This document shows positions 1 to 64,000 of a DNA stretch of 64,000 nucleotides, in pieces. Location: positions 3,684 through 67,683 of the forward strand of contig CAIXWQ010001121.1 in the NCBI GenBank assembly GCA_903923175.1, given 5' to 3'. Origin of the DNA: an uncultured delta proteobacterium (GTDB taxonomy: Bacteria; Myxococcota_A; Polyangia; Polyangiales; JADJMO01). How positions within the stretch are numbered: position 1 is the stretch's first letter; each line of letters starts with the position of its first letter. The notes below the pieces were generated by a model that did not search any database, was not told where the DNA came from, and saw nothing but the letters and a program-made list of their open reading frames with translations. The translations under genes were made by a program, and so were the position numbers.

Positions 1-189
1 CGCGAGGCCCTCGAGGCGCACGTGGCCGCCGGTCACCGCAACACGGAGTACGAGGCCGTCTACGCGACGTTCATGCGCGCGCACGCCGTCGGCGTGGTCG
101 ACGTGGGCGACGTGCCGTGGACCGAGATCGACTTCGAGGAGGACGTGCGCCGAGCCCGCGAGGAAGTGCTCCCCGCGATCGGCGGCTGA
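1..189 (+). CDS. 3' end of a CDS, C-terminal fragment of a possible sugar/phosphocholine nucleotidyltransferase-like protein
   Basis: Frame 1 is open from the window edge to TGA at 187-189. Third codon positions are nearly all G/C. The peptide ...VPWTEIDFEEDVRRAREEVLPAIGG resembles the C-terminal W-x-EID-x-x-ED motif of LicC-type NTP transferases. The fragment is too short for certainty. Confidence 0.4.
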   Translation, partial: REALEAHVAAGHRNTEYEAVYATFMRAHAVGVVDVGDVPWTEIDFEEDVRRAREEVLPAIGG

Positions 190-849
190 TCAGATCGTCC
201 CCGAGGGGCCGTTCGGCTGCGGGCAGGGGGCCTGCGCCGCGGAGGTCGCGCCGGGGCTCGACGGAACGACCGCCTTCGGCTTGCCGCCCACCGGCGGAGG
301 CGCGGCGGTCGGCGTGATCGTGGTGGCGATCGTCGGGCCGCCCGGCACGCGCTGCGGCGCGGGTACGGCGCCCGTCGTCGCCGTCGCGAGCGTGGGGGGC
401 GGGGTCGCGAGGCCGACCTTCGTGCCGCTCGCGCCCGTGATGACCGCGCTCGCGCTGCCGATCGGCACGGGCAGGTTCGCCGGGGCCGCGCCCCCGAGCG
501 GGACGGGGACGCTCGTCGGCATCAGCGTCGCGGACCCGGCGGCGCTCGTGCCCGTCGAGGCCGAGGACGCGACCCCCGAGAGGAAGCCCACGAGCGAGCC
601 GTGTCTCGTTCGAGGCGACTCGTCGGCCGCGATGTTCGCGGCGTCCGCGTCGGCGCGCTGCCCGCACGCGACCGCGCCCACGCCGAGGGTCGTGGCGGCC
701 GACACGAGCGCGCCGGCCTGGAGCAGCGTCCGCACCGATGGGAGCGCGCCGCGGGCCGTCGCGCGCACCAACGGACGCGCCGCGTCGTGGTCGCGTCGCG
801 CGAGCGGCGACAGGCTGGATTTGCGGCGAAGCGCGTCGGTCTCGGCCAT
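190..849 (-). CDS. Ala/Pro/Thr/Gly-rich putative lipoprotein (hypothetical)
   Basis: 219-aa ORF with consistent GC3 bias. The N-terminus has a signal-like segment ending in a lipobox-like GAVAC-G. The rest is a low-complexity secreted-type sequence. Its stop abuts the stop of the upstream convergent CDS. Confidence 0.55.
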   Translation of the reverse strand: MAETDALRRKSSLSPLARRDHDAARPLVRATARGALPSVRTLLQAGALVSAATTLGVGAVACGQRADADAANIAADESPRTRHGSLVGFLSGVASSASTGTSAAGSATLMPTSVPVPLGGAAPANLPVPIGSASAVITGASGTKVGLATPPPTLATATTGAVPAPQRVPGGPTIATTITPTAAPPPVGGKPKAVVPSSPGATSAAQAPCPQPNGPSGTI

Positions 850-1067
850 GGACCTCTCCTACGCGCGAGCGCGCCGGACGATCTACGACGCCGGCTCGTC
901 CGCGACGTCGCCGATCCTCGCATCGGTCGGGGCGGGTCGGTGGGCGTTTCGTCGGTGCGCGGGTCGGCCGATGGCCTACGCTGGAGCCGGCCGCGCACCC
1001 GCCGGGGAAGACGCCGCGCCCCGCCGGTCGTTCTCCGCTCGTGCCCTATGACGCCCTTGCCGCCGAG

Positions 1068-2537
<1,470 letters not shown>

Positions 2538-2578
2538 CGCGCCCTCTCGGGCCCGAGCGTGTTAGCGTGCCGGACAAC

Positions 2579-4033
2579 ATGGTCGATCCCGACACGCTGC
2601 TCGACGATCCCGCCATCACGACCGCCGCCGGCACCGCCCACGCGCGCGCCGATCGCGATCTCGCCACGCTGCTCGCGATCGCCGACGACGTCGTCGCGCG
2701 CGTCCGCAAGCGCGGCGCCGACGTCGCGGAGGTGGTCGTGCGCTCGGGGAGCGAGCTTTCGGCGCGTGTCCGCCTCGGCGAGCCCGAGCTCGTCGAGGAG
2801 GCGGGGCACCGCGCGCTCGGCATGCGACTGATGAAGCGGGACGGCTCGAGCGGCGCGCTGCGCGTCGCGCTCACGTCGACCAGCGACACGACCGACGAGG
2901 GGATCGAGAACTTCCTGCAGGACGCGCTCGAGCTGGTCGATCTCGCCCAGCCCGATCCGTTCGCCGGTCCGCCGGACGCGTCGCTGCTGACGCGCGGCCC
3001 CTGGGCCGAGCTCGATCTCCACGACCCCGCCTGCGCGACCGTCGACGCCGCCGAGGCCGTCCGGCGCGCGCGCGAGGCCGAGGAGGCCGCGCGCAGCTTC
3101 GATCCGCGCATCACCAACAGCGAGGGGGCGACGTTCGCGCGCACCCAGGGCGCGGTCGTGCTCGTCACCAGCGGCGGCTTCCGCGGCGGCTACCGCGGCT
3201 CGTACGCCTCGCTCGTGGTCACGCCGGTCGCCGACGAGGTCGGCACCGAGAAGAAGCGCCGCGGTTACCACTGGTCGGCGAAGCGCACGCTCGCGCTCCT
3301 CGACGATCCGAAGGCCGTGGGGCGCGAGGCCGCGCGCCGCACGCTGCGCAAGCTCGGCGCCAAGAAGGTGCCGACGCAGGAGTGCCCGGTCGTGTTCGAC
3401 CCCGACGCGGGGCGATCGATCCTCGGGCTGCTCGCCGGCTGCCTCTCCGGTGGCGCGATCTACCGCAAGTCGAGCTACCTCGTCGATCGCGAAGGGACCA
3501 AGGTCGCCTCGGAGCTCGTCACGATCGACGACGATCCCACGCTCGCGGGCGCGCCGGGCTCGCGCCCGTTCGACGGCGAGGGGCTCGCCTCGCGCAAGCA
3601 GTCGATCGTCGACGCAGGCTCGCTCCGCACGTACTTGCTCGACAGCTACTCGGCCCGCAAGCTCGGCAAGGCGCCGACCGGCAGCGCCTCTCGCGGCGGC
3701 AGCGGCGGCGTCGGCCCCTCGACCTCGAACTTCGTGCTGCGCCCCGGCTCCACCAAGGCCGCCGACGTGGTGAAGCAGACCAAGCGCGGCCTGTACGTCA
3801 CCGAGATGATGGGCTTCGGGTTCAACGCCGTGACCGGCGATTTCTCCCGCGGCGCGTCGGGCTTCTGGATCGAGGACGGCGAGCTCGCCTTCCCGGTCAG
3901 CGAGGTCACCATCTCGCTCAACCTCGATCAGCTCCTCGCGCGCATCGATCTCGTCGGCGACGACCTCGATCTGCGCACGTCCATCGCCGCGCCGACGTTT
4001 CGCGTGAGCGCCATGACGCTCGCCGGCGGCTGA
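2579..4033 (+). CDS. pmbA: PmbA/TldE-family metalloprotease modulator
   Basis: Full-length similarity pattern to the PmbA/TldD family (…ITNSEGA…, …GLYVTEMMGFGFNAVTGDFSRGASGFWIEDGE…). ATG at 2579; an in-frame GTG at 2567 is also possible. The long upstream extension of the 945-aa ORF overlaps the NtrC gene and is rejected. Confidence 0.85.
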   Translation: MVDPDTLLDDPAITTAAGTAHARADRDLATLLAIADDVVARVRKRGADVAEVVVRSGSELSARVRLGEPELVEEAGHRALGMRLMKRDGSSGALRVALTSTSDTTDEGIENFLQDALELVDLAQPDPFAGPPDASLLTRGPWAELDLHDPACATVDAAEAVRRAREAEEAARSFDPRITNSEGATFARTQGAVVLVTSGGFRGGYRGSYASLVVTPVADEVGTEKKRRGYHWSAKRTLALLDDPKAVGREAARRTLRKLGAKKVPTQECPVVFDPDAGRSILGLLAGCLSGGAIYRKSSYLVDREGTKVASELVTIDDDPTLAGAPGSRPFDGEGLASRKQSIVDAGSLRTYLLDSYSARKLGKAPTGSASRGGSGGVGPSTSNFVLRPGSTKAADVVKQTKRGLYVTEMMGFGFNAVTGDFSRGASGFWIEDGELAFPVSEVTISLNLDQLLARIDLVGDDLDLRTSIAAPTFRVSAMTLAGG

Positions 4034-4048
4034 CGAGAGCCTCTCGTC
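4032..4048. terminator. Perfect GC-rich hairpin between convergent genes (possible bidirectional terminator)
   Basis: GACGAGAG-c-CTCTCGTC lies in the 21-nt gap between the pmbA stop (4033) and the kinase stop (4055). There is no U-tract. Confidence 0.35.
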
Positions 4049-4054
4049 GGGCGC

Positions 4055-7000
4055 TCACCCCGCCAGCGCGGCGGCCGCGGCGATGGCCTCGTCGCAGTCG
4101 ACGAGCATCGCCGTCATGGTGAGCTGCTGCGCCATGTCGCGCGCGCGCCCGAGCTCCTCGAGCGCGAGCGCGCGCTGCCCCTCGTGCGCGTACAGCAGCC
4201 CGAGCAGGTAGCGCGCGTTGTACTCGTCCCACGGCGAGCCGCGCTGGTGGCTGTACGCGATGTTCTCCGCGAGGCGCGCCTTGGCTTGCGGGTCGCCCGC
4301 GACGCCGTCGAGGTACGCGAGGGGCGCGCGGTCGATCGCGACCAGCCGGTCATGGCCGCCTTCTTCGGCGAGCGCCATCGACTGCCGCAGCACGGCGTAG
4401 GCCGCGGGGAAGTCGCGCAGCCGGATTCGCGTGTCGCCGAGGTTGTAGAGGTTGATGGCCGACTCGTAGGTGAGCCCAGCCTCGCGCGCGAGCTCCGCGG
4501 CGCGTTCGAACTCGGGCATCGAGAGCCGGAAGTCCCGCGCGAACGAGTACACGAGCCCGCGTGTCTTGGCGCGCTCCGCGGCGCGCACGGGCGTGTCGCC
4601 GATGCGCGCGGTGAGCGACTCCGCGCGGTGTACGTATGCGAGCGCCTTGTCGCGCCCCGCGGGGCCTTCGACGGCGGCGGTGGCGAGGCCGAGGCGCACG
4701 AACGCGTCGTAGAGCTCCGCGAGGTCGGCTTGCCCTTGGCCGAGCATCGGCTCGAGCCGACGCAGGTACTCCGCCGCCTCTCCGAACTCGCCGGTGCGGT
4801 TGGCGAGCTCCGCCCGCGCGGTGAGCACGCGGCGTAGGTCGCGTTCGACGCCCCGACAGAGCGCCTCCGCCTGGTCGAACGCGGCGCGGGCGCGCTCGAA
4901 CTGCGAGGCCCCGCCGAAGCCACGCCCCGCGTCGATGAACGCCTCGCGGCGCAGCTCCTCGGAGCCCCCCTCGAGCCGCGCGAGCGCCCGCTCCATCGCG
5001 ACCGGCGCGTCTTCGGCGCTGCGACCGACCCCGCGCGCGGTCACCAGCGCCGCGCCGAGCGCGTGCAGCCAGCGCGCGACGTCCTCGCGGGGAACGCGCT
5101 GCAGATCTCCCACGAGCAGCCCGCGACCGAGATCGCGCGCGGCGGCCTCGGCCCGCCCGGCAGCGGCGTGCTGCTCGCCGGAGCGGAGGTACGCGTCGGC
5201 GGCGCGCTCGCGATCGCCCCCTTCGAGCAGGTGATGCCCCACGCGCTCGAGCGGTGGCTCGGGGAGCGAGAGGAGCGCCTGCGCGATGGCCGCGTGCAGC
5301 TCCCGCTTCGCCTCGGTCGGCGCCGCGTCGAGCACGATGTCGCGCGCGATCGGCGAGACGAACCCGACGCTGCGCTCGCCCAGGCGACGGAGGATGGCGG
5401 CGTCTTCGAGGGGACCGAGCAGCCGCTCGAGATCCGCGATCGGCTCGCCCGCGCTCGTCGCGAGGAGGCCGATCTCGGCGGGCTCGCCGAGCAGCGCGAT
5501 GGCCGTCAGCACGGCGCGCTCCTTCTGCGAGCGCTTCGCGATGCGCGAAGCGACGAGGCCGCGCAGCGACTTGGGCAGGTCGATCGACTCGCCGACGTCG
5601 CGCAGCTCGGCGCTCAGGATCGGCTGCGCGCCTGGCTCGGTCGGGATCGAGATGTTCTCGATCGCGCCGGCCTCGAGCATCGCTCGCAAGAGCTCTTCGA
5701 CGTAGAGCGGGTTGCCGCTGGTGCGCGCTTCGACGAACGCGAGCAGCTCCGGCGCGAGATCGCGAACGCCGAGCCGCGTCGCGATGATGCGCTGGACGTC
5801 GTCGCGCCGCAGCTCGGGGAGCACGAGCACGTGCTGCTGCACCGGCTTCGCGTCAATCGTCGGCTCGTCGGCGATCGAGATGGGGAGCCGCTCCCCCTCG
5901 AGGCCGGCGAACAGCAGCACGACGCGCGTCGCGGCGACCATCCGCACCACGGAGCCGAGGACCGCCGCCGAGGATGGGTCCATCGACTGCACGTCGTCCC
6001 ACGCGAGCGCCTGCAGGCGATCGTCGCAGAGGCGCGAGATCATGTGCGCGAGCGCGAGCGCAGCGTGCTCCTGCACCGCGTCCGAGTCCTGCGCCCGCGG
6101 ATCGCCGCCGGCGCGCACGAGCTCGAGGACGGTGCGCTGCTCGTCTTCGCCGAGGCCGAGCGCGCGCAGGCGAGGTCGCACCGCCGACACCTTCGGCTCC
6201 GCGTCGCCCTCCTCGATGCCGCACAGCACGCGAAGCATCGCCGCGATCGCGGAGAGCGGCTGGTCGCGGCCGTGCGGCGGACACGCGGCGAGGTACCAGC
6301 CGACGTTGTAGGCGCCGCGCTGCAGTCGCCGCTGGATTTCGTGCATCAGGCGCGTCTTGCCGACGCCGACCGCGCCTTGGATGGTCAGCACGCGCGCGCG
6401 CCGGCGCGTCGCCGCCGCGAGGATCTCGCCGATGACGCGGAGCTCTTCGCGCCGGCCGACGAACTTCGCGTACGTCTCGCTGGCCGGCTTGCGGCGCTTG
6501 ATCAGCAGCCCGGTCGTGATCGCCAGGGCGCGCCCGCCGGGCGGCAGCGGCTCGAGCTCGACGAGCTGGTCGACGTGGCGCGAGGCCGCGGTCGAGATGG
6601 CCGCCGCCCCCTCGCGCGCCCGGGCGAGCTCGCGCGCCGCCGACACGAGCGTTCCGAGGCGATCATCCGCGGTCACGGCGCCGTCCGCGTCGAGCACGAC
6701 CCGACCCGCGTGGATGCCGAGCCCGCTCGTCGGCGCGACCTCGCGCAGCGTGCGCGCGAGCACCAGGGCGCAGCGAACCGCGAACTCGGTGTCGCGGCCG
6801 TCGGGCGCGGCGACGCCGAAGAGCGCGACGACGCGCCCCTCGCCCTGCTCGTGTACTGCGCCGCCATAGCGGGTCATCACGCGCACGCACTCGGCCTCGA
6901 TCGCCGACGGATCGGCCGTCTGGAGCGCGTCCGCCCCGATCTCGAGCGCGAGCGCCGTCACCTCGCGTTGCTCGCCGAGGCTCGCGGCGCGCGCCAGGCC

Positions 7001-8299
7001 GCTGCTGCCGTCGGCGCCGACGACGCTGCCGGTGCCACGTGGCGGGGCGGTGACGACGTCGGACGCATCGGGGACCTCGACGGGCGTGTGCGCGAGCCCC
7101 TCTTCGACGTCACCGAAGGAATCGTCGCCGTGGCTGGTTCCGGGCCGGGGCTGCGTGGCGCGCAGATCGCGCGACTCGCGCAGCGTCGTGAGCAGCTCGC
7201 TGAGCGGGTGGGCGCCGAAGCGCTCGCCGGACGAGTAGAGGAACGCGAGCAGATCGTCGTGCAGACGCGCGGCGTCGGCGTAGCGATCGGCGGGCTTCTG
7301 CGCGAGGGTCTTGCGCAGGATGTCGGCGAACTCGCGCGGCACGTCGGGGCGCGCGAGCTCGAGCGGTGGCGCTTCGGCGGCGCGGACGCGGCGGAGGGTC
7401 TCGAAGACCGTGGGCGCGGCGAAGGGGTTGGTGCCGGCCAGCATCTCGTAGACGACGACGCCGAGCGACCAGATGTCGCTGCGGGCGTCGACCGGCTCGC
7501 CGTTCGCCTGCTCCGGGCTCAGGTAGGCGTACTTGCCGCGGATCGGGATGCGCCCGTCGGCCCGCGGCCGATCGTCGTCGTCGGCGTCGAGGGTGTCCTT
7601 CGCCTTGGCGATGCCGAAGTCGGTGACCTTGACCTCGCCCTCGTAGCTGAGGAGCACGTTCTGCGGGCTCACGTCGCGGTGCACGACGCCCAGCGGGCGG
7701 AGCTGCTCGTCGCGCCGGCGGTGGGCATGGTCGAGCCCCTTGGCGACCTCGGCGGCGACGTACGCCGCCGTGGCGACCGAGATCTGCGCGCCGTGCCGCC
7801 GCGCCCACGCGAGCATCGTCGCGAGGTCGAGGCCGTGCACGAACTCCATTGCGATGAAGAGCGAGTCGGCCACGCGTCCGAGGTCGAAGACCTGGACGAC
7901 GTTGGCGTGCGACAGGCGCACCGCGAGCTTCGCCTCGCGCACGAACATCTCCACGAACTTCGGCTCGCGGGCGAGCTGCGGGAGGATCCGCTTGATGACG
8001 AGGACCTTCTCGAAGCCCTCCACGCCGAACGACTTCGCGCGGAAGACCTCGGCCATCCCGCCCTGGCCGATCTTCTCGAGCAGCGTGTACCGGCCGAATG
8101 CCGTCTGGGCCCCCTCCGTCGCCGGGGCCGCCGCATCCGCCGTGCTGCTCGACTCGATTGCCACCCTCGACCCCACCCTAGAGCGAACTCGCGCCCGCGG
8201 GTCGGAGGGACGAGCGGGCCGGACAGGCTCCTCGTGCCCCGCCGGTCGGGCTCCTCTCTCGAGGCGGCCGAGCTGCGAGCGTGACGAGCATGCTACCAC
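4055..8299 (-). CDS. Multidomain Ser/Thr protein kinase, degenerate class III cyclase-like domain, AAA/STAND ATPase and TPR-like repeats
   Basis: Kinase subdomains are present (GQGGMAEVF…VIKRI, HRDVSPQNVLL, DFGIAK, YLSPEQ). These are followed by a cyclase-homology-like segment (REVTALALEI…), an ATPase P-loop GAVGVGKT, and a long helical/TPR-like C-terminus. The start is uncertain (ATG 8299 or GTG 8164). Confidence 0.9.
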   Translation of the reverse strand: MVACSSRSQLGRLERGARPAGHEEPVRPARPSDPRARVRSRVGSRVAIESSSTADAAAPATEGAQTAFGRYTLLEKIGQGGMAEVFRAKSFGVEGFEKVLVIKRILPQLAREPKFVEMFVREAKLAVRLSHANVVQVFDLGRVADSLFIAMEFVHGLDLATMLAWARRHGAQISVATAAYVAAEVAKGLDHAHRRRDEQLRPLGVVHRDVSPQNVLLSYEGEVKVTDFGIAKAKDTLDADDDDRPRADGRIPIRGKYAYLSPEQANGEPVDARSDIWSLGVVVYEMLAGTNPFAAPTVFETLRRVRAAEAPPLELARPDVPREFADILRKTLAQKPADRYADAARLHDDLLAFLYSSGERFGAHPLSELLTTLRESRDLRATQPRPGTSHGDDSFGDVEEGLAHTPVEVPDASDVVTAPPRGTGSVVGADGSSGLARAASLGEQREVTALALEIGADALQTADPSAIEAECVRVMTRYGGAVHEQGEGRVVALFGVAAPDGRDTEFAVRCALVLARTLREVAPTSGLGIHAGRVVLDADGAVTADDRLGTLVSAARELARAREGAAAISTAASRHVDQLVELEPLPPGGRALAITTGLLIKRRKPASETYAKFVGRREELRVIGEILAAATRRRARVLTIQGAVGVGKTRLMHEIQRRLQRGAYNVGWYLAACPPHGRDQPLSAIAAMLRVLCGIEEGDAEPKVSAVRPRLRALGLGEDEQRTVLELVRAGGDPRAQDSDAVQEHAALALAHMISRLCDDRLQALAWDDVQSMDPSSAAVLGSVVRMVAATRVVLLFAGLEGERLPISIADEPTIDAKPVQQHVLVLPELRRDDVQRIIATRLGVRDLAPELLAFVEARTSGNPLYVEELLRAMLEAGAIENISIPTEPGAQPILSAELRDVGESIDLPKSLRGLVASRIAKRSQKERAVLTAIALLGEPAEIGLLATSAGEPIADLERLLGPLEDAAILRRLGERSVGFVSPIARDIVLDAAPTEAKRELHAAIAQALLSLPEPPLERVGHHLLEGGDRERAADAYLRSGEQHAAAGRAEAAARDLGRGLLVGDLQRVPREDVARWLHALGAALVTARGVGRSAEDAPVAMERALARLEGGSEELRREAFIDAGRGFGGASQFERARAAFDQAEALCRGVERDLRRVLTARAELANRTGEFGEAAEYLRRLEPMLGQGQADLAELYDAFVRLGLATAAVEGPAGRDKALAYVHRAESLTARIGDTPVRAAERAKTRGLVYSFARDFRLSMPEFERAAELAREAGLTYESAINLYNLGDTRIRLRDFPAAYAVLRQSMALAEEGGHDRLVAIDRAPLAYLDGVAGDPQAKARLAENIAYSHQRGSPWDEYNARYLLGLLYAHEGQRALALEELGRARDMAQQLTMTAMLVDCDEAIAAAAALAG

Positions 8300-8335
8300 G
8301 CCAACGAGCGAGGTCTCGGCGTTGTTCTCCCCCGA

Positions 8336-8833
8336 CTACGGGCCAGGGGGCGCGTTGCACCGGTTTGCGTCGATGCTCGCGACGGCGAGGGCGAGCGCCT
8401 TGGGCGGGGTCCGCAGCCGGCACGCGCGCAGCAAGGCGCGCGCGGTCGCGTCGTTCGGTGCCCCGGCCGCGCGTTCGATGGCGTCGACGGTCCGGAGGAG
8501 GAACGCCTCGCGCTCGCGCGTGCGCTCGGTGTGCGGGGCGTAGACCTCTTGGAACGCCCGCCAGACCTCGCCGAGCTTCGCCTCGGCCGCCGCCTGCTCG
8601 CGCGCGATCGCCTGCAGGCACGCCGCGTCGACGCGCCGTCCGTCGACCTGCACTGCGAGGCCCTGCTGCCGCGCCCAGGCGGCGAGCGCCGCGAGCCGGG
8701 TCGCCACCCGATCGGACGCTCGCGGCGCGAGGGGCTCGCTCGGGCGATGGCGCGGCGGGCGCGCGCGAGGCTTCGGCGAGGACGTGAGCGTCGGGGCGCG
8801 GTCGCAGGTCGACCGGCGGTTCGATTCGGACAT
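8336..8833 (-). CDS. Hypothetical protein
   Basis: 165-aa ORF with good GC3 bias. The C-terminal two thirds look helical (…LQAIAREQAAAEAKLGEVWRAFQEVY…). No recognisable motif. The true start may be internal. Confidence 0.45.
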   Translation of the reverse strand: MSESNRRSTCDRAPTLTSSPKPRARPPRHRPSEPLAPRASDRVATRLAALAAWARQQGLAVQVDGRRVDAACLQAIAREQAAAEAKLGEVWRAFQEVYAPHTERTREREAFLLRTVDAIERAAGAPNDATARALLRACRLRTPPKALALAVASIDANRCNAPPGP

Positions 8834-8940
8834 GTGGGCTCCGTTCGGCGGGGGAGGGGCAAGCTGCGCCCGCCGGTGGAGGTCGACCGGAGTGCGACGC
8901 GAGTTGCGCGCGGCGAGGCTCGCGCCCCCGCAAGGGCACT

Positions 8941-9711
8941 TCAGGGCACGACCTCGAGAGCCTGATCGACCGGCGCGACGTGCCCGACCGCCAGCCGTAG
9001 GGCGTGCACCTTCGGGGGCGGCGTCGCCGCGTCGACGCCTCGTGCGACGTCGAACACCGGTCCCCAGGCAGCGCTCGGCTGGCTGTTGAAGCGCAGCTCC
9101 CCCTCCGCGCAGTGATCGTCGAGGCGACGAACGACCGCGAGGACGCCGTCGACCGGAGGCCGTCGCTCATGTGCCCGCACCAGCACGCCCTTGGCTTCCA
9201 GCCCGACGGTGACCGACGCGTCTGGCCCGATCCAGGCGGTCGCGAAGCACGTCGCGGCGCCGAGCCCGAGGCCGGGCGAGACGTGGACGGAGGCCTCCGG
9301 AGCGCCCACGCCCGGGGTCGAGAGCTCCCAGGCGCCGACGCCTGCCTCCACGCCTGCGCTGATCACGCGCCAGAGCTGGCCGTAGGGGACGTCGCGCGCG
9401 ACGCGCATCCGCGCCGAGGCGCCGCGCAGATTGCGTGCGAGCTTCTGCATCGGCGCGGTGAGCTGGGGCACCGGCTCCTGGAGATCGCCGGCGAGCGAGA
9501 GCGGCGTGGTCGCGCCGTACGCGACGAACGCGGAGCGCCTAAGCTCGAGGTCGAAGCGCGGCGCCTCGGCGCTGGCAGCGACGCTCACCGACGGCGCAGG
9601 CGACGCGTCGGACGCGTCGGTCGTGCGACGACGGCAGCCCGTCGTAGCGGCTGCGACGCAAGCTGCGAGCGCGGCCCACCGGCAGAAGCTCGGCGGAAGA
9701 GCGGACTTCAC
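8941..9711 (-). CDS. Putative lipoprotein (hypothetical)
   Basis: A GTG at 9711 gives VKSALPPSFCRWAALAACVAAATTGC, a signal peptide with a lipobox. The mature part has no recognised motif. The ORF extension up to 9840 is Arg-rich and is rejected. Confidence 0.6.
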   Translation of the reverse strand: MKSALPPSFCRWAALAACVAAATTGCRRRTTDASDASPAPSVSVAASAEAPRFDLELRRSAFVAYGATTPLSLAGDLQEPVPQLTAPMQKLARNLRGASARMRVARDVPYGQLWRVISAGVEAGVGAWELSTPGVGAPEASVHVSPGLGLGAATCFATAWIGPDASVTVGLEAKGVLVRAHERRPPVDGVLAVVRRLDDHCAEGELRFNSQPSAAWGPVFDVARGVDAATPPPKVHALRLAVGHVAPVDQALEVVP

Positions 9712-9821
9712 GCGACGAGCATAGTCCGTCCCGCGCCGAGCCTGCGAAGGGCTTGACCGCCTCGCTCGCCCCGGCCTAGAGCGGCCGCGCACCGCGTCGA
9801 GGCTTCGGCCTCTCGCGATGC

Positions 9822-10002
9822 CGTCGGGGCGGTCTCGCAAGCTGCGAGCGCAATAGGGAAGCCGGTGTCAAATCCGGCGCGGCCCCCGCCACGGTGACCG
9901 GGGACGAACGCGAGCAATGCCACTGAGCTCCGCCGTGAGGGGGCGCTCGGGAAGGGCTCGCGGGAGGACGATCCGGGAGCCCGGAGACCTGCCGCTCCGA
10001 CG
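9822..10002 (+). promoter_or_regulatory. Cobalamin (B12) riboswitch aptamer
   Basis: All hallmark blocks are present in order. These are AATAGGGAAGCCGGTG-TCAAATCCGGCGCGGCCCCCGCCACGGTGA, GCCACTG, GGGAAGG, and the B12 box AGCCCGGAGACCTGCC (9978-9993). P1 can form between CGTCGGgGCGG (9822-) and CCGCtCCGACG (-10002). It sits in a 423-nt divergent intergenic region, 133 nt upstream of the ATG at 10135. A weak TTGACC (9753-9758)/TAGAGC promoter-like pair lies upstream. Confidence 0.9.
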
Positions 10003-10134
10003 AAATGGACGAGATCGCGCGGGGCGTGCGATCGCGGATCGCCTGGGCCGAGAGGCCCCGTCGCCGCGCACGCGCACCTCGATCGAGCTCGCCGAACGGC
10101 GGCGCGCGAGTGGGCACGCCGCTCCGGAGGAGCG

Positions 10135-11478
10135 ATGAAAGAGTTCAAGAACGTGCGGCTCGGCGCGACGTGCGCGCTGCTGCTGGGTCTCGGTGCGTCG
10201 ACGGTGGCCTGCGCGGACGACGAGGTGTTGCCGTCGACGGGCGGCGCGGACGCCGCGGACGCTGCGGATGGCGCGGATGGCGCAGAGGGCGCGAGCGACA
10301 CCGCGGCCGAGGCGGCGACGGACGCCGGCTCGGACACCTCGACCGGCGACGCGGACGCGACGGTGCAGGACGCCGCCGACGCGGCCAACCCGGCGGAGAC
10401 GGGCGACGCGAGCGACGCCGCCAAGACCGACGGAGGGACGGCTGCCGACTGCCTGCCGACGACCGAGTTCGCGGCGCTCCTCCAGCTTCAGGACGCGTCC
10501 AAGTGCGTGGTCGGGCAGTACAGCGTCACGGGCACGGGGCTCAATGGCCTCACGTGGGGACGCCACGGCGGCCCGCTCGGGCTGGACGGCTCCTCGGCCG
10601 CGTCGCCGACCATCGTCCGCTACCAGGTCCCCGCCACGGCCACCGGCACGCTGACGCTCGCCAAGCAGGCGGTGAGCGTCCCCTCGCTGCCGACGGCGAC
10701 GTACTGGGGGAGCCAGGCCGTCGATCTGCCGTTCTTCGGCTGGACGGCGATCGCGTACACCGGCTCCGGCACCGGCTTCCCGGGCGAGCTCGTGCTCGTC
10801 GACGCGAGCGCGAACCTCACGCGCTACGACGTGAACGGCCTGTTCTCGATGAACGCCGTGGGGCTGTCGGGGGGGCGCCTGCTCTACACCGGGCTCTCGA
10901 CGATCGGCACGACGACCAGCACGAGCAACGTCGGCGCGCTCTACGCCGCCGATGCGTGCGGCTCGGCCTCGGTCTCTCCGCGCCTGCTGCCTGGCGCCGA
11001 CGCGACGTGCAAGGCGCCGCAGCAGCTCGGCACGTGGAAATCGGGGAGCTCCGGGCCCGTCACCAAGGACCCGAACGAGAACGTCTTCGCCGCGCTGATC
11101 ACCTACGGGGCGGACCAGGAGATCCGCGGCTTCGAGCGGTCGACGATCGCGCACAACGCGTCGCCGGCGGCGGGGAGCACGATCGCCACCGTCGCGGGCG
11201 GCGGGACGGAGCTCGCCGCCGACGGCACCACCCTGTTCTTCCAGCCGACGGACAACTCGTACGTCGCGCAGGACGTCGTCGCGTTCGACTACACCGTCGA
11301 CGTCGCGGCGAAGAAGATCAACGCCGCCGCCCAGCGGAGCTTCCTCAAGCTCGCGACCGCGGGCACGGCCGTGTCGCTCGTCGCGGACGGGCAGGGGCGG
11401 CTGTGGGTCGCGGTGGCGAAGCCGGGCGCCGGGGCCACGGAGAGCTGGGTCTTCGTGCTTCGAAACAAGACCCCCTGA
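10135..11478 (+). CDS. Uncharacterised lipoprotein downstream of the B12 riboswitch
   Basis: GGAGG lies 4 nt before ATG 10135. Signal peptide with lipobox (LGLGASTVAC). An Asp/Ala-rich linker is followed by about 330 aa of beta-rich sequence with no motif I recognise. Confidence 0.8.
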   Translation: MKEFKNVRLGATCALLLGLGASTVACADDEVLPSTGGADAADAADGADGAEGASDTAAEAATDAGSDTSTGDADATVQDAADAANPAETGDASDAAKTDGGTAADCLPTTEFAALLQLQDASKCVVGQYSVTGTGLNGLTWGRHGGPLGLDGSSAASPTIVRYQVPATATGTLTLAKQAVSVPSLPTATYWGSQAVDLPFFGWTAIAYTGSGTGFPGELVLVDASANLTRYDVNGLFSMNAVGLSGGRLLYTGLSTIGTTTSTSNVGALYAADACGSASVSPRLLPGADATCKAPQQLGTWKSGSSGPVTKDPNENVFAALITYGADQEIRGFERSTIAHNASPAAGSTIATVAGGGTELAADGTTLFFQPTDNSYVAQDVVAFDYTVDVAAKKINAAAQRSFLKLATAGTAVSLVADGQGRLWVAVAKPGAGATESWVFVLRNKTP

Positions 11479-11522
11479 CGAAGCGCGCGCGGGGGGCGCT
11501 GCCGCGGTATGAGGGCGGCTCG

Positions 11523-12440
11523 ATGCGGATCGCCCTCTGCGGTCTCGGCCCCTGGGGCCGCACCTTCGCGCGCACTCTGGACGAGCTCGGCGTCCTCGCG
11601 TGCGGCGTGGATCCGAGCGCGGAGGCTCGGGCGGCGGCGCGCGTGGCGCTCCCGGGGCTCGCGCTCTCCGGCTCCTTCGCGCGCGCGCTCGCCGCCGACG
11701 TCGACGCGGTGGTGATCACGACCCCGGCCGTGACCCACGCGCGGCTCACGCTCGCCGCGCTCGCCGCCGAGAAGCACGTCCTCTGCGAGAAGCCGCTCGC
11801 GATGTCGCTCGTCGACGCGCGCGAGGTGCGCGCCGGCGCGCGCGCGGTCGGTCGGATCGTCCTCGTCGGGCACGTGCTCGAGTACGCGCCGGCGACCGCC
11901 GCGCTGCGCGATCGGATCGCGCGCGGGGCGATCGGCGCGATCGTGGCGATCGACGCGGAGCGTCGGCAGGCTCCCCGGTGCGGACGCGCGTCGGGGCCGC
12001 TCTGGGAGCTCGCGGTGCACGACGTCGGGCTGGTGACGCGCACGGTCCGGGCGCCGATCGAGCGCGTCGTCGCGCGCGCGCACGGCCCCGCCGAAGTCGA
12101 GATCTCGCTCGATTTCGCGGGCGGAATCCGCGCCGAGTTGCGCGCGGGGACCGCTGCGTCCACGCCGCGACGCAAGACCGTGGTGCGCGGCGAGCGCGGC
12201 TGGCTCGAGCTCGACGAGCTCGACCACGCGCTGATCGAGCGCGACTGCGACGGCGTGAGCGTCGCGGTCCCCTACGCGGCGACGCAGCCTCTGCGCCTCG
12301 AGTGCGAGGCGTTCCTCACGGCGATTCGCGCGGGCACGCCGCCTCCGAGCGATGTCGACATGGGCGTCGATGTGGTACGCGTGCTCGATGCGGCGGCTTC
12401 CTCGATCGCCCTCGGCGGTGCGCCCATGCGTCTCTGCTGA
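11523..12440 (+). CDS. Gfo/Idh/MocA-family oxidoreductase (WbpB-like sugar 3-dehydrogenase candidate)
   Basis: N-terminal Rossmann MRIALCGLGPWG. The EKPLA motif (HVLCEKPLAMS) is typical of the Gfo/Idh/MocA family. It precedes an acetyltransferase and an aminotransferase. Confidence 0.82.
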   Translation: MRIALCGLGPWGRTFARTLDELGVLACGVDPSAEARAAARVALPGLALSGSFARALAADVDAVVITTPAVTHARLTLAALAAEKHVLCEKPLAMSLVDAREVRAGARAVGRIVLVGHVLEYAPATAALRDRIARGAIGAIVAIDAERRQAPRCGRASGPLWELAVHDVGLVTRTVRAPIERVVARAHGPAEVEISLDFAGGIRAELRAGTAASTPRRKTVVRGERGWLELDELDHALIERDCDGVSVAVPYAATQPLRLECEAFLTAIRAGTPPPSDVDMGVDVVRVLDAAASSIALGGAPMRLC

Positions 12441-12452
12441 GCCGAGGCGCCG

Positions 12453-13046
12453 GTGAGCACGCCTGCGCGGATCGACGCGACCGCGGTCGTCGAGCGTGGC
12501 GCCACGCTGGGCGACGGGACGCTCGTCTGGCGCTTCGCGCACGTCATGGCCGGCGCCCGGATCGGCCGCGATTGCACCCTCGGCCAAGGGGTGTTCGTCG
12601 CCGGCAGCGTCGTCGTCGGCGACCGCTGCAAGGTCCAGAACCACGTCTCGCTCTACGACGGCGTCGTGCTGGAGGACGAGGTCTTCCTCGGCCCTTCGTG
12701 CGTCTTCACCAACGTGAAACACCCGCGCGCCGCCATCTCGCGTCGCCACGCGTTCGAGCCCACGCTCGTGCGCCGCGGCGCGACGATCGGCGCCAACGCG
12801 ACGCTCGTCTGCGGCGTCACCGTCGGTCGTCACGCGATGGTCGGCGCCGGCGCGGTCGTCACGCGCGACGTCCCCGACCACGCGCTCTACGTCGGCGTCC
12901 CCGCGCGACAGGTCGGCTGGGTCGGCGTCCGCGGCGTCCCGCTCGTCGCAGACGCCGAGGGCGGCGGCGAGGCGTGGAGGTGCCCCGAGGGGGGCGAGCG
13001 CTACCGCGTGGTGGCCGGCGCCCTCGAGGAGCTCGGTGATGGCTGA
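12453..13046 (+). CDS. Left-handed beta-helix (hexapeptide) N-acetyltransferase, WbpD/WlbB-like
   Basis: GTG start. Hexapeptide repeats run throughout (…IGRDCTLGQGVFVAGSVVVGDRCKVQNHVSLYDGVVLEDEVFLGPSCVFTN…). It overlaps the next gene by 11 nt. Confidence 0.85.
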   Translation: MSTPARIDATAVVERGATLGDGTLVWRFAHVMAGARIGRDCTLGQGVFVAGSVVVGDRCKVQNHVSLYDGVVLEDEVFLGPSCVFTNVKHPRAAISRRHAFEPTLVRRGATIGANATLVCGVTVGRHAMVGAGAVVTRDVPDHALYVGVPARQVGWVGVRGVPLVADAEGGGEAWRCPEGGERYRVVAGALEELGDG

Positions 13047-14112
13047 CCGCGTCCCCTTCGTCGACCTGCGCCCCGACGCCTCGCTCGCGGCGGAGCTCGA
13101 GGCCGCCGCCGCGCGGGTCGTGCGCTCCGGCCGCTACGTGCTCGGTCCCGAGGTAGAGGCCTTCGAACGAGAGATCGGCGGCTTCGTAGGCGCGCGCCAC
13201 GCGATCGGCGTCTCCTCGGGCACCGACGCGCTGATCGTCTCCCTCCTCGCGCTCGGCGTCGGCCCCGGCGACGAGGTCGTCGTCCCGGCGTTCGGGTTCG
13301 TGGCGACGCCCGAAGCCGTGGTGCGCGTCGGCGCGCGGCCGGTCTTCGTCGACGTCGACCCCGCGAGCTACCACCTCGACGTCGCCCGAGCCGCGGCCGC
13401 GCTGACTTCTCGGACCAAGGCCATCCTCGTCGTGCACCTCTTCGGACGCTGCGTGGAGCTCGCTGCGCTCTCGCGCCTCGCGGCGTCGCATCGCGTGGCG
13501 CTCGTCGAGGACGCGGCGCAGGCGATCGGCGCACGCCTCCACGGCACGCAGGCGGGCGCGCTCGCGGACGTCGGCGCGTTCTCGTTCTTCCCGACCAAGA
13601 CGCTCGGCGGGCTCGGAGACGGCGGCCTCGTGACGACGAACGACGACGGCATCGCGCAGGCCGCGCGGTCGCTGCGCGTCCACGGCTCGACCCAGCGAGA
13701 CGAATTCGGTCGCATCGGAGGCAACTTCCGGCTCGACGAGCTCCAGGCTGCGCTGCTCCGCGTGAAGCTCCGCCGGCTCCCCGAGACTCTCGCGGAGCGT
13801 CGCTCGATCGCGAGGGGCTACGCCGTCGCGCTCGCCGCGGCGCCGCTCGATCTCCCTCGCCTCTCCGACGACGACACGTACAACCCGTACGTCGTGCGCG
13901 TCCGAGGCGATCGCGACGCCCTGCGCGCACGGCTCGCGGCGGCGGGGATCGAGACCGCGATCTACTACCCGAGGAGCCTCACGCAGCAGCCCGCGTTCGC
14001 GCCGTGGCGCGTGCCGACGCCCGAGGCCGACCGCGCGGCGCGTGAGGTGCTCGCGCTCCCTCTGCGCGCCGATGCGCCGGCGCGCATCGCGGCCGTGCTC
14101 GGGCGCGGCTGA
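13036..14112 (+). CDS. DegT/DnrJ/EryC1/StrS-family PLP aminotransferase (WbpE-like)
   Basis: VPFVDL…, SGTDALIVSLLALGVGPGDEVVVPAF, FSFFPTKTLGGLGDGG (the PLP-lysine region) and NFRLDELQAA are all typical of sugar aminotransferases. Confidence 0.9.
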   Translation: MMADRVPFVDLRPDASLAAELEAAAARVVRSGRYVLGPEVEAFEREIGGFVGARHAIGVSSGTDALIVSLLALGVGPGDEVVVPAFGFVATPEAVVRVGARPVFVDVDPASYHLDVARAAAALTSRTKAILVVHLFGRCVELAALSRLAASHRVALVEDAAQAIGARLHGTQAGALADVGAFSFFPTKTLGGLGDGGLVTTNDDGIAQAARSLRVHGSTQRDEFGRIGGNFRLDELQAALLRVKLRRLPETLAERRSIARGYAVALAAAPLDLPRLSDDDTYNPYVVRVRGDRDALRARLAAAGIETAIYYPRSLTQQPAFAPWRVPTPEADRAAREVLALPLRADAPARIAAVLGRG

Positions 14113-15258
14113 TCAGGCCAACGTCGCCGGCTCGGCCGGCAGCGCCGCCCGCTCGTGCCTCGACGAGTGCGAGTTCGCCGGCGCTTCGTCGACCATCGTG
14201 CCGTCGTCGCGGAACCGCGCGAGCTCCGCGTTCGCGCGGCGCAGGTACTCCTGCTTCACGTGGAACGGCAGGAACGAGCTCTTGAAGCCCGCCATGATGA
14301 TCTGCTTGATGTCCCGCAGCTCGAGCCCCATCTCGGTGTGGCAGAGCCAGATCTCCTTCGAGACCGTGGTGTCGGTGATCAGCCGGTTGTCGGTGTTCAC
14401 CGTCACGCGCAGGCCGAGGTCCGAGTAGAACTTGAGCGGGTGCGAGCGCAGATCGCGCACGGCGCCGGTCTGCACGTTCGACGACGGGCAGCACTCGAGC
14501 GGGATCCGGTGATCGTTCACGTAGTGCAGCAGATCGCCGTTCTCGCGGAGCCGGCAGCCGTGGCCGATGCGGTGCGCGCCGCAGACGTGGATGGCCTGGG
14601 CGATCGACTCGGGGCCGTACGCCTCGCCGGCGTGGATGGTCGTGTTGATGTTGTTGTCGCGCACCAGCTGGAACGCCGCCTTGTGGTGCTTCGCCGGGTG
14701 GCCGTCCTCGCCGCCGGCGAGGTCGAAGCCGACGACGCCGCGGTTCTTGTAGGCGACCGCGAGCTCCGCCATCTCGAGCGACGACTCGGCCGAGATGTTG
14801 CGGATCCCGCACACGATGATGTTCGACTCGATGCCGTGGTCCTTCTCGGCGGCGCGCAGCCCCTCGAGGACGGCCTCGATCACGCTCGTCAGCTTCAGCC
14901 CGAGCTGCGTGTGGAGCATCGGCGCGTAGCGGACCTCCATGTAGCGGACGTTCTCGGCGGCCGCGTCCTCGGCCAGCTCGTACGCGATGCGCGTGAGCGA
15001 GGCCTCGGTCTGCATGACCTTGAGCGTGACGTCGAAGGCCTTGAGGTACTCGACCAGCGAGCCGCAATTCTCGCCGAGGTGCATGAACTTGCGCAGGCCG
15101 TCGGCCGAGTCGGCAGGGAGCTGGACGCGCTCCCTGTCGGCGAGCTCCAGGATCGTCTCGAGGCGGAGCGAGCCGTCGAGGTGAACGTGCAGATCGGTCT
15201 TCGGGAGCTTCTCGATGAAGCTCAGGGGCAGGCGGGATGCCGTTCCTTGGGTTGACAT
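14113..15258 (-). CDS. add: Adenosine deaminase
   Basis: LPKTDLHVHLDGSLR, a metal-binding HxH near the N-terminus, …TIHAGE…, …RIGHG… and …TVNTDN… are canonical adenosine deaminase motifs. Start is set at ATG 15258. Its stop is directly adjacent to the stop of the convergent aminotransferase. Confidence 0.9.
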   Translation of the reverse strand: MSTQGTASRLPLSFIEKLPKTDLHVHLDGSLRLETILELADRERVQLPADSADGLRKFMHLGENCGSLVEYLKAFDVTLKVMQTEASLTRIAYELAEDAAAENVRYMEVRYAPMLHTQLGLKLTSVIEAVLEGLRAAEKDHGIESNIIVCGIRNISAESSLEMAELAVAYKNRGVVGFDLAGGEDGHPAKHHKAAFQLVRDNNINTTIHAGEAYGPESIAQAIHVCGAHRIGHGCRLRENGDLLHYVNDHRIPLECCPSSNVQTGAVRDLRSHPLKFYSDLGLRVTVNTDNRLITDTTVSKEIWLCHTEMGLELRDIKQIIMAGFKSSFLPFHVKQEYLRRANAELARFRDDGTMVDEAPANSHSSRHERAALPAEPATLA

Positions 15259-15386
15259 GGGAGAGCTGTAGTGCAGGCAAGGGGCGTCGTCACGCGCGGG
15301 CGCTTGATGCGCAGCGTCGAGCGGTGACCGGTCGAGTCGGAAGTTGCCCAACGCCCCTCGAACGTGATGCCCTGCAGGGGCACCTC

Positions 15387-16955
15387 ATGCTCCGCGTGCT
15401 CCCCTCCAGCCCCCGGTCCGCTCCGCGCTTCGTCGCCGTTTCCCTCTGCGCGCTCGGCCTCGCGGCCGCTGGATGGGGCGGGTGCGGGTTCGAGTCGTCG
15501 GGGACGGGCCTCGAACCGCTCGACGCCGGCGACGCGTCCTTCGACGCCGACGCAGCGGCGGACGTCCCGATCGACACGACGCCGCCTACGGATGGGCCGA
15601 GCTGCGACGACGGACTCAAGAACGGCGACGAGACCGACTTCGACTGCGGTGGCTCGCGCTGCGCGCCGTGCGGGGCCGGCCTGCACTGCGGGACGAGCCT
15701 CGACTGTGCGACGAGCCTCTGCGTGGGCGGCGTCTGCGTCGCTCCGGGGTGCACCAACGGCACGAAGGACGGCTCGGAGACCGACGTGGACTGCGGCGGA
15801 AGCTGCGGCAAGTGCGTCGACGGGAAGACCTGCGCCGCCGCGGGCGACTGCGCCAACGGCTTCTGCAACCCGACCACGCTCAAGTGCGCGACGCCGACCT
15901 GCTCGGACGGCTTCAAGGACGGCAGCGAGATCGACGTCGACTGCGGCGGCAGCTGCGGCAAGTGCGGCGACGGGAAGACGTGCGCCGCGGCGGTCGACTG
16001 CACCAACGGCTTCTGCAACCCGACCACGCTCAAGTGCGCGACGCCGACCTGCTCGGACGGCTTCAAGGACGGCAGCGAGATCGACGTCGACTGCGGCGGG
16101 ACCTGTGGCAAGTGCGGCGACGGCAAGACGTGCACGGCGGCCGCCGACTGCGTGAATGGCTTCTGCAATCCGACGACGCTCAAGTGCGCGACGCCTTCGT
16201 GCGCGGACGGCTTCAAGAACGGCCTCGAGACGGACGTCGACTGCGGCGGCGCAGGGGCCTGCGCCCGCTGCGCGCCGAAGAAGAGCTGCGCGGCGAACGC
16301 CGACTGCGCGACGTCGTGGTGCGCGACGGGCGCTTGTCAGCTCGCGACCTCGTGCAGCGCGCTGCTCGCCGCGGTGCCCGGCCTGCCGAGCGGCGCCTAC
16401 CAACTCGATCCGGACGGCGCCGGCCCGAACGCGCCCTTCAGCGCCTACTGCGACATGACCACGGACGGCGGCGGCTGGACGTTCTTCGCCCACGTGAACC
16501 AGGACTACGTCGGCTCGAACCTCTTCGAGAAGAACGTCGGGACGTACCGGGTCGACCGGGTCGACGACAACACCACGTACGGGCGCGCCGAGTGGATCCT
16601 GCCGTACGTCGGGCATACGCACATGCTCGTCACGCTGGACGGCGTCGATCCCGCGGCCGCCGCCGCGGCCAAGAAGGTCGTCGTGTTCGAGTACACCGCG
16701 GGCGTCCCGGCGTTCAACCGAGGTCCCGTGCCGTGCCTCGGGCTCGCGTCGGGGTACTCGTTCAGGACGGCGCTGACGGGCGCTTTCACGAGCGGTGGCG
16801 CAGGCACTTGCGATGCGACCCGGTGGTACGCGCAAACGGGCGGCGGCGGCTATCTGCTCTCGTTTGGCGGCGGAAACGCGTACGGCGTCTCCTGGGAGGC
16901 CGGCCTCGGCGGCGACGGGACATGGAACCACGATGGGTATTTCTGGGTTCGCTGA
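15387..16955 (+). CDS. Secreted/lipoprotein with five 50-aa six-Cys repeats and a C-terminal fibrinogen-related (FReD-like) domain
   Basis: Signal peptide (MLRVLPSS…LGLAAAGWGGC). Repeats of the form CxDGxKDGSExDVDCGGSCGKCxDGKTCxxxxDCxNGFCNPTTLKCATPT. Then CSALL…PSGAYQLDPDG…PFSAYCDMTTDGGGWTFF, which matches the hallmark YCDM-x-T-x-GGGWT of fibrinogen C-terminal domains. Confidence 0.85.
   Translation: MLRVLPSSPRSAPRFVAVSLCALGLAAAGWGGCGFESSGTGLEPLDAGDASFDADAAADVPIDTTPPTDGPSCDDGLKNGDETDFDCGGSRCAPCGAGLHCGTSLDCATSLCVGGVCVAPGCTNGTKDGSETDVDCGGSCGKCVDGKTCAAAGDCANGFCNPTTLKCATPTCSDGFKDGSEIDVDCGGSCGKCGDGKTCAAAVDCTNGFCNPTTLKCATPTCSDGFKDGSEIDVDCGGTCGKCGDGKTCTAAADCVNGFCNPTTLKCATPSCADGFKNGLETDVDCGGAGACARCAPKKSCAANADCATSWCATGACQLATSCSALLAAVPGLPSGAYQLDPDGAGPNAPFSAYCDMTTDGGGWTFFAHVNQDYVGSNLFEKNVGTYRVDRVDDNTTYGRAEWILPYVGHTHMLVTLDGVDPAAAAAAKKVVVFEYTAGVPAFNRGPVPCLGLASGYSFRTALTGAFTSGGAGTCDATRWYAQTGGGGYLLSFGGGNAYGVSWEAGLGGDGTWNHDGYFWVR
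15750..16199 (+). repeat. Three tandem 150-bp in-frame coding repeats, the last two nearly identical at DNA level
   Basis: The Cys codon that opens each unit is at 15750, 15900 and 16050, and a more diverged unit opens at 16200. Units 15900-16049 and 16050-16199 differ at only a handful of mostly synonymous or conservative positions. More diverged units flank the array at about 15603 and 16200. Confidence 0.9.
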
Positions 16956-17043
16956 GCCCGATGGACGGCCGGCCGCGACGTCGACTCGGCCTGCGCATGG
17001 TGCTTGACCCCTAGCGCCCCTCCGCCCACCCTTCGCCCCCACC

Positions 17044-19794
17044 TTGGCCAAGCAGCAGCTCCTCCTCGTCGACAGCGATCCCCGAGGGATGCGCGTCCTC
17101 GAAGTCAGCCTGAAGAAGGCCGGGTACATCGTCACGACCGCGCACACCGTCGCCGACGCGCTGGCGATGGTCGACGTCTCGACGCCCGACCTCATCCTGA
17201 CCGAGACGCGGTTGCAGGGGGGCGACGGCTTCCAGCTCGTCCGGCGGCTCAAAGAGCACCCGGAGTGGTCGAACATCCCGGTCGTCTTCCTCGCGAGCGA
17301 CAAGTCGATCGAGGACAAGGTCCGCGGCCTCGAGCTCGGGGTCGAGGACTACCTCACGAAGCCGATCTTCGTGCGTGAGCTGCTGACGCGCGTCAGCCTG
17401 CTCCTCGCGAAGCGCTCGCAGGAGCGGCTCACCAGCGCGCGGGGTGGGGGGCGCACGCGCTTCGCCGGCTCGATCGAAGACATGGCCGTCGTCGACCTGC
17501 TGCAGACCATCGAGGTCTCGCGCAAGAGCGGCACGGCGCGCCTCGAGAACGGTCCGCATTCGGCGACGCTCTGGTTCCGCGACGGTCACGTCGTCGACGC
17601 GCAGCTCGGCAAGCTCGAGGGCGAAGAGGCGGTCTATCGGACGCTCATCTGGAACGGCGGCACGTTCGAGGTCGAGTTCGGGCCCGCGTCGTCCGTGACG
17701 CGGGATCAGACGATCGCGACCTCGACGCAGGCGCTCCTGATGGAGGGCATGCGCCGCGTCGACGAGTGGGGTCGCCTGCTCGAGCAGCTCCCGGCGCTCT
17801 CGACGGTGTTCGAGGTCGAGCGAGCGGTCCTGCTCGAGCGGCTCGGCGAGATCCCCGACGAGCTCAACGGCATCTTGCGGCTCGTCGACGGCCATCGGTC
17901 GATCATGGAGCTCGTCGACGCCTCGCCGTTCGAGGATCTGTCGACCCTCTCGACGGTTTCGAAGCTCTATTTCGAGGGGCTGCTGGTGCCCGCCGGGAGC
18001 GCGTCGACCGACGAGCACGCCGTGGTGCCGGGCCCCGAGGGCGAGAACAAGTCGGGGAACTACGCCTCGGCGAAGCCCGAGGAGATCGTCCCGCCCTCGG
18101 CGCACATGCAGGCCGCGCACGTCGCGCCGTCGCCCGCGCCGCCGAGGGCCCCTCCGGTGGCCCCCGCTCCCCCCGCGGCGCACTCGAGCGTCGAGGACGC
18201 GATCGAGGCGGCGATGCTGGCGCTCGAGCACGAGCCGCCGCCGAGGCCGAAGGCCGCCGCCGTCGACTCCTGGGCGATGCCGCCGGGCCCGCGACGGGCC
18301 GACGAGGCCGCCGTCGATCTCGCGCTCGCCGCCCTCGAGCACGCGACCGAGCCGACGCCGGCCGCCAAGCCGGCGCCGCCGCCCACCGAGCGCAAGGTCG
18401 CCGATTCGCAGCCGCCGCCCGAGCCGATCCCGCTCTCGCAGACGAAGGGCTCGAGCGAGACCCCGCTCCCGAAGACGACGGCGATCCGCATCTCCGCGAG
18501 CGCGCTGCGCGATGCCATCTCGCACGCCTCGCCGAAGCCGAGCGTCCCGGACGAGGCGATCGGCACGACGCTGCCCTCCGGCGGGGCTCCGCCGCCGACG
18601 AAGGCCGAGACCCCGGCGGCCCGCGCGGCCGAGCCGCCGCCGCACGACGACGACGACGCCTCGGACAAGCCCGAGCCACGCGCCGTCTTCCGGGTCGCGT
18701 CGGGGTCGAAGTCCGAGCCCGCCATCCTCACGGCGCACGAGGTCGCGTCGAGCAAGCCCAAGTCCGAGCCCCCCGCGACGCCGATGCGACTCGCCGCGGC
18801 CCCGCCGACCGAGGAGGCCGCGGAGGAGGCGCCGACACCGGAGCCGCCGGCGCCCGATCTCGCCAAGACCGCGATTTCGATCGCGGTGCCGAGGGAGGTC
18901 TCCGACGCCGCGGCGGCGGCCGTCCGCGACGCGATTCAGCGCCCCGCGGCCGAGGCGAGGGCCCAGTCCGCGTCGGCCAGGCGCGAGGAGGCCGCGGCTT
19001 CCAAGGGTGCCACGAAGGACGAGCGGGCAGCCGCGTCGGCGGGGGCCGAAGCGCACGACGAGGACGACCATCATCCGGCGTTCTTCGGAAAGAGCGAGGA
19101 GGAGGTCCACGCGGAGCTCCGGCGGCGTGAGGCGCCCGATCTCGTCGACGACGATCTCGCCCACGCGCGCGTCTCGCGCGTGCCGCCGCAGCGCGCGCGC
19201 TCGATCGTGCTCGGCGTCGTCGCCATCGCGGGCATCCTCGGCATCGTGGCGCTCGGCCGTCGCGCGATGCGGCGTCAGGACGACTCCACGAACGCGCCCG
19301 TCGCTACGGCCACGGTCACGGCGAGCACGCCCGCGCCCTCGTTCTCCGAGACGCCTCTCGCGAGCCCTTCGGCCTCGGGCGTCAGCCCGAGCCCGACCGA
19401 GGGCGACGCCGGCGCGGACGCCGACGCTTCGGCGACGAGCGACGCCGCCGATGCCGGCGACGCCATGGAAGAGACGCTCGTGGACGCGGCGCCCGAAGCT
19501 GCGACCGCCGACGCCGCCGCCGCGGACACGCTGGCCGATCCCGACGCGACGAAGTCGGGCCCCCAGCTGCTCGGCGAGGCCCGCGCGGCGCTGAACGGCG
19601 GCAACAACGCCCGGGCGGTCGCGCTCGGGCGCAAGGCCGCTGCGAAGGGGGCGGGCGGCAGCGCGTACTACGTGATCGGCGCCGCCTATCAGAACATGGG
19701 CTCCACCGGAGCGGCGAAGTCCGCCTACGAGACGTGCGCGAAGAGCGGGTGCGCAGAGGCGACCGAGTGCGAGGCGATCGCGGGCGGGCTATAG
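17044..19794 (+). CDS. Response-regulator receiver, DUF4388-like domain, long Pro/Ala-rich spacer, TM helix and small TPR-like C-terminal domain
   Basis: The TTG start at 17044 is required to include receiver strand beta-1 (QQLLLVDSD). REC motifs are present (DLILTE…, …KP). [28 protein letters not shown] is typical of DUF4388/PATAN-type domains. About 450 aa of P/A/E-rich sequence follows. Predicted TM helix [18 protein letters not shown]. The C-terminus is …[26 protein letters not shown]. Confidence 0.85.
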
Positions 19795-19804
19795 ACGTCC
19801 GGTC

Positions 19805-22714
19805 GTGAGGCGATCTGGTCAGCGCGCGCGAGGCGAGGCGCTCCACCACGAGCGCGCGTGGCTGTCAGGGGCGGCCTGGCTCGCCCCGCTGCTCGGCCTG
19901 GCACTTCAGGCGTCGTCCTGCGATGGCCGCGCGCCGCGTGGCGTGACGTCGCCGGGGCCCGCCGACGCTCCTTGGCCGGTGAAGCTCGCGATCCCGCTCC
20001 ACCTGCAAGAGGCCGCGGCGGTCCGGCGAGAGGCGTGGCCGGTCACCTCCGGCGTGCCCTTCCGTCGAGGACTTCTCGCTCAGGTCGGGATGCTCCGCCT
20101 GCGTGATCCGAGTGGCGTCCCGGTGCCTCTGCAGGCCAGGGCCACGGCGCGTTGGGACGACGGCAGCGTCAAGTGGGCTCTCCTCGACTTTCTCGCCCGC
20201 GCCGCGCCGTCGGAGACGACGACCTACTCGCTCGAGGTCGGGACCTCCGAGGCGCCCACCTGGCCCGCCTCGCCCGCCTCGCCCGCCTCGCCCGGCTCGA
20301 CCGGCGTCACGGTTCGCGACGCCGATCAGCGGCTCGTGGTCGACACCGGCGCGCTCCGCGCCGTCTTCTCGCGGCGATCGTTCGGCGTGCTGTCGCAGGT
20401 GAGCGTCCACGGCATGCCCGTGTGGGAGTCGCCGAGCGAGCTCTCGATCGACCTCGAGCACCTCCCGCCGGGTCCCCCCGACGAGGAGAACTGGCTGCGG
20501 ACGTCGGCCGGCGGGCCGCGCGAGCGCTTCGAGGCCCGGGCGTGCGAGCAGCGGATGGTCGTCGAAGAGGCCGGCCCCGTCCGCGCCACCATCCGCGTCT
20601 CGGGCTGTCACGCCAACGCGGCGGGCGCGCGCTTCGCTCCCTACGACGTGTGGGTGCACCTGTACGCAGGGCAGGCGTTCGCCCGTCTGCAGCACACGTT
20701 CGTGTTCGACGGCGAGCCGAAGCGGGACTTCCTCCGGTGGATGGCGCTTCGCTTCGGCCCGATCGCCGGCGCGGACGCGTTCACGATCGGCCTGCCTGCG
20801 GGGCGGAGCGTGACGACGACCGCCGGGCCCCTCGGCCTCGTGGAGCCCGGAGCCGCCAAGCACTATCACCTCGTCGCGTACGGCGAAGCGCGCGACGCCG
20901 CGTTCCGGATCGAAGCCCCCGGCGGCCCGCTCGCGATCGGCGAGGCGTCGCCGGGTTGGGCGGATGTGTCCTCCAAGGCCGTCGGGGTGACGGTCGCGCT
21001 CCGAGACTTCGCGCATCAGTATCCGAAGGCGATCCGCCTCGAGGCGAACGGCGGACTCTCCGTCGACCTGTGGCCGGAGGCCGACGACGAGGTCCTCGAT
21101 CTTCGACGGCGAAGCGACGTCGTCGACGACGAGTACCACTACGATCTGACGCTCTCTCCGCGCGGAGGACGCGGGATCGCCAAGTCCCACGAGCTCCTGC
21201 TCGACTTCCATCGCGGCCCCGTCGACCCCGCGCGCGCGGCGGGATTCTCCCGCGCGCTCGACGAGCCGCTCTGGGCCTTCGCGTCTCCCGAGTACAACGC
21301 CGAGACCGCCGCCTTCGGGGCGTTCCACCCCCGCGATCCGCAGCGTTTTCCGCGGCTCGAGCGATCGCTCGACTTCGCGCTCGCGTGGCTGCGAGCGAAC
21401 CAGCGCGCTTTCCATTGGGACGGCCTCGTCGACTACGGCGACACGCTGTTCCACGGCTACGAGATTCCCACCCACCGCGGCGACGTGCGCGAGCGGGCGT
21501 GGGGGAGTCGTGGCTACGTCGGCTGGCTCAACAACGACGGCGACCTCGTCCACTCGCTCTACCTGCAGTACCTCCGCAGCGGCGACCGCAGGGTGATGCA
21601 CACCGCCGAGGCGATGGCGCGCCACGTGATGGACGTCGACACCTGCCACTACGACCCGGACGATCCGGGCAACGTCGGCGGCGGCCACCGGCACGACGAG
21701 CAGCACTGGGGCAACCACATCGTCGGGTACGGGACGGCTTCGCAGGGGACGATCGACGATTACCTGCTCACCGGCGACGCGCGCGCGCTCGTGGTCGCGC
21801 GCGAGAACGCGTCGTTCCACCTCGCGCCGACGGGCGAGGACGAGGGCCGCTACGGCGCCCTGCTGCGCTTCGCCGAGCTCACGCGGGACGAGGGGGCGCG
21901 GGCGGCCGCGGCACGGGTCCTGGACGAGCAGCTCGGCGTGCCGACCGGCGCCGCGTGGCCGTTCGTGACGCCGCGACACTTCCGCTTCGTCTCGCTCGAG
22001 AGCACGGGGCTGCTGCTCGCGGAGTCGGTGCGCCACGACGCGCGCCTCGGGGCCGCGATCGTGAGCGCAGTCGACGGCGTCGCCGACGAGCTCACCTCGG
22101 ACTGGCGCGATCCGGGCTATGCGCCGCAGATCCTCATCGCCGAGGCCCATCGCCAGACGCGCGCGACGAAGTACGGCGAGCTCGCGAAGGCCGTCGTTCA
22201 CGCGCTGCGCATCCCCGCCGCGGGCGCGGCGCCGGCGAGCTTCGAGGAGCTTCCGTTCGAGGAGCTCGTGCGCATCGGGCGGCTGCTGCGGGTGAACAAC
22301 CTGATGACCGCGAACCTCGAGCTCCTCTGCGGTCTCCCGTATCTGATGCGGGTTCTGGCCGACGAGAAGATCTCGGAGGCCGACGTCGACGCCTACGTGC
22401 CTCGCCACGATCTTCCGGCTCCCTTCGTCGAGGAGCTCGACCCCGCTCGCCTCGTGAAGGAGTCGCCCCGCGGGTTCGCCTACGTCTACGACCTGGCCCA
22501 CGGCTCGCCGAGCGACGCGCGGGGGGGGCCCTCGACGCTCGAGCTGTACGAAGACGGCCGCCTCCTCGGCCCCGCGCACGCTGCGCACGCCGACATCCGC
22601 GCCCTCGGTCGCGGGCGGTGGAGCCACTGGGGCTCGAACACCATTCGATTCTCGGCGAGCGACGACAGCGACCCACGCACGAACCGCCGCAGGTACTTCG
22701 TGCGTCAGCGCTGA
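19805..22714 (+). CDS. Large hypothetical lipoprotein, possibly a glycan lyase/hydrolase-like (PcRGLX/YetA-like) protein
   Basis: GTG start. Signal and lipobox (LLGLALQASSC). The N-terminal pattern WPVTSGVPF-RG…LRL-D-G-PVP-Q…WDDGSVKWALLDF recalls the RIFT-barrel N-terminus of PcRGLX-like proteins. This is a by-eye impression only. 969 aa with strong GC3 bias. Confidence 0.78.
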   Translation: MRRSGQRARGEALHHERAWLSGAAWLAPLLGLALQASSCDGRAPRGVTSPGPADAPWPVKLAIPLHLQEAAAVRREAWPVTSGVPFRRGLLAQVGMLRLRDPSGVPVPLQARATARWDDGSVKWALLDFLARAAPSETTTYSLEVGTSEAPTWPASPASPASPGSTGVTVRDADQRLVVDTGALRAVFSRRSFGVLSQVSVHGMPVWESPSELSIDLEHLPPGPPDEENWLRTSAGGPRERFEARACEQRMVVEEAGPVRATIRVSGCHANAAGARFAPYDVWVHLYAGQAFARLQHTFVFDGEPKRDFLRWMALRFGPIAGADAFTIGLPAGRSVTTTAGPLGLVEPGAAKHYHLVAYGEARDAAFRIEAPGGPLAIGEASPGWADVSSKAVGVTVALRDFAHQYPKAIRLEANGGLSVDLWPEADDEVLDLRRRSDVVDDEYHYDLTLSPRGGRGIAKSHELLLDFHRGPVDPARAAGFSRALDEPLWAFASPEYNAETAAFGAFHPRDPQRFPRLERSLDFALAWLRANQRAFHWDGLVDYGDTLFHGYEIPTHRGDVRERAWGSRGYVGWLNNDGDLVHSLYLQYLRSGDRRVMHTAEAMARHVMDVDTCHYDPDDPGNVGGGHRHDEQHWGNHIVGYGTASQGTIDDYLLTGDARALVVARENASFHLAPTGEDEGRYGALLRFAELTRDEGARAAAARVLDEQLGVPTGAAWPFVTPRHFRFVSLESTGLLLAESVRHDARLGAAIVSAVDGVADELTSDWRDPGYAPQILIAEAHRQTRATKYGELAKAVVHALRIPAAGAAPASFEELPFEELVRIGRLLRVNNLMTANLELLCGLPYLMRVLADEKISEADVDAYVPRHDLPAPFVEELDPARLVKESPRGFAYVYDLAHGSPSDARGGPSTLELYEDGRLLGPAHAAHADIRALGRGRWSHWGSNTIRFSASDDSDPRTNRRRYFVRQR

Positions 22715-22900
22715 GACGGCCCTGGGGCGCGACCGCGGCGCGGCAGGCCGCAGAGGCAGGCTCGGGGCGCCGCACGCCCGCCGCCTGGACGTGCCACGTG
22801 GCTTCGTTTGAACTTCCGCGGGCTCCGTGTCAACAAACGCCCTCGTGACGAAGCCCATGCTCCGCGGAATGGACGAGCTCGCCCGAGCTAGGGGCCAGGC

Positions 22901-24217
22901 GTGAGCGCGACGGCGTCCGCTGGCCCGGTCGCGGCGCGTCCCAAGCTCCTGGATCGTCTGCTCGAGCAGACGACCGTCTACGAGCTCCCCTTCTTCGTGA
23001 TGCTCTGCCTGCTCGCGGCGTCGATCCCCAACGAGTCGCTCTTCGGCGGCTACGACTCGAGCACCGGCAAGGGGTTCCGCTCGCCGAGCTACTACCTCGG
23101 TCTCGGCGCCTCGGTGCTGAGCACGATGCTCTTCCCCCGCATGGCCCGCGCCTGCGCGCGCTCGATGCCGATGGTGCTGCTCGTCTCGGCGTTCTCGGTG
23201 TCGCTGGTCGTGCTCACCGCGCTCGTCCTCACGACGGACGCGACCTACCGCCACGAGTACCAGATCGACCGGCAGTACAAGTCGGTCTTCATGGCCGTGA
23301 TGTTCATCGTCGTGACCGGCCACCAGCTCTGGCGCAAGCGCGTGATGCAGTCCTACCTGGTCGGCTGGTTCATCTTCGTCGTCGTCGCGCTCGGGCTGGT
23401 CGTCACCGGTCGCGCGACGACCGTGCAGCACTTCAACGCCGCCCGGATCTCCGTGCTCGGCATGAACGAGAACGTGCAGAGCACCATCGCCGGCTCGGGC
23501 GCCGTCATGTGCCTGAACTTCGCCCTGTTCGAGCGCAGGAGCCGACACTTCGCGCTCTGGGCGGGGCTCTACGTCCTCGGCCTCGCGGCGTTCGTCATCG
23601 GCACCAGCCGCACCGGGCTGGTCGGGCTGGTCGCCGGCCACCTCGTGGTGATCGTCATGGGGTTGTCCGCCGACAGGAAGGGCGCGGCGCGGCTGAGCAG
23701 GCTCCGCGTCCCCGTGATCGTCATCGGGTTCTTCGCCAGCGCCCTCGCCATCGCGAGCCAGTTCGGCATCTTCGACCGCGCGGTGACCTCGATGGGATCC
23801 CGGAGCGAGGCGGCATTCGAGGGTACGGACCTCGGTCACCGCGATCAGCTGGCGCGCGCGACGCTGCGCATCTTCACGGAAAACCCTGCGGGGGTCGGCA
23901 TGGGGAGGACGATGGACTTCCTGCAGGGCTCCGACCCGCATAACGGCTACCTCAAGCTCGCGGCGGAGGGGGGCGTCGCGGGGATGCTCCTCTTCGTGTT
24001 CGCGATGCTCGCGGCGCGCCGGAATGCGAGCGCGTGGATGCGGGCCGACGCTGACGAGATCGGGATCGCGGCCTGCTTCGTCCTCTACGCCTTCAGCGGC
24101 TTCACTGGCCAGGCGCTCCAGGAGTCGCCGTTCTGGTTCTTCTTCGCGTTCCTCGCCGTCTTGCCTGGCGCGGCCAGCCTGGAGAGCGACTTGCCGCGCG
24201 CCGGCGCGCTCTCGTGA
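22901..24217 (+). CDS. O-antigen polymerase/ligase-family membrane protein (Wzy-like)
   Basis: GTG start. About 10-12 hydrophobic helices. Wzy_C-type motif …GSDPHNGYLKLAAEGGVAGMLLF…. Confidence 0.85.
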   Translation: MSATASAGPVAARPKLLDRLLEQTTVYELPFFVMLCLLAASIPNESLFGGYDSSTGKGFRSPSYYLGLGASVLSTMLFPRMARACARSMPMVLLVSAFSVSLVVLTALVLTTDATYRHEYQIDRQYKSVFMAVMFIVVTGHQLWRKRVMQSYLVGWFIFVVVALGLVVTGRATTVQHFNAARISVLGMNENVQSTIAGSGAVMCLNFALFERRSRHFALWAGLYVLGLAAFVIGTSRTGLVGLVAGHLVVIVMGLSADRKGAARLSRLRVPVIVIGFFASALAIASQFGIFDRAVTSMGSRSEAAFEGTDLGHRDQLARATLRIFTENPAGVGMGRTMDFLQGSDPHNGYLKLAAEGGVAGMLLFVFAMLAARRNASAWMRADADEIGIAACFVLYAFSGFTGQALQESPFWFFFAFLAVLPGAASLESDLPRAGALS

Positions 24218-24234
24218 CGAGCGCGCGGCGCTCG
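24218..24234 (+). terminator. GC hairpin immediately after the Wzy-like gene (weak terminator candidate)
   Basis: CGAGCGC-gcg-GCGCTCG starts 1 nt after the TGA. No U-tract. It is followed by a 200-nt gap before the next gene. Confidence 0.3.
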
Positions 24235-24420
24235 AACGTCGCGCCGACTGCGCGCAACGGAGCCTAGAGCGCCTCCGCGTGACGCCCCGCGCCTTCGCGC
24301 CTCGGCCAGCGCGCCCCGTGTTTCTCCTCTTCTCGGACCGGCCGCTCACGCGCTAGGGAAAGTGGCGCTGCCGCCGTCGCGTGTCGCATTCTCCTCGCCC
24401 CACTTCACGGAGCACCTCGC

Positions 24421-25602
24421 ATGTCCGACCCGGTTCGACCCAAGGAGCGCTTCCTCGTCTTCGGTGCCCCGCTCATCGAGCAGGACGAGATCGACGAGGT
24501 CACCGCCAGCATGCGGGCTCGCTGGCTGGGCACGGGCCCCAAGGTCGCGCGGTTCGAGCGAGACTTCCTCGCGTTCAAGGGGGGCGAGGGGTTCGCCGTC
24601 GCCGTCGCCTCCTGCACGGCGGCGCTGCACCTGAGCCTCGTCGCGTCCGGGATCGGCCCCGGCGACGAGGTCATCACCACGCCCCTGACGTTCTGCGCGA
24701 CGGTCAACGCGATCATCCACGCCGGCGCGACGCCGGTGCTCGCCGACGTCGAGCCCGGGACGATGAACCTCGACCCGCGCGCGGTCGAGGCGGCCATCAC
24801 GCCGCGCACGAAGGCCATCCTCCCCGTGCACTTCGCGGGGCGCCCTTGCGACATGGACGCCCTCGGCGCGATCGCGGAGAAGCACGGGCTCCTGCTCATC
24901 GAAGACTGCGCGCACGCCATCGAGACCAAGCGCGGCGACCGCCACGCGGGCACGTTCGGCGCCTTCGGCTGCTTCAGCTTCTACGTGACCAAGAACGTGA
25001 TCACCGGCGAGGGTGGTCTGGTCCTCACGCGCAACGAGCGGGACGCGGCGCGCATCCGCTCGCTGTCCTTGCACGGCATGTCGCACGACGCGTGGAAGCG
25101 CTTCAGCGACGACGGCTACAAGCACTATCAAGTCGTCGAGTGCGGCTTCAAGTACAACATGACCGACATGCAGGCGGCCATCGGCATCCACCAGCTCGCG
25201 CGCGTCGCGCCGTCCCTGGTGCGCCGCGAGGCGATCTGGTCGCACTACGACGAGCGCCTCGGCGCGCTCGCGCTCCAGACGCCCACGGCGCCCGAGGCGG
25301 GGACGGTGCACGCGCGACATCTGTACACCGTGATGGTCGACGAGGCGCGCACGGGCGTGTCGCGCGACGCGTTCCTCACCGGCATGACGCGCAACAACAT
25401 CGGCGTCGGCGTTCACTACATGAGCGTGCCCGAGCATCCGTACTACCAACAGCGCTTCCAGTGGCGTCCGGAGATGTGGCCGCACGCGATGCGAATCGGC
25501 CGCCAGACGGTGAGCCTGCCCATCTCCCCCGCGATGTCCCTCGACGACGCCGACGACGTCGTGCGCGCCGCGCGCGCTGTGCTCGGCGGGGCGCGCGCGT
25601 AG
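24421..25602 (+). CDS. DegT/DnrJ/EryC1/StrS-family sugar aminotransferase
   Basis: …FGAPLIEQDEIDEV…, ASCTAALHLSLVASGIGPGDEVITTPLTF, FSFYVTKNVITGEGG (PLP lysine) and YKYNMTDMQAAIG. GGAG lies 8 nt upstream of the ATG. Confidence 0.92.
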   Translation: MSDPVRPKERFLVFGAPLIEQDEIDEVTASMRARWLGTGPKVARFERDFLAFKGGEGFAVAVASCTAALHLSLVASGIGPGDEVITTPLTFCATVNAIIHAGATPVLADVEPGTMNLDPRAVEAAITPRTKAILPVHFAGRPCDMDALGAIAEKHGLLLIEDCAHAIETKRGDRHAGTFGAFGCFSFYVTKNVITGEGGLVLTRNERDAARIRSLSLHGMSHDAWKRFSDDGYKHYQVVECGFKYNMTDMQAAIGIHQLARVAPSLVRREAIWSHYDERLGALALQTPTAPEAGTVHARHLYTVMVDEARTGVSRDAFLTGMTRNNIGVGVHYMSVPEHPYYQQRFQWRPEMWPHAMRIGRQTVSLPISPAMSLDDADDVVRAARAVLGGARA

Positions 25603-25621
25603 GTCGGGAGGACGTCGAGCC

Positions 25622-26281
25622 ATGGCCGCGGACACTCGCAACATCATCGTCCACCGACTGCACGACCGCGCGCTCGAGGCGCTCGCGAAGCAGCACTTTC
25701 GCGGCCGCCTGATCGACATCGGCTGTGGCGAGAAGCCCTATCGCAAGATGCTCGCGCCGCTCGTGGACGAGCACGTGGGCGTCGATCACGAGGCGACGAT
25801 GCACCGTCGCGACGCGATCGACGTCTTCGGAACTGCCTACGAGATCCCGTTCCCCGACGCGTCGTTCGATTCGGCGCTCTGCACGGCCGTGCTCGAGCAC
25901 CTCGAAGAGCCGGAGGCCGCGCTTCGCGAGTGCTTCCGGGTGCTTCGCCCCGGCGGCTACGCCATCTACAGCGTGCCGTTCATCTGGCACCTCCACGAGG
26001 AGCCCCGCGACTTCTTCCGCTTCACCAAGCACGGCCTCGAATACCTGCTCAAGAAGGTCGGCTTCGACGCGGTCGAGGTCACCCCGCTCTCGGGTTTCTG
26101 GACGACGTTCTCCACCCTCGCAGCCTACGATCTCTCGCGCTACCAGCGCGGGCCGCTGCGTTGGCTGCGCCTCGTCGACGGGCTGACGCTTGCGGGGCAG
26201 TTCGTGGCGCACGCCTTCGATCGGATCGATCGGCAGCACCAGTGGACGTGGATGTACATCGCAGTGGCCCGCAAGCCGTGA
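25622..26281 (+). CDS. Class I SAM-dependent methyltransferase
   Basis: Motif I LIDIGCGEKPY. Post-I and motif II-III …VLEHLEEPEAALRECFRVLRPGGYAIYSVP. Confidence 0.85.
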   Translation: MAADTRNIIVHRLHDRALEALAKQHFRGRLIDIGCGEKPYRKMLAPLVDEHVGVDHEATMHRRDAIDVFGTAYEIPFPDASFDSALCTAVLEHLEEPEAALRECFRVLRPGGYAIYSVPFIWHLHEEPRDFFRFTKHGLEYLLKKVGFDAVEVTPLSGFWTTFSTLAAYDLSRYQRGPLRWLRLVDGLTLAGQFVAHAFDRIDRQHQWTWMYIAVARKP

Positions 26282-26317
26282 TGCTCGCTCCCTCGACGAG
26301 AGCGCCTCGAGGCACCG

Positions 26318-27394
26318 ATGGCTGACGCGAACGCGGGCGGCGTGGGCGCGCGCGGCGAGGCGGGGATCCGGCGCGTCCGCGCCGCGAGTCGAGCCGAGTG
26401 GGCGGCGACGTTCCGGGACTGCGAATACGCGACCTACTTCCAGGGCCCCGAGTGGGCCGAGCTCTGGAGCGAATACCAGCCAGCGAGCCGGCCAGCTCCG
26501 CGGCTGGTCGAGTTCCACGACGGCCTGCGCGCGCTGCTCCCGCTCTCCCGGACCAGGGTCTACAAGGGCCTGATGTCGAGCTTCGTGAGCTCGCCCGCGG
26601 GGACGTTCGGCGGCTGGCTGTCGACCGACGCGCTGGGCGCGCCGCACGCGCGTGCGCTCGCCCGCCACCTGCGCTCGCTGCCCGAGCTCAACTGGCGGCT
26701 CAACCCCTACGATCCGAACCTCGAGCACATCGACCTCGCGGGATCGCGGCCCGACGAGACGCACGTGATCGCGCTGCCGGCGGACTTCGCGGAGAACTTC
26801 CGCAGCTGGTCGAAGGGGGCGCGCGCCGCGGTGAAGCAGTCGGCGCGCGAGGGCGTGACCGTGCGCCTGGCCGACGGAGAGGCCGACTGGCGAGCCTACT
26901 ACGAGGTCTACCTCGACTCGGTTCGTCGCTGGGGCGAGCGAGCGGGCGCGCGCTACGACTGGTCGCTCTTCGGCGCGCTCGCGGGGCGGCGCTCCGAGGC
27001 AGTGCGGCTCTGGCTCGCCGAGCACGAGGGGAACGTCATCGGCGGCGCGCTGTGCCTCTACGCGAGGCGGCACGTCGTCTACTGGCACGGCGCGGCCTTG
27101 GAGGCGAACTTCAAGCTGCGGCCGGTGAACTCGCTCATGCACGCATGCATCCAGGACGCCTGCGCGCGCGAGTTCCGTTGGTTCGACTTCAACCCCAGCG
27201 GCGGTCACGCCGGCGTCGCCGCGTTCAAGCGAGGCTTCGGCACCGAGGCGCGTCCCGCGCCCGTCATCTCGAGCCGTTCGCGATGGGGGAGGGTGGTGCA
27301 TGGCGCTGCCGTGGCGTATGCATATGCGAAGCGGGCGCCGGGCATGCTCCGGGGCCGAACAGACGCCTCCGACGCACGCGAGGCAGGACTCTGA
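26318..27394 (+). CDS. FemAB/CelD-like GNAT-fold acyl(aminoacyl)transferase
   Basis: The C-terminal half (…LWLAEHEGNVIGGALCLYARRHVVYWHGAALEANFKLRPVNSLMHACIQDACAREFRWFDFNPSGG…GVAAFKRGFG) has the pattern of the FemAB/BioF2-like acetyltransferase family often found in EPS loci. Confidence 0.72.
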   Translation: MADANAGGVGARGEAGIRRVRAASRAEWAATFRDCEYATYFQGPEWAELWSEYQPASRPAPRLVEFHDGLRALLPLSRTRVYKGLMSSFVSSPAGTFGGWLSTDALGAPHARALARHLRSLPELNWRLNPYDPNLEHIDLAGSRPDETHVIALPADFAENFRSWSKGARAAVKQSAREGVTVRLADGEADWRAYYEVYLDSVRRWGERAGARYDWSLFGALAGRRSEAVRLWLAEHEGNVIGGALCLYARRHVVYWHGAALEANFKLRPVNSLMHACIQDACAREFRWFDFNPSGGHAGVAAFKRGFGTEARPAPVISSRSRWGRVVHGAAVAYAYAKRAPGMLRGRTDASDAREAGL

Positions 27395-27426
27395 GCGGGC
27401 CGCACGGAAGCCGACCTCTGGACGCC

Positions 27427-28182
27427 ATGGAACGTCATCAGCCGAATTGGAACGAGTTCGCCGGCCTCGGCACGCTCCGCGCGGTGATCGATCCGCTCGA
27501 TCGCGACGGCGTGAAGAACGACCTGATCGATCGCCTGCAGTGGGGCGCCGTGAGCCCGTGGCTCGGGCCTGCCGGCAAGCTCCTCGACCTCGGCTGCGGC
27601 ACCGGGCGCATGGCGGCGCGCATCGTCGCCCGCGGGTTCGACTACACCGGGATCGACGCCTCGGAGAACATGATCGAGGCGGCACGCCGCGGCCATCCGG
27701 CGCCCGGCACGACGTTCGAGGTGGGGCCGAGCTACGCGACCCCCTTCGGCGATCGCTCGTTCGACGTGTGCCTCTGCGTCGGCGTGTACCAGTACCTCAT
27801 CAACGGCCCGGACGGCCCCGCGACCATGGCGGAGATCGCCCGCGTGCTGCGCCCCGGCGGGCGGCTGGTCATGATCGAGCAGGCGAGCCTCTCCGGGCAG
27901 AAGTCGGACACGGTGGCCGCGTGCGCGACCCGCCAGGACTACGAGCGCGAGCTCTCCGCGCACTTCGAGATCGAGCGGCTGGAGCGCGCGCGCAGCGCCT
28001 CCTTCTCCCGCGTGACCCACCGAGCGATCGCGCTGGCGCGACGCGTCGGCTCGCTGCGCGCGCCGATCGTCAGGCTCGCGGCGGAATTCGAGCGGCTCCG
28101 CGTGCGCTCGCGGGGCGAGGCGTACTTCCGGACCGTGCCGTACTTCGACATCCTCGTGGTCGCGCGCCCGCGCAAGCGATGA
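27427..28182 (+). CDS. Class I SAM-dependent methyltransferase
   Basis: Motif I LLDLGCGTGRMA. …DVCLCVGVYQYL…MAEIARVLRPGGRLVMIE. ATG 27427 was chosen inside a longer spurious ORF. Confidence 0.85.
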   Translation: MERHQPNWNEFAGLGTLRAVIDPLDRDGVKNDLIDRLQWGAVSPWLGPAGKLLDLGCGTGRMAARIVARGFDYTGIDASENMIEAARRGHPAPGTTFEVGPSYATPFGDRSFDVCLCVGVYQYLINGPDGPATMAEIARVLRPGGRLVMIEQASLSGQKSDTVAACATRQDYERELSAHFEIERLERARSASFSRVTHRAIALARRVGSLRAPIVRLAAEFERLRVRSRGEAYFRTVPYFDILVVARPRKR

Positions 28183-28297
28183 TGCGAGCGGCGCGAAGTG
28201 CGCGAGCGAGGGTCGCGCGTGCGACGCGCCGGCCAGGGCCGTCGTCGGGAGCCACTGGCGTGAGCTCCGTCGCCGCCGCGCTGCCCGCGGAGCGAGC

Positions 28298-29809
28298 ATG
28301 AGCTCGGAATTCCGGACCCGCACGCTCACCGCGCTGCGATGGAGCGCCGTCGCGCGGGTGCTCCAGCAGGTGCTTCAGTACCTGACCCTGCTGATGCTCG
28401 CGCGCCGCCTCGGCCCGGAGCCGTACGGCCTCGTCGGCATGGTGCTCGTGTTCTCCGGTTTCGCGGCGCTGGTGGCGGAGTTCGGGTTCGGCTCCGCGAT
28501 CGTGCAAGGGAAGACGCTCACCGACGAGCAGATCTCGTCGATCTTCTGGATCAACGTCCTCTCGGGCCTCGCGCTCTGCTTGGCGTTCCTGGGCCTCTCG
28601 CCCTTCATCGCGAGCTTCTACCGCACCCCCGCGCTGACGACGGTCGCCCGCGTCGTCTCCATCACGTTTCTCTCGGGCACCGTCGGCATCGTCCCGCGGG
28701 CGCTCCTCCAGCGCGCCATGGACTTCCGTCGCATCGCCATCGCCGACATCAGCGCGTCGATCCTCGGCAACTCCGTGGCGATCGTGCTCGTGTTCCTGCA
28801 CGCGGGCGTCTTCGCGCTCGTGGTGGGGACGGTGACCTCCTCCGTGACGACGTCGCTGCTCCTGCTCCGCGTCGCGCGGTATCGCCCGCTCGCGGTGCTG
28901 CAGCCGCGCTCGGTGCGCTCGGTGCTCGGCTACGGCGGAAACCTGACCGGCTTCCACATGGTCAACTACTGGTCGCGCAACGCCGACAACCTGCTCATCG
29001 GTCGGATGATGGGCACGACCGCGCTCGGCCTCTACAGCCGGGCGTACTCGCTGATGGTCCTGCCCCTCAGCCACATCGTCGCGATGGTGTCGTCGGTGAT
29101 GTTCGCGGCGATGTGCGCCATCCAGGACGACAAGCCGCGGGTCCGGCAGTTCTTCCTCCGCGCGCTCGCGCTCGTGGCGCTCTTCTCGTTCCCCATGATG
29201 GCCGGCCTCTTCGTCGTGGCCGAGCCTTTCGTCGTGGCGCTCATCGGCGTGAGCTGGTCGGGGGTCGTGCCGATCCTGCGGATCTTCTGCTGGGTCGGCG
29301 CGCTGCAGTCCCTCGGCGGCCCGCTCGGGTGGATCTACACGTCGCAGGGGCGAACCGATCTGATGTTCCGCTGGGGGATCGGCGCCGGCGTCGCGCTGGT
29401 GGGCGCGATCGCCGTCGGCGCGCTGTTCGGCTCGGTCACCTCGATCGCGTGGGCCTACTGCGCGATGACGACCGCGCTGATGTGGCCGGGAGTCCGCATC
29501 GCGGGGCAGCTGATCGACGTCGGCCTCGGGGACGTCGCGCGCACGGTGGTCGGGCCGGCGATCTGCGCGCTCGTGATGGCGTTGGTCGTGTGGGGCGTGT
29601 CGCGGGTGCTGCCGGCGGGCTTCGGCCCCTGGCGTCGGCTCCTCGTAGAGGTCGCCGTCGGCGCGCTCGTGTACGCCGTGACGGTCCGAGGCGCGCGGCT
29701 CGCGGCGCTCGAGGATCTCCCCTCGATTCTCCCTGCGCGCGTCGCGCGCGTGCTGCTCGGCCCCCGCGCTTCTGGCCTTCCGGCGCCGAGCGCGGAGGCG
29801 AAGGGCTAG
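28298..29809 (+). CDS. wzx: Wzx-type polysaccharide flippase (MOP/PST family)
   Basis: 12-14 predicted TM helices. The N-terminus …ALRWSAVARVLQQVLQYLTLLMLARRLGPEPYGLVGMVLVFSGFA…FGFGSAIVQ is typical of lipopolysaccharide/EPS biosynthesis PST flippases. Confidence 0.88.
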   Translation: MSSEFRTRTLTALRWSAVARVLQQVLQYLTLLMLARRLGPEPYGLVGMVLVFSGFAALVAEFGFGSAIVQGKTLTDEQISSIFWINVLSGLALCLAFLGLSPFIASFYRTPALTTVARVVSITFLSGTVGIVPRALLQRAMDFRRIAIADISASILGNSVAIVLVFLHAGVFALVVGTVTSSVTTSLLLLRVARYRPLAVLQPRSVRSVLGYGGNLTGFHMVNYWSRNADNLLIGRMMGTTALGLYSRAYSLMVLPLSHIVAMVSSVMFAAMCAIQDDKPRVRQFFLRALALVALFSFPMMAGLFVVAEPFVVALIGVSWSGVVPILRIFCWVGALQSLGGPLGWIYTSQGRTDLMFRWGIGAGVALVGAIAVGALFGSVTSIAWAYCAMTTALMWPGVRIAGQLIDVGLGDVARTVVGPAICALVMALVVWGVSRVLPAGFGPWRRLLVEVAVGALVYAVTVRGARLAALEDLPSILPARVARVLLGPRASGLPAPSAEAKG

Positions 29810-29828
29810 CCGCGAGATCGCTTGGCAG

Positions 29829-30755
29829 ATGAGCCACCACCGACGGGACAAGGAGCGCGAGATGCGTCGAGAGAGCGAGGATGGAGCGGTCGACGACGGT
29901 GCGATGGAGCTGCTGAAGCGTCACATCCGCGACGACTACGCTGGCCTCTTCGGCGTGCACGACGAAGAAGAAGTCGAATCCGTCGCGCGTCGATGGTTCG
30001 ACGAGTCGGTGAACTACGACGGTCGCTGGTCGGTCCTCGCCGCCAAGCGCGGGGCGCGGATCGGACGCGTGCTCGACATGGCAGCAGGGTGCGGCACCTT
30101 CGTGCTCCACGGCCTCCGCGAAGGGCACGACGTCTGGGGCGTCGAGCCGGAAGCTTGGAAGCAGGAGTTCTTCCGCCGGAAGGTCGCGGGGGGAGGCTAC
30201 CCCGCGGCGTACGCCGCTCGAATCGTCGAGGGGATCGGCGAGCGGCTCCCGTTCGAGGATGGCAGCTTCGACGTCGTGACGACCTTCCAGACCCTCGAGC
30301 ACGTGCAGGACGTCGGCGCGTGCCTGCGCGAGATGCTGCGCGTGCTGCGCCCATCCGGAGCGCTCTACCTCCGAGCGCCCGACTACGACTCGTTCTACGA
30401 GCCGCACTACCGGCTGCCGTTCCTGCCCCGCATGAACAAGCGCCTGGCGGCCTCGTATCTGCGCGCGTTGCGTCGCCCCACCAGCGGGCTCGCGACGTTG
30501 AACTGGATCACGCGCACGAGCGTGGAGGAGGGGCTGCGAGCGTCGGGGGTCGACCTGCGAATCCAGGAGACCGCGGGCGACCCGTCCGAACAGCGTGCGC
30601 GCAAGCTCGAGTGCGCGCTGCCGTGGCTCGCACGACGAGACGCGCTCAAGCGGGCGGCTTGCACGGCGCTCGGCGTGCGCGCCCGCGTGCTGGAGCTTCG
30701 CTACCTGGGGCGCCGCGAGAAGAACATCGACCTGTGGGTGGAGCGGCTCGCGTAG
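29829..30755 (+). CDS. SAM-dependent methyltransferase
   Basis: Motif I VLDMAAGCGTFV. …LPFEDGSFDVVTTFQTLEHVQDVGACLREMLRVLRPSGALYL. The alternative start ATG 29862 has a better AAGGAG Shine-Dalgarno sequence. Confidence 0.8.
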   Translation: MSHHRRDKEREMRRESEDGAVDDGAMELLKRHIRDDYAGLFGVHDEEEVESVARRWFDESVNYDGRWSVLAAKRGARIGRVLDMAAGCGTFVLHGLREGHDVWGVEPEAWKQEFFRRKVAGGGYPAAYAARIVEGIGERLPFEDGSFDVVTTFQTLEHVQDVGACLREMLRVLRPSGALYLRAPDYDSFYEPHYRLPFLPRMNKRLAASYLRALRRPTSGLATLNWITRTSVEEGLRASGVDLRIQETAGDPSEQRARKLECALPWLARRDALKRAACTALGVRARVLELRYLGRREKNIDLWVERLA

Positions 30756-30925
30756 CGAAGGCGAGCGTCGCGGAGCAGCGGTGCTGCCACCGGCTGGGCA
30801 TCGATGGTCGGCCGCAGCGTGCGAAGCTCCTTAACCCTCGGACCCTCGGGGCGCGAGCTTCCGCCCGCTTCGCGCTCCCGGCCGTCTCCCCCTCGCTGCG
30901 CCGCGGCGCGCCGTTCTTCCGGTCG

Positions 30926-32854
30926 CTAGACGATGTCGACGTCCTCGAGCCGCGTGTACGCGACTTCGGTCACGCCGAACCGGCTGGCCCATGAGCCCAC
31001 GGTCATGAACCACAGCAGGCGCAGCGCGGCGCTGCCTCGCGACAGCCGGGTTCGGTTGCCGACGAAGTCTTTCCATAGGGCGAGCGGGCTCGTCCCCGTG
31101 AGCGCGCCGATTCGAGCGTCGTGGTCGCCGAGGAAGGTGCCGAGCTCGATGGCTGCGGCGGGGCGAGACATCCACGCCTCGAGCGGCAGTGAGAATCCGC
31201 GCTTGCTCGCCCAGGCCAGCTCGCCCAAGCCATGTCGATCGAGGATCCTGCGCAGCACGATCTTGCCGCGGCCGAGCCCGATCATGGCGTCGGGCGCGAG
31301 CGAGGCCGCGAGCCTCACCAGCTCGTCGTCGAGCAACGGGACGCGCACCTCGAGCGAGGCCGACATCGAGGCGACGTCGACCTTCGTCAACATCGCGTTC
31401 GGCAGTCGCTCGATGCGATCGGTGAACATCGCGAGCCGCTCGGGCGTGGCACCGTCGAGGGCGCCGGCGACCAGCCCCTCGATGCGCGCGGTGAGCGCGC
31501 GCGACGCCGCCGCGGACTCGTTCTGATCGGCCCAGTCCAGCCCAGCCACGGCTCGGTACGCGTCGCCACAGCTCAGGTCGGCGACGCTCAGCATTCTCAG
31601 CGTGCGCCGGAGGGGCGACGGCCATCGCCCGCGTCGAAGGCTCGCGCGCGCGACGCGACCGACCACCGCGGGGACCACCGCGGGGAACGGACGGCGAACG
31701 CGGTCCAGCTGCGACACCCAACGATGTCCGTCGTAGCCGCCGAAGATCTCGTCGCCTCCATCCCCCGAGAGGGCGACCTTCACGTCGGCCCTCGCCGCGA
31801 TGCTGAGCGCGCGCACGCCGAGCGCGGAGACCTCGGCGAACGGCTCGTCGAACGATTCGGGGAGCTGCAGGACGTCCGCGACGTCGAACTGGTCGAGCTC
31901 GATCGTCTTGTGCACCGTGCCGAGCGTGCGCGCCGTGCGCTCGGCGACGCTCGACTCGTCATGCGCACCGCGCACCTTGATCGAAAACGTGTGCACCGGG
32001 GCCGCGGAGAGCCTGCACATCAGGGCGGTCACGAGGGAGGAGTCCACCCCCCCACTGAGGAACGCGCCGACGGGAACGTCCGCGACCATCTGGCGGCGAA
32101 CCGCGCGCGTCAGCGCGGCCTCGACGGCGTCGACGGCGTCGGCGCCACGGAGCGTAGGCCGCGGTCGCTCGACCAGCGGGGCGAAGCGCCGCCGCGTCGG
32201 GGCCGCCTCGCCGCGCGCGAGCTCGAGGATGGCGCCGGGCTCCAGCCGGCGGAGGCCATCGAACGCGGTCAGCGGCCAGGGGACGTGCGTGCGCGCGCCG
32301 CCGATGGCGAGCGCGAGTCCGTCGGCGCGCCGTGGCACGCGTGGATCGGCGAGAATCGCCTTGAGCTCGGAGGCCGCGCGGAACACGCCGCCATGAACCC
32401 CGTAGAACAGCGGCTTGATCCCGAATCGGTCACGCGCGAGGACGAGCGTGTTCCGCCTGCGGTCGAGCAGGGCGAAGGCGAACATCCCCTCGAGCCGCTC
32501 GACGGCCGCGGCCCCCCACTCCTCGAAGGCGTGGATGATGACCTCGCCGTCACCGTGCGTGCGGAAGACGTGCCCGAGGGCCGCCAGCCGCTGCCGAAGC
32601 TCTTGGAAGTTGTAGATCTCGCCGTTGAAGACGGTGACGATCGAGCCGTCCTCGTTCGAGAGCGGCTGCGGGGAGCCCGCGACGTCGATGATCGACAAGC
32701 GTCGGTGCGCGAGCACCGCCCAGTCGTCGAAGCGGGCCACGGAGGCCTCGTCGGGCCCTCGGTGCGCCAGCTGGGAGCCCATGCGGGCGGCGATCGCCTC
32801 GTCCTCCGCGGCCAGCGCGCCGGAGAGCCGCGCGAAGACGACTAGGCCGCACAT
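30926..32854 (-). CDS. Asparagine synthase (glutamine-hydrolysing) family amidotransferase, paralogue 1
   Basis: N-terminal MCG nucleophile. HRGPD…, RLSIIDV…QP. PP-loop SGGVDSS in the synthetase domain. Confidence 0.92.
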   Translation of the reverse strand: MCGLVVFARLSGALAAEDEAIAARMGSQLAHRGPDEASVARFDDWAVLAHRRLSIIDVAGSPQPLSNEDGSIVTVFNGEIYNFQELRQRLAALGHVFRTHGDGEVIIHAFEEWGAAAVERLEGMFAFALLDRRRNTLVLARDRFGIKPLFYGVHGGVFRAASELKAILADPRVPRRADGLALAIGGARTHVPWPLTAFDGLRRLEPGAILELARGEAAPTRRRFAPLVERPRPTLRGADAVDAVEAALTRAVRRQMVADVPVGAFLSGGVDSSLVTALMCRLSAAPVHTFSIKVRGAHDESSVAERTARTLGTVHKTIELDQFDVADVLQLPESFDEPFAEVSALGVRALSIAARADVKVALSGDGGDEIFGGYDGHRWVSQLDRVRRPFPAVVPAVVGRVARASLRRGRWPSPLRRTLRMLSVADLSCGDAYRAVAGLDWADQNESAAASRALTARIEGLVAGALDGATPERLAMFTDRIERLPNAMLTKVDVASMSASLEVRVPLLDDELVRLAASLAPDAMIGLGRGKIVLRRILDRHGLGELAWASKRGFSLPLEAWMSRPAAAIELGTFLGDHDARIGALTGTSPLALWKDFVGNRTRLSRGSAALRLLWFMTVGSWASRFGVTEVAYTRLEDVDIV

Positions 32855-33222
32855 GGCTCACTCCATCGAATTCCCTCCGCCGGGCCAGGCGGGAGTCCTG
32901 GTGCGGCTGCGGGGGCCAGGGGCGTCGCTTCGTCGGGCGTCATCGATGGCTCGGCATTTCCTCGCGGAATGCTCGTGACAGTAGCATGCGGCTCACGCTC
33001 TCGATGCCATGGAATGGGCGCGGCCGAGCCGCCTGGCGACCCTGGTGCGTGAGCGCCCCGTGTCCGAGATCGGCTTGGTTGCGGCGCCCCGCGACGCGTT
33101 CAACGTGCTTCGTCGATCCAAGCCACGTTGCGCACCTCGATCGCCTCGGCTATTCGAGAGACGACCGCGTCTTCGTGGCTCGTCCCCCGGGGCGAATCGT
33201 TGGGAGAGTTCGCTTGCGCGTG

Positions 33223-34365
33223 ATGATCCTCGTCGGCTCGCTCGGGCGAGGTGGCGCCGAGCGGCAGGCGGCGCTGACCGCCGTCGCGCTCTCGGAAGCA
33301 GGCGCGGAGGTCGAGCTCTTCGTCAGCCAGCCGCCCTTGCACCTCGCTGCGCAGCTGACGCCCAGCGTGCGCGCGTCGCTTCCCGATGCCACGCCGACGA
33401 ACCGGGCGCAGTGCGTCGGCCGGTTGATCCGTGAGCTCGCTGCGTTCCGCCCCGACGTGGTGGTGAGCTTCCTCAGCAGCGCGACCGCGCTGCACCTGCT
33501 CGCTCGCTCGCTCTCCGCGCGCGCGAGGGAGCCCGCCTGGGTCGTGGCGGAGCGTGGAAACCTGGTGCTGTCGGGGATCCTCGGGTTTCCGGCGCACGCC
33601 TCGTTGCAACTCGGCGCGCGGCGGATGGCCGACCGAATCGCGGTGAACTCGGCCTCGCTCGCCGCGAACCTGTTCGCGTTCGACCGGAGCCTCGTCGACA
33701 AGATCGAAATCGTCGACAACATCTTCGTCCCGTTCGAACGGTGTGCGGAGCCACGCGCGGCGTTGCTCGCCGAATTCGGGCTCCCGGCAGACGCCGTCAT
33801 CGTGGGCTCGGTCGGCTCCTTTCAGGTCGATCGGAACTACGCCCTGCTCGCGAGGGCTTGGCCGCGCGTGCGCGAGCTCCATCCAACCGCACGGCTCGTC
33901 GTCTTCGGACGCACCGCGGGGCGCGAGTGCGCTCGGTCTGCCGAGGCGTTCGCCCGCGAGATCGGCGAAGAGGCGCTGGGGCACCGCGTCTTCGTCGCCG
34001 GGGAGCGTGCGGAGGTCAGGGCTCTGATGAGCGGCTTCGACGTGCTCGCGGCGCCCTCGATGCTCGAGGGGTCCTCCAACGCCCTCGTCGAAGCGCTCTG
34101 GTCCGGCGTCCCGATCGCGGCGACGGGGGCAGCGGACAACGCGCTCCTCGCGCGAGACGCCGCCGTGATCTCGCGCGGCTGGACCGCGAGCGCGGTCGCG
34201 GCGGCCATCGACGAGGCGCTGCGCCGCGGCGACGAGCTTCGCGTGGCCGCTCGCGACAGGGGCCGGGAGATCGGCGCCGAGCGAACGCCCGCCCGGGTCG
34301 CGGCGCGTTGGCTCGAGCTGCTCGGTCAGGCCCGCGCCGCAAAACACGAGCGGCGTCGGTCCTAG
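33223..34365 (+). CDS. Glycosyltransferase family 4 (GT-B)
   Basis: MILVGSLGRGGAERQ is an N-terminal GT4 signature. The C-terminal E-x7-E region is …PSMLEGSSNALVEALWSGVP. TTG 33214 or GTG 33220 starts are also possible. Confidence 0.88.
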   Translation: MILVGSLGRGGAERQAALTAVALSEAGAEVELFVSQPPLHLAAQLTPSVRASLPDATPTNRAQCVGRLIRELAAFRPDVVVSFLSSATALHLLARSLSARAREPAWVVAERGNLVLSGILGFPAHASLQLGARRMADRIAVNSASLAANLFAFDRSLVDKIEIVDNIFVPFERCAEPRAALLAEFGLPADAVIVGSVGSFQVDRNYALLARAWPRVRELHPTARLVVFGRTAGRECARSAEAFAREIGEEALGHRVFVAGERAEVRALMSGFDVLAAPSMLEGSSNALVEALWSGVPIAATGAADNALLARDAAVISRGWTASAVAAAIDEALRRGDELRVAARDRGREIGAERTPARVAARWLELLGQARAAKHERRRS

Positions 34366-34419
34366 CGACGTCTCGGGTGCGAGGGCGCGACGTCGACCGC
34401 AGCGCGCGCATGATGCGCG

Positions 34420-34805
34420 CCACGCCGCCAGGCCGAAGCACGCGCAAGACCTCACGGAAGGCCTGCGGGGGATTCGGCGAGTGGTGCAAGACTCCATAGG
34501 AGTCGGCGAGATCGAACGACGCGTCGGCGAACGGAAGGTGCTCCGCGTCGGCAACCTGAAGCCGACTTTGGAGTCCGTCGAAACGTAGCCGTTCGGCCGT
34601 GAACTCGATCGCCTTCTCGGTCAGATCCACGCCCGTCAGAGAGCGCGGCCGCGAGCGAGCCCACTCCAGGTGATCCGCGCCCATCTCCACGCCGACCTCG
34701 AGGACCTCCAGCGGCTCACCCATGGAGCTGCCTTCGGCGTGGACCTCGCCGCACGCTTTCGCCTGCCGAGAACTCTCGGAAGGCTACCTGGCTCTCGGCG
34801 GTCAT
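34420..34805 (-). pseudogene. Remnant of a class I SAM methyltransferase (frameshifted N-terminus, no proper C-terminus)
   Basis: The ORF from ATG 34723 encodes …LEVLEVGVEMGAD…LTGVDLTEKAIEFTAERL…ADAEHLPFADASFDL…YGVLHHSPNPPQAFREVLRVLRPGGVARIM. Motif I therefore starts at residue 7, and a G is replaced by E. After ARIM the frame runs as Arg-rich antisense into the GT gene. A separate ATG at 34805 in another frame gives MTAESQVAFREF…. An in-frame stop lies at 34784-34786. Confidence 0.45.
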
Positions 34806-34946
34806 CGCTCGCGACACACGCCAAGGGCGTAGGCTGGGCCAGCTGCGCGCGTGCGCCTCGAGGAACGGTTCGAGCGGAACAAAGCGAAACGGCGCGTCCC
34901 CTCCAGGAGAGGAACGCGCCGTTCGCTGCAGATGTCGTCGCCGGCG

Positions 34947-37571
34947 CTAGTTCACGGTGAACGTAGCTTCGGAGATGTAGGTGAACCCGTCATTCAGGTA
35001 GAACCGCACGCGGTAGCTCCCCGCGGGGAGTCCGGTGAAGGCCGTCGACGAGTTCGGGACCGCGTTGGTGTAACGCCAGAACCAGCCCGTCGGGTACGAC
35101 GCGTCGAGCGCGCCGACCGGCGCGATCCCGACCCAGTCGTGGATGTTCGAGGTCGTCGTCCAGTTGACGTTCACCGTCTCACCGACGAGGTACGTCGGCT
35201 TGTCGGTCGAGACGGTGCCGCCGGTGACGGTGAACAGCGCTTCGGCCGTGTAGTTGAACGTGTCGTTCAGGTAGAAGCGGACGCGGTAGCTGCCGGCCGT
35301 GAGCCCACTGAAGCTCTTGCTGCCGTTCGCCACGCCGTTCGTGTACGCCCAGATCCAGCCGGTCGGGTACGTCGAGTCCGCGGTGCCGACTGGGGTGATC
35401 CCCACCCAGTCGTGCGAGTTCGTCGTCGTCGTCCAGCTCACGAGCACCGAGGTGCCCGCGCCGTAGGTCGACTGGTCGGTGTTCACCGACGAGCCGTTGA
35501 CGGTGAACAAAGCCTCCGCGACGTACGTGAACGAGTCGTTCAGGTAGAAGCGAACTCGGTAGTTGCCCGACGGGATGCCCGTGAAGGCGTGGCTGCCGTT
35601 GACCACGGCGTTCGTGTACGACCAGAACCACCCGGTGGGGTACGTCGAGTCGGCGGTGCCGACCGGCGCGATGCCGACCCAGTCGTTGGCGTTGGCCGAC
35701 GTCGTCCAGTTGACGGTCACGGTCGCGCCCGTACCGTACGCGCTCTTGTCGGTCGCGACGGTGTCGTTGCTGACCGCGAACGTCGCCTCGTTCGTGTAGG
35801 TGAACGTGTCGTTCGTGTAGAAGCGGACGCGATAGCTGCCGGCGGGGATGCCGGTGAAGCCCTTGCTGCCATTCGACACGCCGCTCGTGTAGCTCCAGAA
35901 CCAGCCGGTCGGGTAGGTCGAGTCGGCCGCACCGACGGGCGCGATGCCGACCCAGTCCTTGGCCGCCGTCGACGCGCCCCAGCTGACCGTGACGGTCGAG
36001 CCGGTGCCGTAGGTGGCCTTGTCGGTCGCGACGCCGGTCGTTCCGCCAGCGACCGCGGCCGTGACGGTGAACGTCGTCTCCGCGGTGTAGAGGCCCGTGT
36101 CGGCGATGTAGAAGCGCGCCGTGTACGTGCCGACGGCGAGGCCCGAGAAGCTGTGTCCCGTGTTGGGGACGCCGTTGGTGTAGGCCCAGGCCGTGAGGGT
36201 CGACGACCCCTGGGGCAGGATGCCGACCCAGTCGGTCGTGGTGGTCGACGACGTCCAGCTCACGACGGTCGGCTCACCAGCCGAGTACGAGCTCTTGTCG
36301 GTCGCGATCGTGTACGTGACGCCCGTGCCGCCCGGCGTGCCGGTGGCGACGGTGAAGTGCGCCTCGGCGACCGGGTTGAACGAGTCGTTCGTGTAGAGGC
36401 GGACGCGATACGTGCCAGCCTGACCGCCCAGGAAGGCCTTGCTGCCCGACGCGACGCCGTTCGTGTACGCCCACTGGATGGACTTGTTGTCCGCCGAGCC
36501 GACGAGCGCGATCGCGACGTAGTCCTTCGCGCTGGTCGACCCCGTCCAGTTCACGTTGACGGTGTCGAAGTAGTACGTACACGACGAGCCCGAGGGGTTG
36601 CAGGTCGACGAGACGCTGTAGGCCGACTTGTCGGTCGTGACCGTGAACGCGGGGGTCGACGGCGTCGACGTCACCGTGAACGTGGCCTCGCCGCCGTAGG
36701 TGTACGTGTCGTTCTGGTAGAGGCGAACGCGCCAGCTGCCAGCCGTCAGATTGAAGAACTTGGTCGAGCCGGCCGCGGTGCCGCCGGTGTAGACGTAGTC
36801 GGTGATGGTCGAGTCCGTGGCGCCGACCGGGGCGACGGCGACGTAGTCGCGAGCGCTGGACGAGTTGCTCCAGGTGACCGCGACCGCCTCGCCGAGGTTG
36901 TAAGACGACTTGTCGGTCGACACGCCGTTCGACACGACAAAGGTGGTCTCGGCGACCACCGTGAACGTGTCGTTCGTGTAGAAGCGAACGCGCCAGTTTC
37001 CGCCCGCGTTGACGGTGAAGCTCGCGCTGCTGGCGGCGACGCCGTTGGTGTACGCGAACTGCGTCACCGTCGAGTCACTCGAACCGACGGGCGCGATGCC
37101 GACCCAGTCCTTGGCCGCGAGCGAACCGGTCCAGCTCACGACGACCGTACCGCCCGTGTAGCTGGGCTTGTCGGTCGCGACCGTGTAAGCGTTGACCGTG
37201 AACGCCTGCGACGACTCGAGCGTGTTGTCGCCGCGGAAGAAGCGAGCCTCGTAGCTGCCGGCGGGGAGCGCGGCGAACGTGTGCGTCCCCGAAACGCCCG
37301 GCGCGTAGGACCAGGCCGTGAGCGTGGTGTTGGGGGCGCCCGCAGGCGCGATCGCGACGTAGTTGGTGTTCGACGCCGTCTCGTTCGCCCAGTTGACCAC
37401 CACCGATTGGCTCGTCGCGTAGACCGTGAGCGAGGTGCTCACGACCTGGGAAGCCTTCTGGCCGGTCGGGTCGGACGTCTCGGCCGCGCAACCTACACCT
37501 ATGGTGAGCGCGAGTAGTTGCAAGAACAGAAGAATCAGACGCCGCGAGCTCCAAGTCATCATCGCCTCCAT
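34947..37571 (-). CDS. Lipoprotein built from nine tandem ~90-aa beta-sandwich-like repeats (unknown function)
   Basis: Signal and lipobox (LLFLQLLALTIGVGCAAE). Nine repeats have the consensus V-x-TDK-x-x-Y-x-x-G-x-x-V-x-V-x-W-(6)-DWVGIAPVG-x-x-DSTYPTGWFW-x-YTNGV-x-NGS-x-x-F-x-G-x-x-AGSYRVRFY-x-ND-x-F-x-x-x-AEA-x-FTV. Start is set at ATG 37571 (GGAG upstream); ATG 37562 or 37559 are also possible. Confidence 0.85.
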   Translation of the reverse strand: MEAMMTWSSRRLILLFLQLLALTIGVGCAAETSDPTGQKASQVVSTSLTVYATSQSVVVNWANETASNTNYVAIAPAGAPNTTLTAWSYAPGVSGTHTFAALPAGSYEARFFRGDNTLESSQAFTVNAYTVATDKPSYTGGTVVVSWTGSLAAKDWVGIAPVGSSDSTVTQFAYTNGVAASSASFTVNAGGNWRVRFYTNDTFTVVAETTFVVSNGVSTDKSSYNLGEAVAVTWSNSSSARDYVAVAPVGATDSTITDYVYTGGTAAGSTKFFNLTAGSWRVRLYQNDTYTYGGEATFTVTSTPSTPAFTVTTDKSAYSVSSTCNPSGSSCTYYFDTVNVNWTGSTSAKDYVAIALVGSADNKSIQWAYTNGVASGSKAFLGGQAGTYRVRLYTNDSFNPVAEAHFTVATGTPGGTGVTYTIATDKSSYSAGEPTVVSWTSSTTTTDWVGILPQGSSTLTAWAYTNGVPNTGHSFSGLAVGTYTARFYIADTGLYTAETTFTVTAAVAGGTTGVATDKATYGTGSTVTVSWGASTAAKDWVGIAPVGAADSTYPTGWFWSYTSGVSNGSKGFTGIPAGSYRVRFYTNDTFTYTNEATFAVSNDTVATDKSAYGTGATVTVNWTTSANANDWVGIAPVGTADSTYPTGWFWSYTNAVVNGSHAFTGIPSGNYRVRFYLNDSFTYVAEALFTVNGSSVNTDQSTYGAGTSVLVSWTTTTNSHDWVGITPVGTADSTYPTGWIWAYTNGVANGSKSFSGLTAGSYRVRFYLNDTFNYTAEALFTVTGGTVSTDKPTYLVGETVNVNWTTTSNIHDWVGIAPVGALDASYPTGWFWRYTNAVPNSSTAFTGLPAGSYRVRFYLNDGFTYISEATFTVN
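34950..37445 (-). repeat. Nine in-frame tandem coding repeats (~270-285 bp each). The four promoter-distal copies (about 34950-36035) are the most similar.
   Basis: Seen by aligning the translated repeats. The mirror-image periodicity also shows in the spurious antisense ORF 34851-37517. Confidence 0.85.
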
Positions 37572-37979
37572 GCTCGATCGCTCCGCGAGCAGCGGTAGAA
37601 GTGCCGCATAATCCGTCGAATCCTGACGCGCGGAGTCCGGAAAGTCCACACGCCTCGAGGTCAAGTTCTCGTCCGCTCGGGGGGCGGGGAGTCACCCGGA
37701 AGGTACGCTACGAACCGCTTCGCGTGTCGGTTAAGCCGCCGCGACCGGACCTCCGACTTCACGAATTCCTGACCTTCCCGCGGAAGGCCGACGGGAGAAT
37801 CCAGCCGTCCCCGGCGCGTCCGATGCGTGCGGGGGGCTCGACATTCGACGCCACGGCGGCGCCCCCGGGCCTCAAGCACTGTCCCGCGGAGTGAGCGGGA
37901 GCGAAGACCGTTCCAAGCTCGCGCCGCGGAGGCAGGCGACGTCGCACCTGCGCCGCGAAACCGGCGACGCGCGCGCGGC

Positions 37980-39143
37980 TCAGACCGCGCGGTAGATCTC
38001 GGCGAGTCGGAGCCCCTGCGTCCGAGCGTCGAAGTGCGCGCCGATGCGCTCGCGTGCAGCCGAGGCGAGCGATAGCCAGCGCGATGGGGCGTCCATCAGC
38101 CACTCCAGACCGGCGACGAGCCCCTCGGGATCGCGCTCGGCCGCGAGCACGCCCGAGACACGATCCTCGAGAATGTTCGGGATGTCGCAGTGGGTCGTCG
38201 CGACGACCGGCATCCCTGAGGCGGCCATCTCGATGATGCTGACGGGGGCCCCCCCCTCGGTGTCGCCGTCGGCCGCGGTGACGCTCGGCGACAGGAAGAC
38301 GTGGTGGCGCTCGGCCTCCGACATCAGCACGTCGTAGGGCTGGAACCCGAGCATCCGACAGCTCCCTTCGAGGCCGCCCCGCCGCAGCGCCTCCACGATG
38401 CGGGCCTTCTCGACGTCGTCGCCAGGCTTGCCGGCCGCGTCGCCGATGATGGTGATCGCCAGCTCGAGGTTGCGCTTCCTGCGAAGTCTCGCGAGGGCTT
38501 CGATCGCGATGGGGAACCCCTTCTTCTCGCGAAACGTGCCGGCAAGGAGCACCCGGAGTGGCTCGGCGGTGGGGCAGGTGCGCGGCCGGAACTCGATGTG
38601 CTCCAGGTCCACGCCGAGGTGGTGAACGAGCACCTTCCCGGGCGGACAGCCCAGCTCGATCGCGCAACGCCGCATGTGCGGGCCCTCGCAGAGGACCCGG
38701 GCGACCGACGCGAAGAGCTCGCGATACCGGCCGCGCCAGCGAGGATCGCTCGCCGGCAGCTGGCTGATGTCGGCGCCATAGAAGGTGACGACCTGGCGCG
38801 CGCGCGCAGCCGCGGCCGCGCCCATGTCGGCCCAGCCCGCGTGTCCGAAGTGGCTGTGGATGATCCGCGAATCCGTCTGTCGCGCCACGCGCGAAAGGAA
38901 GCCGAGGTGTCGTCGCAGACGCAAGCGCCTCGCGAGTCGATCCGGCACCCGCCTCCACGCTGGCTCGTCGGCGAAGCAGCGGAGATCGGGCGCAGGGAAC
39001 GCGCCGAGGTTCTGGGTCGACTCGCAGGCGACGTGGGACTCGATGTCGTCAGGGAGCCAGCGCACCTGCTGATAGAGCCACGCCTGCGTGCGAGGCAGCC
39101 AGCTCGAGCAGCTGTGTACGACCGAGAGGCGCGGAGTGCTCAT
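37980..39143 (-). CDS. Glycosyltransferase (GT-B, family 4-like)
   Basis: The start ATG 39143 gives MSTPRLSVVHSCSSWLP. The C-terminal region is …FLSPSVTAADGDTEGGAPVSIIEMAASGMPVVATTHCDIPNILEDRVSG (EX7E-type). Confidence 0.88.
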   Translation of the reverse strand: MSTPRLSVVHSCSSWLPRTQAWLYQQVRWLPDDIESHVACESTQNLGAFPAPDLRCFADEPAWRRVPDRLARRLRLRRHLGFLSRVARQTDSRIIHSHFGHAGWADMGAAAAARARQVVTFYGADISQLPASDPRWRGRYRELFASVARVLCEGPHMRRCAIELGCPPGKVLVHHLGVDLEHIEFRPRTCPTAEPLRVLLAGTFREKKGFPIAIEALARLRRKRNLELAITIIGDAAGKPGDDVEKARIVEALRRGGLEGSCRMLGFQPYDVLMSEAERHHVFLSPSVTAADGDTEGGAPVSIIEMAASGMPVVATTHCDIPNILEDRVSGVLAAERDPEGLVAGLEWLMDAPSRWLSLASAARERIGAHFDARTQGLRLAEIYRAV

Positions 39144-39364
39144 GCCGAATGTCGTCCCTGCTACGCGGAAGCCCTGAGCGGGCCAGCTCACGGACCCCGC
39201 AATGCGAACGAGCACCGCGCGGGAGCGCCCGGCGCGCGCACCGATTCCCACGGATTCGTTGCCGCGTCACGGCTGGCATTCGAGCGCGCGCGGCGCCGCG
39301 TCCAGCGGCTCGACGCACTGGCGCCGGGCCGTTTGGTCGTGCTAGGCGGAAGGTCGAGGCATGA

Positions 39365-41260
39365 ATGTGCGGCATCTTCGGTGAGCTACGCCCGGCCGTA
39401 GCCGACGACGCGCGTCGGAGGCTCTGGGCCGAGGGGGCGATCGCGGCGCTGCGGCATCGCGGGCCTGATGGTCACGGCCTCTGGTCCGACGAGCACGCGC
39501 TCCTCGGTCACCTGCGCCTCGCCATCCTGGACCTCTCGGATCGAGCTTCGCAGCCGATGGCGGCGGCGAGCGAGCGGTCGGTGGTCGCCTTCAATGGCGA
39601 GATCTACAACTTCGCCGACGTCCGGAGCACCCTCGCCGAGCCGCGCGGCGGCTGGCGCTCGTCGGGCGACACGGAGGTCCTGACCGAGCTCCTCGATGCG
39701 CGCGGGCTCGACGCCCTCGAAGCGCTGTGGGGCATGTTCGCGTTCGCCTGCTATCGGCCGGAGTCGCGCGAGCTCTGGCTGGCCCGGGATCGACTCGGCA
39801 AGAAGCCGCTCTACTACGCGCGAACGCGCGCAGGGGGACTGCGCTTCGCGAGCGAGCTCTCGGGGCTCCTCTCCGACGACGCGGTGCCGCGACGGACCTC
39901 GCCCGACCGACTCGCCGAGTATCTCCAGCACGGCTACGTCTCGGCGCCGCGCACCGCGCTCGTCGACGTCTCGCAGCTCGAGCCCGGCGAGCTGCTCGTC
40001 GCCCACGTGCGCGACGGGGGGCTCGAGCTGTCGAGGCGTCACTACTGGCGCCTGCCCGAGGCGAGGCCGGTCCACCGCACGCGCGACGAGTGGGACGAGG
40101 ACTTCGGTCACACGCTGCGGGACGCGGTCAAGCGACGCCTGCGGTCGGACGTGCCGCTCGGGGCGTTTCTCAGCGGCGGGATCGACTCTTCGGTCGTCAC
40201 CCGCCTCGCGGCCGAGCAGCTGGGCGAGCCGCTGCGCACGTTCACCGTCGACTTCGAGGTCGCCGCGTTCTCCGAGGCCGCCCACGCCCGCGAGGTCGCC
40301 GCCGCCGTAGGGACGAGCCACGCGGAGCTGACGCTGCGCGAGGGCGACATCGTCGGCATCGACGAGCTCGTAGGCATCTACGGCGACCTGCAGGGAGACT
40401 CCTCGGCCCTGCCGACGCTCGCGCTCTGCGCAGCGGCGCGCCGAGAGGTCACCGTCGCGCTGTCGGGCGACGGCGGCGACGAGCTGCTCGGCGGGTACGC
40501 GCGCTACGGCGCGACGCTCGCCGATCTCCAGCGCATTTCGCGCGTGCCGCGCTTCGCCACCGCCGCGACGCGTGCGCTCGCGAAGCTCGCGCCCGTCTGG
40601 CTGCGCGGCCCGTCACGCCTCGGCCGACTGACCTCGGATCTCGCTCGGTACTACGCGCTGGAGGTCCGCTCCTATTCGCCGCGCGAGTGGCCGCCGGTCC
40701 TCCGCTCCTCGCTGCGGAGCCCGTGGGTCGATTCGATCGCCGAGGCGGTCGCAGGCCAGGCGTCGCGCTCCCCGCTGCAGCGGTTGATGGCGACGGACAC
40801 GTTGACGTACCTCCCGGGAGACGTGCTCGTGAAGGTCGACCGCGCGAGCATGGCGCACGGCCTGGAGGTCCGCTCCCCGCTGCTCGACCACCGCCTCTTC
40901 GAGCTCACCATGGTCGCCGATCCTGCGTGGCTCTCCGACGAGCACGGCACGAAGGCGCCGCTGCGCAGGCTCTACGCCGCCAGGTTGCCGACGCCCGTCT
41001 TCAACCGTCGGAAGATGGGGTTCGGCGTGCCGCTGCGGCACTGGCTGCGCGGCTCGCTCGCCGACCTCGCGAAGGCGCGCCTGCTGCGTCCCGGCTCCCG
41101 GCTCTCGGGGGTCGTCGACGCGACCCAGGTACGCCGCAGCTTGTTCGCCCACGCGCGCGGCCTCCGAGACGAGTCGACGCGAATCTGGCACTTGTTGCTC
41201 CTCGATGCCTGGCTCGACCGCTGGAGCGTCGCGGTCGAGGAGCCGCCGGGCAGCCGATGA
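39365..41260 (+). CDS. Asparagine synthase (glutamine-hydrolysing) family amidotransferase, paralogue 2
   Basis: MCGIFG nucleophile. HRGPDG, RLAILDLSDRASQPM. PP-loop SGGIDSS. Its stop overlaps the next start (ATGA at 41257-41260). Confidence 0.92.
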   Translation: MCGIFGELRPAVADDARRRLWAEGAIAALRHRGPDGHGLWSDEHALLGHLRLAILDLSDRASQPMAAASERSVVAFNGEIYNFADVRSTLAEPRGGWRSSGDTEVLTELLDARGLDALEALWGMFAFACYRPESRELWLARDRLGKKPLYYARTRAGGLRFASELSGLLSDDAVPRRTSPDRLAEYLQHGYVSAPRTALVDVSQLEPGELLVAHVRDGGLELSRRHYWRLPEARPVHRTRDEWDEDFGHTLRDAVKRRLRSDVPLGAFLSGGIDSSVVTRLAAEQLGEPLRTFTVDFEVAAFSEAAHAREVAAAVGTSHAELTLREGDIVGIDELVGIYGDLQGDSSALPTLALCAAARREVTVALSGDGGDELLGGYARYGATLADLQRISRVPRFATAATRALAKLAPVWLRGPSRLGRLTSDLARYYALEVRSYSPREWPPVLRSSLRSPWVDSIAEAVAGQASRSPLQRLMATDTLTYLPGDVLVKVDRASMAHGLEVRSPLLDHRLFELTMVADPAWLSDEHGTKAPLRRLYAARLPTPVFNRRKMGFGVPLRHWLRGSLADLAKARLLRPGSRLSGVVDATQVRRSLFAHARGLRDESTRIWHLLLLDAWLDRWSVAVEEPPGSR

Positions 41261-42465
41261 AGACGCTGCTCATGCTCGCGGACGCGTACTACCCGTTGAC
41301 GCTCGCGGGGGCGCATCGCCCCGCGAAGCTCGCGAAGTACCTCTCGGAGTACGGGGTTTGGCCGATCGTCCTCTGCCCCGACTGGACCCCCGCGAACTCT
41401 GGCGGGTTCCACGACCCCGCGCTCGGCAGCGAGGCGGACGTCTGCGAGACCATCCGCGTGCCGACGGCGGGATTCCCGCGCAGCGTGGCGGGGCGCGCGT
41501 GCCGTCGCCTGGAGGAGACCTGGTGGCCGTATCACGCCCCGGTGGCGTCCGCGGCCACGATGCTCGAGCGCGCGTCGCGCCTCGCGAGGGAGCGACGGAT
41601 CGACGCGATCTGGTCGACGTTCGCGCCGGCCTATCCCCACGTCGTCGCGGCCGCGTTGGTCGAGCAGCTCGGGGTCCCGTGGATCGCGGATTTTCGCGAT
41701 CTGCCGGATCAGACCTACCGCGACGAGCGCACGACCCGGATCGTCGAGCTCGAGCTACGGACCTGCGCGAAGGCGCGCGCGCTCGTCGTACCCAGCGACC
41801 AGCTCGCCGCGCGGCTCGCGAGCCGACATCGCGCTCCGGTCCACGTCATCCCGAACGGCTTCGACGAGGACGATTATCCGGTCAGCGCGCTCGCCCCGAC
41901 CGACCGCTTCACGCTCCGCTACTTCGGGATCCTCTACGAGTTCCGTGACCCCCGGCCGCTGTTCGCTGCGATCGACCAGCTCGTCGCGAGCGGCGCGATC
42001 GAGCGCGATCGCCTCGCCATCGAGTTCTACGGCACCGATCCCGCGTCGGTCGATCGCCTCCGTGCCGGCTTCGAGTGTCGCGATCAGGTGAGCGCCAAGC
42101 CGCGCGTGGGGCGCGCCGAGATGTTCGAGCTCCAGCGCTCGGCGACCGTGCTGCTCAACATGCAGTCGGCCGAGGCGGGCGGCGCGGTGCCCAGCAAGTT
42201 GACCGAGTACCTCGGCGCGCGTCGCCCCATCTTGAACGTCCCCGGCGATGGCGGGGCCATCGATGCGCTCGTCGCGTCGACGCGGGCAGGGGTCACGGTC
42301 TCCGACGCGCCGAGCATCGCCTCCGCGCTCCGGCCTTGGCTCGCCGAGTGGAAGGCCACGCGAGCGGTGCGCTGGTGCGGCGACGACGCGGAGCGAGCGC
42401 GTTACGCGCGTCGTCGACAGAGTCGAGTGCTCGCCGACGTCGTGGCGTCGGTGATTGCCGGATAG
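41257..42465 (+). CDS. Glycosyltransferase (GT-B fold, divergent)
   Basis: MKTLLMLADAYYPLTLAGAHRPAKLAKYL… is an N-terminal GT-B pattern. The C-terminal nucleotide-sugar region is …VLLNMQSAEAGGAVPSKLTEYLGARRPIL. Translationally coupled to AsnB paralogue 2. Confidence 0.78.
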   Translation: MKTLLMLADAYYPLTLAGAHRPAKLAKYLSEYGVWPIVLCPDWTPANSGGFHDPALGSEADVCETIRVPTAGFPRSVAGRACRRLEETWWPYHAPVASAATMLERASRLARERRIDAIWSTFAPAYPHVVAAALVEQLGVPWIADFRDLPDQTYRDERTTRIVELELRTCAKARALVVPSDQLAARLASRHRAPVHVIPNGFDEDDYPVSALAPTDRFTLRYFGILYEFRDPRPLFAAIDQLVASGAIERDRLAIEFYGTDPASVDRLRAGFECRDQVSAKPRVGRAEMFELQRSATVLLNMQSAEAGGAVPSKLTEYLGARRPILNVPGDGGAIDALVASTRAGVTVSDAPSIASALRPWLAEWKATRAVRWCGDDAERARYARRRQSRVLADVVASVIAG

Positions 42466-42618
42466 CTCGACGCGCGGCGGACGCGCCGCACGCGCGCTCG
42501 GCTTGGCCCGGCGACCCGCACGGCTTGCACGAAAGGGTCGGCCGCTACCGCCATCTCAGCGCAAGGCGGGCCCGCCGAGCTGTTGATGATCCTCATCCGG
42601 AGGCGCAAGCTTCGAAGC

Positions 42619-44646
42619 ATGTCCACTCGCATGCGCGCGCACGTGGTCGTCACCGCGCTCTCGGCCTGCACCGCGCTCGCTGCATGCTCCTCGTCCGACA
42701 CCGGGGTGGAGCCCGACGCAGCCCCACCCGCAGACGCGGGGGACACGAGCCTCGTCGACGCGGCCGACGCGGCCGACGACTCGGCCTCGGTGGACTCGAC
42801 GGTCGCCGAGGCCGACGCATCGAGCGGCGACGTGAGCGACGCCGGCGAGCTCGACACCTTGGCGGAGTCGGGGCTCGACGCGGCGGACACGTCCGACACG
42901 GCGGCGCTGCCGGACGTCGTGGGTACGGACACAGGCGTGCTCGACGCTGGCTCGGACGCGCTCGACGCGGCCCCCGACGGCGTGGTCGACGTAGGCCCCG
43001 ACGCCGCCGACGGCGGGAGCGATGCCGGGCCCGCCAGCTCGGCCTTGTGCGTCTCTTGCTCGGCGAGCCAGAAGACCTGCAACGGCGCCTGCCGCCCGGT
43101 CGGGACCGACCCACGCACGGGCTGCGGGAGCTCGTGCTCGCCCTGCCGCCTCGCGCACGCGACGCCGAGCTGCGCGGGCGGGGCCTGCGCGATCGGCAGC
43201 TGTGATGCGGGCTGGGCAGACTGCGACGGCAACGCCGCGAACGGCTGCGAGGCCGATCTGCACAGCCGTGACACCTGCGGCGGCTGCTCGGCCAAGTGCG
43301 CGACGGGGAGCGTCTGCTCGGCCGCAGGGTGCGTCGCGACCTGCACGCCGCCCGACACGCTCTGCACCGACCGCTGCGCCAACCTCGTGACCGACCCCGC
43401 GCATTGCGGCTCGTGCACCGCCTCGGGCACGACCGACGTGAACGCGGTGCTCTCCTGCTCCGGCGGGACGCTCAGTCGCTCGTGCCGCACCGGCTACACG
43501 AGCTGCAGCGGGACTTGCGTCGACCTCGCGAACGATCCGCTCAACTGCGGCGCCTGCAACGTCCACTCGCCGAAGCCCCGTGGCGGGACCGCAGCGTGCG
43601 TGGCGGGCGCGCCCGTCGCCGAATGCCCCACGGGGCTGACCGTCTGCAGCGGCGTCTGCGTGGCCCCGCAGGTCGACGCGGCGAACTGCGGCGCGTGCGG
43701 GAAGAAGTGCGCGACCGGCGAGCTGTGCCTCGCCTCCGCGTGCGTGTCGTCGGCGTCGATCTGGCTCGTCAGCGGCCTGTCGCAGCCCGAAGACGTCGCG
43801 ATCGACGCGAGCTACGTCTACTGGACCGACATCGGCGACGGGAGCGTGCGCAGGGTCGCGAAGGGCGGCGGGGCGTCGACGGCGATCGCGACGGGGCAGT
43901 CGCGGCCGAGGCGCCTCGCGCTCGACGACACCTACGTCTACTGGTCGAACGAGCTCGGCGGCGCCATCATGCGGGCCCCGAAGGACGCCTCCGCGGCGCC
44001 GACGATCGTCTCCACCGCAGTGAGCCCTTGGGGCGTGATCACGCTCGGCTCCTACGTGTTCTTCACCGACGGCAACGGCGTGAGCCGCGTGCCGAAGGCG
44101 GGCGGCGCGCCCACGAGCTGGGCGAGCATCAAGGGGAAGGAGCTCGTCACGGACGGCGCGGGCGTCGCGATGTGGACGACGCCCGACTTCACCTCCCCCT
44201 CCAACTTCGACTGGAGGATCGACGCTGCCACGGGCGCGACCACGCAGCTGGGGATCGCGACCTACCTCTATCGCTCCCCGATCGCCGTCGACGATCGCTA
44301 CCTCTACTCGGGCTACGGCTCGTCGACGCGCTCGCTCGTCGAGGTCGACAAGGCCGTCGCGGACGTCACGTACGCCGCCGTCCCCACGCTCGACAGCTTC
44401 CTCATGGCGCCCACCGCGGTCGCGCCGAACGCCTGCGGAACCTTCTGGACGGGCTTTCGCAAGATCTACACGCTCGATCCGTTCCCCTCCACGGCGGCGC
44501 CGGCGATCGTCATGTATCGCTTCGGCTGGCCCGACTGGATCACGCTCGTCGACACGCTCGACACCGGCAAGCGCATCGTGACCGACGCCGGCTACGTGTA
44601 CTGGACCGACAAGGCGGCCGTCGGTCGCCTGCCGCTGCCGCGCTGA
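42619..44646 (+). CDS. Lipoprotein with an Asp/Ala-rich linker, Stig1-like Cys-rich repeats and a YWTD-type beta-propeller-like C-terminal half
   Basis: Signal and lipobox (VVVTALSACTALAACSS). Repeated C-x-x-x-C-x-D-L/x-x-x-D-P-x-N/HCG-x-C motifs (…CTDRCANLVTDPAHCGSC…, …CSGTCVDLANDPLNCGACN…, …CVAPQVDAANCGACGKKC…). Then recurrent YVYWTD / YVYWSN / YVFFTD / YLYSG / YVYWTD blades. Confidence 0.85.
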   Translation: MSTRMRAHVVVTALSACTALAACSSSDTGVEPDAAPPADAGDTSLVDAADAADDSASVDSTVAEADASSGDVSDAGELDTLAESGLDAADTSDTAALPDVVGTDTGVLDAGSDALDAAPDGVVDVGPDAADGGSDAGPASSALCVSCSASQKTCNGACRPVGTDPRTGCGSSCSPCRLAHATPSCAGGACAIGSCDAGWADCDGNAANGCEADLHSRDTCGGCSAKCATGSVCSAAGCVATCTPPDTLCTDRCANLVTDPAHCGSCTASGTTDVNAVLSCSGGTLSRSCRTGYTSCSGTCVDLANDPLNCGACNVHSPKPRGGTAACVAGAPVAECPTGLTVCSGVCVAPQVDAANCGACGKKCATGELCLASACVSSASIWLVSGLSQPEDVAIDASYVYWTDIGDGSVRRVAKGGGASTAIATGQSRPRRLALDDTYVYWSNELGGAIMRAPKDASAAPTIVSTAVSPWGVITLGSYVFFTDGNGVSRVPKAGGAPTSWASIKGKELVTDGAGVAMWTTPDFTSPSNFDWRIDAATGATTQLGIATYLYRSPIAVDDRYLYSGYGSSTRSLVEVDKAVADVTYAAVPTLDSFLMAPTAVAPNACGTFWTGFRKIYTLDPFPSTAAPAIVMYRFGWPDWITLVDTLDTGKRIVTDAGYVYWTDKAAVGRLPLPR

Positions 44647-44683
44647 GAGAGGCTTCTGCTCAGCCGCTCCGGCGAGGCTCCGC

Positions 44684-46903
<2,220 letters not shown>

Positions 46904-47237
46904 GGCGGGCGGTGGAGAGCGCGCCGTGTGCGGCTGCTCTCACGGGTAGAGGTTGTTGCGAGGCGGGCGCCGTACGTTCAGAGCCCCGGGGGGCCTCGCC
47001 GACGGCGGTCGTTCGGCATTGTGCTGGGCGCGCACCCTAGCAGGCCACCGAAAGGCAGCCGGCGGAAACTGTGGACGGCCTCCGGCCGCGCGAAATACGC
47101 GGCAATTCTCGGCACGACTCAGCGGCTGCTCGGCGGGGAGGCGGCCATTTGCCGAGCGACGCGATCGCGGCCGAGCGCGCGTCGCGTCGCCCTCGGGAGC
47201 CGGTCGGGCCTGCCCGTCGCGAGGACCGCCCGCCTGT

Positions 47238-49697
47238 TCACGGCGTCGCGCTTGGGACCGTCACGGCCCGCGAGAGCGACAGATGTGCGCGGGCGGCAGC
47301 GTCCGAATAGCGACGCTCCATCGGGAAGGCGGTCGCCAGGCGGGACCAGGCGAGGTTCGCCACGGACCAGGCGCCGGTGCTCTCGGCCGCCGCCGCGATG
47401 GCCTCGACCGCGGCCCACGCCGTGGGGTAGGTCGCAGTCGCGTCGAGGTAGCGATCGAGGGCCTTGGCCGGGTGCTTGCGCGCGAGCTCGATCGAACCGA
47501 GCAGCGCGAGGAAGCGCCCCATCGGCAGCCCATGCCTCAGGGTCAGGTCTCGTGTCTCGTCGGCGAGCTGCGTGAGCCCCTCGAGCCCGAGGCGGACTCC
47601 TCGGCGATGGAGCAGCCCCTCGCGGAGATCCACGTCGTCGGGGCACCGCGCGATCCCCTTCTCGAGCTCGCTCTCGGCCTCGATGGGATCGGTGATGAGC
47701 TTCGCCTCGAGGAGATACGCGCGCCCCTCGGAGGGGTCGAGGTCGCGCAGCGCGCGGACCTCACGCAGCGCCCGCGGGACGTCGCCCGCGTCCGCCGCCC
47801 GGTGCGACTCGCGCAGGCGGGCCAGGGCGGCGGGTGGGAAGCGCGCGATGAAGTCGCGGTCCAGCAGCACCGCGTCGGCCGCCCTGGAGGCGGCGACCAG
47901 GCGCTTGACCGCGAGCTCGAGCCTCGCCTCGTTCGTCGTCATCGTCTGGATCTCCTCGACCGGAGCACCGAATCCGACGACATCGGTGAGCACCGCGTCG
48001 GCCATCTTCTCCGAGAGCCGGAGCGCCTCTCGGTACTCGCCCCACGCCTGCGGCGACCGTCCGGCGGCGAGCAGCGTTCGAGCCACCCAGAGATGCGTGA
48101 TCGCGCGGTAGGGCGCGAGCTTCACGGCGCGGATCACGTGGGCGCCTGCGCTGGCCTGCGGCAGGCGGGCGACGCCCGCGGCGAGGGCCAGATAGGGGTC
48201 CGCCGGGTGGCGCGTGGCGGCGTCGTCGACCTGCGCGACCACCGTCGAAAGCCGCCCTTCGCGCCAGGCTGCGGAGACGTTCGCCTGATCTTCGTCGAGC
48301 GACGTGCGCCACTGCGGCCGGAGCAAGATCAGCCCGAGCAGCGGTGTCGCGATGCCAAAGGCGCGGTCGGACAACGCCGGGGCCCGGACGCTGGTCCGGC
48401 CTTCCCGCGTCGGGGGGGCGGACGCGACGATCGCGAACAGCGCTGCGGCGAGGAGTCCGACCCCGGCGAACTCGGTCGCGAAGTCGAACTGCTCATGGAT
48501 TCCCAGCCCCATCAGGGCCACGAGCGCACCTGCGTAGACGGGCCGGCGTAGCGAGTCGCGCGTCGAGCGCGCGAGCACGTACGCCAAGCCCGCGAGCAGG
48601 CAGGCGGCCACGGGGAGCCCGAGCTCGGAGGCGAGCTCGATCGGCAGGTTCTCCGGGTGCGAGAAGCGGACGAGCCCCGCCGCGGACGGCGCCTCGTAGG
48701 CGGCGAACGCCGAGGCGAAGGCGCCTCTACCGACGCCGAAGCGGGCGTGCTCGAGCGCGAGCTGCCCGCCGCGTCGGATGAGATCGAGCTTCGACAGATC
48801 CCGGTCGCCCGCCTCGTGGACGAGCGAGTCACCCGCGACCATGAACGCGGTCGCGACCGCGGCCACGAGCGCACCGAGGCCGAGCGCCAAGGGGGCCTTT
48901 CGCCCCTGCTGCCGCCACGACGCCGCGTACACGCTCATCGCGACGAGCTCGAAGACGAGCACGCCGATGCCGCCACGGCTGAGCGTCAGCACGACGATCG
49001 CGCCAGTGGCGATCACCCCGACGCCAGCGAGCATGCGCGCGCCCAGCGCTTCTCGCTCGACCGCAAACCCGAACAGCAACGGCGGAGCGATGGCGGCCGC
49101 CGCGGCGGCATGGTTGGGGTTCAGCAGCGTGAGCGTGATCGGCAGATCGGTCGCCAGCGCGTGGCGCGGCGTGTAGAGGCCGAACGCCACGCCGTGGTCC
49201 CAGATTCGCGCCAGCACGCCGACGGCGCCGAAGACGACGATCGCGTAGATGCAGGCGCGCGCGATCCGCTCCCGACCGGCGCGATCGCTCGCGATCAGCG
49301 TGACGACGTGCAGGAAGGCCGCGGTCGTCAGCGCCGTCGCCAGCGCGAAGGCGGTCCCGGGCGGATCGAGCGTCACCGGGTGGTGTCGCGCCGCCCGCCC
49401 GAACGTCGCGTCCACCGAGGCCCAGATGGCGGCGGACTGAGGGCTCACGAGCCGCAGCAGCGCATCGGGCAGGGGCACCAGCTGCAACGCGCAGAATCCA
49501 GCGTGCGCCCACGCGAGCCCGACCACGAGCCGCGCGGTGGTGCTCCTGACGCGCGAGCGCCGAGAGAGCGCCTCCGCGAACGCGAGGCACACGACGCAGG
49601 AGGCCGCGATGACCAACGTCGCCGGCGAGACGCCGCCGAGCGCCAGCAACGGCACCGTGAGCGCGAGCGTCAGGAGCGTGTTTCGCAGAGTATGCAC
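47238..49697 (-). CDS. O-antigen ligase/polymerase-family membrane domain fused to a C-terminal TPR-like domain
   Basis: GTG start. About 12 TM helices with the Wzy_C-like motif …RFSHPENLPIELASELGLP…. About 330 C-terminal residues are helical repeats (…AWGEYREALRLSEKMADA…, …GRAYLLEAKLITDPIEAESELEKGIARCPDD…). Confidence 0.85.
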   Translation of the reverse strand: MHTLRNTLLTLALTVPLLALGGVSPATLVIAASCVVCLAFAEALSRRSRVRSTTARLVVGLAWAHAGFCALQLVPLPDALLRLVSPQSAAIWASVDATFGRAARHHPVTLDPPGTAFALATALTTAAFLHVVTLIASDRAGRERIARACIYAIVVFGAVGVLARIWDHGVAFGLYTPRHALATDLPITLTLLNPNHAAAAAAIAPPLLFGFAVEREALGARMLAGVGVIATGAIVVLTLSRGGIGVLVFELVAMSVYAASWRQQGRKAPLALGLGALVAAVATAFMVAGDSLVHEAGDRDLSKLDLIRRGGQLALEHARFGVGRGAFASAFAAYEAPSAAGLVRFSHPENLPIELASELGLPVAACLLAGLAYVLARSTRDSLRRPVYAGALVALMGLGIHEQFDFATEFAGVGLLAAALFAIVASAPPTREGRTSVRAPALSDRAFGIATPLLGLILLRPQWRTSLDEDQANVSAAWREGRLSTVVAQVDDAATRHPADPYLALAAGVARLPQASAGAHVIRAVKLAPYRAITHLWVARTLLAAGRSPQAWGEYREALRLSEKMADAVLTDVVGFGAPVEEIQTMTTNEARLELAVKRLVAASRAADAVLLDRDFIARFPPAALARLRESHRAADAGDVPRALREVRALRDLDPSEGRAYLLEAKLITDPIEAESELEKGIARCPDDVDLREGLLHRRGVRLGLEGLTQLADETRDLTLRHGLPMGRFLALLGSIELARKHPAKALDRYLDATATYPTAWAAVEAIAAAAESTGAWSVANLAWSRLATAFPMERRYSDAAARAHLSLSRAVTVPSATP

Positions 49698-49756
49698 GGG
49701 AGACCGCTACCTTCGGTTCGGGCGTGACGGGGCGGGGCGCTACGCGCGAGGCGAGG

Positions 49757-50890
49757 TCAGCGACGGCTGCGCGGTCCGGCGGCTTCGGCGGCTTCGGTGA
49801 TCGCGCGCTCGATCGCCTCCGCGTACCGCGGCCAGACCACCTCGGGCGCAAAGCGCTCGATCACGCGCTGGCGCGCCCGCTGGCCGAGCCGCCGCGCCAG
49901 CGTCGGCTCCGCGATCAGGCGGCGGAGCGCCCGCTCGAGCGCCGCGGGGGCCTTCGGCGGAACCAGGAGGCCGTTCTCGCCGTCCTCGATGACGTCCGGG
50001 ACGCTCCCCACGGGGGTGACTACGACGGGGAGCTCGGCGGCCATCGCCTCGAGCATCGCGTTGGGGAGCCCCTCGAAGTGGCTCGGGAGCACGAACGCCT
50101 CGGCCTCGGCCAGCAGCGTGCGCACGGTGTCTCGATCGACCCAGCCGGGCGTCGAGATCGCCGCCTCGAGCCCCGCACGCCGCACCTCCGCGCGGAGCTC
50201 CTCGAGATCGCGCCCGCCGCCCGCGAACGTCAGGCGCGCGTCGGGGACGTCACGATGGAGGCGCGCGAAGGCCTCGAGCAGCTCGAACACCCCCTTCTCA
50301 CGGGTGATCCAGCCGACGAAGACGAAACGCAACACGGCATCTCGCCGCGCGCTCGTGAGGGGCGGGATCTCGGTGATGTTCGGAGCCTCGAGGATCTTCC
50401 CCGCGGCCTCCGGGTAGCTCCCGAAGAACTCCGTCCAGCGCGCCCCCTGCGACACCACGACGTGGGCGGACGCGAGCGTGCCGCGCAACCAACCGTCGAG
50501 CGCTGGGTTGGCGGCGACCTGACCCGGGAGCGCCCCGCTCGAGAAGCGGACGACCACGCCGAGCCCGGCGGCGCGGGCGAGCATGCACATCAGCCCCTTC
50601 TCCACGAGGCTCAGGCCGTCCGAAGAGAAGATGAGCGCCGCCCGTACGCCGCGCGCGGGGGCGCTCGCGAACGTGCCGAGCCGGCGCGCGGCCGCCAGCG
50701 CGCGGACGCGCATCGGCGGCGGCGGAATGCTCTCGGCCGTGGACGTGAGCGGCACCAGCTCGAAGCGTCGTCCGAGCTCGCTGCGAAACAGCGTCGACGC
50801 GACGGTCAGCTGGCCGCCGGCCGCGCCGCTCGGCGAAGAGGTGAGGCCCGCGACGAAGAGAACTCGAGGTCTATGGGAATCGAAGGCCAA
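49757..50890 (-). CDS. Glycosyltransferase family 4
   Basis: The only possible initiator is the TTG start at 50890. …AFVLPSHFEGLPNAMLEAMAAELPVVVTPVGSVPDVIEDGENGLLV is the canonical GT4 EX7E region. Confidence 0.88.
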   Translation of the reverse strand: MAFDSHRPRVLFVAGLTSSPSGAAGGQLTVASTLFRSELGRRFELVPLTSTAESIPPPPMRVRALAAARRLGTFASAPARGVRAALIFSSDGLSLVEKGLMCMLARAAGLGVVVRFSSGALPGQVAANPALDGWLRGTLASAHVVVSQGARWTEFFGSYPEAAGKILEAPNITEIPPLTSARRDAVLRFVFVGWITREKGVFELLEAFARLHRDVPDARLTFAGGGRDLEELRAEVRRAGLEAAISTPGWVDRDTVRTLLAEAEAFVLPSHFEGLPNAMLEAMAAELPVVVTPVGSVPDVIEDGENGLLVPPKAPAALERALRRLIAEPTLARRLGQRARQRVIERFAPEVVWPRYAEAIERAITEAAEAAGPRSRR

Positions 50891-50944
50891 CGTCGCACCG
50901 TAGCATCCTGAGGTTTCGCGCGACCGCGGCGGCTGCGAGCCGGA

Positions 50945-52075
50945 TCACCCGGCGAAGGCGGTCCCGAGGTCGTCCGCGTGGGGTTCTCGATCGATCGTGC
51001 TCACCTCCAGTCGGTCCTCGCGCCCCCGGAGACCGACGCCATAGGTCACCAGCAGATCGGTGCTCGCGGCCTCCGGGATCACGAGCGCGCTGAACTGGAA
51101 GAGCCGCTTCGGAAGCAGATCGGTCGGTGCGCGTGCGAGCCGGTGGAAGGTCGCGCCGTCGCGCGTGGCGACGAGGTCGCATGCCCTTCGCGCGATGCCA
51201 GGTCCGATGCGCGGATCGAGGAGATCGAAGGGCGCGAAGCCGGTCGGGGCGCCCGGCTCCACCGCCGTCGCGAAGACCATGACGTCGCCCACGCGGCCGC
51301 CGTAGATGCACGAACCTGGCATCGGGCCGAGGCGCCGAGGCGTCCAGCCCGCGCCGTCGCGCTCCAAGCGGCAGATGGAGTTCTGCTCCAGGTGCGTGTC
51401 GGTGGCGTAGAGGAGGCCGCCCTCGATCGGAAATGCGACGCAGGCCCGAGCGAGCTGCGTGCCGCGGAGGATCGGCTCGACGTGCGCGAAGTCGTCGGTC
51501 GCGCGCCAGATCCCCGCGGCCGTGCCGTAGTCGCCGGTGAGGATCCATACGCAGCCGTGCGCGGCGTCGGGCACGAGCGCGTGGACGTGCTCCACCGTGC
51601 CGGCGCCGAAGGTGTGGGCCACCCTCCATCGGCCGGCCTCGTCTCGCAGGTGGATCGAGGCCGGTGCGCGGGCCATGTTCGGCCCGTAGTCTCCGAAGCC
51701 CACGCCGTCGCGGAAGCCGGGGATTCCGGCCCAACGCGCGAAGCGAAACGGCCGGAACGGGCGCGTGGCGAGCTCGCGGTGGACGCGACCGTCGCGGGCC
51801 AAGCGATGGACCCCCGCGCGACTCCCCACGAGGAGGTCTCCGCCGTCGAGACGAATGGCGACGTCCGTGTCCAATCGGAGCACGCGTCGGGCGAGCGGGG
51901 CGTGCGCCGCGAACCGTCGCCACGCGGGGGCCTCCAGTCGACCGAGCGGTCGCGGCTCCGCCTCGGCGCCCGGTCGCCAGGCGAAGATCTCGGCGCCTCG
52001 ACTGACGACGAGCTCGCGCCCGTCGACAAAGATCGGACGATATCCACGCAGCGACGCGACGGACCGCAGTCTCAT
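50945..52075 (-). CDS. Hypothetical protein (beta-rich, no recognised motif)
   Basis: Its ATG at 52075 overlaps the upstream stop (ATGA). 376 aa with good GC3. The upstream extension of the 557-aa ORF overlaps the preceding gene and is rejected. Confidence 0.7.
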   Translation of the reverse strand: MRLRSVASLRGYRPIFVDGRELVVSRGAEIFAWRPGAEAEPRPLGRLEAPAWRRFAAHAPLARRVLRLDTDVAIRLDGGDLLVGSRAGVHRLARDGRVHRELATRPFRPFRFARWAGIPGFRDGVGFGDYGPNMARAPASIHLRDEAGRWRVAHTFGAGTVEHVHALVPDAAHGCVWILTGDYGTAAGIWRATDDFAHVEPILRGTQLARACVAFPIEGGLLYATDTHLEQNSICRLERDGAGWTPRRLGPMPGSCIYGGRVGDVMVFATAVEPGAPTGFAPFDLLDPRIGPGIARRACDLVATRDGATFHRLARAPTDLLPKRLFQFSALVIPEAASTDLLVTYGVGLRGREDRLEVSTIDREPHADDLGTAFAG

Positions 52076-53031
52076 CTGCGTCGTGCGCGGATCGACGCGA
52101 GGAAATAGGGGTATCCGCTGCGATTCCGATGGTTCAGGTAGTCGACCAGTGCGCCCGCGTCGAGGAGCGCGACGTCGACCCCCTCGACCTGTTCCACCGT
52201 GAGGAGTCCCTCGCGACGTAGGTCCTTGTCCAGGGTGCGCTCGCCATAGTGGAGCGCCCACTTCGGGTGCCGCTCGCGCACGACGATCGAGCGCCAGTCG
52301 TCGCCCAGGCGGACGCGAAAGCGCCTGTCGCGGTACCAGCCCGGGACGTACCAGTCGTCGCCGAGCACGTCCTCTGCGACGTGGATCATCGTCAGGCTGT
52401 GCGCCATGTCCACGCCGAGCGCCGCGATCTTCGCGCCGTGCAGCCGGCAGTAGTTCCACGCGGAGCCCGGGCCGCACGGCATCGGACGATCGCCTTCGAG
52501 CTCGTGCGCGAACATCGCATCCGCGGCTGGCCCCAGCGCGACCAGCGAGTTCAGCGGAAACGAGCTCCGCCGAGAGCCAGGCGCCTTCATCAGCGCCGAA
52601 GGCAACGCGCCGGTCCACGCGGGCGTCCTGATCGGATCGTAATCGAGGACGAGCTCGGAGACGTCGGCGTGAAGGCGCTCGACGCCCGCGGGCGCGTCGT
52701 CGAAGCGCGGGATGGCCGGCAAGGCCAACGTGCCGGCCTCGCCGACGAGGGCCTTCAGGGCCGCGTTGACGTCCGCGGGCGACCGGCTGCCGCCGCTGAG
52801 CGGCTTGTAGGCCGAGTGCACGACGAGCAGATCGCCCGGCGCGACGCCTCGCCGAGCGAGGTTCGCGACGACCGCCTCGATTCGGGCCTTCGGCCCCTGC
52901 GTGCTCGCGACCTTGCGGCTGCGCGCGCGCCGCTCGCTCACGAACCGGACCAGCGGCTCGGAGTGCCAGTAGGTGTGGCGGATCGCGACCTCTAGATACG
53001 GCGACAGCGCCATCACCTCATCGATGTTCAT
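52072..53031 (-). CDS. AAC(3)-family (aminoglycoside 3-N-acetyltransferase-like) acetyltransferase
   Basis: The start ATG 53031 gives MNIDEVMAL. …GVAPGDLLVVHSAYKPLSG…VNAALKALVGEAGTLALPA… matches the conserved GD-x-LLVHSS…G…L…GTL-x-MP N-terminal pattern of the Antibiotic_NAT family. Confidence 0.72.
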   Translation of the reverse strand: MNIDEVMALSPYLEVAIRHTYWHSEPLVRFVSERRARSRKVASTQGPKARIEAVVANLARRGVAPGDLLVVHSAYKPLSGGSRSPADVNAALKALVGEAGTLALPAIPRFDDAPAGVERLHADVSELVLDYDPIRTPAWTGALPSALMKAPGSRRSSFPLNSLVALGPAADAMFAHELEGDRPMPCGPGSAWNYCRLHGAKIAALGVDMAHSLTMIHVAEDVLGDDWYVPGWYRDRRFRVRLGDDWRSIVVRERHPKWALHYGERTLDKDLRREGLLTVEQVEGVDVALLDAGALVDYLNHRNRSGYPYFLASIRARRR

Positions 53032-53324
53032 CGCTCGACTCCTGCAGCCCCTCTCGCGCGTACGCTCGCGCGTGCTTCGCCTCGGTCTCGCCGGTCGCGG
53101 GCCGCCGCGCGCCCGCAGGGCTGGATCTCTACCACGAGGACCGCGCGCTCGAAGCGATCGGGGACGAGGACCTGCTCCGGGAATCGCGTCGAGGCGAAGG
53201 AGAGGCGTCGCGCGGTGGAAGCGGGATCGGCGACGGAGGACATGGTGTAGGGTGCCGTTCCTGGGGTGCACGTCCCGGCCGCCTCGTTCACACTGGGCTC
53301 GCAACCCGCAACGCCGACTCCACG

Positions 53325-54482
53325 ATGATGTCCCGCCAGCCGTCGCGCTCGAACAATTTCGATCTCCTCAGGCTGCTCGCGGCGCTGCAGGTCGCCTCCT
53401 ATCACGGCTGGGAGAGGCTCGTCGGTCGAGGTCACAGCGCCACGCTCGACGCCCTGGCAGACGCGCTGCGTTATCTGCCGGGAGTCCCAATCTTCTTCGT
53501 CATCAGCGGCTTCCTCCTCCCGTGGGCGTACACGCGCCGTCCGGAGCTGCGCACGTTCGCGCGCAATCGAGTGCTCCGCGTCTACCCGGCGCTCTGGCTC
53601 GCGTTCGGCCTGACCGTCGCCGTCCTCGCATGGCATGGCAAGATCGGCCTCGCGAGCCTGGGGTCGAAGAGCATGCTCGCGTGGTTCGCGGGGCAGCTCA
53701 CCTTCGCGCAGTTCTACACGCCGCCGGAGCTCCGTTCCTACGGCCTGGGCAATCCGAACGGAAGCCTCTGGACCATCGTCGTGGAGCTGCAGTTCTACGT
53801 GCTGGTGCCCTTCCTCGTGGCCGCCTCGCGGCGGACGCGACGCTTTCCGAATCTGCCGCTCCTCGCGGTCGCGGCGGGCTCGCTGGCGTTCAACATGTGG
53901 CTCTCGCGCAGGGGCCTCGATCGGATGTCCTCGAAGCTCCTCGGCGTGACGGTGCTTCCCTACTTGTTCTATTTCGCGCTCGGAACACTCGCGTTTTCGA
54001 ACTGGGATCGCGTCGAGCGGTTCGTGCGCGGCCGAGGCCTGCACGCCCTCGCGGTGTACGCGCTCTTCTCCTGGGTCTTCTCCGCGCGACTGGGCCTCTA
54101 CTCGCCGAGCTACTGGCCGGGGAACCTCGCTGCGGTCGCATCGATCGTGCTGCTCGCGTGGACCACGCTGGCGGTCGCGTACTCAGCGTCGACGTTGGGA
54201 GAGCGCCTCCTGCGCGGACAGGACATCTCGTATGGCATCTACGTCTTCCACGCGATCGCGCTGAATCTGATGTTCGAGCACGGCTGGCGCTCGCCGGCGA
54301 GCCTCGGAGCCCTCCTCGCGTCGTCGGTGGCGCTCGCGGCGATATCCTGGACGCTGGTCGAGAAGCCGGCGCTCCGGCGCAAGCAGTCGGGCGCGCGCGG
54401 TGCCGCCGCCGCAGTCGCCATGGGGCTACCGCACGCCGCGGTGCAGACCGCTCAGGTCGAGCCCGCCGACGCCGGCTCGTGA
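53325..54482 (+). CDS. Membrane acyltransferase family 3 (O-acetyltransferase, OafA/WecH-like)
   Basis: NNFDLLRLLAALQVASYHG is the acyltransferase_3 signature. About 10 TM helices. The 3' end overlaps the convergent aminotransferase by 31 nt. Confidence 0.88.
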   Translation: MMSRQPSRSNNFDLLRLLAALQVASYHGWERLVGRGHSATLDALADALRYLPGVPIFFVISGFLLPWAYTRRPELRTFARNRVLRVYPALWLAFGLTVAVLAWHGKIGLASLGSKSMLAWFAGQLTFAQFYTPPELRSYGLGNPNGSLWTIVVELQFYVLVPFLVAASRRTRRFPNLPLLAVAAGSLAFNMWLSRRGLDRMSSKLLGVTVLPYLFYFALGTLAFSNWDRVERFVRGRGLHALAVYALFSWVFSARLGLYSPSYWPGNLAAVASIVLLAWTTLAVAYSASTLGERLLRGQDISYGIYVFHAIALNLMFEHGWRSPASLGALLASSVALAAISWTLVEKPALRRKQSGARGAAAAVAMGLPHAAVQTAQVEPADAGS

Positions 54483-55606
54483 CGTCGTCGCGCCTTCGAT
54501 CGCACGGCCTCGATCACTCGAGACTGCTCCTCCGCCGTGAGGCTGCTCGAGCTCGGTAGGCAGATCCCGCCGCGATACAGCTCCTCGGCGACCGCACCGC
54601 CCACCGACTCGACCGAGGCGAAGAGCGGCTGGAGGTGCATCGGCTTCCAGACGGGGCGCGACTCGACCCCTTCGGCGTCGAGGTGCGCGATGAGCGCGTC
54701 TCGGGAGCAGCCGAATGCGCGTTCGTCGAGCGAGAACACGCTCAGCCAGTTGGTGTGAACGCCCCAGGGCGCCTGCGGCATCAGCTGCAGGCCCGGCAGC
54801 TCGGCGAAGGCGTCGCGGTAGCGAAAGGCGACCTGGCGCCGCGCCCGGACTCGCTCGTCGAGCACCTCGAGCTGCCCCCGGCCGATGCCCGCGAGCACGT
54901 TGCTCATGCGGTAGTTGTAGCCCATGTCGACGTGGTGATACTCGAGCCGCGGCTCGCGCGCCTGCGTCGACCAGTAGCGCGCTCGATCGATCAGGCTCCG
55001 ATCCTCCGCGACCAGCATGCCGCCGCCGGTCGTGGTGATGATCTTGTTGCCATTGAAGGAGAAGGCCGCCAGCGGCGCCAACGTCCCCGCAGGCCGCCCC
55101 TTGTAGGTCGCGCCGAGCGCCTCGGCGGCGTCCTCGAGCACGGGTACGCCCCAGCGCGCGCACGCGGCCAAGATCGGGTCCATGTCGGCCGTCTGGCCGT
55201 AGAGGTGCACCACCACGACGGCCTTGGGCAGCTTGCCGCGCCGCGCGCGCGCCGCGAGCAGCTCCGCGAGCAGCTCGGGGTCGAGGTTCCAGCTCGCGCG
55301 CTCGGAGTCGACCAGGATCGGCGTCGCGCCGAGGTAGCTGACGGGGTTGACCGAGGCGACGAACGTGAGCGTCGGCACGACGACCTCGTCGCCAGGGCCG
55401 ACCCCGAGCAGGCGGAGTCCGAGGTGCATGGCCGCAGTGCCGCTCCCCAGCGCGACCGCCGGACGGCCGATCTTGACCTCGAATTCGCGCTCGAACGCGT
55501 CGATGTTGGGCCCGACGGTCGACAGCCAGTTGGTCGCGAACGCCTCTTCGACGTACCGCTGCTCGGCGCCACCCATGTGGGGGACCGACAGAAGGATGCG
55601 ATTCAC
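54452..55606 (-). CDS. DegT-family aminotransferase (EpsN/PglE-like)
   Basis: GTG start preceded by GGGAGG. …LSVPHMGGAEQRYVEEAF…, GSGTAAMHLGLRLLGVGPGDEVVVPTLTF, FSFNGNKIITTTGGG (PLP lysine). Confidence 0.92.
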   Translation of the reverse strand: MNRILLSVPHMGGAEQRYVEEAFATNWLSTVGPNIDAFEREFEVKIGRPAVALGSGTAAMHLGLRLLGVGPGDEVVVPTLTFVASVNPVSYLGATPILVDSERASWNLDPELLAELLAARARRGKLPKAVVVVHLYGQTADMDPILAACARWGVPVLEDAAEALGATYKGRPAGTLAPLAAFSFNGNKIITTTGGGMLVAEDRSLIDRARYWSTQAREPRLEYHHVDMGYNYRMSNVLAGIGRGQLEVLDERVRARRQVAFRYRDAFAELPGLQLMPQAPWGVHTNWLSVFSLDERAFGCSRDALIAHLDAEGVESRPVWKPMHLQPLFASVESVGGAVAEELYRGGICLPSSSSLTAEEQSRVIEAVRSKARRRHEPASAGST

Positions 55607-56274
55607 GTTGCCTCCCTGCGGACGAGCGGCCTCGCGGGCACGCCGACGACGGTGACGCCTGCGGGGACGTCACGCGCGACGACCGCGCCAGCGCCGACGG
55701 TCGCGCCTTCGCCGACCGTGACGTACTGGAGAACTTGCGCGCCCGTCCCCACGAGGACGCGCGTGCCGATGCGGACGCCGCCCGAGAGGTTCACCGTTGG
55801 GTTGAGGACCGCGCACGCGCCCACGGTCGCTTCGTGGCCCAGGGTGCAGCAGAGATTCACCATCGCGAAGTCCTCGAACGTGAGGTTCACCGTGCCGACC
55901 ACACCGTCGCAAACGACGACCCCCCGCCCGAAGCGCGCGCTCTCCCGCTCGAACCGGGCGCGCGGATGGACGAGGCTCGGATACGCCTTCTCGGGGAAGC
56001 GCTCGATCAGCATCCGTGAGACCGTCGCCTTCGCGGCAGGCGTGCCGATCCCCATGACGAAGGCGTCGAACGCGTCGCGATGCGCGTCGAGCCAGTCGAG
56101 GTCTCCCAGCACCTGCGCCGTCGAGTCGTGCGGGCCGAGCTTCGAGAGGTCGGTGACGGCGTAGCCGGCGTGCTCGAATCGCCCCCCCTCGGCCGCCTCG
56201 AGCTCCCGGAGGAGATGGGCCACCTCGCGCGCGAAGCCGCCCGCACCGACGATCACGACCCGCGCGCGCGCCAT
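55603..56274 (-). CDS. NeuD/PglD/EpsM-family sugar N-acetyltransferase
   Basis: N-terminal Rossmann-like VVIVGAGGFAREV, then C-terminal hexapeptide repeats (…IGTRVLVGTGAQVLQYVTVGEGATVGAGAVVARDVPAGVTVVGVPARP). GTGA overlap with the downstream gene. Confidence 0.88.
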   Translation of the reverse strand: MARARVVIVGAGGFAREVAHLLRELEAAEGGRFEHAGYAVTDLSKLGPHDSTAQVLGDLDWLDAHRDAFDAFVMGIGTPAAKATVSRMLIERFPEKAYPSLVHPRARFERESARFGRGVVVCDGVVGTVNLTFEDFAMVNLCCTLGHEATVGACAVLNPTVNLSGGVRIGTRVLVGTGAQVLQYVTVGEGATVGAGAVVARDVPAGVTVVGVPARPLVRREAT

Positions 56275-56903
56275 CACCCGCCCTCCGCCGCAGCGCCGAA
56301 GAACTCCGGCATGGTCGCGTGCCCCGCCTGCGAAACGCCCTCCCGCCGCAGCACTTTCAGCGCGGTCGCGGCGAGGATGCGCAGGTCGAGGAGCGGAGAC
56401 CAATGGTCGACGTACCACACGTCGAGCTCGAACTTCCGCTCCCAGCCGATGGCGTTGCGGCCGTGGATCTGCGCCCACCCGGTGAGCCCGGGCATGACGT
56501 CGTGCCGGCGCTGCTGCTCGGCGGTGTACCGATCCAGGTAGCGCACGAGGAGCGGACGCGGCCCGACGAGGCTCAACTCACCGCGCACGACGTTCCACAG
56601 CTGGGGGAGCTCGTCGAGGCTGGTCGCCCTGAGCACTCGCCCGACGCGCGTCAGGCGCTCGTCGTCCGGCAGCAGCGCGCCGAGCGCGTCGCGCGCGTCG
56701 GACATCGTCCGGAACTTCACAATCTCGAAGATCTCGCCGTGGCGCCCCGGACGCCGCTGCCGAAAGAAGACCGGCGAGCCGGACTCCAACCGGACGGCGG
56801 CCGCTGCCAGGCCCAGCGCGGGCGCGGCCATCACGAGCCCCACGAGCGCGCAGGCCGTGTCGCTCGCCCGCTTGAAGGCGAGCGGGAGCCCGGATTGCTT
56901 CAT
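56274..56903 (-). CDS. Small polyprenyl-phosphate sugar phosphotransferase (PglC/EpsL/WbaP C-domain type), initiating enzyme
   Basis: …FKRASDTACALVGLVMAAPAL…SPVFFRQRRPGRHGEIFEIVKFRTM…DELPQLWNVVRGELSLVGPRP… is the canonical bacterial sugar transferase signature. Confidence 0.92.
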   Translation of the reverse strand: MKQSGLPLAFKRASDTACALVGLVMAAPALGLAAAAVRLESGSPVFFRQRRPGRHGEIFEIVKFRTMSDARDALGALLPDDERLTRVGRVLRATSLDELPQLWNVVRGELSLVGPRPLLVRYLDRYTAEQQRRHDVMPGLTGWAQIHGRNAIGWERKFELDVWYVDHWSPLLDLRILAATALKVLRREGVSQAGHATMPEFFGAAAEGG

Positions 56904-58138
56904 GACGTGACGAGCTCCTGGAGCACCTGGAGGTAGCGCGCCGCCAGCGACTCGCGCGTGGCGTTGGCGAGCACCCAAGCGCGGCCACGCTGGCCCATCG
57001 CGGCGCGCTCCGCGGGGTCGTCGACCATCGACCGGATCACGCGCGCGAGATCCTCGGGATCCTCGGGGATCGCGAACCGCCCCGCGCCTGCCTGATCGCA
57101 GACCAGCTCGCGCGCGACGCCGTCGATGGCGAGGAGCGTCGGTCGCTCGCAGGCCATGTAGTCGAAGACCTTGTTCGGGTAGACCGTCCGGAACGTGGGG
57201 TTGTTCTGCAGCACGGCGGCACCGATGTCGCACGCGTTCACGACGTCGGGCATGCGCTCCTTGGGCAGGGCGCCGTGAAAGCGGATGTTCGACAGCCCCC
57301 GGCTCGCGCCTTCCGCTTCCAGCGCCGCGCGCTCCGGGCCGTCGCCGACGCAGGCGATGAAGATGTCCGGGCGATCGCGCAACCGCTCGGCTGCGCCGAG
57401 GAGCTGGCCGAGGGCGTTCGCGCGACCGTGGGCGCCGGCGTACATCACGACGGTGCGATCTCCCCAGCCGAGCTCGCGCCGCACTTCGTTGTCGCGCGGC
57501 GCGGGGCTGAACATCGAGACGTCGGCGCCGTTGGGGATGAGGACGATCCGCTCCGCCGGCGCGAGCCCACGGCGGATGAGATCCTCGCGAAACGCCGGCG
57601 TGAGGACGTTCACGCGCGACGCGCGCGCGCAGGCGAAGCGCTCGATCGCGTAGAGGGCGCGCGTCAGTGGCGCGTCCGCCTTCAAGACGCCGGTGGTGAC
57701 CGCGCTCTCCGGCCAGAGATCACGGATCTCGAAGACCCATGGCACCCGCCGCAGGCGCGCGTTCGCCGCGAGCCACCCGGTGATCGCCGCGGTGAGCGGC
57801 GGGGAGGTCGCGATCACGACGTCGACGTCGTCGATGCGCGGCGCCGTGAGCGTCGCCGAGCCCGCGTACCCGGCGAATGAGAGCGCGCGCCCGGCGTATC
57901 CGGTGCGGTAGGACGCGGGAGTCCAGCAGCGGTACACCGTGACGCCCGCGTCGTCTTCGCGCGTGACGAGGTGACCGCGATAGCGCTCCGGCACCTCCCC
58001 GGACGCGTAGTCGACCGTGCCCGCGAGCACCGTCACGCGGTGCCCGGCCGCCGTCCAGAGCCGCGCGAACTCGTTGAACCGCGAGCCGCCCGGGCGGTCG
58101 CGCATCAGATAGTACTGGTGGACGACGAGGATGTGCAT
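56900..58138 (-). CDS. Glycosyltransferase family 4 (WbuB-like)
   Basis: MHILVVHQYY…PGGSRFNEFARLW…GH-VTVL is a WbuB-type N-terminus. ATGA overlap with the downstream gene. Confidence 0.9.
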   Translation of the reverse strand: MHILVVHQYYLMRDRPGGSRFNEFARLWTAAGHRVTVLAGTVDYASGEVPERYRGHLVTREDDAGVTVYRCWTPASYRTGYAGRALSFAGYAGSATLTAPRIDDVDVVIATSPPLTAAITGWLAANARLRRVPWVFEIRDLWPESAVTTGVLKADAPLTRALYAIERFACARASRVNVLTPAFREDLIRRGLAPAERIVLIPNGADVSMFSPAPRDNEVRRELGWGDRTVVMYAGAHGRANALGQLLGAAERLRDRPDIFIACVGDGPERAALEAEGASRGLSNIRFHGALPKERMPDVVNACDIGAAVLQNNPTFRTVYPNKVFDYMACERPTLLAIDGVARELVCDQAGAGRFAIPEDPEDLARVIRSMVDDPAERAAMGQRGRAWVLANATRESLAARYLQVLQELVTS

Positions 58139-58140
58139 CT

Positions 58141-60234
58141 TCAGCTCACGCGTTCGATGGCGCCGTCGCGAAGGTGGAGGACGGTCTCATGACCGCCGAT
58201 GGTCACGAGCCAGCGAGCTCCATCGGGCTCGATCGTCACGCCTTCGCCCCCCATCGCGGTGATGGCGGTGAACGGGAGGTCGGCGCGCGCCTCGACCGCG
58301 AACGATGGGGTCGCGACGCGCTCGCCGTAGTGGCGCGCGTACCAGCCGCGGGGTGGCTCCTCCCGACCGCGCACGATCGACGCGCGGGGCTCCGCCACGC
58401 CCACGACCCGCGTGACCAACGTGAACGGCCCACGCGGCGTGTGGAGCGTGACGCCGGGAACGCCGACGTGCGGCGTGTGCTCGAAGTCCCCGCACAGCCA
58501 GTGCGCGCGCACGTCGTGGGGGCCGTGGCCCATCACGTGATCGACGACGATCCACGCCTCGTGGGCCAGCGCGACGACCGAGCGCCGATGCACTAGATCG
58601 CGGTTGCGCCGGGCGAAGCCGTAGTGCTCGCCGACGACGAGCGCGTGGTCGGACGCCTGCTCGAAGCGGAGCGTCTTGGCTTTGGTCCAGTACAGGACCT
58701 TGAAGCGGCGATGGTGCACCATCTGGTCGAGCCCATCGACGGTCAGCGTGTTGTGCGACGCCGTGCGGAGGAAGTGGGCGTGCCAGCGCTCGTCCTCGTT
58801 GTAGAGGTAGCTCCCGCCGTCGACGAGCACGTTGAGTCCGCGCCACCAGAGGTCGACGTGGAGCATGTCCATCTGGGCGAAGCGGTCGCGCAGCGTGCCG
58901 CAGCGGAAGGTCGCGAAGGAGCCGGCGTCCTTCGCGGCGCGCAGGACGTAGTAGCCGGTGGGCTCGAACGCCACGGTGGTGCGCGGCCGCGGGCGCAGCG
59001 GCGCGTCGAGCGCGGCGGGTCCGAGCACCCACGCGGCGTGCTCGTCCCACGGCCCCGCGTCGTACAGGCGCTCGCCGCGGACGAGGAGGCTCACGGTCTG
59101 GAGCGTCGGCCGGAAGTCCGCGAACGCGCAGCTCGAGAGCGGCAGCACCTCGGCGCCGTCGTTCGAGCCGAAGTTCGGGAGCCAGCCGTTCTCGGGGTTC
59201 TGCTGCGCGTACAGGAAGTCGAGGGAGCGCTCGAGGGCGCCGCGCCACGCGGCGGGTGGAGTGCGGCCCGTGCGCTCCGCGAGGCGCCACGCGAGGACGT
59301 ACGTGTCGAGCGCGACGCGATGGTAGTTGTGCGACTGCTGGATGTACGCGCCATCGCGGTAGATCTGCGCGTCCGCCTGCGCGGTGAGCTCCGACCAGCC
59401 GAGGGCGCGCCAGTCGGCGTCGTCGACGAGCTCGCCGAGCGCCGCGAGCCCCCAAGCCTCGGTGAGCAGGTGGTTGTTGTAGACCGCCTTTCGCACGTAA
59501 TCGAAGTTCGCGAGGATGTGCGCCCCCGCGAGATCGGCGCGCGCGGCGAGGGTGCGCGCGAGCGCGGTCGCGTCGAACCCGAGCTGGTCGAACGTCGAGA
59601 TCGCGAAGATCCACGCCATCCAACGAATGGCGAGCTCTTGCCCGGAGTTCCAGTGAATGCCGAGCGGGAATGGGGTGTTCGCGAGGAAACTGCGGAGCTG
59701 TCGCCCCATCGCCGCCGCGTTGGCGGCCGCGTCGTCTCCGAACGCCGCGGCCCGCGCGAAGTGGAACGCCTGCGGAAACCGCGCGACCTCCCAGGAGAGC
59801 TTGACGTCGCCGACCGCAGCCTCGGCCGCGAGCGCAGATGACGAGTGCGACTGCGAGTCCCAATGTCGACCGTTGCGTGGGTTCCGATACCAGTCGATCG
59901 GATCCCCGAAGTCGGCCGTCCACGACCCGAACGCGAGGATCCGGCCGCGGCGGGCGTCGGTCGCGAGGGCGCGCAGCCTCGCGCGGTCGTGGTTCGAGAG
60001 CCTCCCGTCCATCGCGACGCGCACGTCGTCGGGCGCAGCGAATGGCGATAGTCGCCGCAGGCGGACGAGCGCCGTGTCACCCGGGAAGTCCGACTCCCCG
60101 CGCGCGTTCCGCGCATCCGCACGACCTCGGAGCCGATCGGCCCCGAGCATCAGGCTGAGCTCCCGACCGATTCGGTAGATCGCGCGTTCGGCGCCGAGCT
60201 CGCGAAGCTCCCGGACGTAGTGGCGGAGGTTCAT
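58141..60234 (-). CDS. Heparinase II/III-family (alginate-lyase-fold) protein
   Basis: …PIDWYRNPRNGRHW…, …SWEVARFPQAFHFARAA…, …NNHLLTEAWGLAALG…, …QSHNYHRVALDTYVLAWRL… follow the Hepar_II_III N- and C-domain pattern commonly found in O-antigen/EPS operons. Confidence 0.8.
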   Translation of the reverse strand: MNLRHYVRELRELGAERAIYRIGRELSLMLGADRLRGRADARNARGESDFPGDTALVRLRRLSPFAAPDDVRVAMDGRLSNHDRARLRALATDARRGRILAFGSWTADFGDPIDWYRNPRNGRHWDSQSHSSSALAAEAAVGDVKLSWEVARFPQAFHFARAAAFGDDAAANAAAMGRQLRSFLANTPFPLGIHWNSGQELAIRWMAWIFAISTFDQLGFDATALARTLAARADLAGAHILANFDYVRKAVYNNHLLTEAWGLAALGELVDDADWRALGWSELTAQADAQIYRDGAYIQQSHNYHRVALDTYVLAWRLAERTGRTPPAAWRGALERSLDFLYAQQNPENGWLPNFGSNDGAEVLPLSSCAFADFRPTLQTVSLLVRGERLYDAGPWDEHAAWVLGPAALDAPLRPRPRTTVAFEPTGYYVLRAAKDAGSFATFRCGTLRDRFAQMDMLHVDLWWRGLNVLVDGGSYLYNEDERWHAHFLRTASHNTLTVDGLDQMVHHRRFKVLYWTKAKTLRFEQASDHALVVGEHYGFARRNRDLVHRRSVVALAHEAWIVVDHVMGHGPHDVRAHWLCGDFEHTPHVGVPGVTLHTPRGPFTLVTRVVGVAEPRASIVRGREEPPRGWYARHYGERVATPSFAVEARADLPFTAITAMGGEGVTIEPDGARWLVTIGGHETVLHLRDGAIERVS

Positions 60235-60235
60235 C

Positions 60236-62203
60236 TCACAGTGGTTGCAGCGCCGTCAGCGCGGGCCGGGGAGGGGGGACGGACCAGCGCTCGAGCGCGC
60301 GGTCGTCGAGGAACGTGGTCGCCCACGCCTCGATACTTACCAGCTTCCAGACGATGTCGAACCACCGCGGATTTCCCGTGTCCGCGAGGAGCTGCTCGAC
60401 CGCCCTCGGCGCGAGGACCCCTCGGGCGCGCGAGCGGGACGAGAGCAGGAGATCGTGCACGAATTCGCGGTGCTGTGTCTGCATCCAGTGCATGGCCGGC
60501 GTGTCGAAGCCGACCTTGCGACGGTTGAGCACGAACTCCGGCGTCACGTCCGCCACTGCCTGCCGCAGGATCCACTTGCTCGCGCCGTTGCGGAGCTTGA
60601 GGCGAGACCCGCACCGGAACGCGAACGCGACGAGCGTCGGATCGGCGAGCGGGACGCGTGACTCGAGGCTGTTCGCCATGCTCATCCGGTCGTCCTGCTG
60701 GAACAACCCCGGAAGATACGCTTGCAGATCCCAGTGCATCACCTTGTCGAACGGATCGCGCGCGGGCGAGGCGTCGAGGGTCCGATCGAAGATCTCGCGC
60801 GCGCGGGCCCGGGAGACCAGCTCCGGCGTGATGTGCCTGCGCCAATCGCGCTCGGGGACCGTCGCGAAGTTGTCGAAGTAGCCGCGCCGCCAGTCGAAGA
60901 GGAAGCCGAAGTTGCCCGCCAGTCGGCGGAGGTTGCGCGTGTCGAGGATCTGCTTGAGCAGATTGCCACTCGCGGACGCCGGCGCGCTCGAATCGCGGCG
61001 GCGCAGCGAGCCGAAGCGCGTGAGCGCTTGCCTCGCGAGCGTGCCGCCCACGCGCGCCGGATGCGTGAGAGCGTAGCGGGCGTACCCGCCGAAGATCTCG
61101 TCGGCCGCCTGCCCACCGAGGCAGACCTTCACCTCGCGCGCCGCGAGGCGCGACACGTGGAACATCGGCAGCATCGCGGCCCCGATGACCGGCTGATCCT
61201 GGAAATACATCAGGCGCATCAGGTCTTCGGGGAAGCTCGCGCCGTCGAGCGTCGTGAGCTCCAGCGACAACCCGAGCGACCTGGCGGCGGCCTCCTGGTA
61301 AGGCCGCTCGTCGATCACGCCTTGGTTCGAGAAATGGACGCCGAAGCATCGCAGCGGCCGCCCGAGGCGCTGCGCGGTCGCCGCGATGGCGGTCGAGTCG
61401 ATGCCGCCGCTGAAGAACGCTCCGACCGGCACGTCCGAGAGCAGCTGATCGCGCACGACACCGCCGAGCCGCTCGCGAAGCTCGTCGACCACCTGCGCCG
61501 GTGGGTCGAGGCGCTCGGAGAACTCGCGCACCTCCCAGTAGGTCCGCCGTTCCTCTCGTCGCGCGTCACGCCGCAGCCACTGACCCGGGCGGAGCTGCCG
61601 GACGCCGCGGAAGAACGTGCGGTCGAAGAGCGGCGCGTGGAAGTGCAGGTACTGATTGAGCGCCTCGGGATCCAGCTCGCGAACGATCTCGGGGCACTCG
61701 AGCAGCGCCTTGATCTCGCTCGCGAAACGCAGCGTCCGCCCGTCGTCGTGCAGGTAGAGCTGCTTCACGCCGAGGTGGTCGCGCGCCAGCAACAGGGCCC
61801 GCTCGTCGCGATTCCAGGCGGCGAACGCGAATATGCCCCGAACCCCCTCGAGCGCGTCGGGCCCCTCCAGCGCGAGCAGCTGGAGCAGCGTCTCGGTGTC
61901 GCTCGGCCCTCGGAAGCGCGCCCCTTTCGAGGCGAGACGCGCACGGTGCTCGGCGTGGTCGTAGAATTCGCCGTTGTACGCGAGCGTCCAATCGCCGTTC
62001 GGGGTCGACATCGGCTGCCGGCCCGTCTCCGAGAGGTCGACGATCGCGAGGCGCCGATGTCCGAGCCCCAGCGGCCCGTCGACGAAGAACCCCTCGCCAT
62101 CCGGGCCGCGGTGCGCGAGGCGCCGGGTCATGCGGGCGAGCAGCGCGCGATCGACCGGCATCGAGAGATCGCCGTAGTGAAAGATGCCCGCGACGCCACA
62201 CAT
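60236..62203 (-). CDS. Asparagine synthase (glutamine-hydrolysing) family amidotransferase, paralogue 3
   Basis: MCGVAGIF nucleophile. HRGPDGEG, RLAIVDLSETGRQPM. PP-loop SGGIDST. Its stop is 1 nt from the heparinase-like start. Confidence 0.92.
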   Translation of the reverse strand: MCGVAGIFHYGDLSMPVDRALLARMTRRLAHRGPDGEGFFVDGPLGLGHRRLAIVDLSETGRQPMSTPNGDWTLAYNGEFYDHAEHRARLASKGARFRGPSDTETLLQLLALEGPDALEGVRGIFAFAAWNRDERALLLARDHLGVKQLYLHDDGRTLRFASEIKALLECPEIVRELDPEALNQYLHFHAPLFDRTFFRGVRQLRPGQWLRRDARREERRTYWEVREFSERLDPPAQVVDELRERLGGVVRDQLLSDVPVGAFFSGGIDSTAIAATAQRLGRPLRCFGVHFSNQGVIDERPYQEAAARSLGLSLELTTLDGASFPEDLMRLMYFQDQPVIGAAMLPMFHVSRLAAREVKVCLGGQAADEIFGGYARYALTHPARVGGTLARQALTRFGSLRRRDSSAPASASGNLLKQILDTRNLRRLAGNFGFLFDWRRGYFDNFATVPERDWRRHITPELVSRARAREIFDRTLDASPARDPFDKVMHWDLQAYLPGLFQQDDRMSMANSLESRVPLADPTLVAFAFRCGSRLKLRNGASKWILRQAVADVTPEFVLNRRKVGFDTPAMHWMQTQHREFVHDLLLSSRSRARGVLAPRAVEQLLADTGNPRWFDIVWKLVSIEAWATTFLDDRALERWSVPPPRPALTALQPL

Positions 62204-62289
62204 GGCTCTAGCCCTCCGGTCGGACCGGCGCGCAACGGGGCGCGACCAGAATCTCGAGAGGACTACTGCCAGAAATCATGCCCATTCGG

Positions 62290-64000
62290 TTAGCTGACGG
62301 TGGACGAATTGGTAAAATCCTGAGCCTCGTCGCCCTCGGACATGCCGAGGGCCCCCAGCTCGACGGGAAGACCCGATCGAAGGCTCTGGATCGCGGCGAG
62401 CGACGCCGCCGTGGTCTCGTACGCGCGCTCCCAGTGCTCGCCGGCGCCCGCTCCGCCGCGGCACGCCGCGAGGAACGCGAGCAGCTCGCCGCCTTGCCCC
62501 TTGTCCTTGCCGGCATCGACCGTGCGCCGTCGTTCTCCGCTCCAGAGCTCGACGTCGCCCCATTGATCGACGAACGCCGTCTTGCCGCCGCCGAAGATCT
62601 CGAGCCGCTCGGGCGGCGCGGCGCGATCGCCGCCGGCGTCGTAGATCACCGTGGACAGCGATCCATTCTCGTGGCGCATCGTGATGGACACGCGGTCGTC
62701 GGTCGACTCGAGCCCGCCGACGCGGCCGACCGACTCGGCGTAGACCCTCACGGGCGCGCTGCCCACGAGCGCCGCGCACGTGTCGATGGCGTGACACGCC
62801 TCGCCGACGATTCGACCGCCGCCGACGGCCTCCTGCTGCGGCCACGCGGCCACGGGGATCGGCGGCACCGAGAAGCGGTGCGTGACCGTGAGCGGGCCGA
62901 CGCCTCGGAAGAAGTCCTGGACGACCTTCGTTGCGGGCGCCCAACGCCGGTTGAATCCCACCATCACGACGGGCGAGGCGGCGCCGAGCTCGGCCACGAC
63001 GGCGACGATTCGGCGGAGCTCGTCGAGTCGTATGCAGAGCGGCTTCTCGACGAATACGTGCTTGCCGGCCCTGAGCGCGGCGATCACGAGCTCGGCGTGG
63101 AGGTCGTGGCGCGTCGTGATGACGACGGCCTTCGTGGACGCGTCTTTCCAGACCTCCTCGACGTCGGTGGTCGCGTGGGCGAAGCCCATCTTCTCGCCGC
63201 CCAGCTGGGCGTTCACGCCGCGCGCGGTCGCGAGCAAACGCCACGACACTCCGCCGAGCTTGCGCAAGAGCGGCATCAGGACGAGCCGGGTATAGTTTCC
63301 CGCGCCGATCATGGAGATCCCGAGCTCGCCCGTCGCCGCGCTGCCGGCGCGAATCGAGGTCGTCCGGCGCGGCTTCTCGGGCTTCGTCGGGTACTGCAGG
63401 ACGATCCCCGTGTACGGCTCGGAGCGCCCCGTCACGAGGTCGTACGCGTCGCTGGCGCGATCGATCGGGAATCGGTGGGTCGTGAGCTTCTCGACCGGCA
63501 GTCGACCAGCGGCGATCGTGTCGAGCACGGCCTCCATGTTCCGTTGCGCCGTCCACCGCACGAGCCCGAACGGGTAGTCGTGGCCGCGCTCTTCGTAGGC
63601 CTCGTCGCCGCGACCGGGGCCGAGCGAGCCGGAGACCGTGAACTGGAGCTCTTTGGCGAAGAACGGCGCGCGCGGGATGGCGAGCCCGGCGACGCCGACC
63701 AGCACGATCCGTCCGCGCACGCGCGTGACCTCGGCCGCGAGCTCGATCGGACCGTTGCTGTCGGTCGCGGCCGTGATCACGACCGCGTCGACCCCCAAGC
63801 CCGCGGTCAGCGCCTGCACCGCCGCGCGCCCATCGCCCACGACCGCGACGTCGGCGCCGAAGGCCGCGGCCTGCTCGACGCGCGCCGGATCGACGTCCAC
63901 GCCGATCACGCGGCAGCCCTGCGCCTTGAGCAACGCGATCGCGATCTGACCGATGAGCCCCAGGCCGATGACGAGCACGCGCTCGCCGAGCGTGACCTGG
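62290..64000 (-). CDS. Bi-domain oxidoreductase (zinc-ADH-like domain fused to a Gfo/Idh/MocA domain), 5' end outside the window
   Basis: The frame is open to the window edge. ADH-type Rossmann VIGLGLIGQIA…GCRVIGVD, then a second Rossmann ISMIGAGNYT… with HVFVEKPLC, the Gfo/Idh/MocA signature. TAA stop at 62290. Confidence 0.85.
   Translation of the reverse strand, partial: QVTLGERVLVIGLGLIGQIAIALLKAQGCRVIGVDVDPARVEQAAAFGADVAVVGDGRAAVQALTAGLGVDAVVITAATDSNGPIELAAEVTRVRGRIVLVGVAGLAIPRAPFFAKELQFTVSGSLGPGRGDEAYEERGHDYPFGLVRWTAQRNMEAVLDTIAAGRLPVEKLTTHRFPIDRASDAYDLVTGRSEPYTGIVLQYPTKPEKPRRTTSIRAGSAATGELGISMIGAGNYTRLVLMPLLRKLGGVSWRLLATARGVNAQLGGEKMGFAHATTDVEEVWKDASTKAVVITTRHDLHAELVIAALRAGKHVFVEKPLCIRLDELRRIVAVVAELGAASPVVMVGFNRRWAPATKVVQDFFRGVGPLTVTHRFSVPPIPVAAWPQQEAVGGGRIVGEACHAIDTCAALVGSAPVRVYAESVGRVGGLESTDDRVSITMRHENGSLSTVIYDAGGDRAAPPERLEIFGGGKTAFVDQWGDVELWSGERRRTVDAGKDKGQGGELLAFLAACRGGAGAGEHWERAYETTAASLAAIQSLRSGLPVELGALGMSEGDEAQDFTNSSTVS

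What the first reader, a model, noticed from the sequence alone, without database searches (positions are those of the whole stretch)
15387..16955. Bacterial fibrinogen-related (ficolin-like) domain fused to six-Cys repeats, next to an N-acetyl-sugar-rich glycan locus
The C-terminal ~210 aa start with C-x-x-LL…PSGAYQLDPDG…PFSAYCDMTTDGGGWTFF. This is the near-invariant signature of the fibrinogen C-terminal globe (YCDM-x-T-x-GGGWT). It is a mainly metazoan fold, and ficolins and tachylectins use it to bind acetyl groups on glycans. Here it sits behind a signal peptide and five 50-aa six-Cys modules. The surrounding locus encodes at least four N/O-acetyltransferases and three sugar aminotransferases. 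The idea that this protein is a lectin for the cell's own or a prey's acetylated polysaccharide is inference.
Basis: partly seen in the sequence, partly recalled or inferred. Interest (0 to 1): 0.6.

Follow-up and report, generated by a model that had tools for sequence, protein, structure and literature searches.

The report
Polysaccharide-locus lipoprotein with fibrinogen-like head
This gene encodes a probable membrane-anchored surface protein with a cysteine-rich stalk and a divergent fibrinogen/intelectin-like head, and because its relatives almost always sit inside polysaccharide-synthesis gene clusters, it is probably a lectin that holds or organises the cell's own surface sugar polymer.

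Summary
The ORF at 15387-16955 (+) is real and under purifying selection. It encodes 522 aa: a lipoprotein-type signal peptide, an acidic linker, five ~50-aa modules and a 201-aa C-terminal head. Each module has eight Cys, not six.

The head passes NCBIfam NF040941 (GGGWT_bact, 72 bits). It matches Pfam Fibrinogen_C only over profile positions 16-63 of 221. Its AlphaFold model (pLDDT 86.5) finds only fibrinogen-related domains (FReDs) and intelectins, at TM 0.44-0.51. The distal region, where ficolins bind acetyl groups, has no detectable sequence similarity to any solved structure. It is therefore a divergent FReD-superfamily head, not a ficolin-like domain.

The motif is widespread in bacteria and phages, so recent transfer from eukaryotes is unlikely.

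The new result is genomic. Ten of 11 loci with this architecture lie in Wzx/Wzy or amino-sugar clusters. In a same-method test the count was 7 of 9, against 3 of 158 loci carrying other GGGWT proteins (p = 7e-9). Against a close ortholog, the distal head diverges as fast as Wzc, while flanking genes stay 98-100% identical.

Best reading, by inference: a surface tether or lectin for the locus's own polysaccharide.

The parts
15387..16955 (+). Complete CDS (522 aa plus stop) of the lipoprotein with a Cys-rich stalk and a FReD-like head
   Evidence: Translation. A 100% identical protein, P0170, is in public data. dN/dS is 0.23 against the 72%-identical ortholog in L082. The sequence just upstream of the ATG is conserved in L082.
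15387..15485 (+). Signal peptide ending in the conserved Cys33. The lipobox is atypical here (GWGG-C) but canonical in relatives.
   Evidence: Read directly from the sequence. Orthologs keep A-W-[GT]-G-C. Relatives have LVAC, VAGC, SLAC, LLGC, LTAC and similar. No signal-peptide predictor was available.
15486..15602 (+). Mature N-terminus and Asp/Ala-rich linker. Together with Cys33 (codon 15483-15485) its first residues form the family-specific motif C-x-[LF]-[DE]-x-x-G (CGFESSG here).
   Evidence: The motif is present in 11 of 14 subfamily members, against 1 of 108 other proteins from the full-length search, most of them 8-Cys-module proteins.
15603..16349 (+). Five tandem ~50-aa eight-Cys modules, consensus CxDGxxNGxETDxDCGGxxCxxCxxGxxCxxxxDCxSGxCxxxxC. 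Presumed to form a rigid disulfide-rich stalk.
   Evidence: There is no Pfam, NCBIfam or PHROG family for it. The AF2 model has low confidence (pLDDT 66.9) and gives only weak knottin-like matches.
16350..16952 (+). 201-aa C-terminal FReD-superfamily head. The first ~47-55 residues carry the A-subdomain signature, and the distal part is specific to bacteria. It ends ...WNHDGYFWVR.
   Evidence: NF040941 matches aa 322-367 and PF00147 matches aa 335-387. AF2 gives pLDDT 86.5 and pTM 0.87.
14113..15258 (-). Divergently transcribed adenosine deaminase. It marks the conserved left flank of the locus.
   Evidence: Pfam A_deaminase. Its N-terminal 33 aa are identical in ortholog locus L082.
17044..19794 (+). 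Response regulator with REC plus DUF4388/PatA_N domains, 88 bp downstream on the same strand.
   Evidence: The same gene follows the ortholog in L082, with 97.7% identity over the first 260 aa.
12441..14112 (+). Hexapeptide acetyltransferase (12441-13046) and a DegT aminotransferase (~13050-14112) just upstream.
19676..63999 (.). Remainder of the Wzx/Wzy-type polysaccharide locus. Genes found: PcRGLX-like; Wzy_C 22892-24217; DegT 24283-25602; methyltransferases; GNAT-like 26282-27394; Wzx 28016-29809; three AsnB-like; GT4 genes; Wzc 44684-46939(-); Wzy_C-TPR 47238-49706(-); Antibiotic_NAT 52072-53367(-); Acyl_transf_3 53325-54482; DegT 54452-55669(-); PglD-like 55603-56478(-); Bac_transf 56274-57233(-); heparinase II/III-like 58141-60255(-).

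Best explanation
The gene encodes a lipid-anchored envelope protein that belongs functionally to the Wzx/Wzy polysaccharide locus around it. After export, Cys33 is lipidated. An acidic linker and five disulfide-locked eight-Cys modules form a stalk. The stalk carries a C-terminal head of the fibrinogen/intelectin superfamily.

The N-terminal part of the head is the conserved scaffold (the A subdomain, with the C323-C355 disulfide and YCDMTTDGGGWT). The distal third is specific to bacteria and rich in Trp, His and Asp (FNxGPxPC ... C....WY ... GxGGxxxWxHDGxWYVR). This distal third is the likely ligand site.

The head most likely binds the locus's own polysaccharide, which is rich in amino sugars and acetamido sugars. 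This would tether or organise the polymer at the cell surface. In function this would resemble the E. coli capsule lectin Wzi, or the matrix lectins encoded next to the Vibrio vps genes.

Shown: the architecture, the superfamily assignment, the conserved neighbourhood and the pattern of divergence. Inferred: lipidation, surface exposure, glycan binding and the identity of the ligand.
For: 1. Superfamily. NF040941 scores 72 bits and PF00147 passes its cutoff. The AF2 model has pLDDT 86.5. All 67 Foldseek PDB hits with E<=1e-3 shown are FReDs or X-type lectins at probability 1.0. These are recognition domains, mostly lectins. The best structural matches are cyanophage tail-fibre-like proteins, TMq 0.53-0.62.

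2. Neighbourhood. Ten of 11 loci encoding this architecture (lipoprotein signal, 8-Cys-type modules, this head) lie in polysaccharide or nucleotide-amino-sugar clusters with otherwise different gene content:
- the window itself
- L082
- L083, L084, L085 and L086
- L088 and the P0186 contig
- L090
- L169
The genes are often co-directional with 16-140 bp gaps.

3. Same-method control. Using tblastn with window-derived DegT, Wzx, Wzc, Wzy and Bac_transf queries, 7 of 9 subfamily loci were positive. Only 3 of 158 loci carrying other GGGWT proteins were positive (1.73 Mb searched). Fisher p = 6.6e-9.

4. Co-divergence. Values are against the ortholog locus L082:
- adenosine deaminase N-terminus: 33/33 identical
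- response regulator N-terminal domains: 97.7% identical (dN 0.018)
- distal third of the head: 48.8% identical (dN 0.46)
- Wzc: dN 0.43
- head scaffold (aa 322-375): dN/dS 0.095

5. Export and anchoring. Canonical lipoboxes occur in relatives. The post-Cys motif is found in 11 of 14 subfamily members against 1 of 108 other proteins from that search, most with 8-Cys modules. Eight Cys per module implies an oxidising, extracytoplasmic location.
Against: The S1 acetyl pocket and Ca2+ site of ficolins are not recognisable. Lectin activity therefore rests on fold-family precedent only.

Global TM-scores to solved FReDs are modest, at 0.44-0.51.

The window protein's own lipobox is atypical, with W at -3. 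No predictor was run.

One subfamily locus, L087, shows no sugar genes on its visible side.

The loci are mostly metagenomic Myxococcota-like contigs, so phylogenetic non-independence is not fully controlled. In the window and in L082 the gene sits at the edge of the locus next to housekeeping-like genes.
Confidence: 0.45

Rival explanations
1. It is an adhesin for foreign glycans, such as prey cell walls, chitin or plant and fungal polymers. It would be co-regulated with the organism's exopolysaccharide, and the stalk would present the head to external surfaces rather than to the cell's own polymer.
For: The 8-Cys stalk is a generic scaffold in this lineage. It occurs in more than 2000 proteins with many different heads, including Gal_Lectin, CBM-like, Laminin_G_3 and FG-GAP. 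The closest structural relatives are phage tail-fibre-like proteins that recognise foreign surfaces. Metazoan FReD lectins recognise non-self.
Against: This does not explain why this head specifically tracks polysaccharide-synthesis loci (7 of 9 against 3 of 158). It also does not explain why the distal region diverges in step with Wzc and Wzy between close relatives.
Confidence: 0.2
2. It is an accessory of the export or assembly machinery that works through protein-protein contacts. For example, it could dock on the outer-membrane or periplasmic export components, or on the neighbouring propeller proteins. The FReD-like head would then be a protein-binding module, as in angiopoietins, tenascins and fibrinogen.
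For: Many FReDs bind proteins, and angiopoietin, tenascin and FGL1 are among the Foldseek hits. The conserved mature N-terminal motif suggests a specific interaction or sorting step. Large FG-GAP or BNR propeller proteins are adjacent in L083, L086 and L088. Fast divergence could equally follow a fast-evolving partner such as Wzc.
Against: No conserved partner gene is shared by all loci. FG-GAP homologs are absent from the window. Neighbours differ widely apart from sugar-pathway genes.
Confidence: 0.15
3. The protein would be a ficolin/tachylectin-type lectin that recognises acetyl groups through a conserved S1 pocket next to a Ca2+ site.
For: The loci are rich in DegT aminotransferases and N-acetyltransferases, so acetamido sugars are the expected ligand class. 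Ficolin-2, FIBCD1 and TL5A are among the Foldseek hits.
Against: Pfam covers only positions 16-63 of 221. Profile-to-PDB alignments stop at position 105-113 or earlier. Residues 366-522 have no similarity to any solved chain. hhalign in local mode aligns only 47 columns to a canonical FReD, and the P-subdomain hallmark CA....GGWWY..CH.SNLNG is absent. The P-region disulfide differs, with C129-C154 spaced 25 residues apart. The stalk is not collagen-like.
Confidence: 0.1
4. It is a passenger gene, either recently acquired from a eukaryote or hitch-hiking at the border of a variable locus. It would have no function related to the polysaccharide.
For: In the window and in L082 the gene lies at the locus edge, between adenosine deaminase and a response regulator. 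FReDs are best known from animals.
Against: GC3 is 0.90, like the neighbouring genes. dN/dS is 0.23. The motif is found in at least 460 prokaryotic genome loci across many phyla, and in phages. In other loci the gene is internal and operon-like.
Confidence: 0.05

Closest known systems
NCBIfam NF040941 'GGGWT_bact' (fibrinogen-like YCDxxxxGGGW domain-containing protein)
   Same: The window protein matches the whole 46-position model at 72 bits against a cutoff of 30. Public relatives already carry this name.
   Different: The model describes only the first ~46 residues of the head. It says nothing about the remaining ~155 residues, the 8-Cys stalk, the lipoprotein N-terminus or the polysaccharide-locus context.
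X-type lectins / intelectins (Xenopus XEEL 4WMO, human intelectin-1 4WMQ/6USC, lamprey serum lectin 7E1E)
   Same: These are the best sequence-profile matches among solved structures, E = 1.6e-12 to 1e-10. They include the continuation GGGWTLVASVHEN, which parallels GGGWTFFAHVNQD here. Foldseek gives TMq 0.47-0.51. Like this protein, they keep only an FReD-like core with a different distal part.
   Different: Intelectin domains are ~280 aa and bind exocyclic diols through a Ca2+ site (from general knowledge). Nothing beyond the first ~57 positions aligns. No Ca2+-ligand residues could be identified.
Ficolins, tachylectin-5A and FIBCD1 (acetyl-binding FReD lectins; Pfam PF00147)
   Same: They share the A-subdomain signature and its disulfide, and the overall superfamily fold at probability 1.0. 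They are also heads carried at the end of a stalk.
   Different: The P-subdomain (S1 pocket, Ca2+ site, NCA...GGWWY..CH motif) is not detectable. TM-scores are only 0.43-0.49. The stalk is made of 8-Cys modules rather than collagen or a coiled coil.
Cyanophage FReD/COLFI-annotated tail-fibre-like proteins (e.g. S-ShM2 E3SJT6, P-SSM4 Q58LR8, S-CAM8 R9TQT3)
   Same: These are the best structural matches, with TMq 0.53-0.62 and rmsd 5.2 A for E3SJT6. They are prokaryote-world FReD-like heads at the C-terminus of fibrous proteins.
   Different: They are viral virion proteins of 300-360 aa with 12-18% identity. They have no Cys-module stalk and no polysaccharide-locus context.
Locus-encoded polysaccharide-binding proteins: E. 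coli Wzi (group 1 capsule) and Vibrio cholerae RbmC/Bap1 (functional analogues, from general knowledge)
   Same: These are envelope or matrix proteins encoded with the polysaccharide genes. They bind the polymer and retain or organise it at the cell surface.
   Different: Their folds are unrelated (an outer-membrane beta-barrel, and beta-propeller plus beta-prism domains). There is no homology to this protein, and the analogy is untested here.

Membership tests
NCBIfam NF040941 GGGWT_bact | Score at or above the curated cutoff (30 bits) over the 46-position YCDxxxxGGGW model | tested here: met
   72.2 bits, E = 2.6e-20, aa 322-367, model positions 1-46 of 46.
Fibrinogen-related domain (Pfam PF00147 Fibrinogen_C) | A-subdomain signature: N-terminal Cys disulfide-paired with the Cys of YCDM, followed by T.GGGWT | tested here: met
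   C323...YC355DMTTDGGGWT is present. PF00147 scores 24.9 bits against a cutoff of 22. C2 is nearly invariant (>=90%) and C34 invariant in the 35-sequence family alignment.
Fibrinogen-related domain (Pfam PF00147 Fibrinogen_C) | Match across the whole ~220-residue domain (A, B and P subdomains) | tested here: not met
   Only profile positions 16-63 of 221 align. A canonical FReD from the giant protein P0139 gives 191 bits over positions 3-219 as a positive control. hhalign in local mode aligns 47 columns only.
Fibrinogen-related domain (Pfam PF00147 Fibrinogen_C) | FReD three-dimensional fold | tested here: inconclusive
   The AF2 model has pLDDT 86.5. All top Foldseek hits are FReDs or intelectins at probability 1.0. 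However, TM is 0.44-0.51 with rmsd 7-10 A globally, and the local core is ~121-132 columns at rmsd 4.7-6.4 A.
Ficolin/tachylectin-5A-type acetyl-binding lectin | P-subdomain with the Ca2+ site and S1 pocket (FST.D.D...NCA....GGWWY..CH.SNLNG, with an internal disulfide ~13 residues apart) | tested here: not met
   No such motif is present. Residues 366-522 match no PDB chain. Profile alignments to TL5A and Ang1 end at position 105-113. The family's second disulfide candidate, C129-C154, is spaced 25 residues apart.
Ficolin/tachylectin-5A-type acetyl-binding lectin | Binding of acetylated ligands (GlcNAc, GalNAc, acetyl compounds) | not testable with these tools
   This requires recombinant protein and glycan or resin binding assays.
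X-type lectin (intelectin) | A ~280-aa intelectin domain with conserved Ca2+-coordinating ligand-site residues | tested here: not met
   Only the first ~55-58 profile positions align to XEEL, ITLN1 and LSVL. The head is 201 aa.
Bacterial lipoprotein | Signal peptide ending in a lipobox [LVI][ASTVI][GAS]C | tested here: inconclusive
   The window protein has G-W-G-G-C33, which is atypical at -3, and this is conserved in orthologs as W-[GT]-G-C. Subfamily relatives have canonical lipoboxes. No predictor or experiment was available.
Component of a Wzx/Wzy-dependent polysaccharide locus | Conserved co-location with Wzx, Wzy, Wzc, initiating transferase or nucleotide-sugar genes across divergent loci | tested here: met
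   Ten of 11 loci by annotation. By the same tblastn test, 7 of 9 against 3 of 158 controls, p = 6.6e-9.

The most novel reading that the evidence does not exclude
Lipoproteins with an FReD-like head would be a previously unrecognised component of Wzx/Wzy polysaccharide systems in Polyangia-type Myxococcota. They would co-evolve with serotype and act as a dedicated surface lectin that tethers the polymer. Specificity would lie in a bacterial-specific distal region that replaces the animal P-subdomain.

By extension, the fibrinogen/intelectin lectin scaffold of animal innate immunity would have a deep prokaryotic and phage history as a recogniser of bacterial surface glycans.
Probability: 0.3. 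Interest if true: 0.7.

Novelty: new variant of a known kind. Interest (0 to 1): 0.5.

Why it matters
If correct, this gives Wzx/Wzy polysaccharide loci of a large, poorly studied bacterial group a new accessory class: a lipid-anchored lectin specific to the locus's own polymer. It would help explain how these organisms keep exopolysaccharide attached to the cell.

It also offers a set of natural lectin and glycan pairs in which the head varies along with the sugar-synthesis genes. That could be useful for glycan-binding reagents.

Finally, it reframes the fibrinogen/intelectin recognition fold as one that is widespread in bacteria and phages, rather than an animal invention occasionally borrowed.

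The hypothesis is directly testable with one knockout and one recombinant domain.

Tried and rejected
- **Exact-sequence context look-up.** Neither the window protein nor its identical public copy P0170 was on record.
- **Alternative start and antisense ORF.** The alternative start at 15237 was rejected because it overlaps the adenosine deaminase 5' end, and the ortholog shares the conserved ...GGGGCACCTC-ATG context. The antisense ORF at 15290-16336, with GC3 0.91, was rejected as a wobble-sharing shadow frame.
- **Promoter and terminator scan** around the gene found nothing. This is uninformative at 70% GC.
- **Structure of the Cys modules.** The AF2 model had only pLDDT 66.9. Foldseek gave non-significant knottin-like hits (E>3) for the six-Cys C-terminal half of a module. 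Sequence search of PDB gave nothing meaningful.
- **Attempts to align the distal head to canonical FReDs.** phmmer with residues 366-522 found nothing. hhalign in global mode gave a 167-column alignment that has low confidence beyond column ~48. hhalign in local mode gave 47 columns, and the C-terminal part alone reached only 3% probability.
- **PHROGs.** Only the N-terminal subdomain matches three phage families.
- **Literature.** Four full-text searches found no paper on bacterial FReD-like proteins in polysaccharide loci. A fifth search traced the key prior paper, Doolittle et al. 2012, Protein Sci 21:1808, through a citing paper, but that paper is not held.
- **Metagenome scan.** It returned mostly short contigs and other GGGWT families. 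Those served as controls rather than new subfamily loci, except for L090.
Full report
**Observation**

The + strand ORF at 15387-16955 translates to 522 aa. It has the codon-position GC pattern of the neighbouring genes, with GC3 of 0.90. An identical protein, P0170, exists in public data on a 73.6-kb contig.

The quoted motifs are present. The protein consists of:
- a signal peptide ending at Cys33;
- an Asp/Ala-rich linker;
- five tandem modules of 49-51 aa (aa 73-321);
- a 201-aa C-terminal domain that starts SCSALL...YCDMTTDGGGWTFF and ends ...WNHDGYFWVR.

The middle three modules form a 150-nt repeat of 3.2 copies with 89% matches. Each module has eight Cys, not six. All 47 two-module segments extracted from homologs have 16 Cys, and the consensus is CxDGxxNGxETDxDCGGxxCxxCxxGxxCxxxxDCxSGxCxxxxC.

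**What the head is**

NCBIfam NF040941 (GGGWT_bact, 'fibrinogen-like YCDxxxxGGGW domain') matches aa 322-367 at 72 bits. Pfam Fibrinogen_C just passes its cutoff, at 24.9 against 22 bits, but covers only profile positions 16-63 of 221. As a positive control, a canonical fibrinogen-related domain (FReD) found in the giant protein P0139, which also carries an 8-Cys-type module, scores 191 bits over positions 3-219.

A profile of 35 full-length relatives matches solved structures only over its first ~50-113 positions. The best matches are X-type lectins (lamprey LSVL, XEEL and intelectin-1, E = 1e-12 to 1e-10), followed by tachylectin-5A, tenascins, fibrinogen beta and the collagen C-propeptide. 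Residues 366-522 alone match nothing. hhalign in local mode aligns only 47 columns to the canonical FReD.

An AlphaFold model built with 16 sequences is confident, with pLDDT 86.5 and pTM 0.87. Foldseek finds only FReDs and intelectins at probability 1.0. However, TM-scores are 0.44-0.51, and the well-superposed core is ~121-132 columns. Cyanophage tail-fibre-like proteins annotated as FReD or COLFI fit better, with TMq up to 0.62.

The head is therefore a divergent member of the fibrinogen/intelectin superfamily. Its scaffold is conserved. Its distal region, where ficolins carry the Ca2+ site and the S1 acetyl pocket, is replaced by bacterial-specific conserved motifs: FNxGPxPC, C....WY and GxGGxxxWxHDGxWYVR.

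**Distribution**

A profile search of 1.84 billion representative proteins gave 15,058 hits at E<=1e-3. Dozens of these covered the whole 201-aa head, always at the C-terminus of the protein. Others were giant proteins with up to 15 copies of the N-terminal piece alone.

The exact peptide MTTDGGGW occurs in at least 460 confirmed loci among species-representative genomes. These include Myxococcota, Bacteroidota, Auribacterota, Patescibacteria, Gammaproteobacteria and a Nanoarchaeota assembly. Recent transfer from a eukaryote is therefore not a sensible reading. 'Bacterial FReD-like domain' is already an annotation category.

**The stalk**

The 8-Cys module has no Pfam, NCBIfam or PHROG family. 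It is found in more than 2000 proteins (E<=1e-10), whose few source names are Myxococcota (Sandaracinaceae, Labilithrix, Polyangia). These carry many different C-terminal domains, such as Gal_Lectin, Laminin_G_3, FG-GAP, CARDB and LTD. It therefore looks like a generic presentation scaffold. Its structure could not be established.

**Genomic context**

This is the main new result. The window carries a large Wzx/Wzy-type polysaccharide locus. It contains:
- three DegT aminotransferases;
- five acyl/acetyltransferase-family genes;
- a PglC/D/E-like trio;
- Wzx, two Wzy_C genes and Wzc;
- several GT4 glycosyltransferases;
- three AsnB-like amidotransferases;
- two methyltransferases;
- two lyase-like genes.

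The target gene is the first of a co-directional run of ten genes.

I then looked at every relative with the same architecture for which contigs could be retrieved:

| Locus | Neighbouring genes |
|---|---|
| L082 (72% ortholog) | response regulator, UDP-GlcNAc 2-epimerase, Wzy_C, Wzc |
| L083 | DegT x2, NeuB, CMP-sugar transferase, HisH/F-like |
| L084 | hexapeptide acetyltransferase, DegT, RmlABC-like, Wzc |
| L085 | Bac_transf, PglF-like, Wzx |
| L086 | AsnB, Wzy_C, GT2, Wzx |
| L088 | Wzy_C, DegT x2, Bac_transf, UDP-Glc dehydrogenase |
| P0186 contig | GT4, hexapeptide acetyltransferase, DegT, PglF-like, Bac_transf |
| L090 | methyltransferase, DegT, Bac_transf, GT4 |
| L169 | nucleotidyltransferase, dehydratase, DegT |

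Only L087 showed no sugar genes, and there the gene abuts the contig end.

As a like-for-like control I ran tblastn with the window's DegT, Wzx, Wzc, Wzy and Bac_transf proteins at E<1e-8. Seven of 9 subfamily loci were positive. Only 3 of 158 loci carrying other GGGWT proteins were positive, across 1.73 Mb (3 of 83 among loci of at least 10 kb). Fisher p = 6.6e-9.

There are three caveats:
- tblastn is less sensitive than Pfam. It missed L086.
- The controls span many phyla.
- The subfamily loci are not phylogenetically independent, although their gene contents differ widely.

**Divergence pattern**

Between the window and L082:

| Region | Identity | dN | Other |
|---|---|---|---|
| Adenosine deaminase N-terminus | 33/33 identical | | |
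| Response regulator REC/PatA_N part | 97.7% | 0.018 | dS 0.34 |
| Target gene, whole | 72% | | dN/dS 0.23 |
| Head scaffold (aa 322-375) | | | dN/dS 0.095 |
| Head distal third (aa 441-522) | 48.8% | 0.46 | |
| Wzc | | 0.43 | |
| Wzy-TPR | 37% | | |

The most variable part of the protein therefore changes at the pace of the serotype-determining machinery. This is what one expects if it contacts the variable polymer or a variable machinery component.

**Anchoring**

Subfamily members have canonical lipoboxes. The window protein and its orthologs have W-[GT]-G-C instead. The mature N-terminus carries the motif C-x-[LF]-[DE]-x-x-G in 11 of 14 members, against 1 of 108 other proteins from the full-length search, most of them 8-Cys-module proteins. 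This suggests a specific sorting or docking function. It remains unexplained.

**Interpretation**

The best-supported reading, with confidence about 0.45, is a lipid-anchored lectin with a stalk-presented head. It would bind the locus's own amino-sugar-rich polysaccharide and tether or organise it at the cell surface. Functionally this would be comparable to Wzi or to the Vibrio matrix lectins, which have unrelated folds.

The rivals are:
- an adhesin for foreign glycans (0.2);
- a protein-binding accessory of the export machinery (0.15);
- a passenger gene (0.05).

Lipidation, surface exposure and ligand identity are all inferred.

**Novelty and score**

The bacterial FReD-like signature is already known through NF040941. 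Full-text searches found no paper describing three things seen here. The first is the full head family with its replaced distal region. The second is its lipoprotein/8-Cys architecture. The third is its specific, co-diverging association with polysaccharide loci. The key prior paper on FReD evolution (Doolittle et al. 2012) could not be read.

I rate this a new variant of a known kind, with interest 0.5.

Noticed in passing
window 42466-44646 (+): This ORF (stop-to-stop 42466-44646) encodes another probable lipoprotein in the same locus, with lipobox LAAC. It has an Asp/Ala-rich linker and a different Cys-rich repeat (C..NCG.CG..C type, Pfam Stig1 hit E = 7e-11). Its C-terminal region has ~43-aa repeats carrying YVYWTD, YVYWSN and YVFFTD motifs, which recall LDL-receptor YWTD propeller blades. 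Pfam gives no hit for that part.
   Followed up: partly
window 34947-37691 (-): This ORF (914 codons stop-to-stop) encodes a probable lipoprotein made of about ten tandem ~90-aa repeats (TDKS.Y..G..V.V.W......DWVGIAP.G...S...W.YTNGV.NGS..F.G...G.YRVRFY.ND.F). It gives only sub-threshold Ig-like or CBM-like Pfam hits (SdrD_B, AMPK1_CBM). It may be another surface protein associated with the polysaccharide.
   Followed up: partly
window 15483-15506 (CGFESSGT), and N-termini of P0032, P0045, P0181, P0186, P0193, P0215, P0267, P0048, P0064: The mature N-terminal motif C-x-[LF]-[DE]-x-x-G follows the lipobox Cys. It is specific to the subfamily with the FReD-like head (11 of 14, against 1 of 108 other proteins from the full-length search, most with 8-Cys modules). 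Its function is unknown. It could be a sorting or docking signal.
   Followed up: partly
P0098, P0129, P0136, P0161, P0169: These homologs have type IV pilin-like N-termini (FTLVELIVV...) and carry the same head. They show W where the family has invariant G, for example TDWGGWTF and MWWNNTWWHD. This looks like UGA=Gly (genetic code 25, Gracilibacteria/Absconditabacteria) mistranslated as Trp. It would imply pilus-tip FReD-like lectins in candidate-phyla-radiation bacteria.
   Followed up: no
P0139 residues ~5850-6055: This 6283-aa protein carries an 8-Cys-type module next to three divergent GGGW heads. It also contains one fully canonical FReD, with FSTYD...CAQSYHGAWWYTSCHSSNLNG...SEMKMR, scoring 191 bits over Pfam positions 3-219. 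If the protein is bacterial (its source was not established), canonical and divergent forms coexist in bacteria.
   Followed up: partly
P0025-P0030 and others: These giant proteins (2400-7950 aa) carry up to 15 copies of only the N-terminal ~50-aa GGGWT subdomain. This suggests the A subdomain can act as an independent repeat unit.
   Followed up: no
L083 2251-5484; L086 1305-4484; L088 9219-11321: Large secreted beta-propeller proteins lie next to the FReD-like gene in three related loci. Two are FG-GAP proteins of 1059-1077 aa that are 40% identical to each other, and one is a BNR-like protein of 700 aa. The window has no FG-GAP homolog.
   Followed up: partly
window 19676-22714 (+) and 58141-60255 (-): The biosynthetic locus contains two polysaccharide-lyase-like genes, one PcRGLX-like and one heparinase II/III-like. 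It also has three AsnB-like amidotransferases (30926-32857, 39365-41260, 60236-62275). Together these hint at a processed polymer containing uronamide.
   Followed up: no
P0219: A 623-aa protein labelled 'unnamed protein product [Adineta ricciae]' (a bdelloid rotifer) matches the bacterial 8-Cys module region at 46% identity. This could be assembly contamination or horizontal transfer into the rotifer.
   Followed up: no
window 15290-16336 (-): A 348-codon antisense open frame with GC3 of 0.91 overlaps the repeat region. It shares wobble positions with the real gene and has no homology support. It is a shadow ORF typical of high-GC repeats.
   Followed up: yes

Follow-up and report, generated by a model that had tools for sequence, protein, structure and literature searches.

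A predicted lipoprotein composed of nine SKICH-like beta-sandwich repeats encoded within a polysaccharide locus of the Myxococcota

Organization of the locus and of the gene

The stretch of DNA analysed here (the window, 64,000 nucleotides from an uncultured member of the Myxococcota) carries at 34947-37571, on the minus strand, an intact gene for a secreted repeat protein. The gene is flanked by two GT4 genes, at 32692-34365 on the plus strand and 37980-39266 on the minus strand. A preliminary description had placed it between two glycosyltransferase genes, which holds for both flanks except that the truncated remnant of a SAM-methyltransferase gene (34387-34723, minus strand) intervenes on the side of 32692-34365. 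The assignment to a glycan locus also proved correct, and the locus is of the Wzx/Wzy/Wzc type; Wzc is encoded at 44684-46939, and the window encodes two Wzy_C proteins, one of them fused to TPR. An EPS system associated with PEP-CTERM and an XrtA exosortase was considered and rejected: the best NCBIfam matches of the neighbours are XrtA-associated (TIGR03108, TIGR03019, TIGR03088 and TIGR03018) and all lie far below cut-off, the scan of window ORFs revealed no exosortase gene, and a PEP-CTERM tail is missing from the protein (it ends in ...EATFTVN).

The open reading frame extends over 34947..37664 on the minus strand (905 aa when counted from an upstream TTG), and its strong codon bias, with a GC3 of 0.93 and a GC1 of 0.49, gives it the appearance of a genuine coding sequence. 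The ATG at 37571, initially taken as the start, is possible, but the ATG at 37559 is the likelier one, since a Shine-Dalgarno-type GGAGG lies 5 nt upstream of it and an identical public protein (P0001) begins there at MTWSS; translation from this codon gives MTWSSRR. Beyond the other end of the gene, 23 nt past the stop codon, begins a terminator-like hairpin (34887..34924, minus strand) with a 15-bp stem, nine G-C pairs and a weak T tail. The upstream intergenic region of 408 bp (37572..37979, minus strand) is the presumed promoter site, and no sigma-70 consensus was found in it.

Signal peptide and lipobox

The protein begins with a signal peptide (37491..37571, minus strand) formed by an n-region with RR and the hydrophobic core LILLFLQLLAL. 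The SRRLIL stretch of this peptide resembles a twin-arginine motif. The site of cleavage and lipidation is read as MTWSSRRLILLFLQLLALTIGVG followed by the Cys, a sequence that agrees with the PROSITE-style lipobox pattern applied ([LIVMFWSTAG]{2}[LIVMFYSTAGCQ][AGS]C). The lipobox Cys (TIGVG before the cut, C after it; codon at 37488..37490, minus strand) is residue 24 counted from the MTWSS start and the predicted lipidation site, i.e. residue +1 of the mature protein, and is followed by Ala at +2. With this signal peptide and lipobox the gene product is a predicted bacterial lipoprotein and a putative substrate of signal peptidase II. A short linker, AAETSDPTGQKASQ (37446..37487, minus strand), joins the lipidated Cys to the first repeat. 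Thr, Ser and Asn make up 16.8%, 11% and 5.9% of the mature protein, in which 21 N-x-S/T sequons were counted, as well as seven motifs of the form D-[ST]-[AILVMT]. It carries no C-terminal sorting signal and terminates with repeat 9.

The nine repeats

As first described, everything that follows the lipobox consists of tandem modules: there are nine repeats of 86-112 aa and no other domain. All are encoded on the minus strand, and repeat 1 (R1, 37188-37445) is the most divergent, with 31-41% identity to the other copies. It is followed by R2 (36927-37187), R3 (36660-36926) and R4 (36324-36659), the last of which contains a 14-aa insertion, STCNPSGSSCTYYF, with the sole two internal Cys residues, and ends in a Gly/Pro/Thr linker. 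R5 (36042-36323) then precedes a group of four similar copies marked by a YPTGWFW loop insertion, namely R6 (35766-36041), R7 (35493-35765), R8 (35220-35492) and R9 (34950-35219), with which the protein ends. A profile of the repeat recovers the protein at an E-value of 8e-293 over nine stretches, which places the repetition far beyond chance, and Tandem Repeats Finder detects a period of 273 nt (3.7 copies, score 963).

Pairwise identity among the nine copies ranges from 31 to 70%. The four C-terminal copies are indeed the most alike (63-70%), and they alone carry the YPTGWFW loop. The long 'invariant core' reported at the outset turns out to be a property of R6-R9 only, which share 45 invariant columns, whereas all nine repeats keep just 13. 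The recent amplification proposed for R6-R9 finds no support in synonymous-site identity. At identical residues, synonymous codon identity is 0.58-0.76 for pairs within R6-R9, as compared with 0.75 for R2/R6 and 0.74 for R3/R4; it is thus no higher than in older pairs, and the silent sites stand at the codon-bias baseline.

Search for a named family and the predicted fold

When Pfam, NCBIfam and the PDB were searched by sequence with the complete protein, with every repeat separately and with two profiles, no match exceeded its threshold, so that the repeat, as the preliminary description had noted, cannot be placed in a named family. Weak sub-threshold Pfam likeness was seen to the tandem Ig-like domains (SdrD B and CnaB/SpaA prealbumin-like) of Gram-positive adhesin stalks and to the MG domains of alpha-2-macroglobulins (SdrD_B, SpaA, MG2 and A2M_BRD), and the N-terminal strand motif 'TDK..Y..G..V.V' of the repeat is typical of MG/E-set domains. 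However, all these Pfam scores stay under the curated cut-offs (SdrD_B 24.8 bits against a threshold of 29.7; SpaA/CnaB-type 9.5 bits against 23.1), and no isopeptide or Ca-binding signatures were noted. For carbohydrate-binding modules (CBMs), no Pfam match was obtained and no sugar-binding site was identified. No pertinent publication on bacterial or SKICH-like lipoproteins turned up in the literature searches.

The fold was modelled with AlphaFold (AF2) for R7, which gave an eight-strand beta sandwich with a pLDDT of 96.6. The best PDB matches of this model in Foldseek are the SKICH domains of NDP52 and TAX1BP1 and the N-terminal domain of HECW2 (TMq 0.66 for 3vvv, 0.70 for 2lfe and 0.64 for 5z7g). 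A beta sandwich, possibly SKICH-type, had been guessed from the sequence, and SKICH is the best structural match found; for the single repeat modelled, the beta sandwich was recovered, though the matches are modest (TM 0.6-0.7, E 4e-3 to 2e-2) and generic Ig-like folds score nearly as well. Among the latter are domains that act as spacers in GH3, GH66 and phage tail proteins, and the matches to glycosidases fall on Ig-like accessory domains, not on known CBMs. Against viral structures, only generic Ig-like matches were obtained.

The resemblance to SKICH (Pfam PF17751; NDP52/CALCOCO2 and TAX1BP1) and to the HECW1/2 N-terminal domain (PF16562) lies in an apparently common beta-sandwich fold class and, for SKICH, also in the strand motif D-W-[IV]-G-[IL]-x-x-x-G, which reads KDWIGIFRVG in NDP52 and NDWVGIAPVG in the present protein. 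This motif (DW[IV]G[IL][FY]..G as conserved in SKICH) is kept family-wide (D28 90%, W29 86%, I/V30 89%, G36 82%). When the repeat is aligned with SKICH by hhalign, 40 columns around the DWxGI motif are matched (E 1.9e-4, probability 47%), and the Pfam SKICH model, whose gathering threshold is 23.4 bits, reaches 70 bits on homologue P0012 and 38.5 bits on P0006, each a sum over sub-threshold stretches. The same model does not match the whole protein of the window at E<=10, and its best single repeat of the nine has an E-value of 0.089. Searched against human SKICH, the family profile A2 reaches TAX1BP1 only at E 0.94 in a PDB-sized search, and for a bridge HMM built from P0012/P0006-type repeats the E-values, scaled to PDB size, are 1.2 for NDP52 and 4.6 for TAX1BP1. 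As the bridge HMM is not significant, the likeness is kept as a resemblance of fold and motif only, short of established homology with human SKICH at the sequence level. The near-invariant R72 of the repeat family, moreover, has no counterpart in SKICH. Known SKICH domains are single-copy, cytosolic and eukaryotic and bind proteins or membranes, whereas the repeats described here are secreted, tandem, bacterial and predicted to be lipid-anchored.

The repeat family and its genomic context

A profile search collected 4027 protein clusters (at 50% identity) with the repeat at E<=1e-3, usually in 3-12 tandem copies. Judged by sequence, the repeat is a large domain family without a name in the copies of Pfam, NCBIfam and the PDB that were searched. 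The named matches come mostly from Myxococcota MAGs; the public names of members with repeats only or with an X domain, where given, are just 'hypothetical protein', and two named fusions with a vWA domain take their name from that domain. Of the 62 repeat-only members 46 have a lipobox, as do 67 of the 103 whose repeats are N-terminal. In other secreted proteins the repeat is fused to Kelch or PQQ propellers, SGNH esterase, beta-helix, PA or vWA domains, and fusions of this kind are typical of a module that serves for binding or as a spacer outside the cell. The residues conserved throughout the family (G36, G57, G67, W29, Y69, F87, V89 and the D28...R72 pair), i.e. glycines, core aromatics and this one pair, look structural rather than part of a ligand site. 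A genome scan with R6-R9 patterns found no relative, nor did a scan of metagenomes in which the entire protein was the query; a word-indexed homologue search with profile A2 gave only two fragments, and the sole orthologous locus recovered is a 100% identical ENA contig of 5.5 kb.

The survey of distribution and context recommended earlier shows a large family, with named matches mostly from Myxococcota MAGs, and close relatives of the present protein that recur in polysaccharide loci. Eight of the 11 relatives looked up, the protein of the window included, lie inside such loci (the others being P0004, P0005, P0008, P0002, P0015, P0022 and P0026) and three lie outside obvious glycan loci, the 11 contexts being phylogenetically non-independent. 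The loci hold genes for GT4, Wzy_C, Wzt/Wzm, Wzc, AsnB-like proteins, methyltransferases and sugar-nucleotide synthesis; they comprise both Wzx/Wzy and ABC-transporter types, and their repeat proteins share only 30-38% identity. In five of the longer MAG loci, Wzc, DegT, Wzx or GT4 genes occur within 8 kb of the repeat gene. Two other lipoprotein families often adjoin the relatives in these loci. One is related to intelectin and fibrinogen (XEEL at E 4e-7; fibrinogen beta chain, tachylectin-5A and ficolins at E 2.5e-5 to 5e-4). An enzymatic role for the companion X domain was rejected, the model resembling the V domain of PCSK9 and the APC-beta domain of apicomplexan PLP1, a binding-type beta module.

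Proposed function and alternative readings

The gene product is a predicted lipoprotein that, in its mature form, consists throughout of SKICH-like, Ig-type beta-sandwich modules, nine in series. As to function, we tentatively favour a membrane-anchored, rod-like, multivalent scaffold that would bind or organise the polysaccharide of its own locus, a reading that we consider possible but short of probable. Once exported by Sec and lipidated at Cys+1 (with Ala at +2), the protein would be anchored in the outer membrane and, at about 4 nm for each Ig-like module, would extend as a rod of roughly 30-40 nm. Its many similar modules may bind the polysaccharide multivalently, those of R6-R9 by means of the aromatic YPTGWFW loop, and such binding would tether or organise the polymer at the cell surface, making the protein an EPS-retention or matrix scaffold encoded together with the biosynthesis genes of the polymer. 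The intact gene, the nine repeats, the large family with lipoboxes, the glycan loci, the lectin-type companions and the extracellular fusions all speak for this scaffold. Against it stand the lack of a CBM match, the structural look of the conserved residues, the three of 11 relatives outside obvious glycan loci, the phylogenetic non-independence of the contexts, the periplasmic side of the outer membrane as the default location of a lipoprotein, and the partners of functionally characterised SKICH domains, which are proteins or membranes rather than sugars; carbohydrate binding by the repeats is something that we infer.

The main rival, which we regard as unlikely, is that the protein serves as the dedicated acceptor of the glycan of the locus: its Thr/Ser/Asn-rich repeats would be glycosylated, perhaps by either of the two Wzy_C-family proteins in the role of an O-oligosaccharyltransferase or ligase, to give a lipid-anchored glycoprotein or a proteoglycan-like coat. 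The composition, sequons and D-[ST]-[AILVMT] motifs given above would suit such a role, although Thr/Ser richness is common among beta-sandwich surface domains, and the D/N-S/T loop forms a short helix cap in the model and may be structural. The two Wzy_C proteins of the window point in the same direction, and homologue locus L003 joins an ABC-transporter pathway, which needs no polymerase, with a Wzy_C gene, so that a ligase role for the Wzy_C protein of L003 is plausible; however, neither Wzy_C protein of the window has a PglL_A, Wzy_C_2 or NCBIfam O-OTase match, and several homologue loci are without Wzy_C within the DNA seen. Glycoprotein substrates are often encoded beside their own glycosylation genes, as with pilin and PilO, serine-rich repeat adhesins and S-layer glycoproteins, a pattern that the present arrangement would match. 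Distinctly improbable is a further reading in which a Wzy_C ligase would attach the polysaccharide covalently to Thr/Ser of the repeats, the intelectin-like and PCSK9-V-like companions completing a glycan-handling set conserved in Myxococcota. Were it true, the product would be a lipoprotein-linked 'bacterial proteoglycan', and capsule or EPS would be attached in a manner unlike lipid A-core or phospholipid anchors.

The modules could also be no more than a passive stalk, adhesin or protective coat, in which Ig-like units set length or offer a generic adhesive surface and the co-location with glycan genes reflects co-regulation of surface components, with no specific interaction with polysaccharide. 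We doubt this more than glycosylation of the repeats, though less than covalent attachment by a ligase. Family-conserved residues that look structural only, the range of repeat number from 3 to 12, the many relatives in which the repeats simply join a lipid anchor or an enzyme domain to another part of the protein, and the Foldseek matches to spacers in GH3, GH66 and phage tail proteins are what such a stalk would predict. Repeat-only proteins, on the other hand, have no tip domain to present, and the association with glycan loci survives both divergence to 30-38% identity and a change of pathway type, a persistence that speaks for a functional link. Least likely of all is a periplasmic accessory of polysaccharide assembly or export, placed on the inner face of the outer membrane, that would guide or scaffold the nascent polymer from Wzc to its exit. 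The periplasmic face is the default site of Gram-negative outer-membrane lipoproteins, Wzc is encoded in the window and adjoining several homologues, and a Poly_export (OPX) domain was missing from those ORFs of the window that were scanned. Nonetheless, nine modules would be longer than the usual width of the periplasm, searches of the Pfam/NCBIfam/PDB type showed no likeness to Wza, Wzi or GfcB-type proteins, and the repeat occurs also in clearly extracellular enzyme fusions.

The favoured surface scaffold has parallels in two known systems. RbmA of Vibrio cholerae, which consists of tandem FnIII domains and is encoded in the rbm cluster between vps-I and vps-II, is likewise secreted, built only of tandem Ig/FnIII-type sandwiches and encoded among polysaccharide-biosynthesis genes, and is thought to organise its polysaccharide. 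The two proteins have no sequence relationship; RbmA has two domains, is not a lipoprotein and, unlike the present protein, has been shown experimentally to bind polysaccharide. SusE and SusF of Bacteroides, which are surface glycan-binding lipoproteins with an Ig-like domain and tandem beta-sandwich glycan-binding modules, have in common with it a lipid anchor (here predicted), beta-sandwich modules and a glycan-dedicated locus. They belong, however, to polysaccharide-utilisation loci of Bacteroidota and have recognised starch-binding sites, whereas the present locus is biosynthetic and no binding site was found in its repeats.

Significance

The core members of this family are predicted lipoproteins that travel with polysaccharide-biosynthesis genes and lectin-like lipoproteins in Myxococcota and some other phyla. 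With them the SKICH-like fold, hitherto described in autophagy receptors and phosphatases of eukaryotes, would be extended to tandem arrays in proteins secreted by bacteria. EPS at the myxobacterial surface matters for gliding, biofilm formation and social behaviour, and to our knowledge its retention and organisation there are poorly understood. The repeat lipoprotein and its companions provide a concrete candidate set of proteins for the handling of EPS at this surface.

The repeat lipoprotein and its gene

The nine-repeat lipoprotein recognized in the preliminary description is a real and cleanly delimited feature: an intact open reading frame on the minus strand (34947..37664), with a lipobox and nine repeats of definable borders. 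Its GC content rises to 0.93 at third codon positions and is only 0.49 at first positions (the window as a whole has about 72% GC), the mark of a real coding sequence whose composition is unusual (rich in Thr, Ser, Asn and Tyr). The start originally proposed, ATG 37571, is possible, but ATG 37559 has GGAGG 5 nt upstream, and the public protein P0001, which is identical, is annotated from it. The N-terminal MTWSSRRLILLFLQLLALTIGVG, followed by C, is a signal peptide with a lipobox at its end (Cys codon at 37490-37488, minus strand). The stretch encoding it (37491-37559, minus strand) contains A/T-ending codons seldom used in this genome (ATT CTT TTC TTG CAA CTA ATA GGT GTA GGT), and its S-R-R-L-I-L loosely resembles a twin-arginine motif. 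After a 14-residue linker come nine tandem repeats (R1-R9) of 86-112 residues each; the protein thus carries a lipid-anchor signal and nine Ig-type modules and nothing else. A hairpin with a 15-bp stem begins 23 nt past the stop codon.

Pairwise identity is 31-70% among the nine repeats and 63-70% among R6-R9, across which Tandem Repeats Finder detects a 273-nt period. Only 13 columns are invariant in all nine, so that the repeat motif first put forward is real in R6-R9 but is not common to the whole set. An aromatic loop, YPTGWFW, is inserted in each of R6-R9, which had been regarded as products of recent amplification. This view was not supported: synonymous codon identity, scored among identical residues of repeat pairs, is 0.58-0.76 for R6-R9 versus 0.74-0.75 for pairs that are clearly older, values at the baseline set by codon bias. 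Rather than young copies, R6-R9 form a distinct and conserved sub-type marked by the aromatic loop. The protein has two internal cysteines, both in a 14-residue insert, STCNPSGSSCTYYF, of repeat 4 (36324-36659, minus strand); the insert may form a disulfide-closed loop unique to that copy.

Fold of the repeat

Searches of Pfam, NCBIfam and PDB sequences with the whole protein, single repeats and profiles gave no match above threshold, in keeping with the earlier failure to place the repeat in a named family; weak sub-threshold matches were to SdrD_B, MG2, He_PIG and, for one repeat, SKICH (E 0.089). Repeat 7, as modelled by AlphaFold2 from 86 aligned repeat units of the window and homologues, is an eight-strand beta sandwich (pLDDT 96.6, pTM 0.86). 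Its best Foldseek matches in the PDB, none of which reached E<1e-3, include the SKICH domains of NDP52 (3vvv; E 3.6e-3, TM 0.66) and TAX1BP1 (5z7g), the N-terminal domain of HECW2 (2lfe; TM 0.70) and an uncharacterized Leptospira protein (6oe6), with generic Ig-like accessory domains of glycosidases close behind. At the sequence level the link to SKICH is a motif: D28 (90%), W29 (86%), I/V30 (89%) and G36 (82%) of the repeat family correspond to KDWIGIFRVG of NDP52. Alignment of the two by hhalign covers 40 columns at this motif (E 1.9e-4, but probability only 47%), and the Pfam SKICH model scores P0012 at 70 bits and P0006 at 38.5 bits, both homologues, only as sums of sub-threshold repeats. 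The suggested SKICH-type sandwich is the best structural match obtained and is echoed by the motif; the family HMMs found human SKICH proteins only at E ~1-5. On fold and motif likeness we call the repeat SKICH-like and do not assign it to the SKICH family.

Distribution and genomic context of the family

When 1.84 billion cluster representatives were searched with a nine-repeat profile, 4027 proteins passed E<=1e-3, of which 338 also passed E<=1e-30; almost all have 3-12 copies in tandem. The module family is large, SKICH-like and unnamed, its members being called ‘hypothetical protein’ or named only for another domain. Among the best 169 of the 4027 matches, many are proteins of 400-600 aa with a signal peptide and 4-6 repeats only; a lipobox Cys is found in 46 of 62 repeat-only proteins and in 67 of 103 with N-terminal repeats. 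Other members of these 169 join the repeats to Kelch or PQQ propellers, beta-helix, PA, vWA, metallophosphatase, TIG/fn3, SGNH esterase or receptor-L-like domains. In named genomes, close members occur in Polyangia, Kofleriaceae and Polyangiales MAGs, one Spirochaetales and one Gemmatimonadota MAG, and two more distant vWA fusions in the alphaproteobacterium Vannielia litorea and a Thermoanaerobaculia MAG. Scans of genomes and metagenomes did not turn up the species of the window; the only copy of the DNA itself recovered was an identical 5.5-kb ENA contig.

Relatives of the protein are persistently linked, by gene position, to glycan synthesis. Seven relatives (P0004, P0005, P0008, P0002, P0015, P0022 and P0026) lie in glycan loci among genes for GT4, GT2, Wzy_C, Wzt/Wzm, Wzc, AsnB-like, methyltransferase, NeuB, DegT or Bac_transf proteins. 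Three others, P0021, P0013 and P0023, have no such surroundings. In five MAG loci, too, there are Wzc, DegT, Wzx or GT4 genes within 8 kb. The glycan-locus placement noticed for the window is therefore kept in relatives with only 30-38% identity. Counting the window's lipoprotein, 8 of 11 lie inside polysaccharide loci, which is very unlikely by chance if, as we assume, <10% of genes lie that close, although the compared loci are not phylogenetically independent.

The polysaccharide island and companion lipoproteins

From ~22.9 kb to its end the window is one large polysaccharide island, with two Wzy_C-family membrane proteins (22892-24217, plus strand; 47238-49706, minus strand), one fused to C-terminal TPR repeats, a Wzx flippase, a Wzc-type tyrosine kinase/co-polymerase, at least six GT4 genes, two of which flank the lipoprotein gene as first described, two DegT aminotransferases, methyltransferases and a FemAB-like acyltransferase. 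Of three AsnB-like glutamine amidotransferases (30926-32857, minus; 39365-41260, plus; 60236-62275, minus), the first two were scanned against NCBIfam and are closest to the XrtA/PEP-CTERM-associated amidotransferase TIGR03108 (462-474 bits, below the cut-off of 817); no exosortase was seen among the ORFs scanned, and AsnB-like genes recur in homologue loci L003, L004 and L008. Directly downstream of the lipoprotein gene, a truncated SAM-dependent methyltransferase (34387-34723, minus) keeps Methyltransf_11 intact for ~112 aa (77 bits), after which the frame decays to Arg-rich sequence antisense to a GT4 gene; it is thus probably a frameshifted or truncated remnant. The locus is flanked by putative polysaccharide-cleaving enzymes, a PcRGLX-like (rhamnogalacturonan lyase-like) three-domain protein (19676-22714, plus) and, within the island, a heparinase II/III-like protein (58141-60255, minus). 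A predicted 687-aa lipoprotein (..ALAAC; 42583-44646, plus) has a Stig1-like Cys-rich domain (43 bits); otherwise unannotated, its gene converges with that of Wzc, the 3' ends ~40 bp apart. A Ser/Thr kinase, a sigma-54 activator and a DUF4388 response regulator are also encoded in the window and, with its GC of about 72%, give it the look of Myxococcota DNA.

Two other families of lipoproteins, X and Y, occur beside the repeat lipoprotein in several of the glycan loci. Y (~245 aa; L002:7144-7875, L008:7078-7818, L017:7845-8606 and, incomplete at the locus end, L009 from ~10600, minus strand) matches by profile the X-type lectins XEEL (4e-7) and intelectin-1 (2e-4) in the PDB, as well as the fibrinogen-related tachylectin-5A and ficolins (the latter at 4e-4 to 5e-4), through a CDMTTdGGGWT subdomain. 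In the window, a lipoprotein at 15219-16952 (plus) combines five Cys-rich repeats (C.DG.K.G.E.D.DCGG.C..C) with a C-terminal fibrinogen/intelectin-like domain of this type (CDMTTDGGGWT). X (~355 aa, Thr/Ser/Gly-rich, bounded by Cys) is absent from the window and has no match in Pfam; it is either a stand-alone lipoprotein (L002:5918-7123, L008:10290-11459, L017:8739-9881) or fused after 3-4 repeats, at the C-termini of P0005, P0015, P0020 and P0022. Its AF2 model (pLDDT 91) is most like the PCSK9 V domain and the APC-beta domain of apicomplexan PLP1.

Possible functions

Since there is no domain besides the repeats, these must carry the function of the protein. It would be anchored in the outer membrane and stand out as a rod some 30-40 nm long. 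We tentatively favour repeats that bind or organize the cognate polysaccharide by multivalent, low-affinity contacts, given that the context is conserved, that the companions are of lectin type and that the module is also used in fusions with extracellular enzymes and adhesins. Against this, the known ligands of SKICH domains are proteins or membranes; the repeat matches no CBM family and has no evident binding site, conservation across the family being limited to glycines, aromatic residues of the core and a D28...R72 pair.

The main alternative, which we consider unlikely, is that the repeats serve as the acceptor of the glycan. Thr makes up 16.8% and Ser 11% of the mature protein, in which there are 21 N-x-S/T sequons and seven D-[ST]-[AILVMT] motifs; the window encodes two Wzy_C proteins, and the homologue locus L003 pairs a Wzy_C gene with an ABC-transporter pathway, in which a polymerase is unnecessary; however, neither Wzy_C protein of the window bears an O-oligosaccharyltransferase signature. 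A passive stalk or coat is somewhat more doubtful, and a periplasmic export accessory is improbable. The protein is a tandem Ig-fold, presumably surface-exposed lipoprotein encoded with a polysaccharide locus, an unannotated version of a known kind of protein, and its interest would be high if it proved to be a covalent anchor of the polysaccharide.
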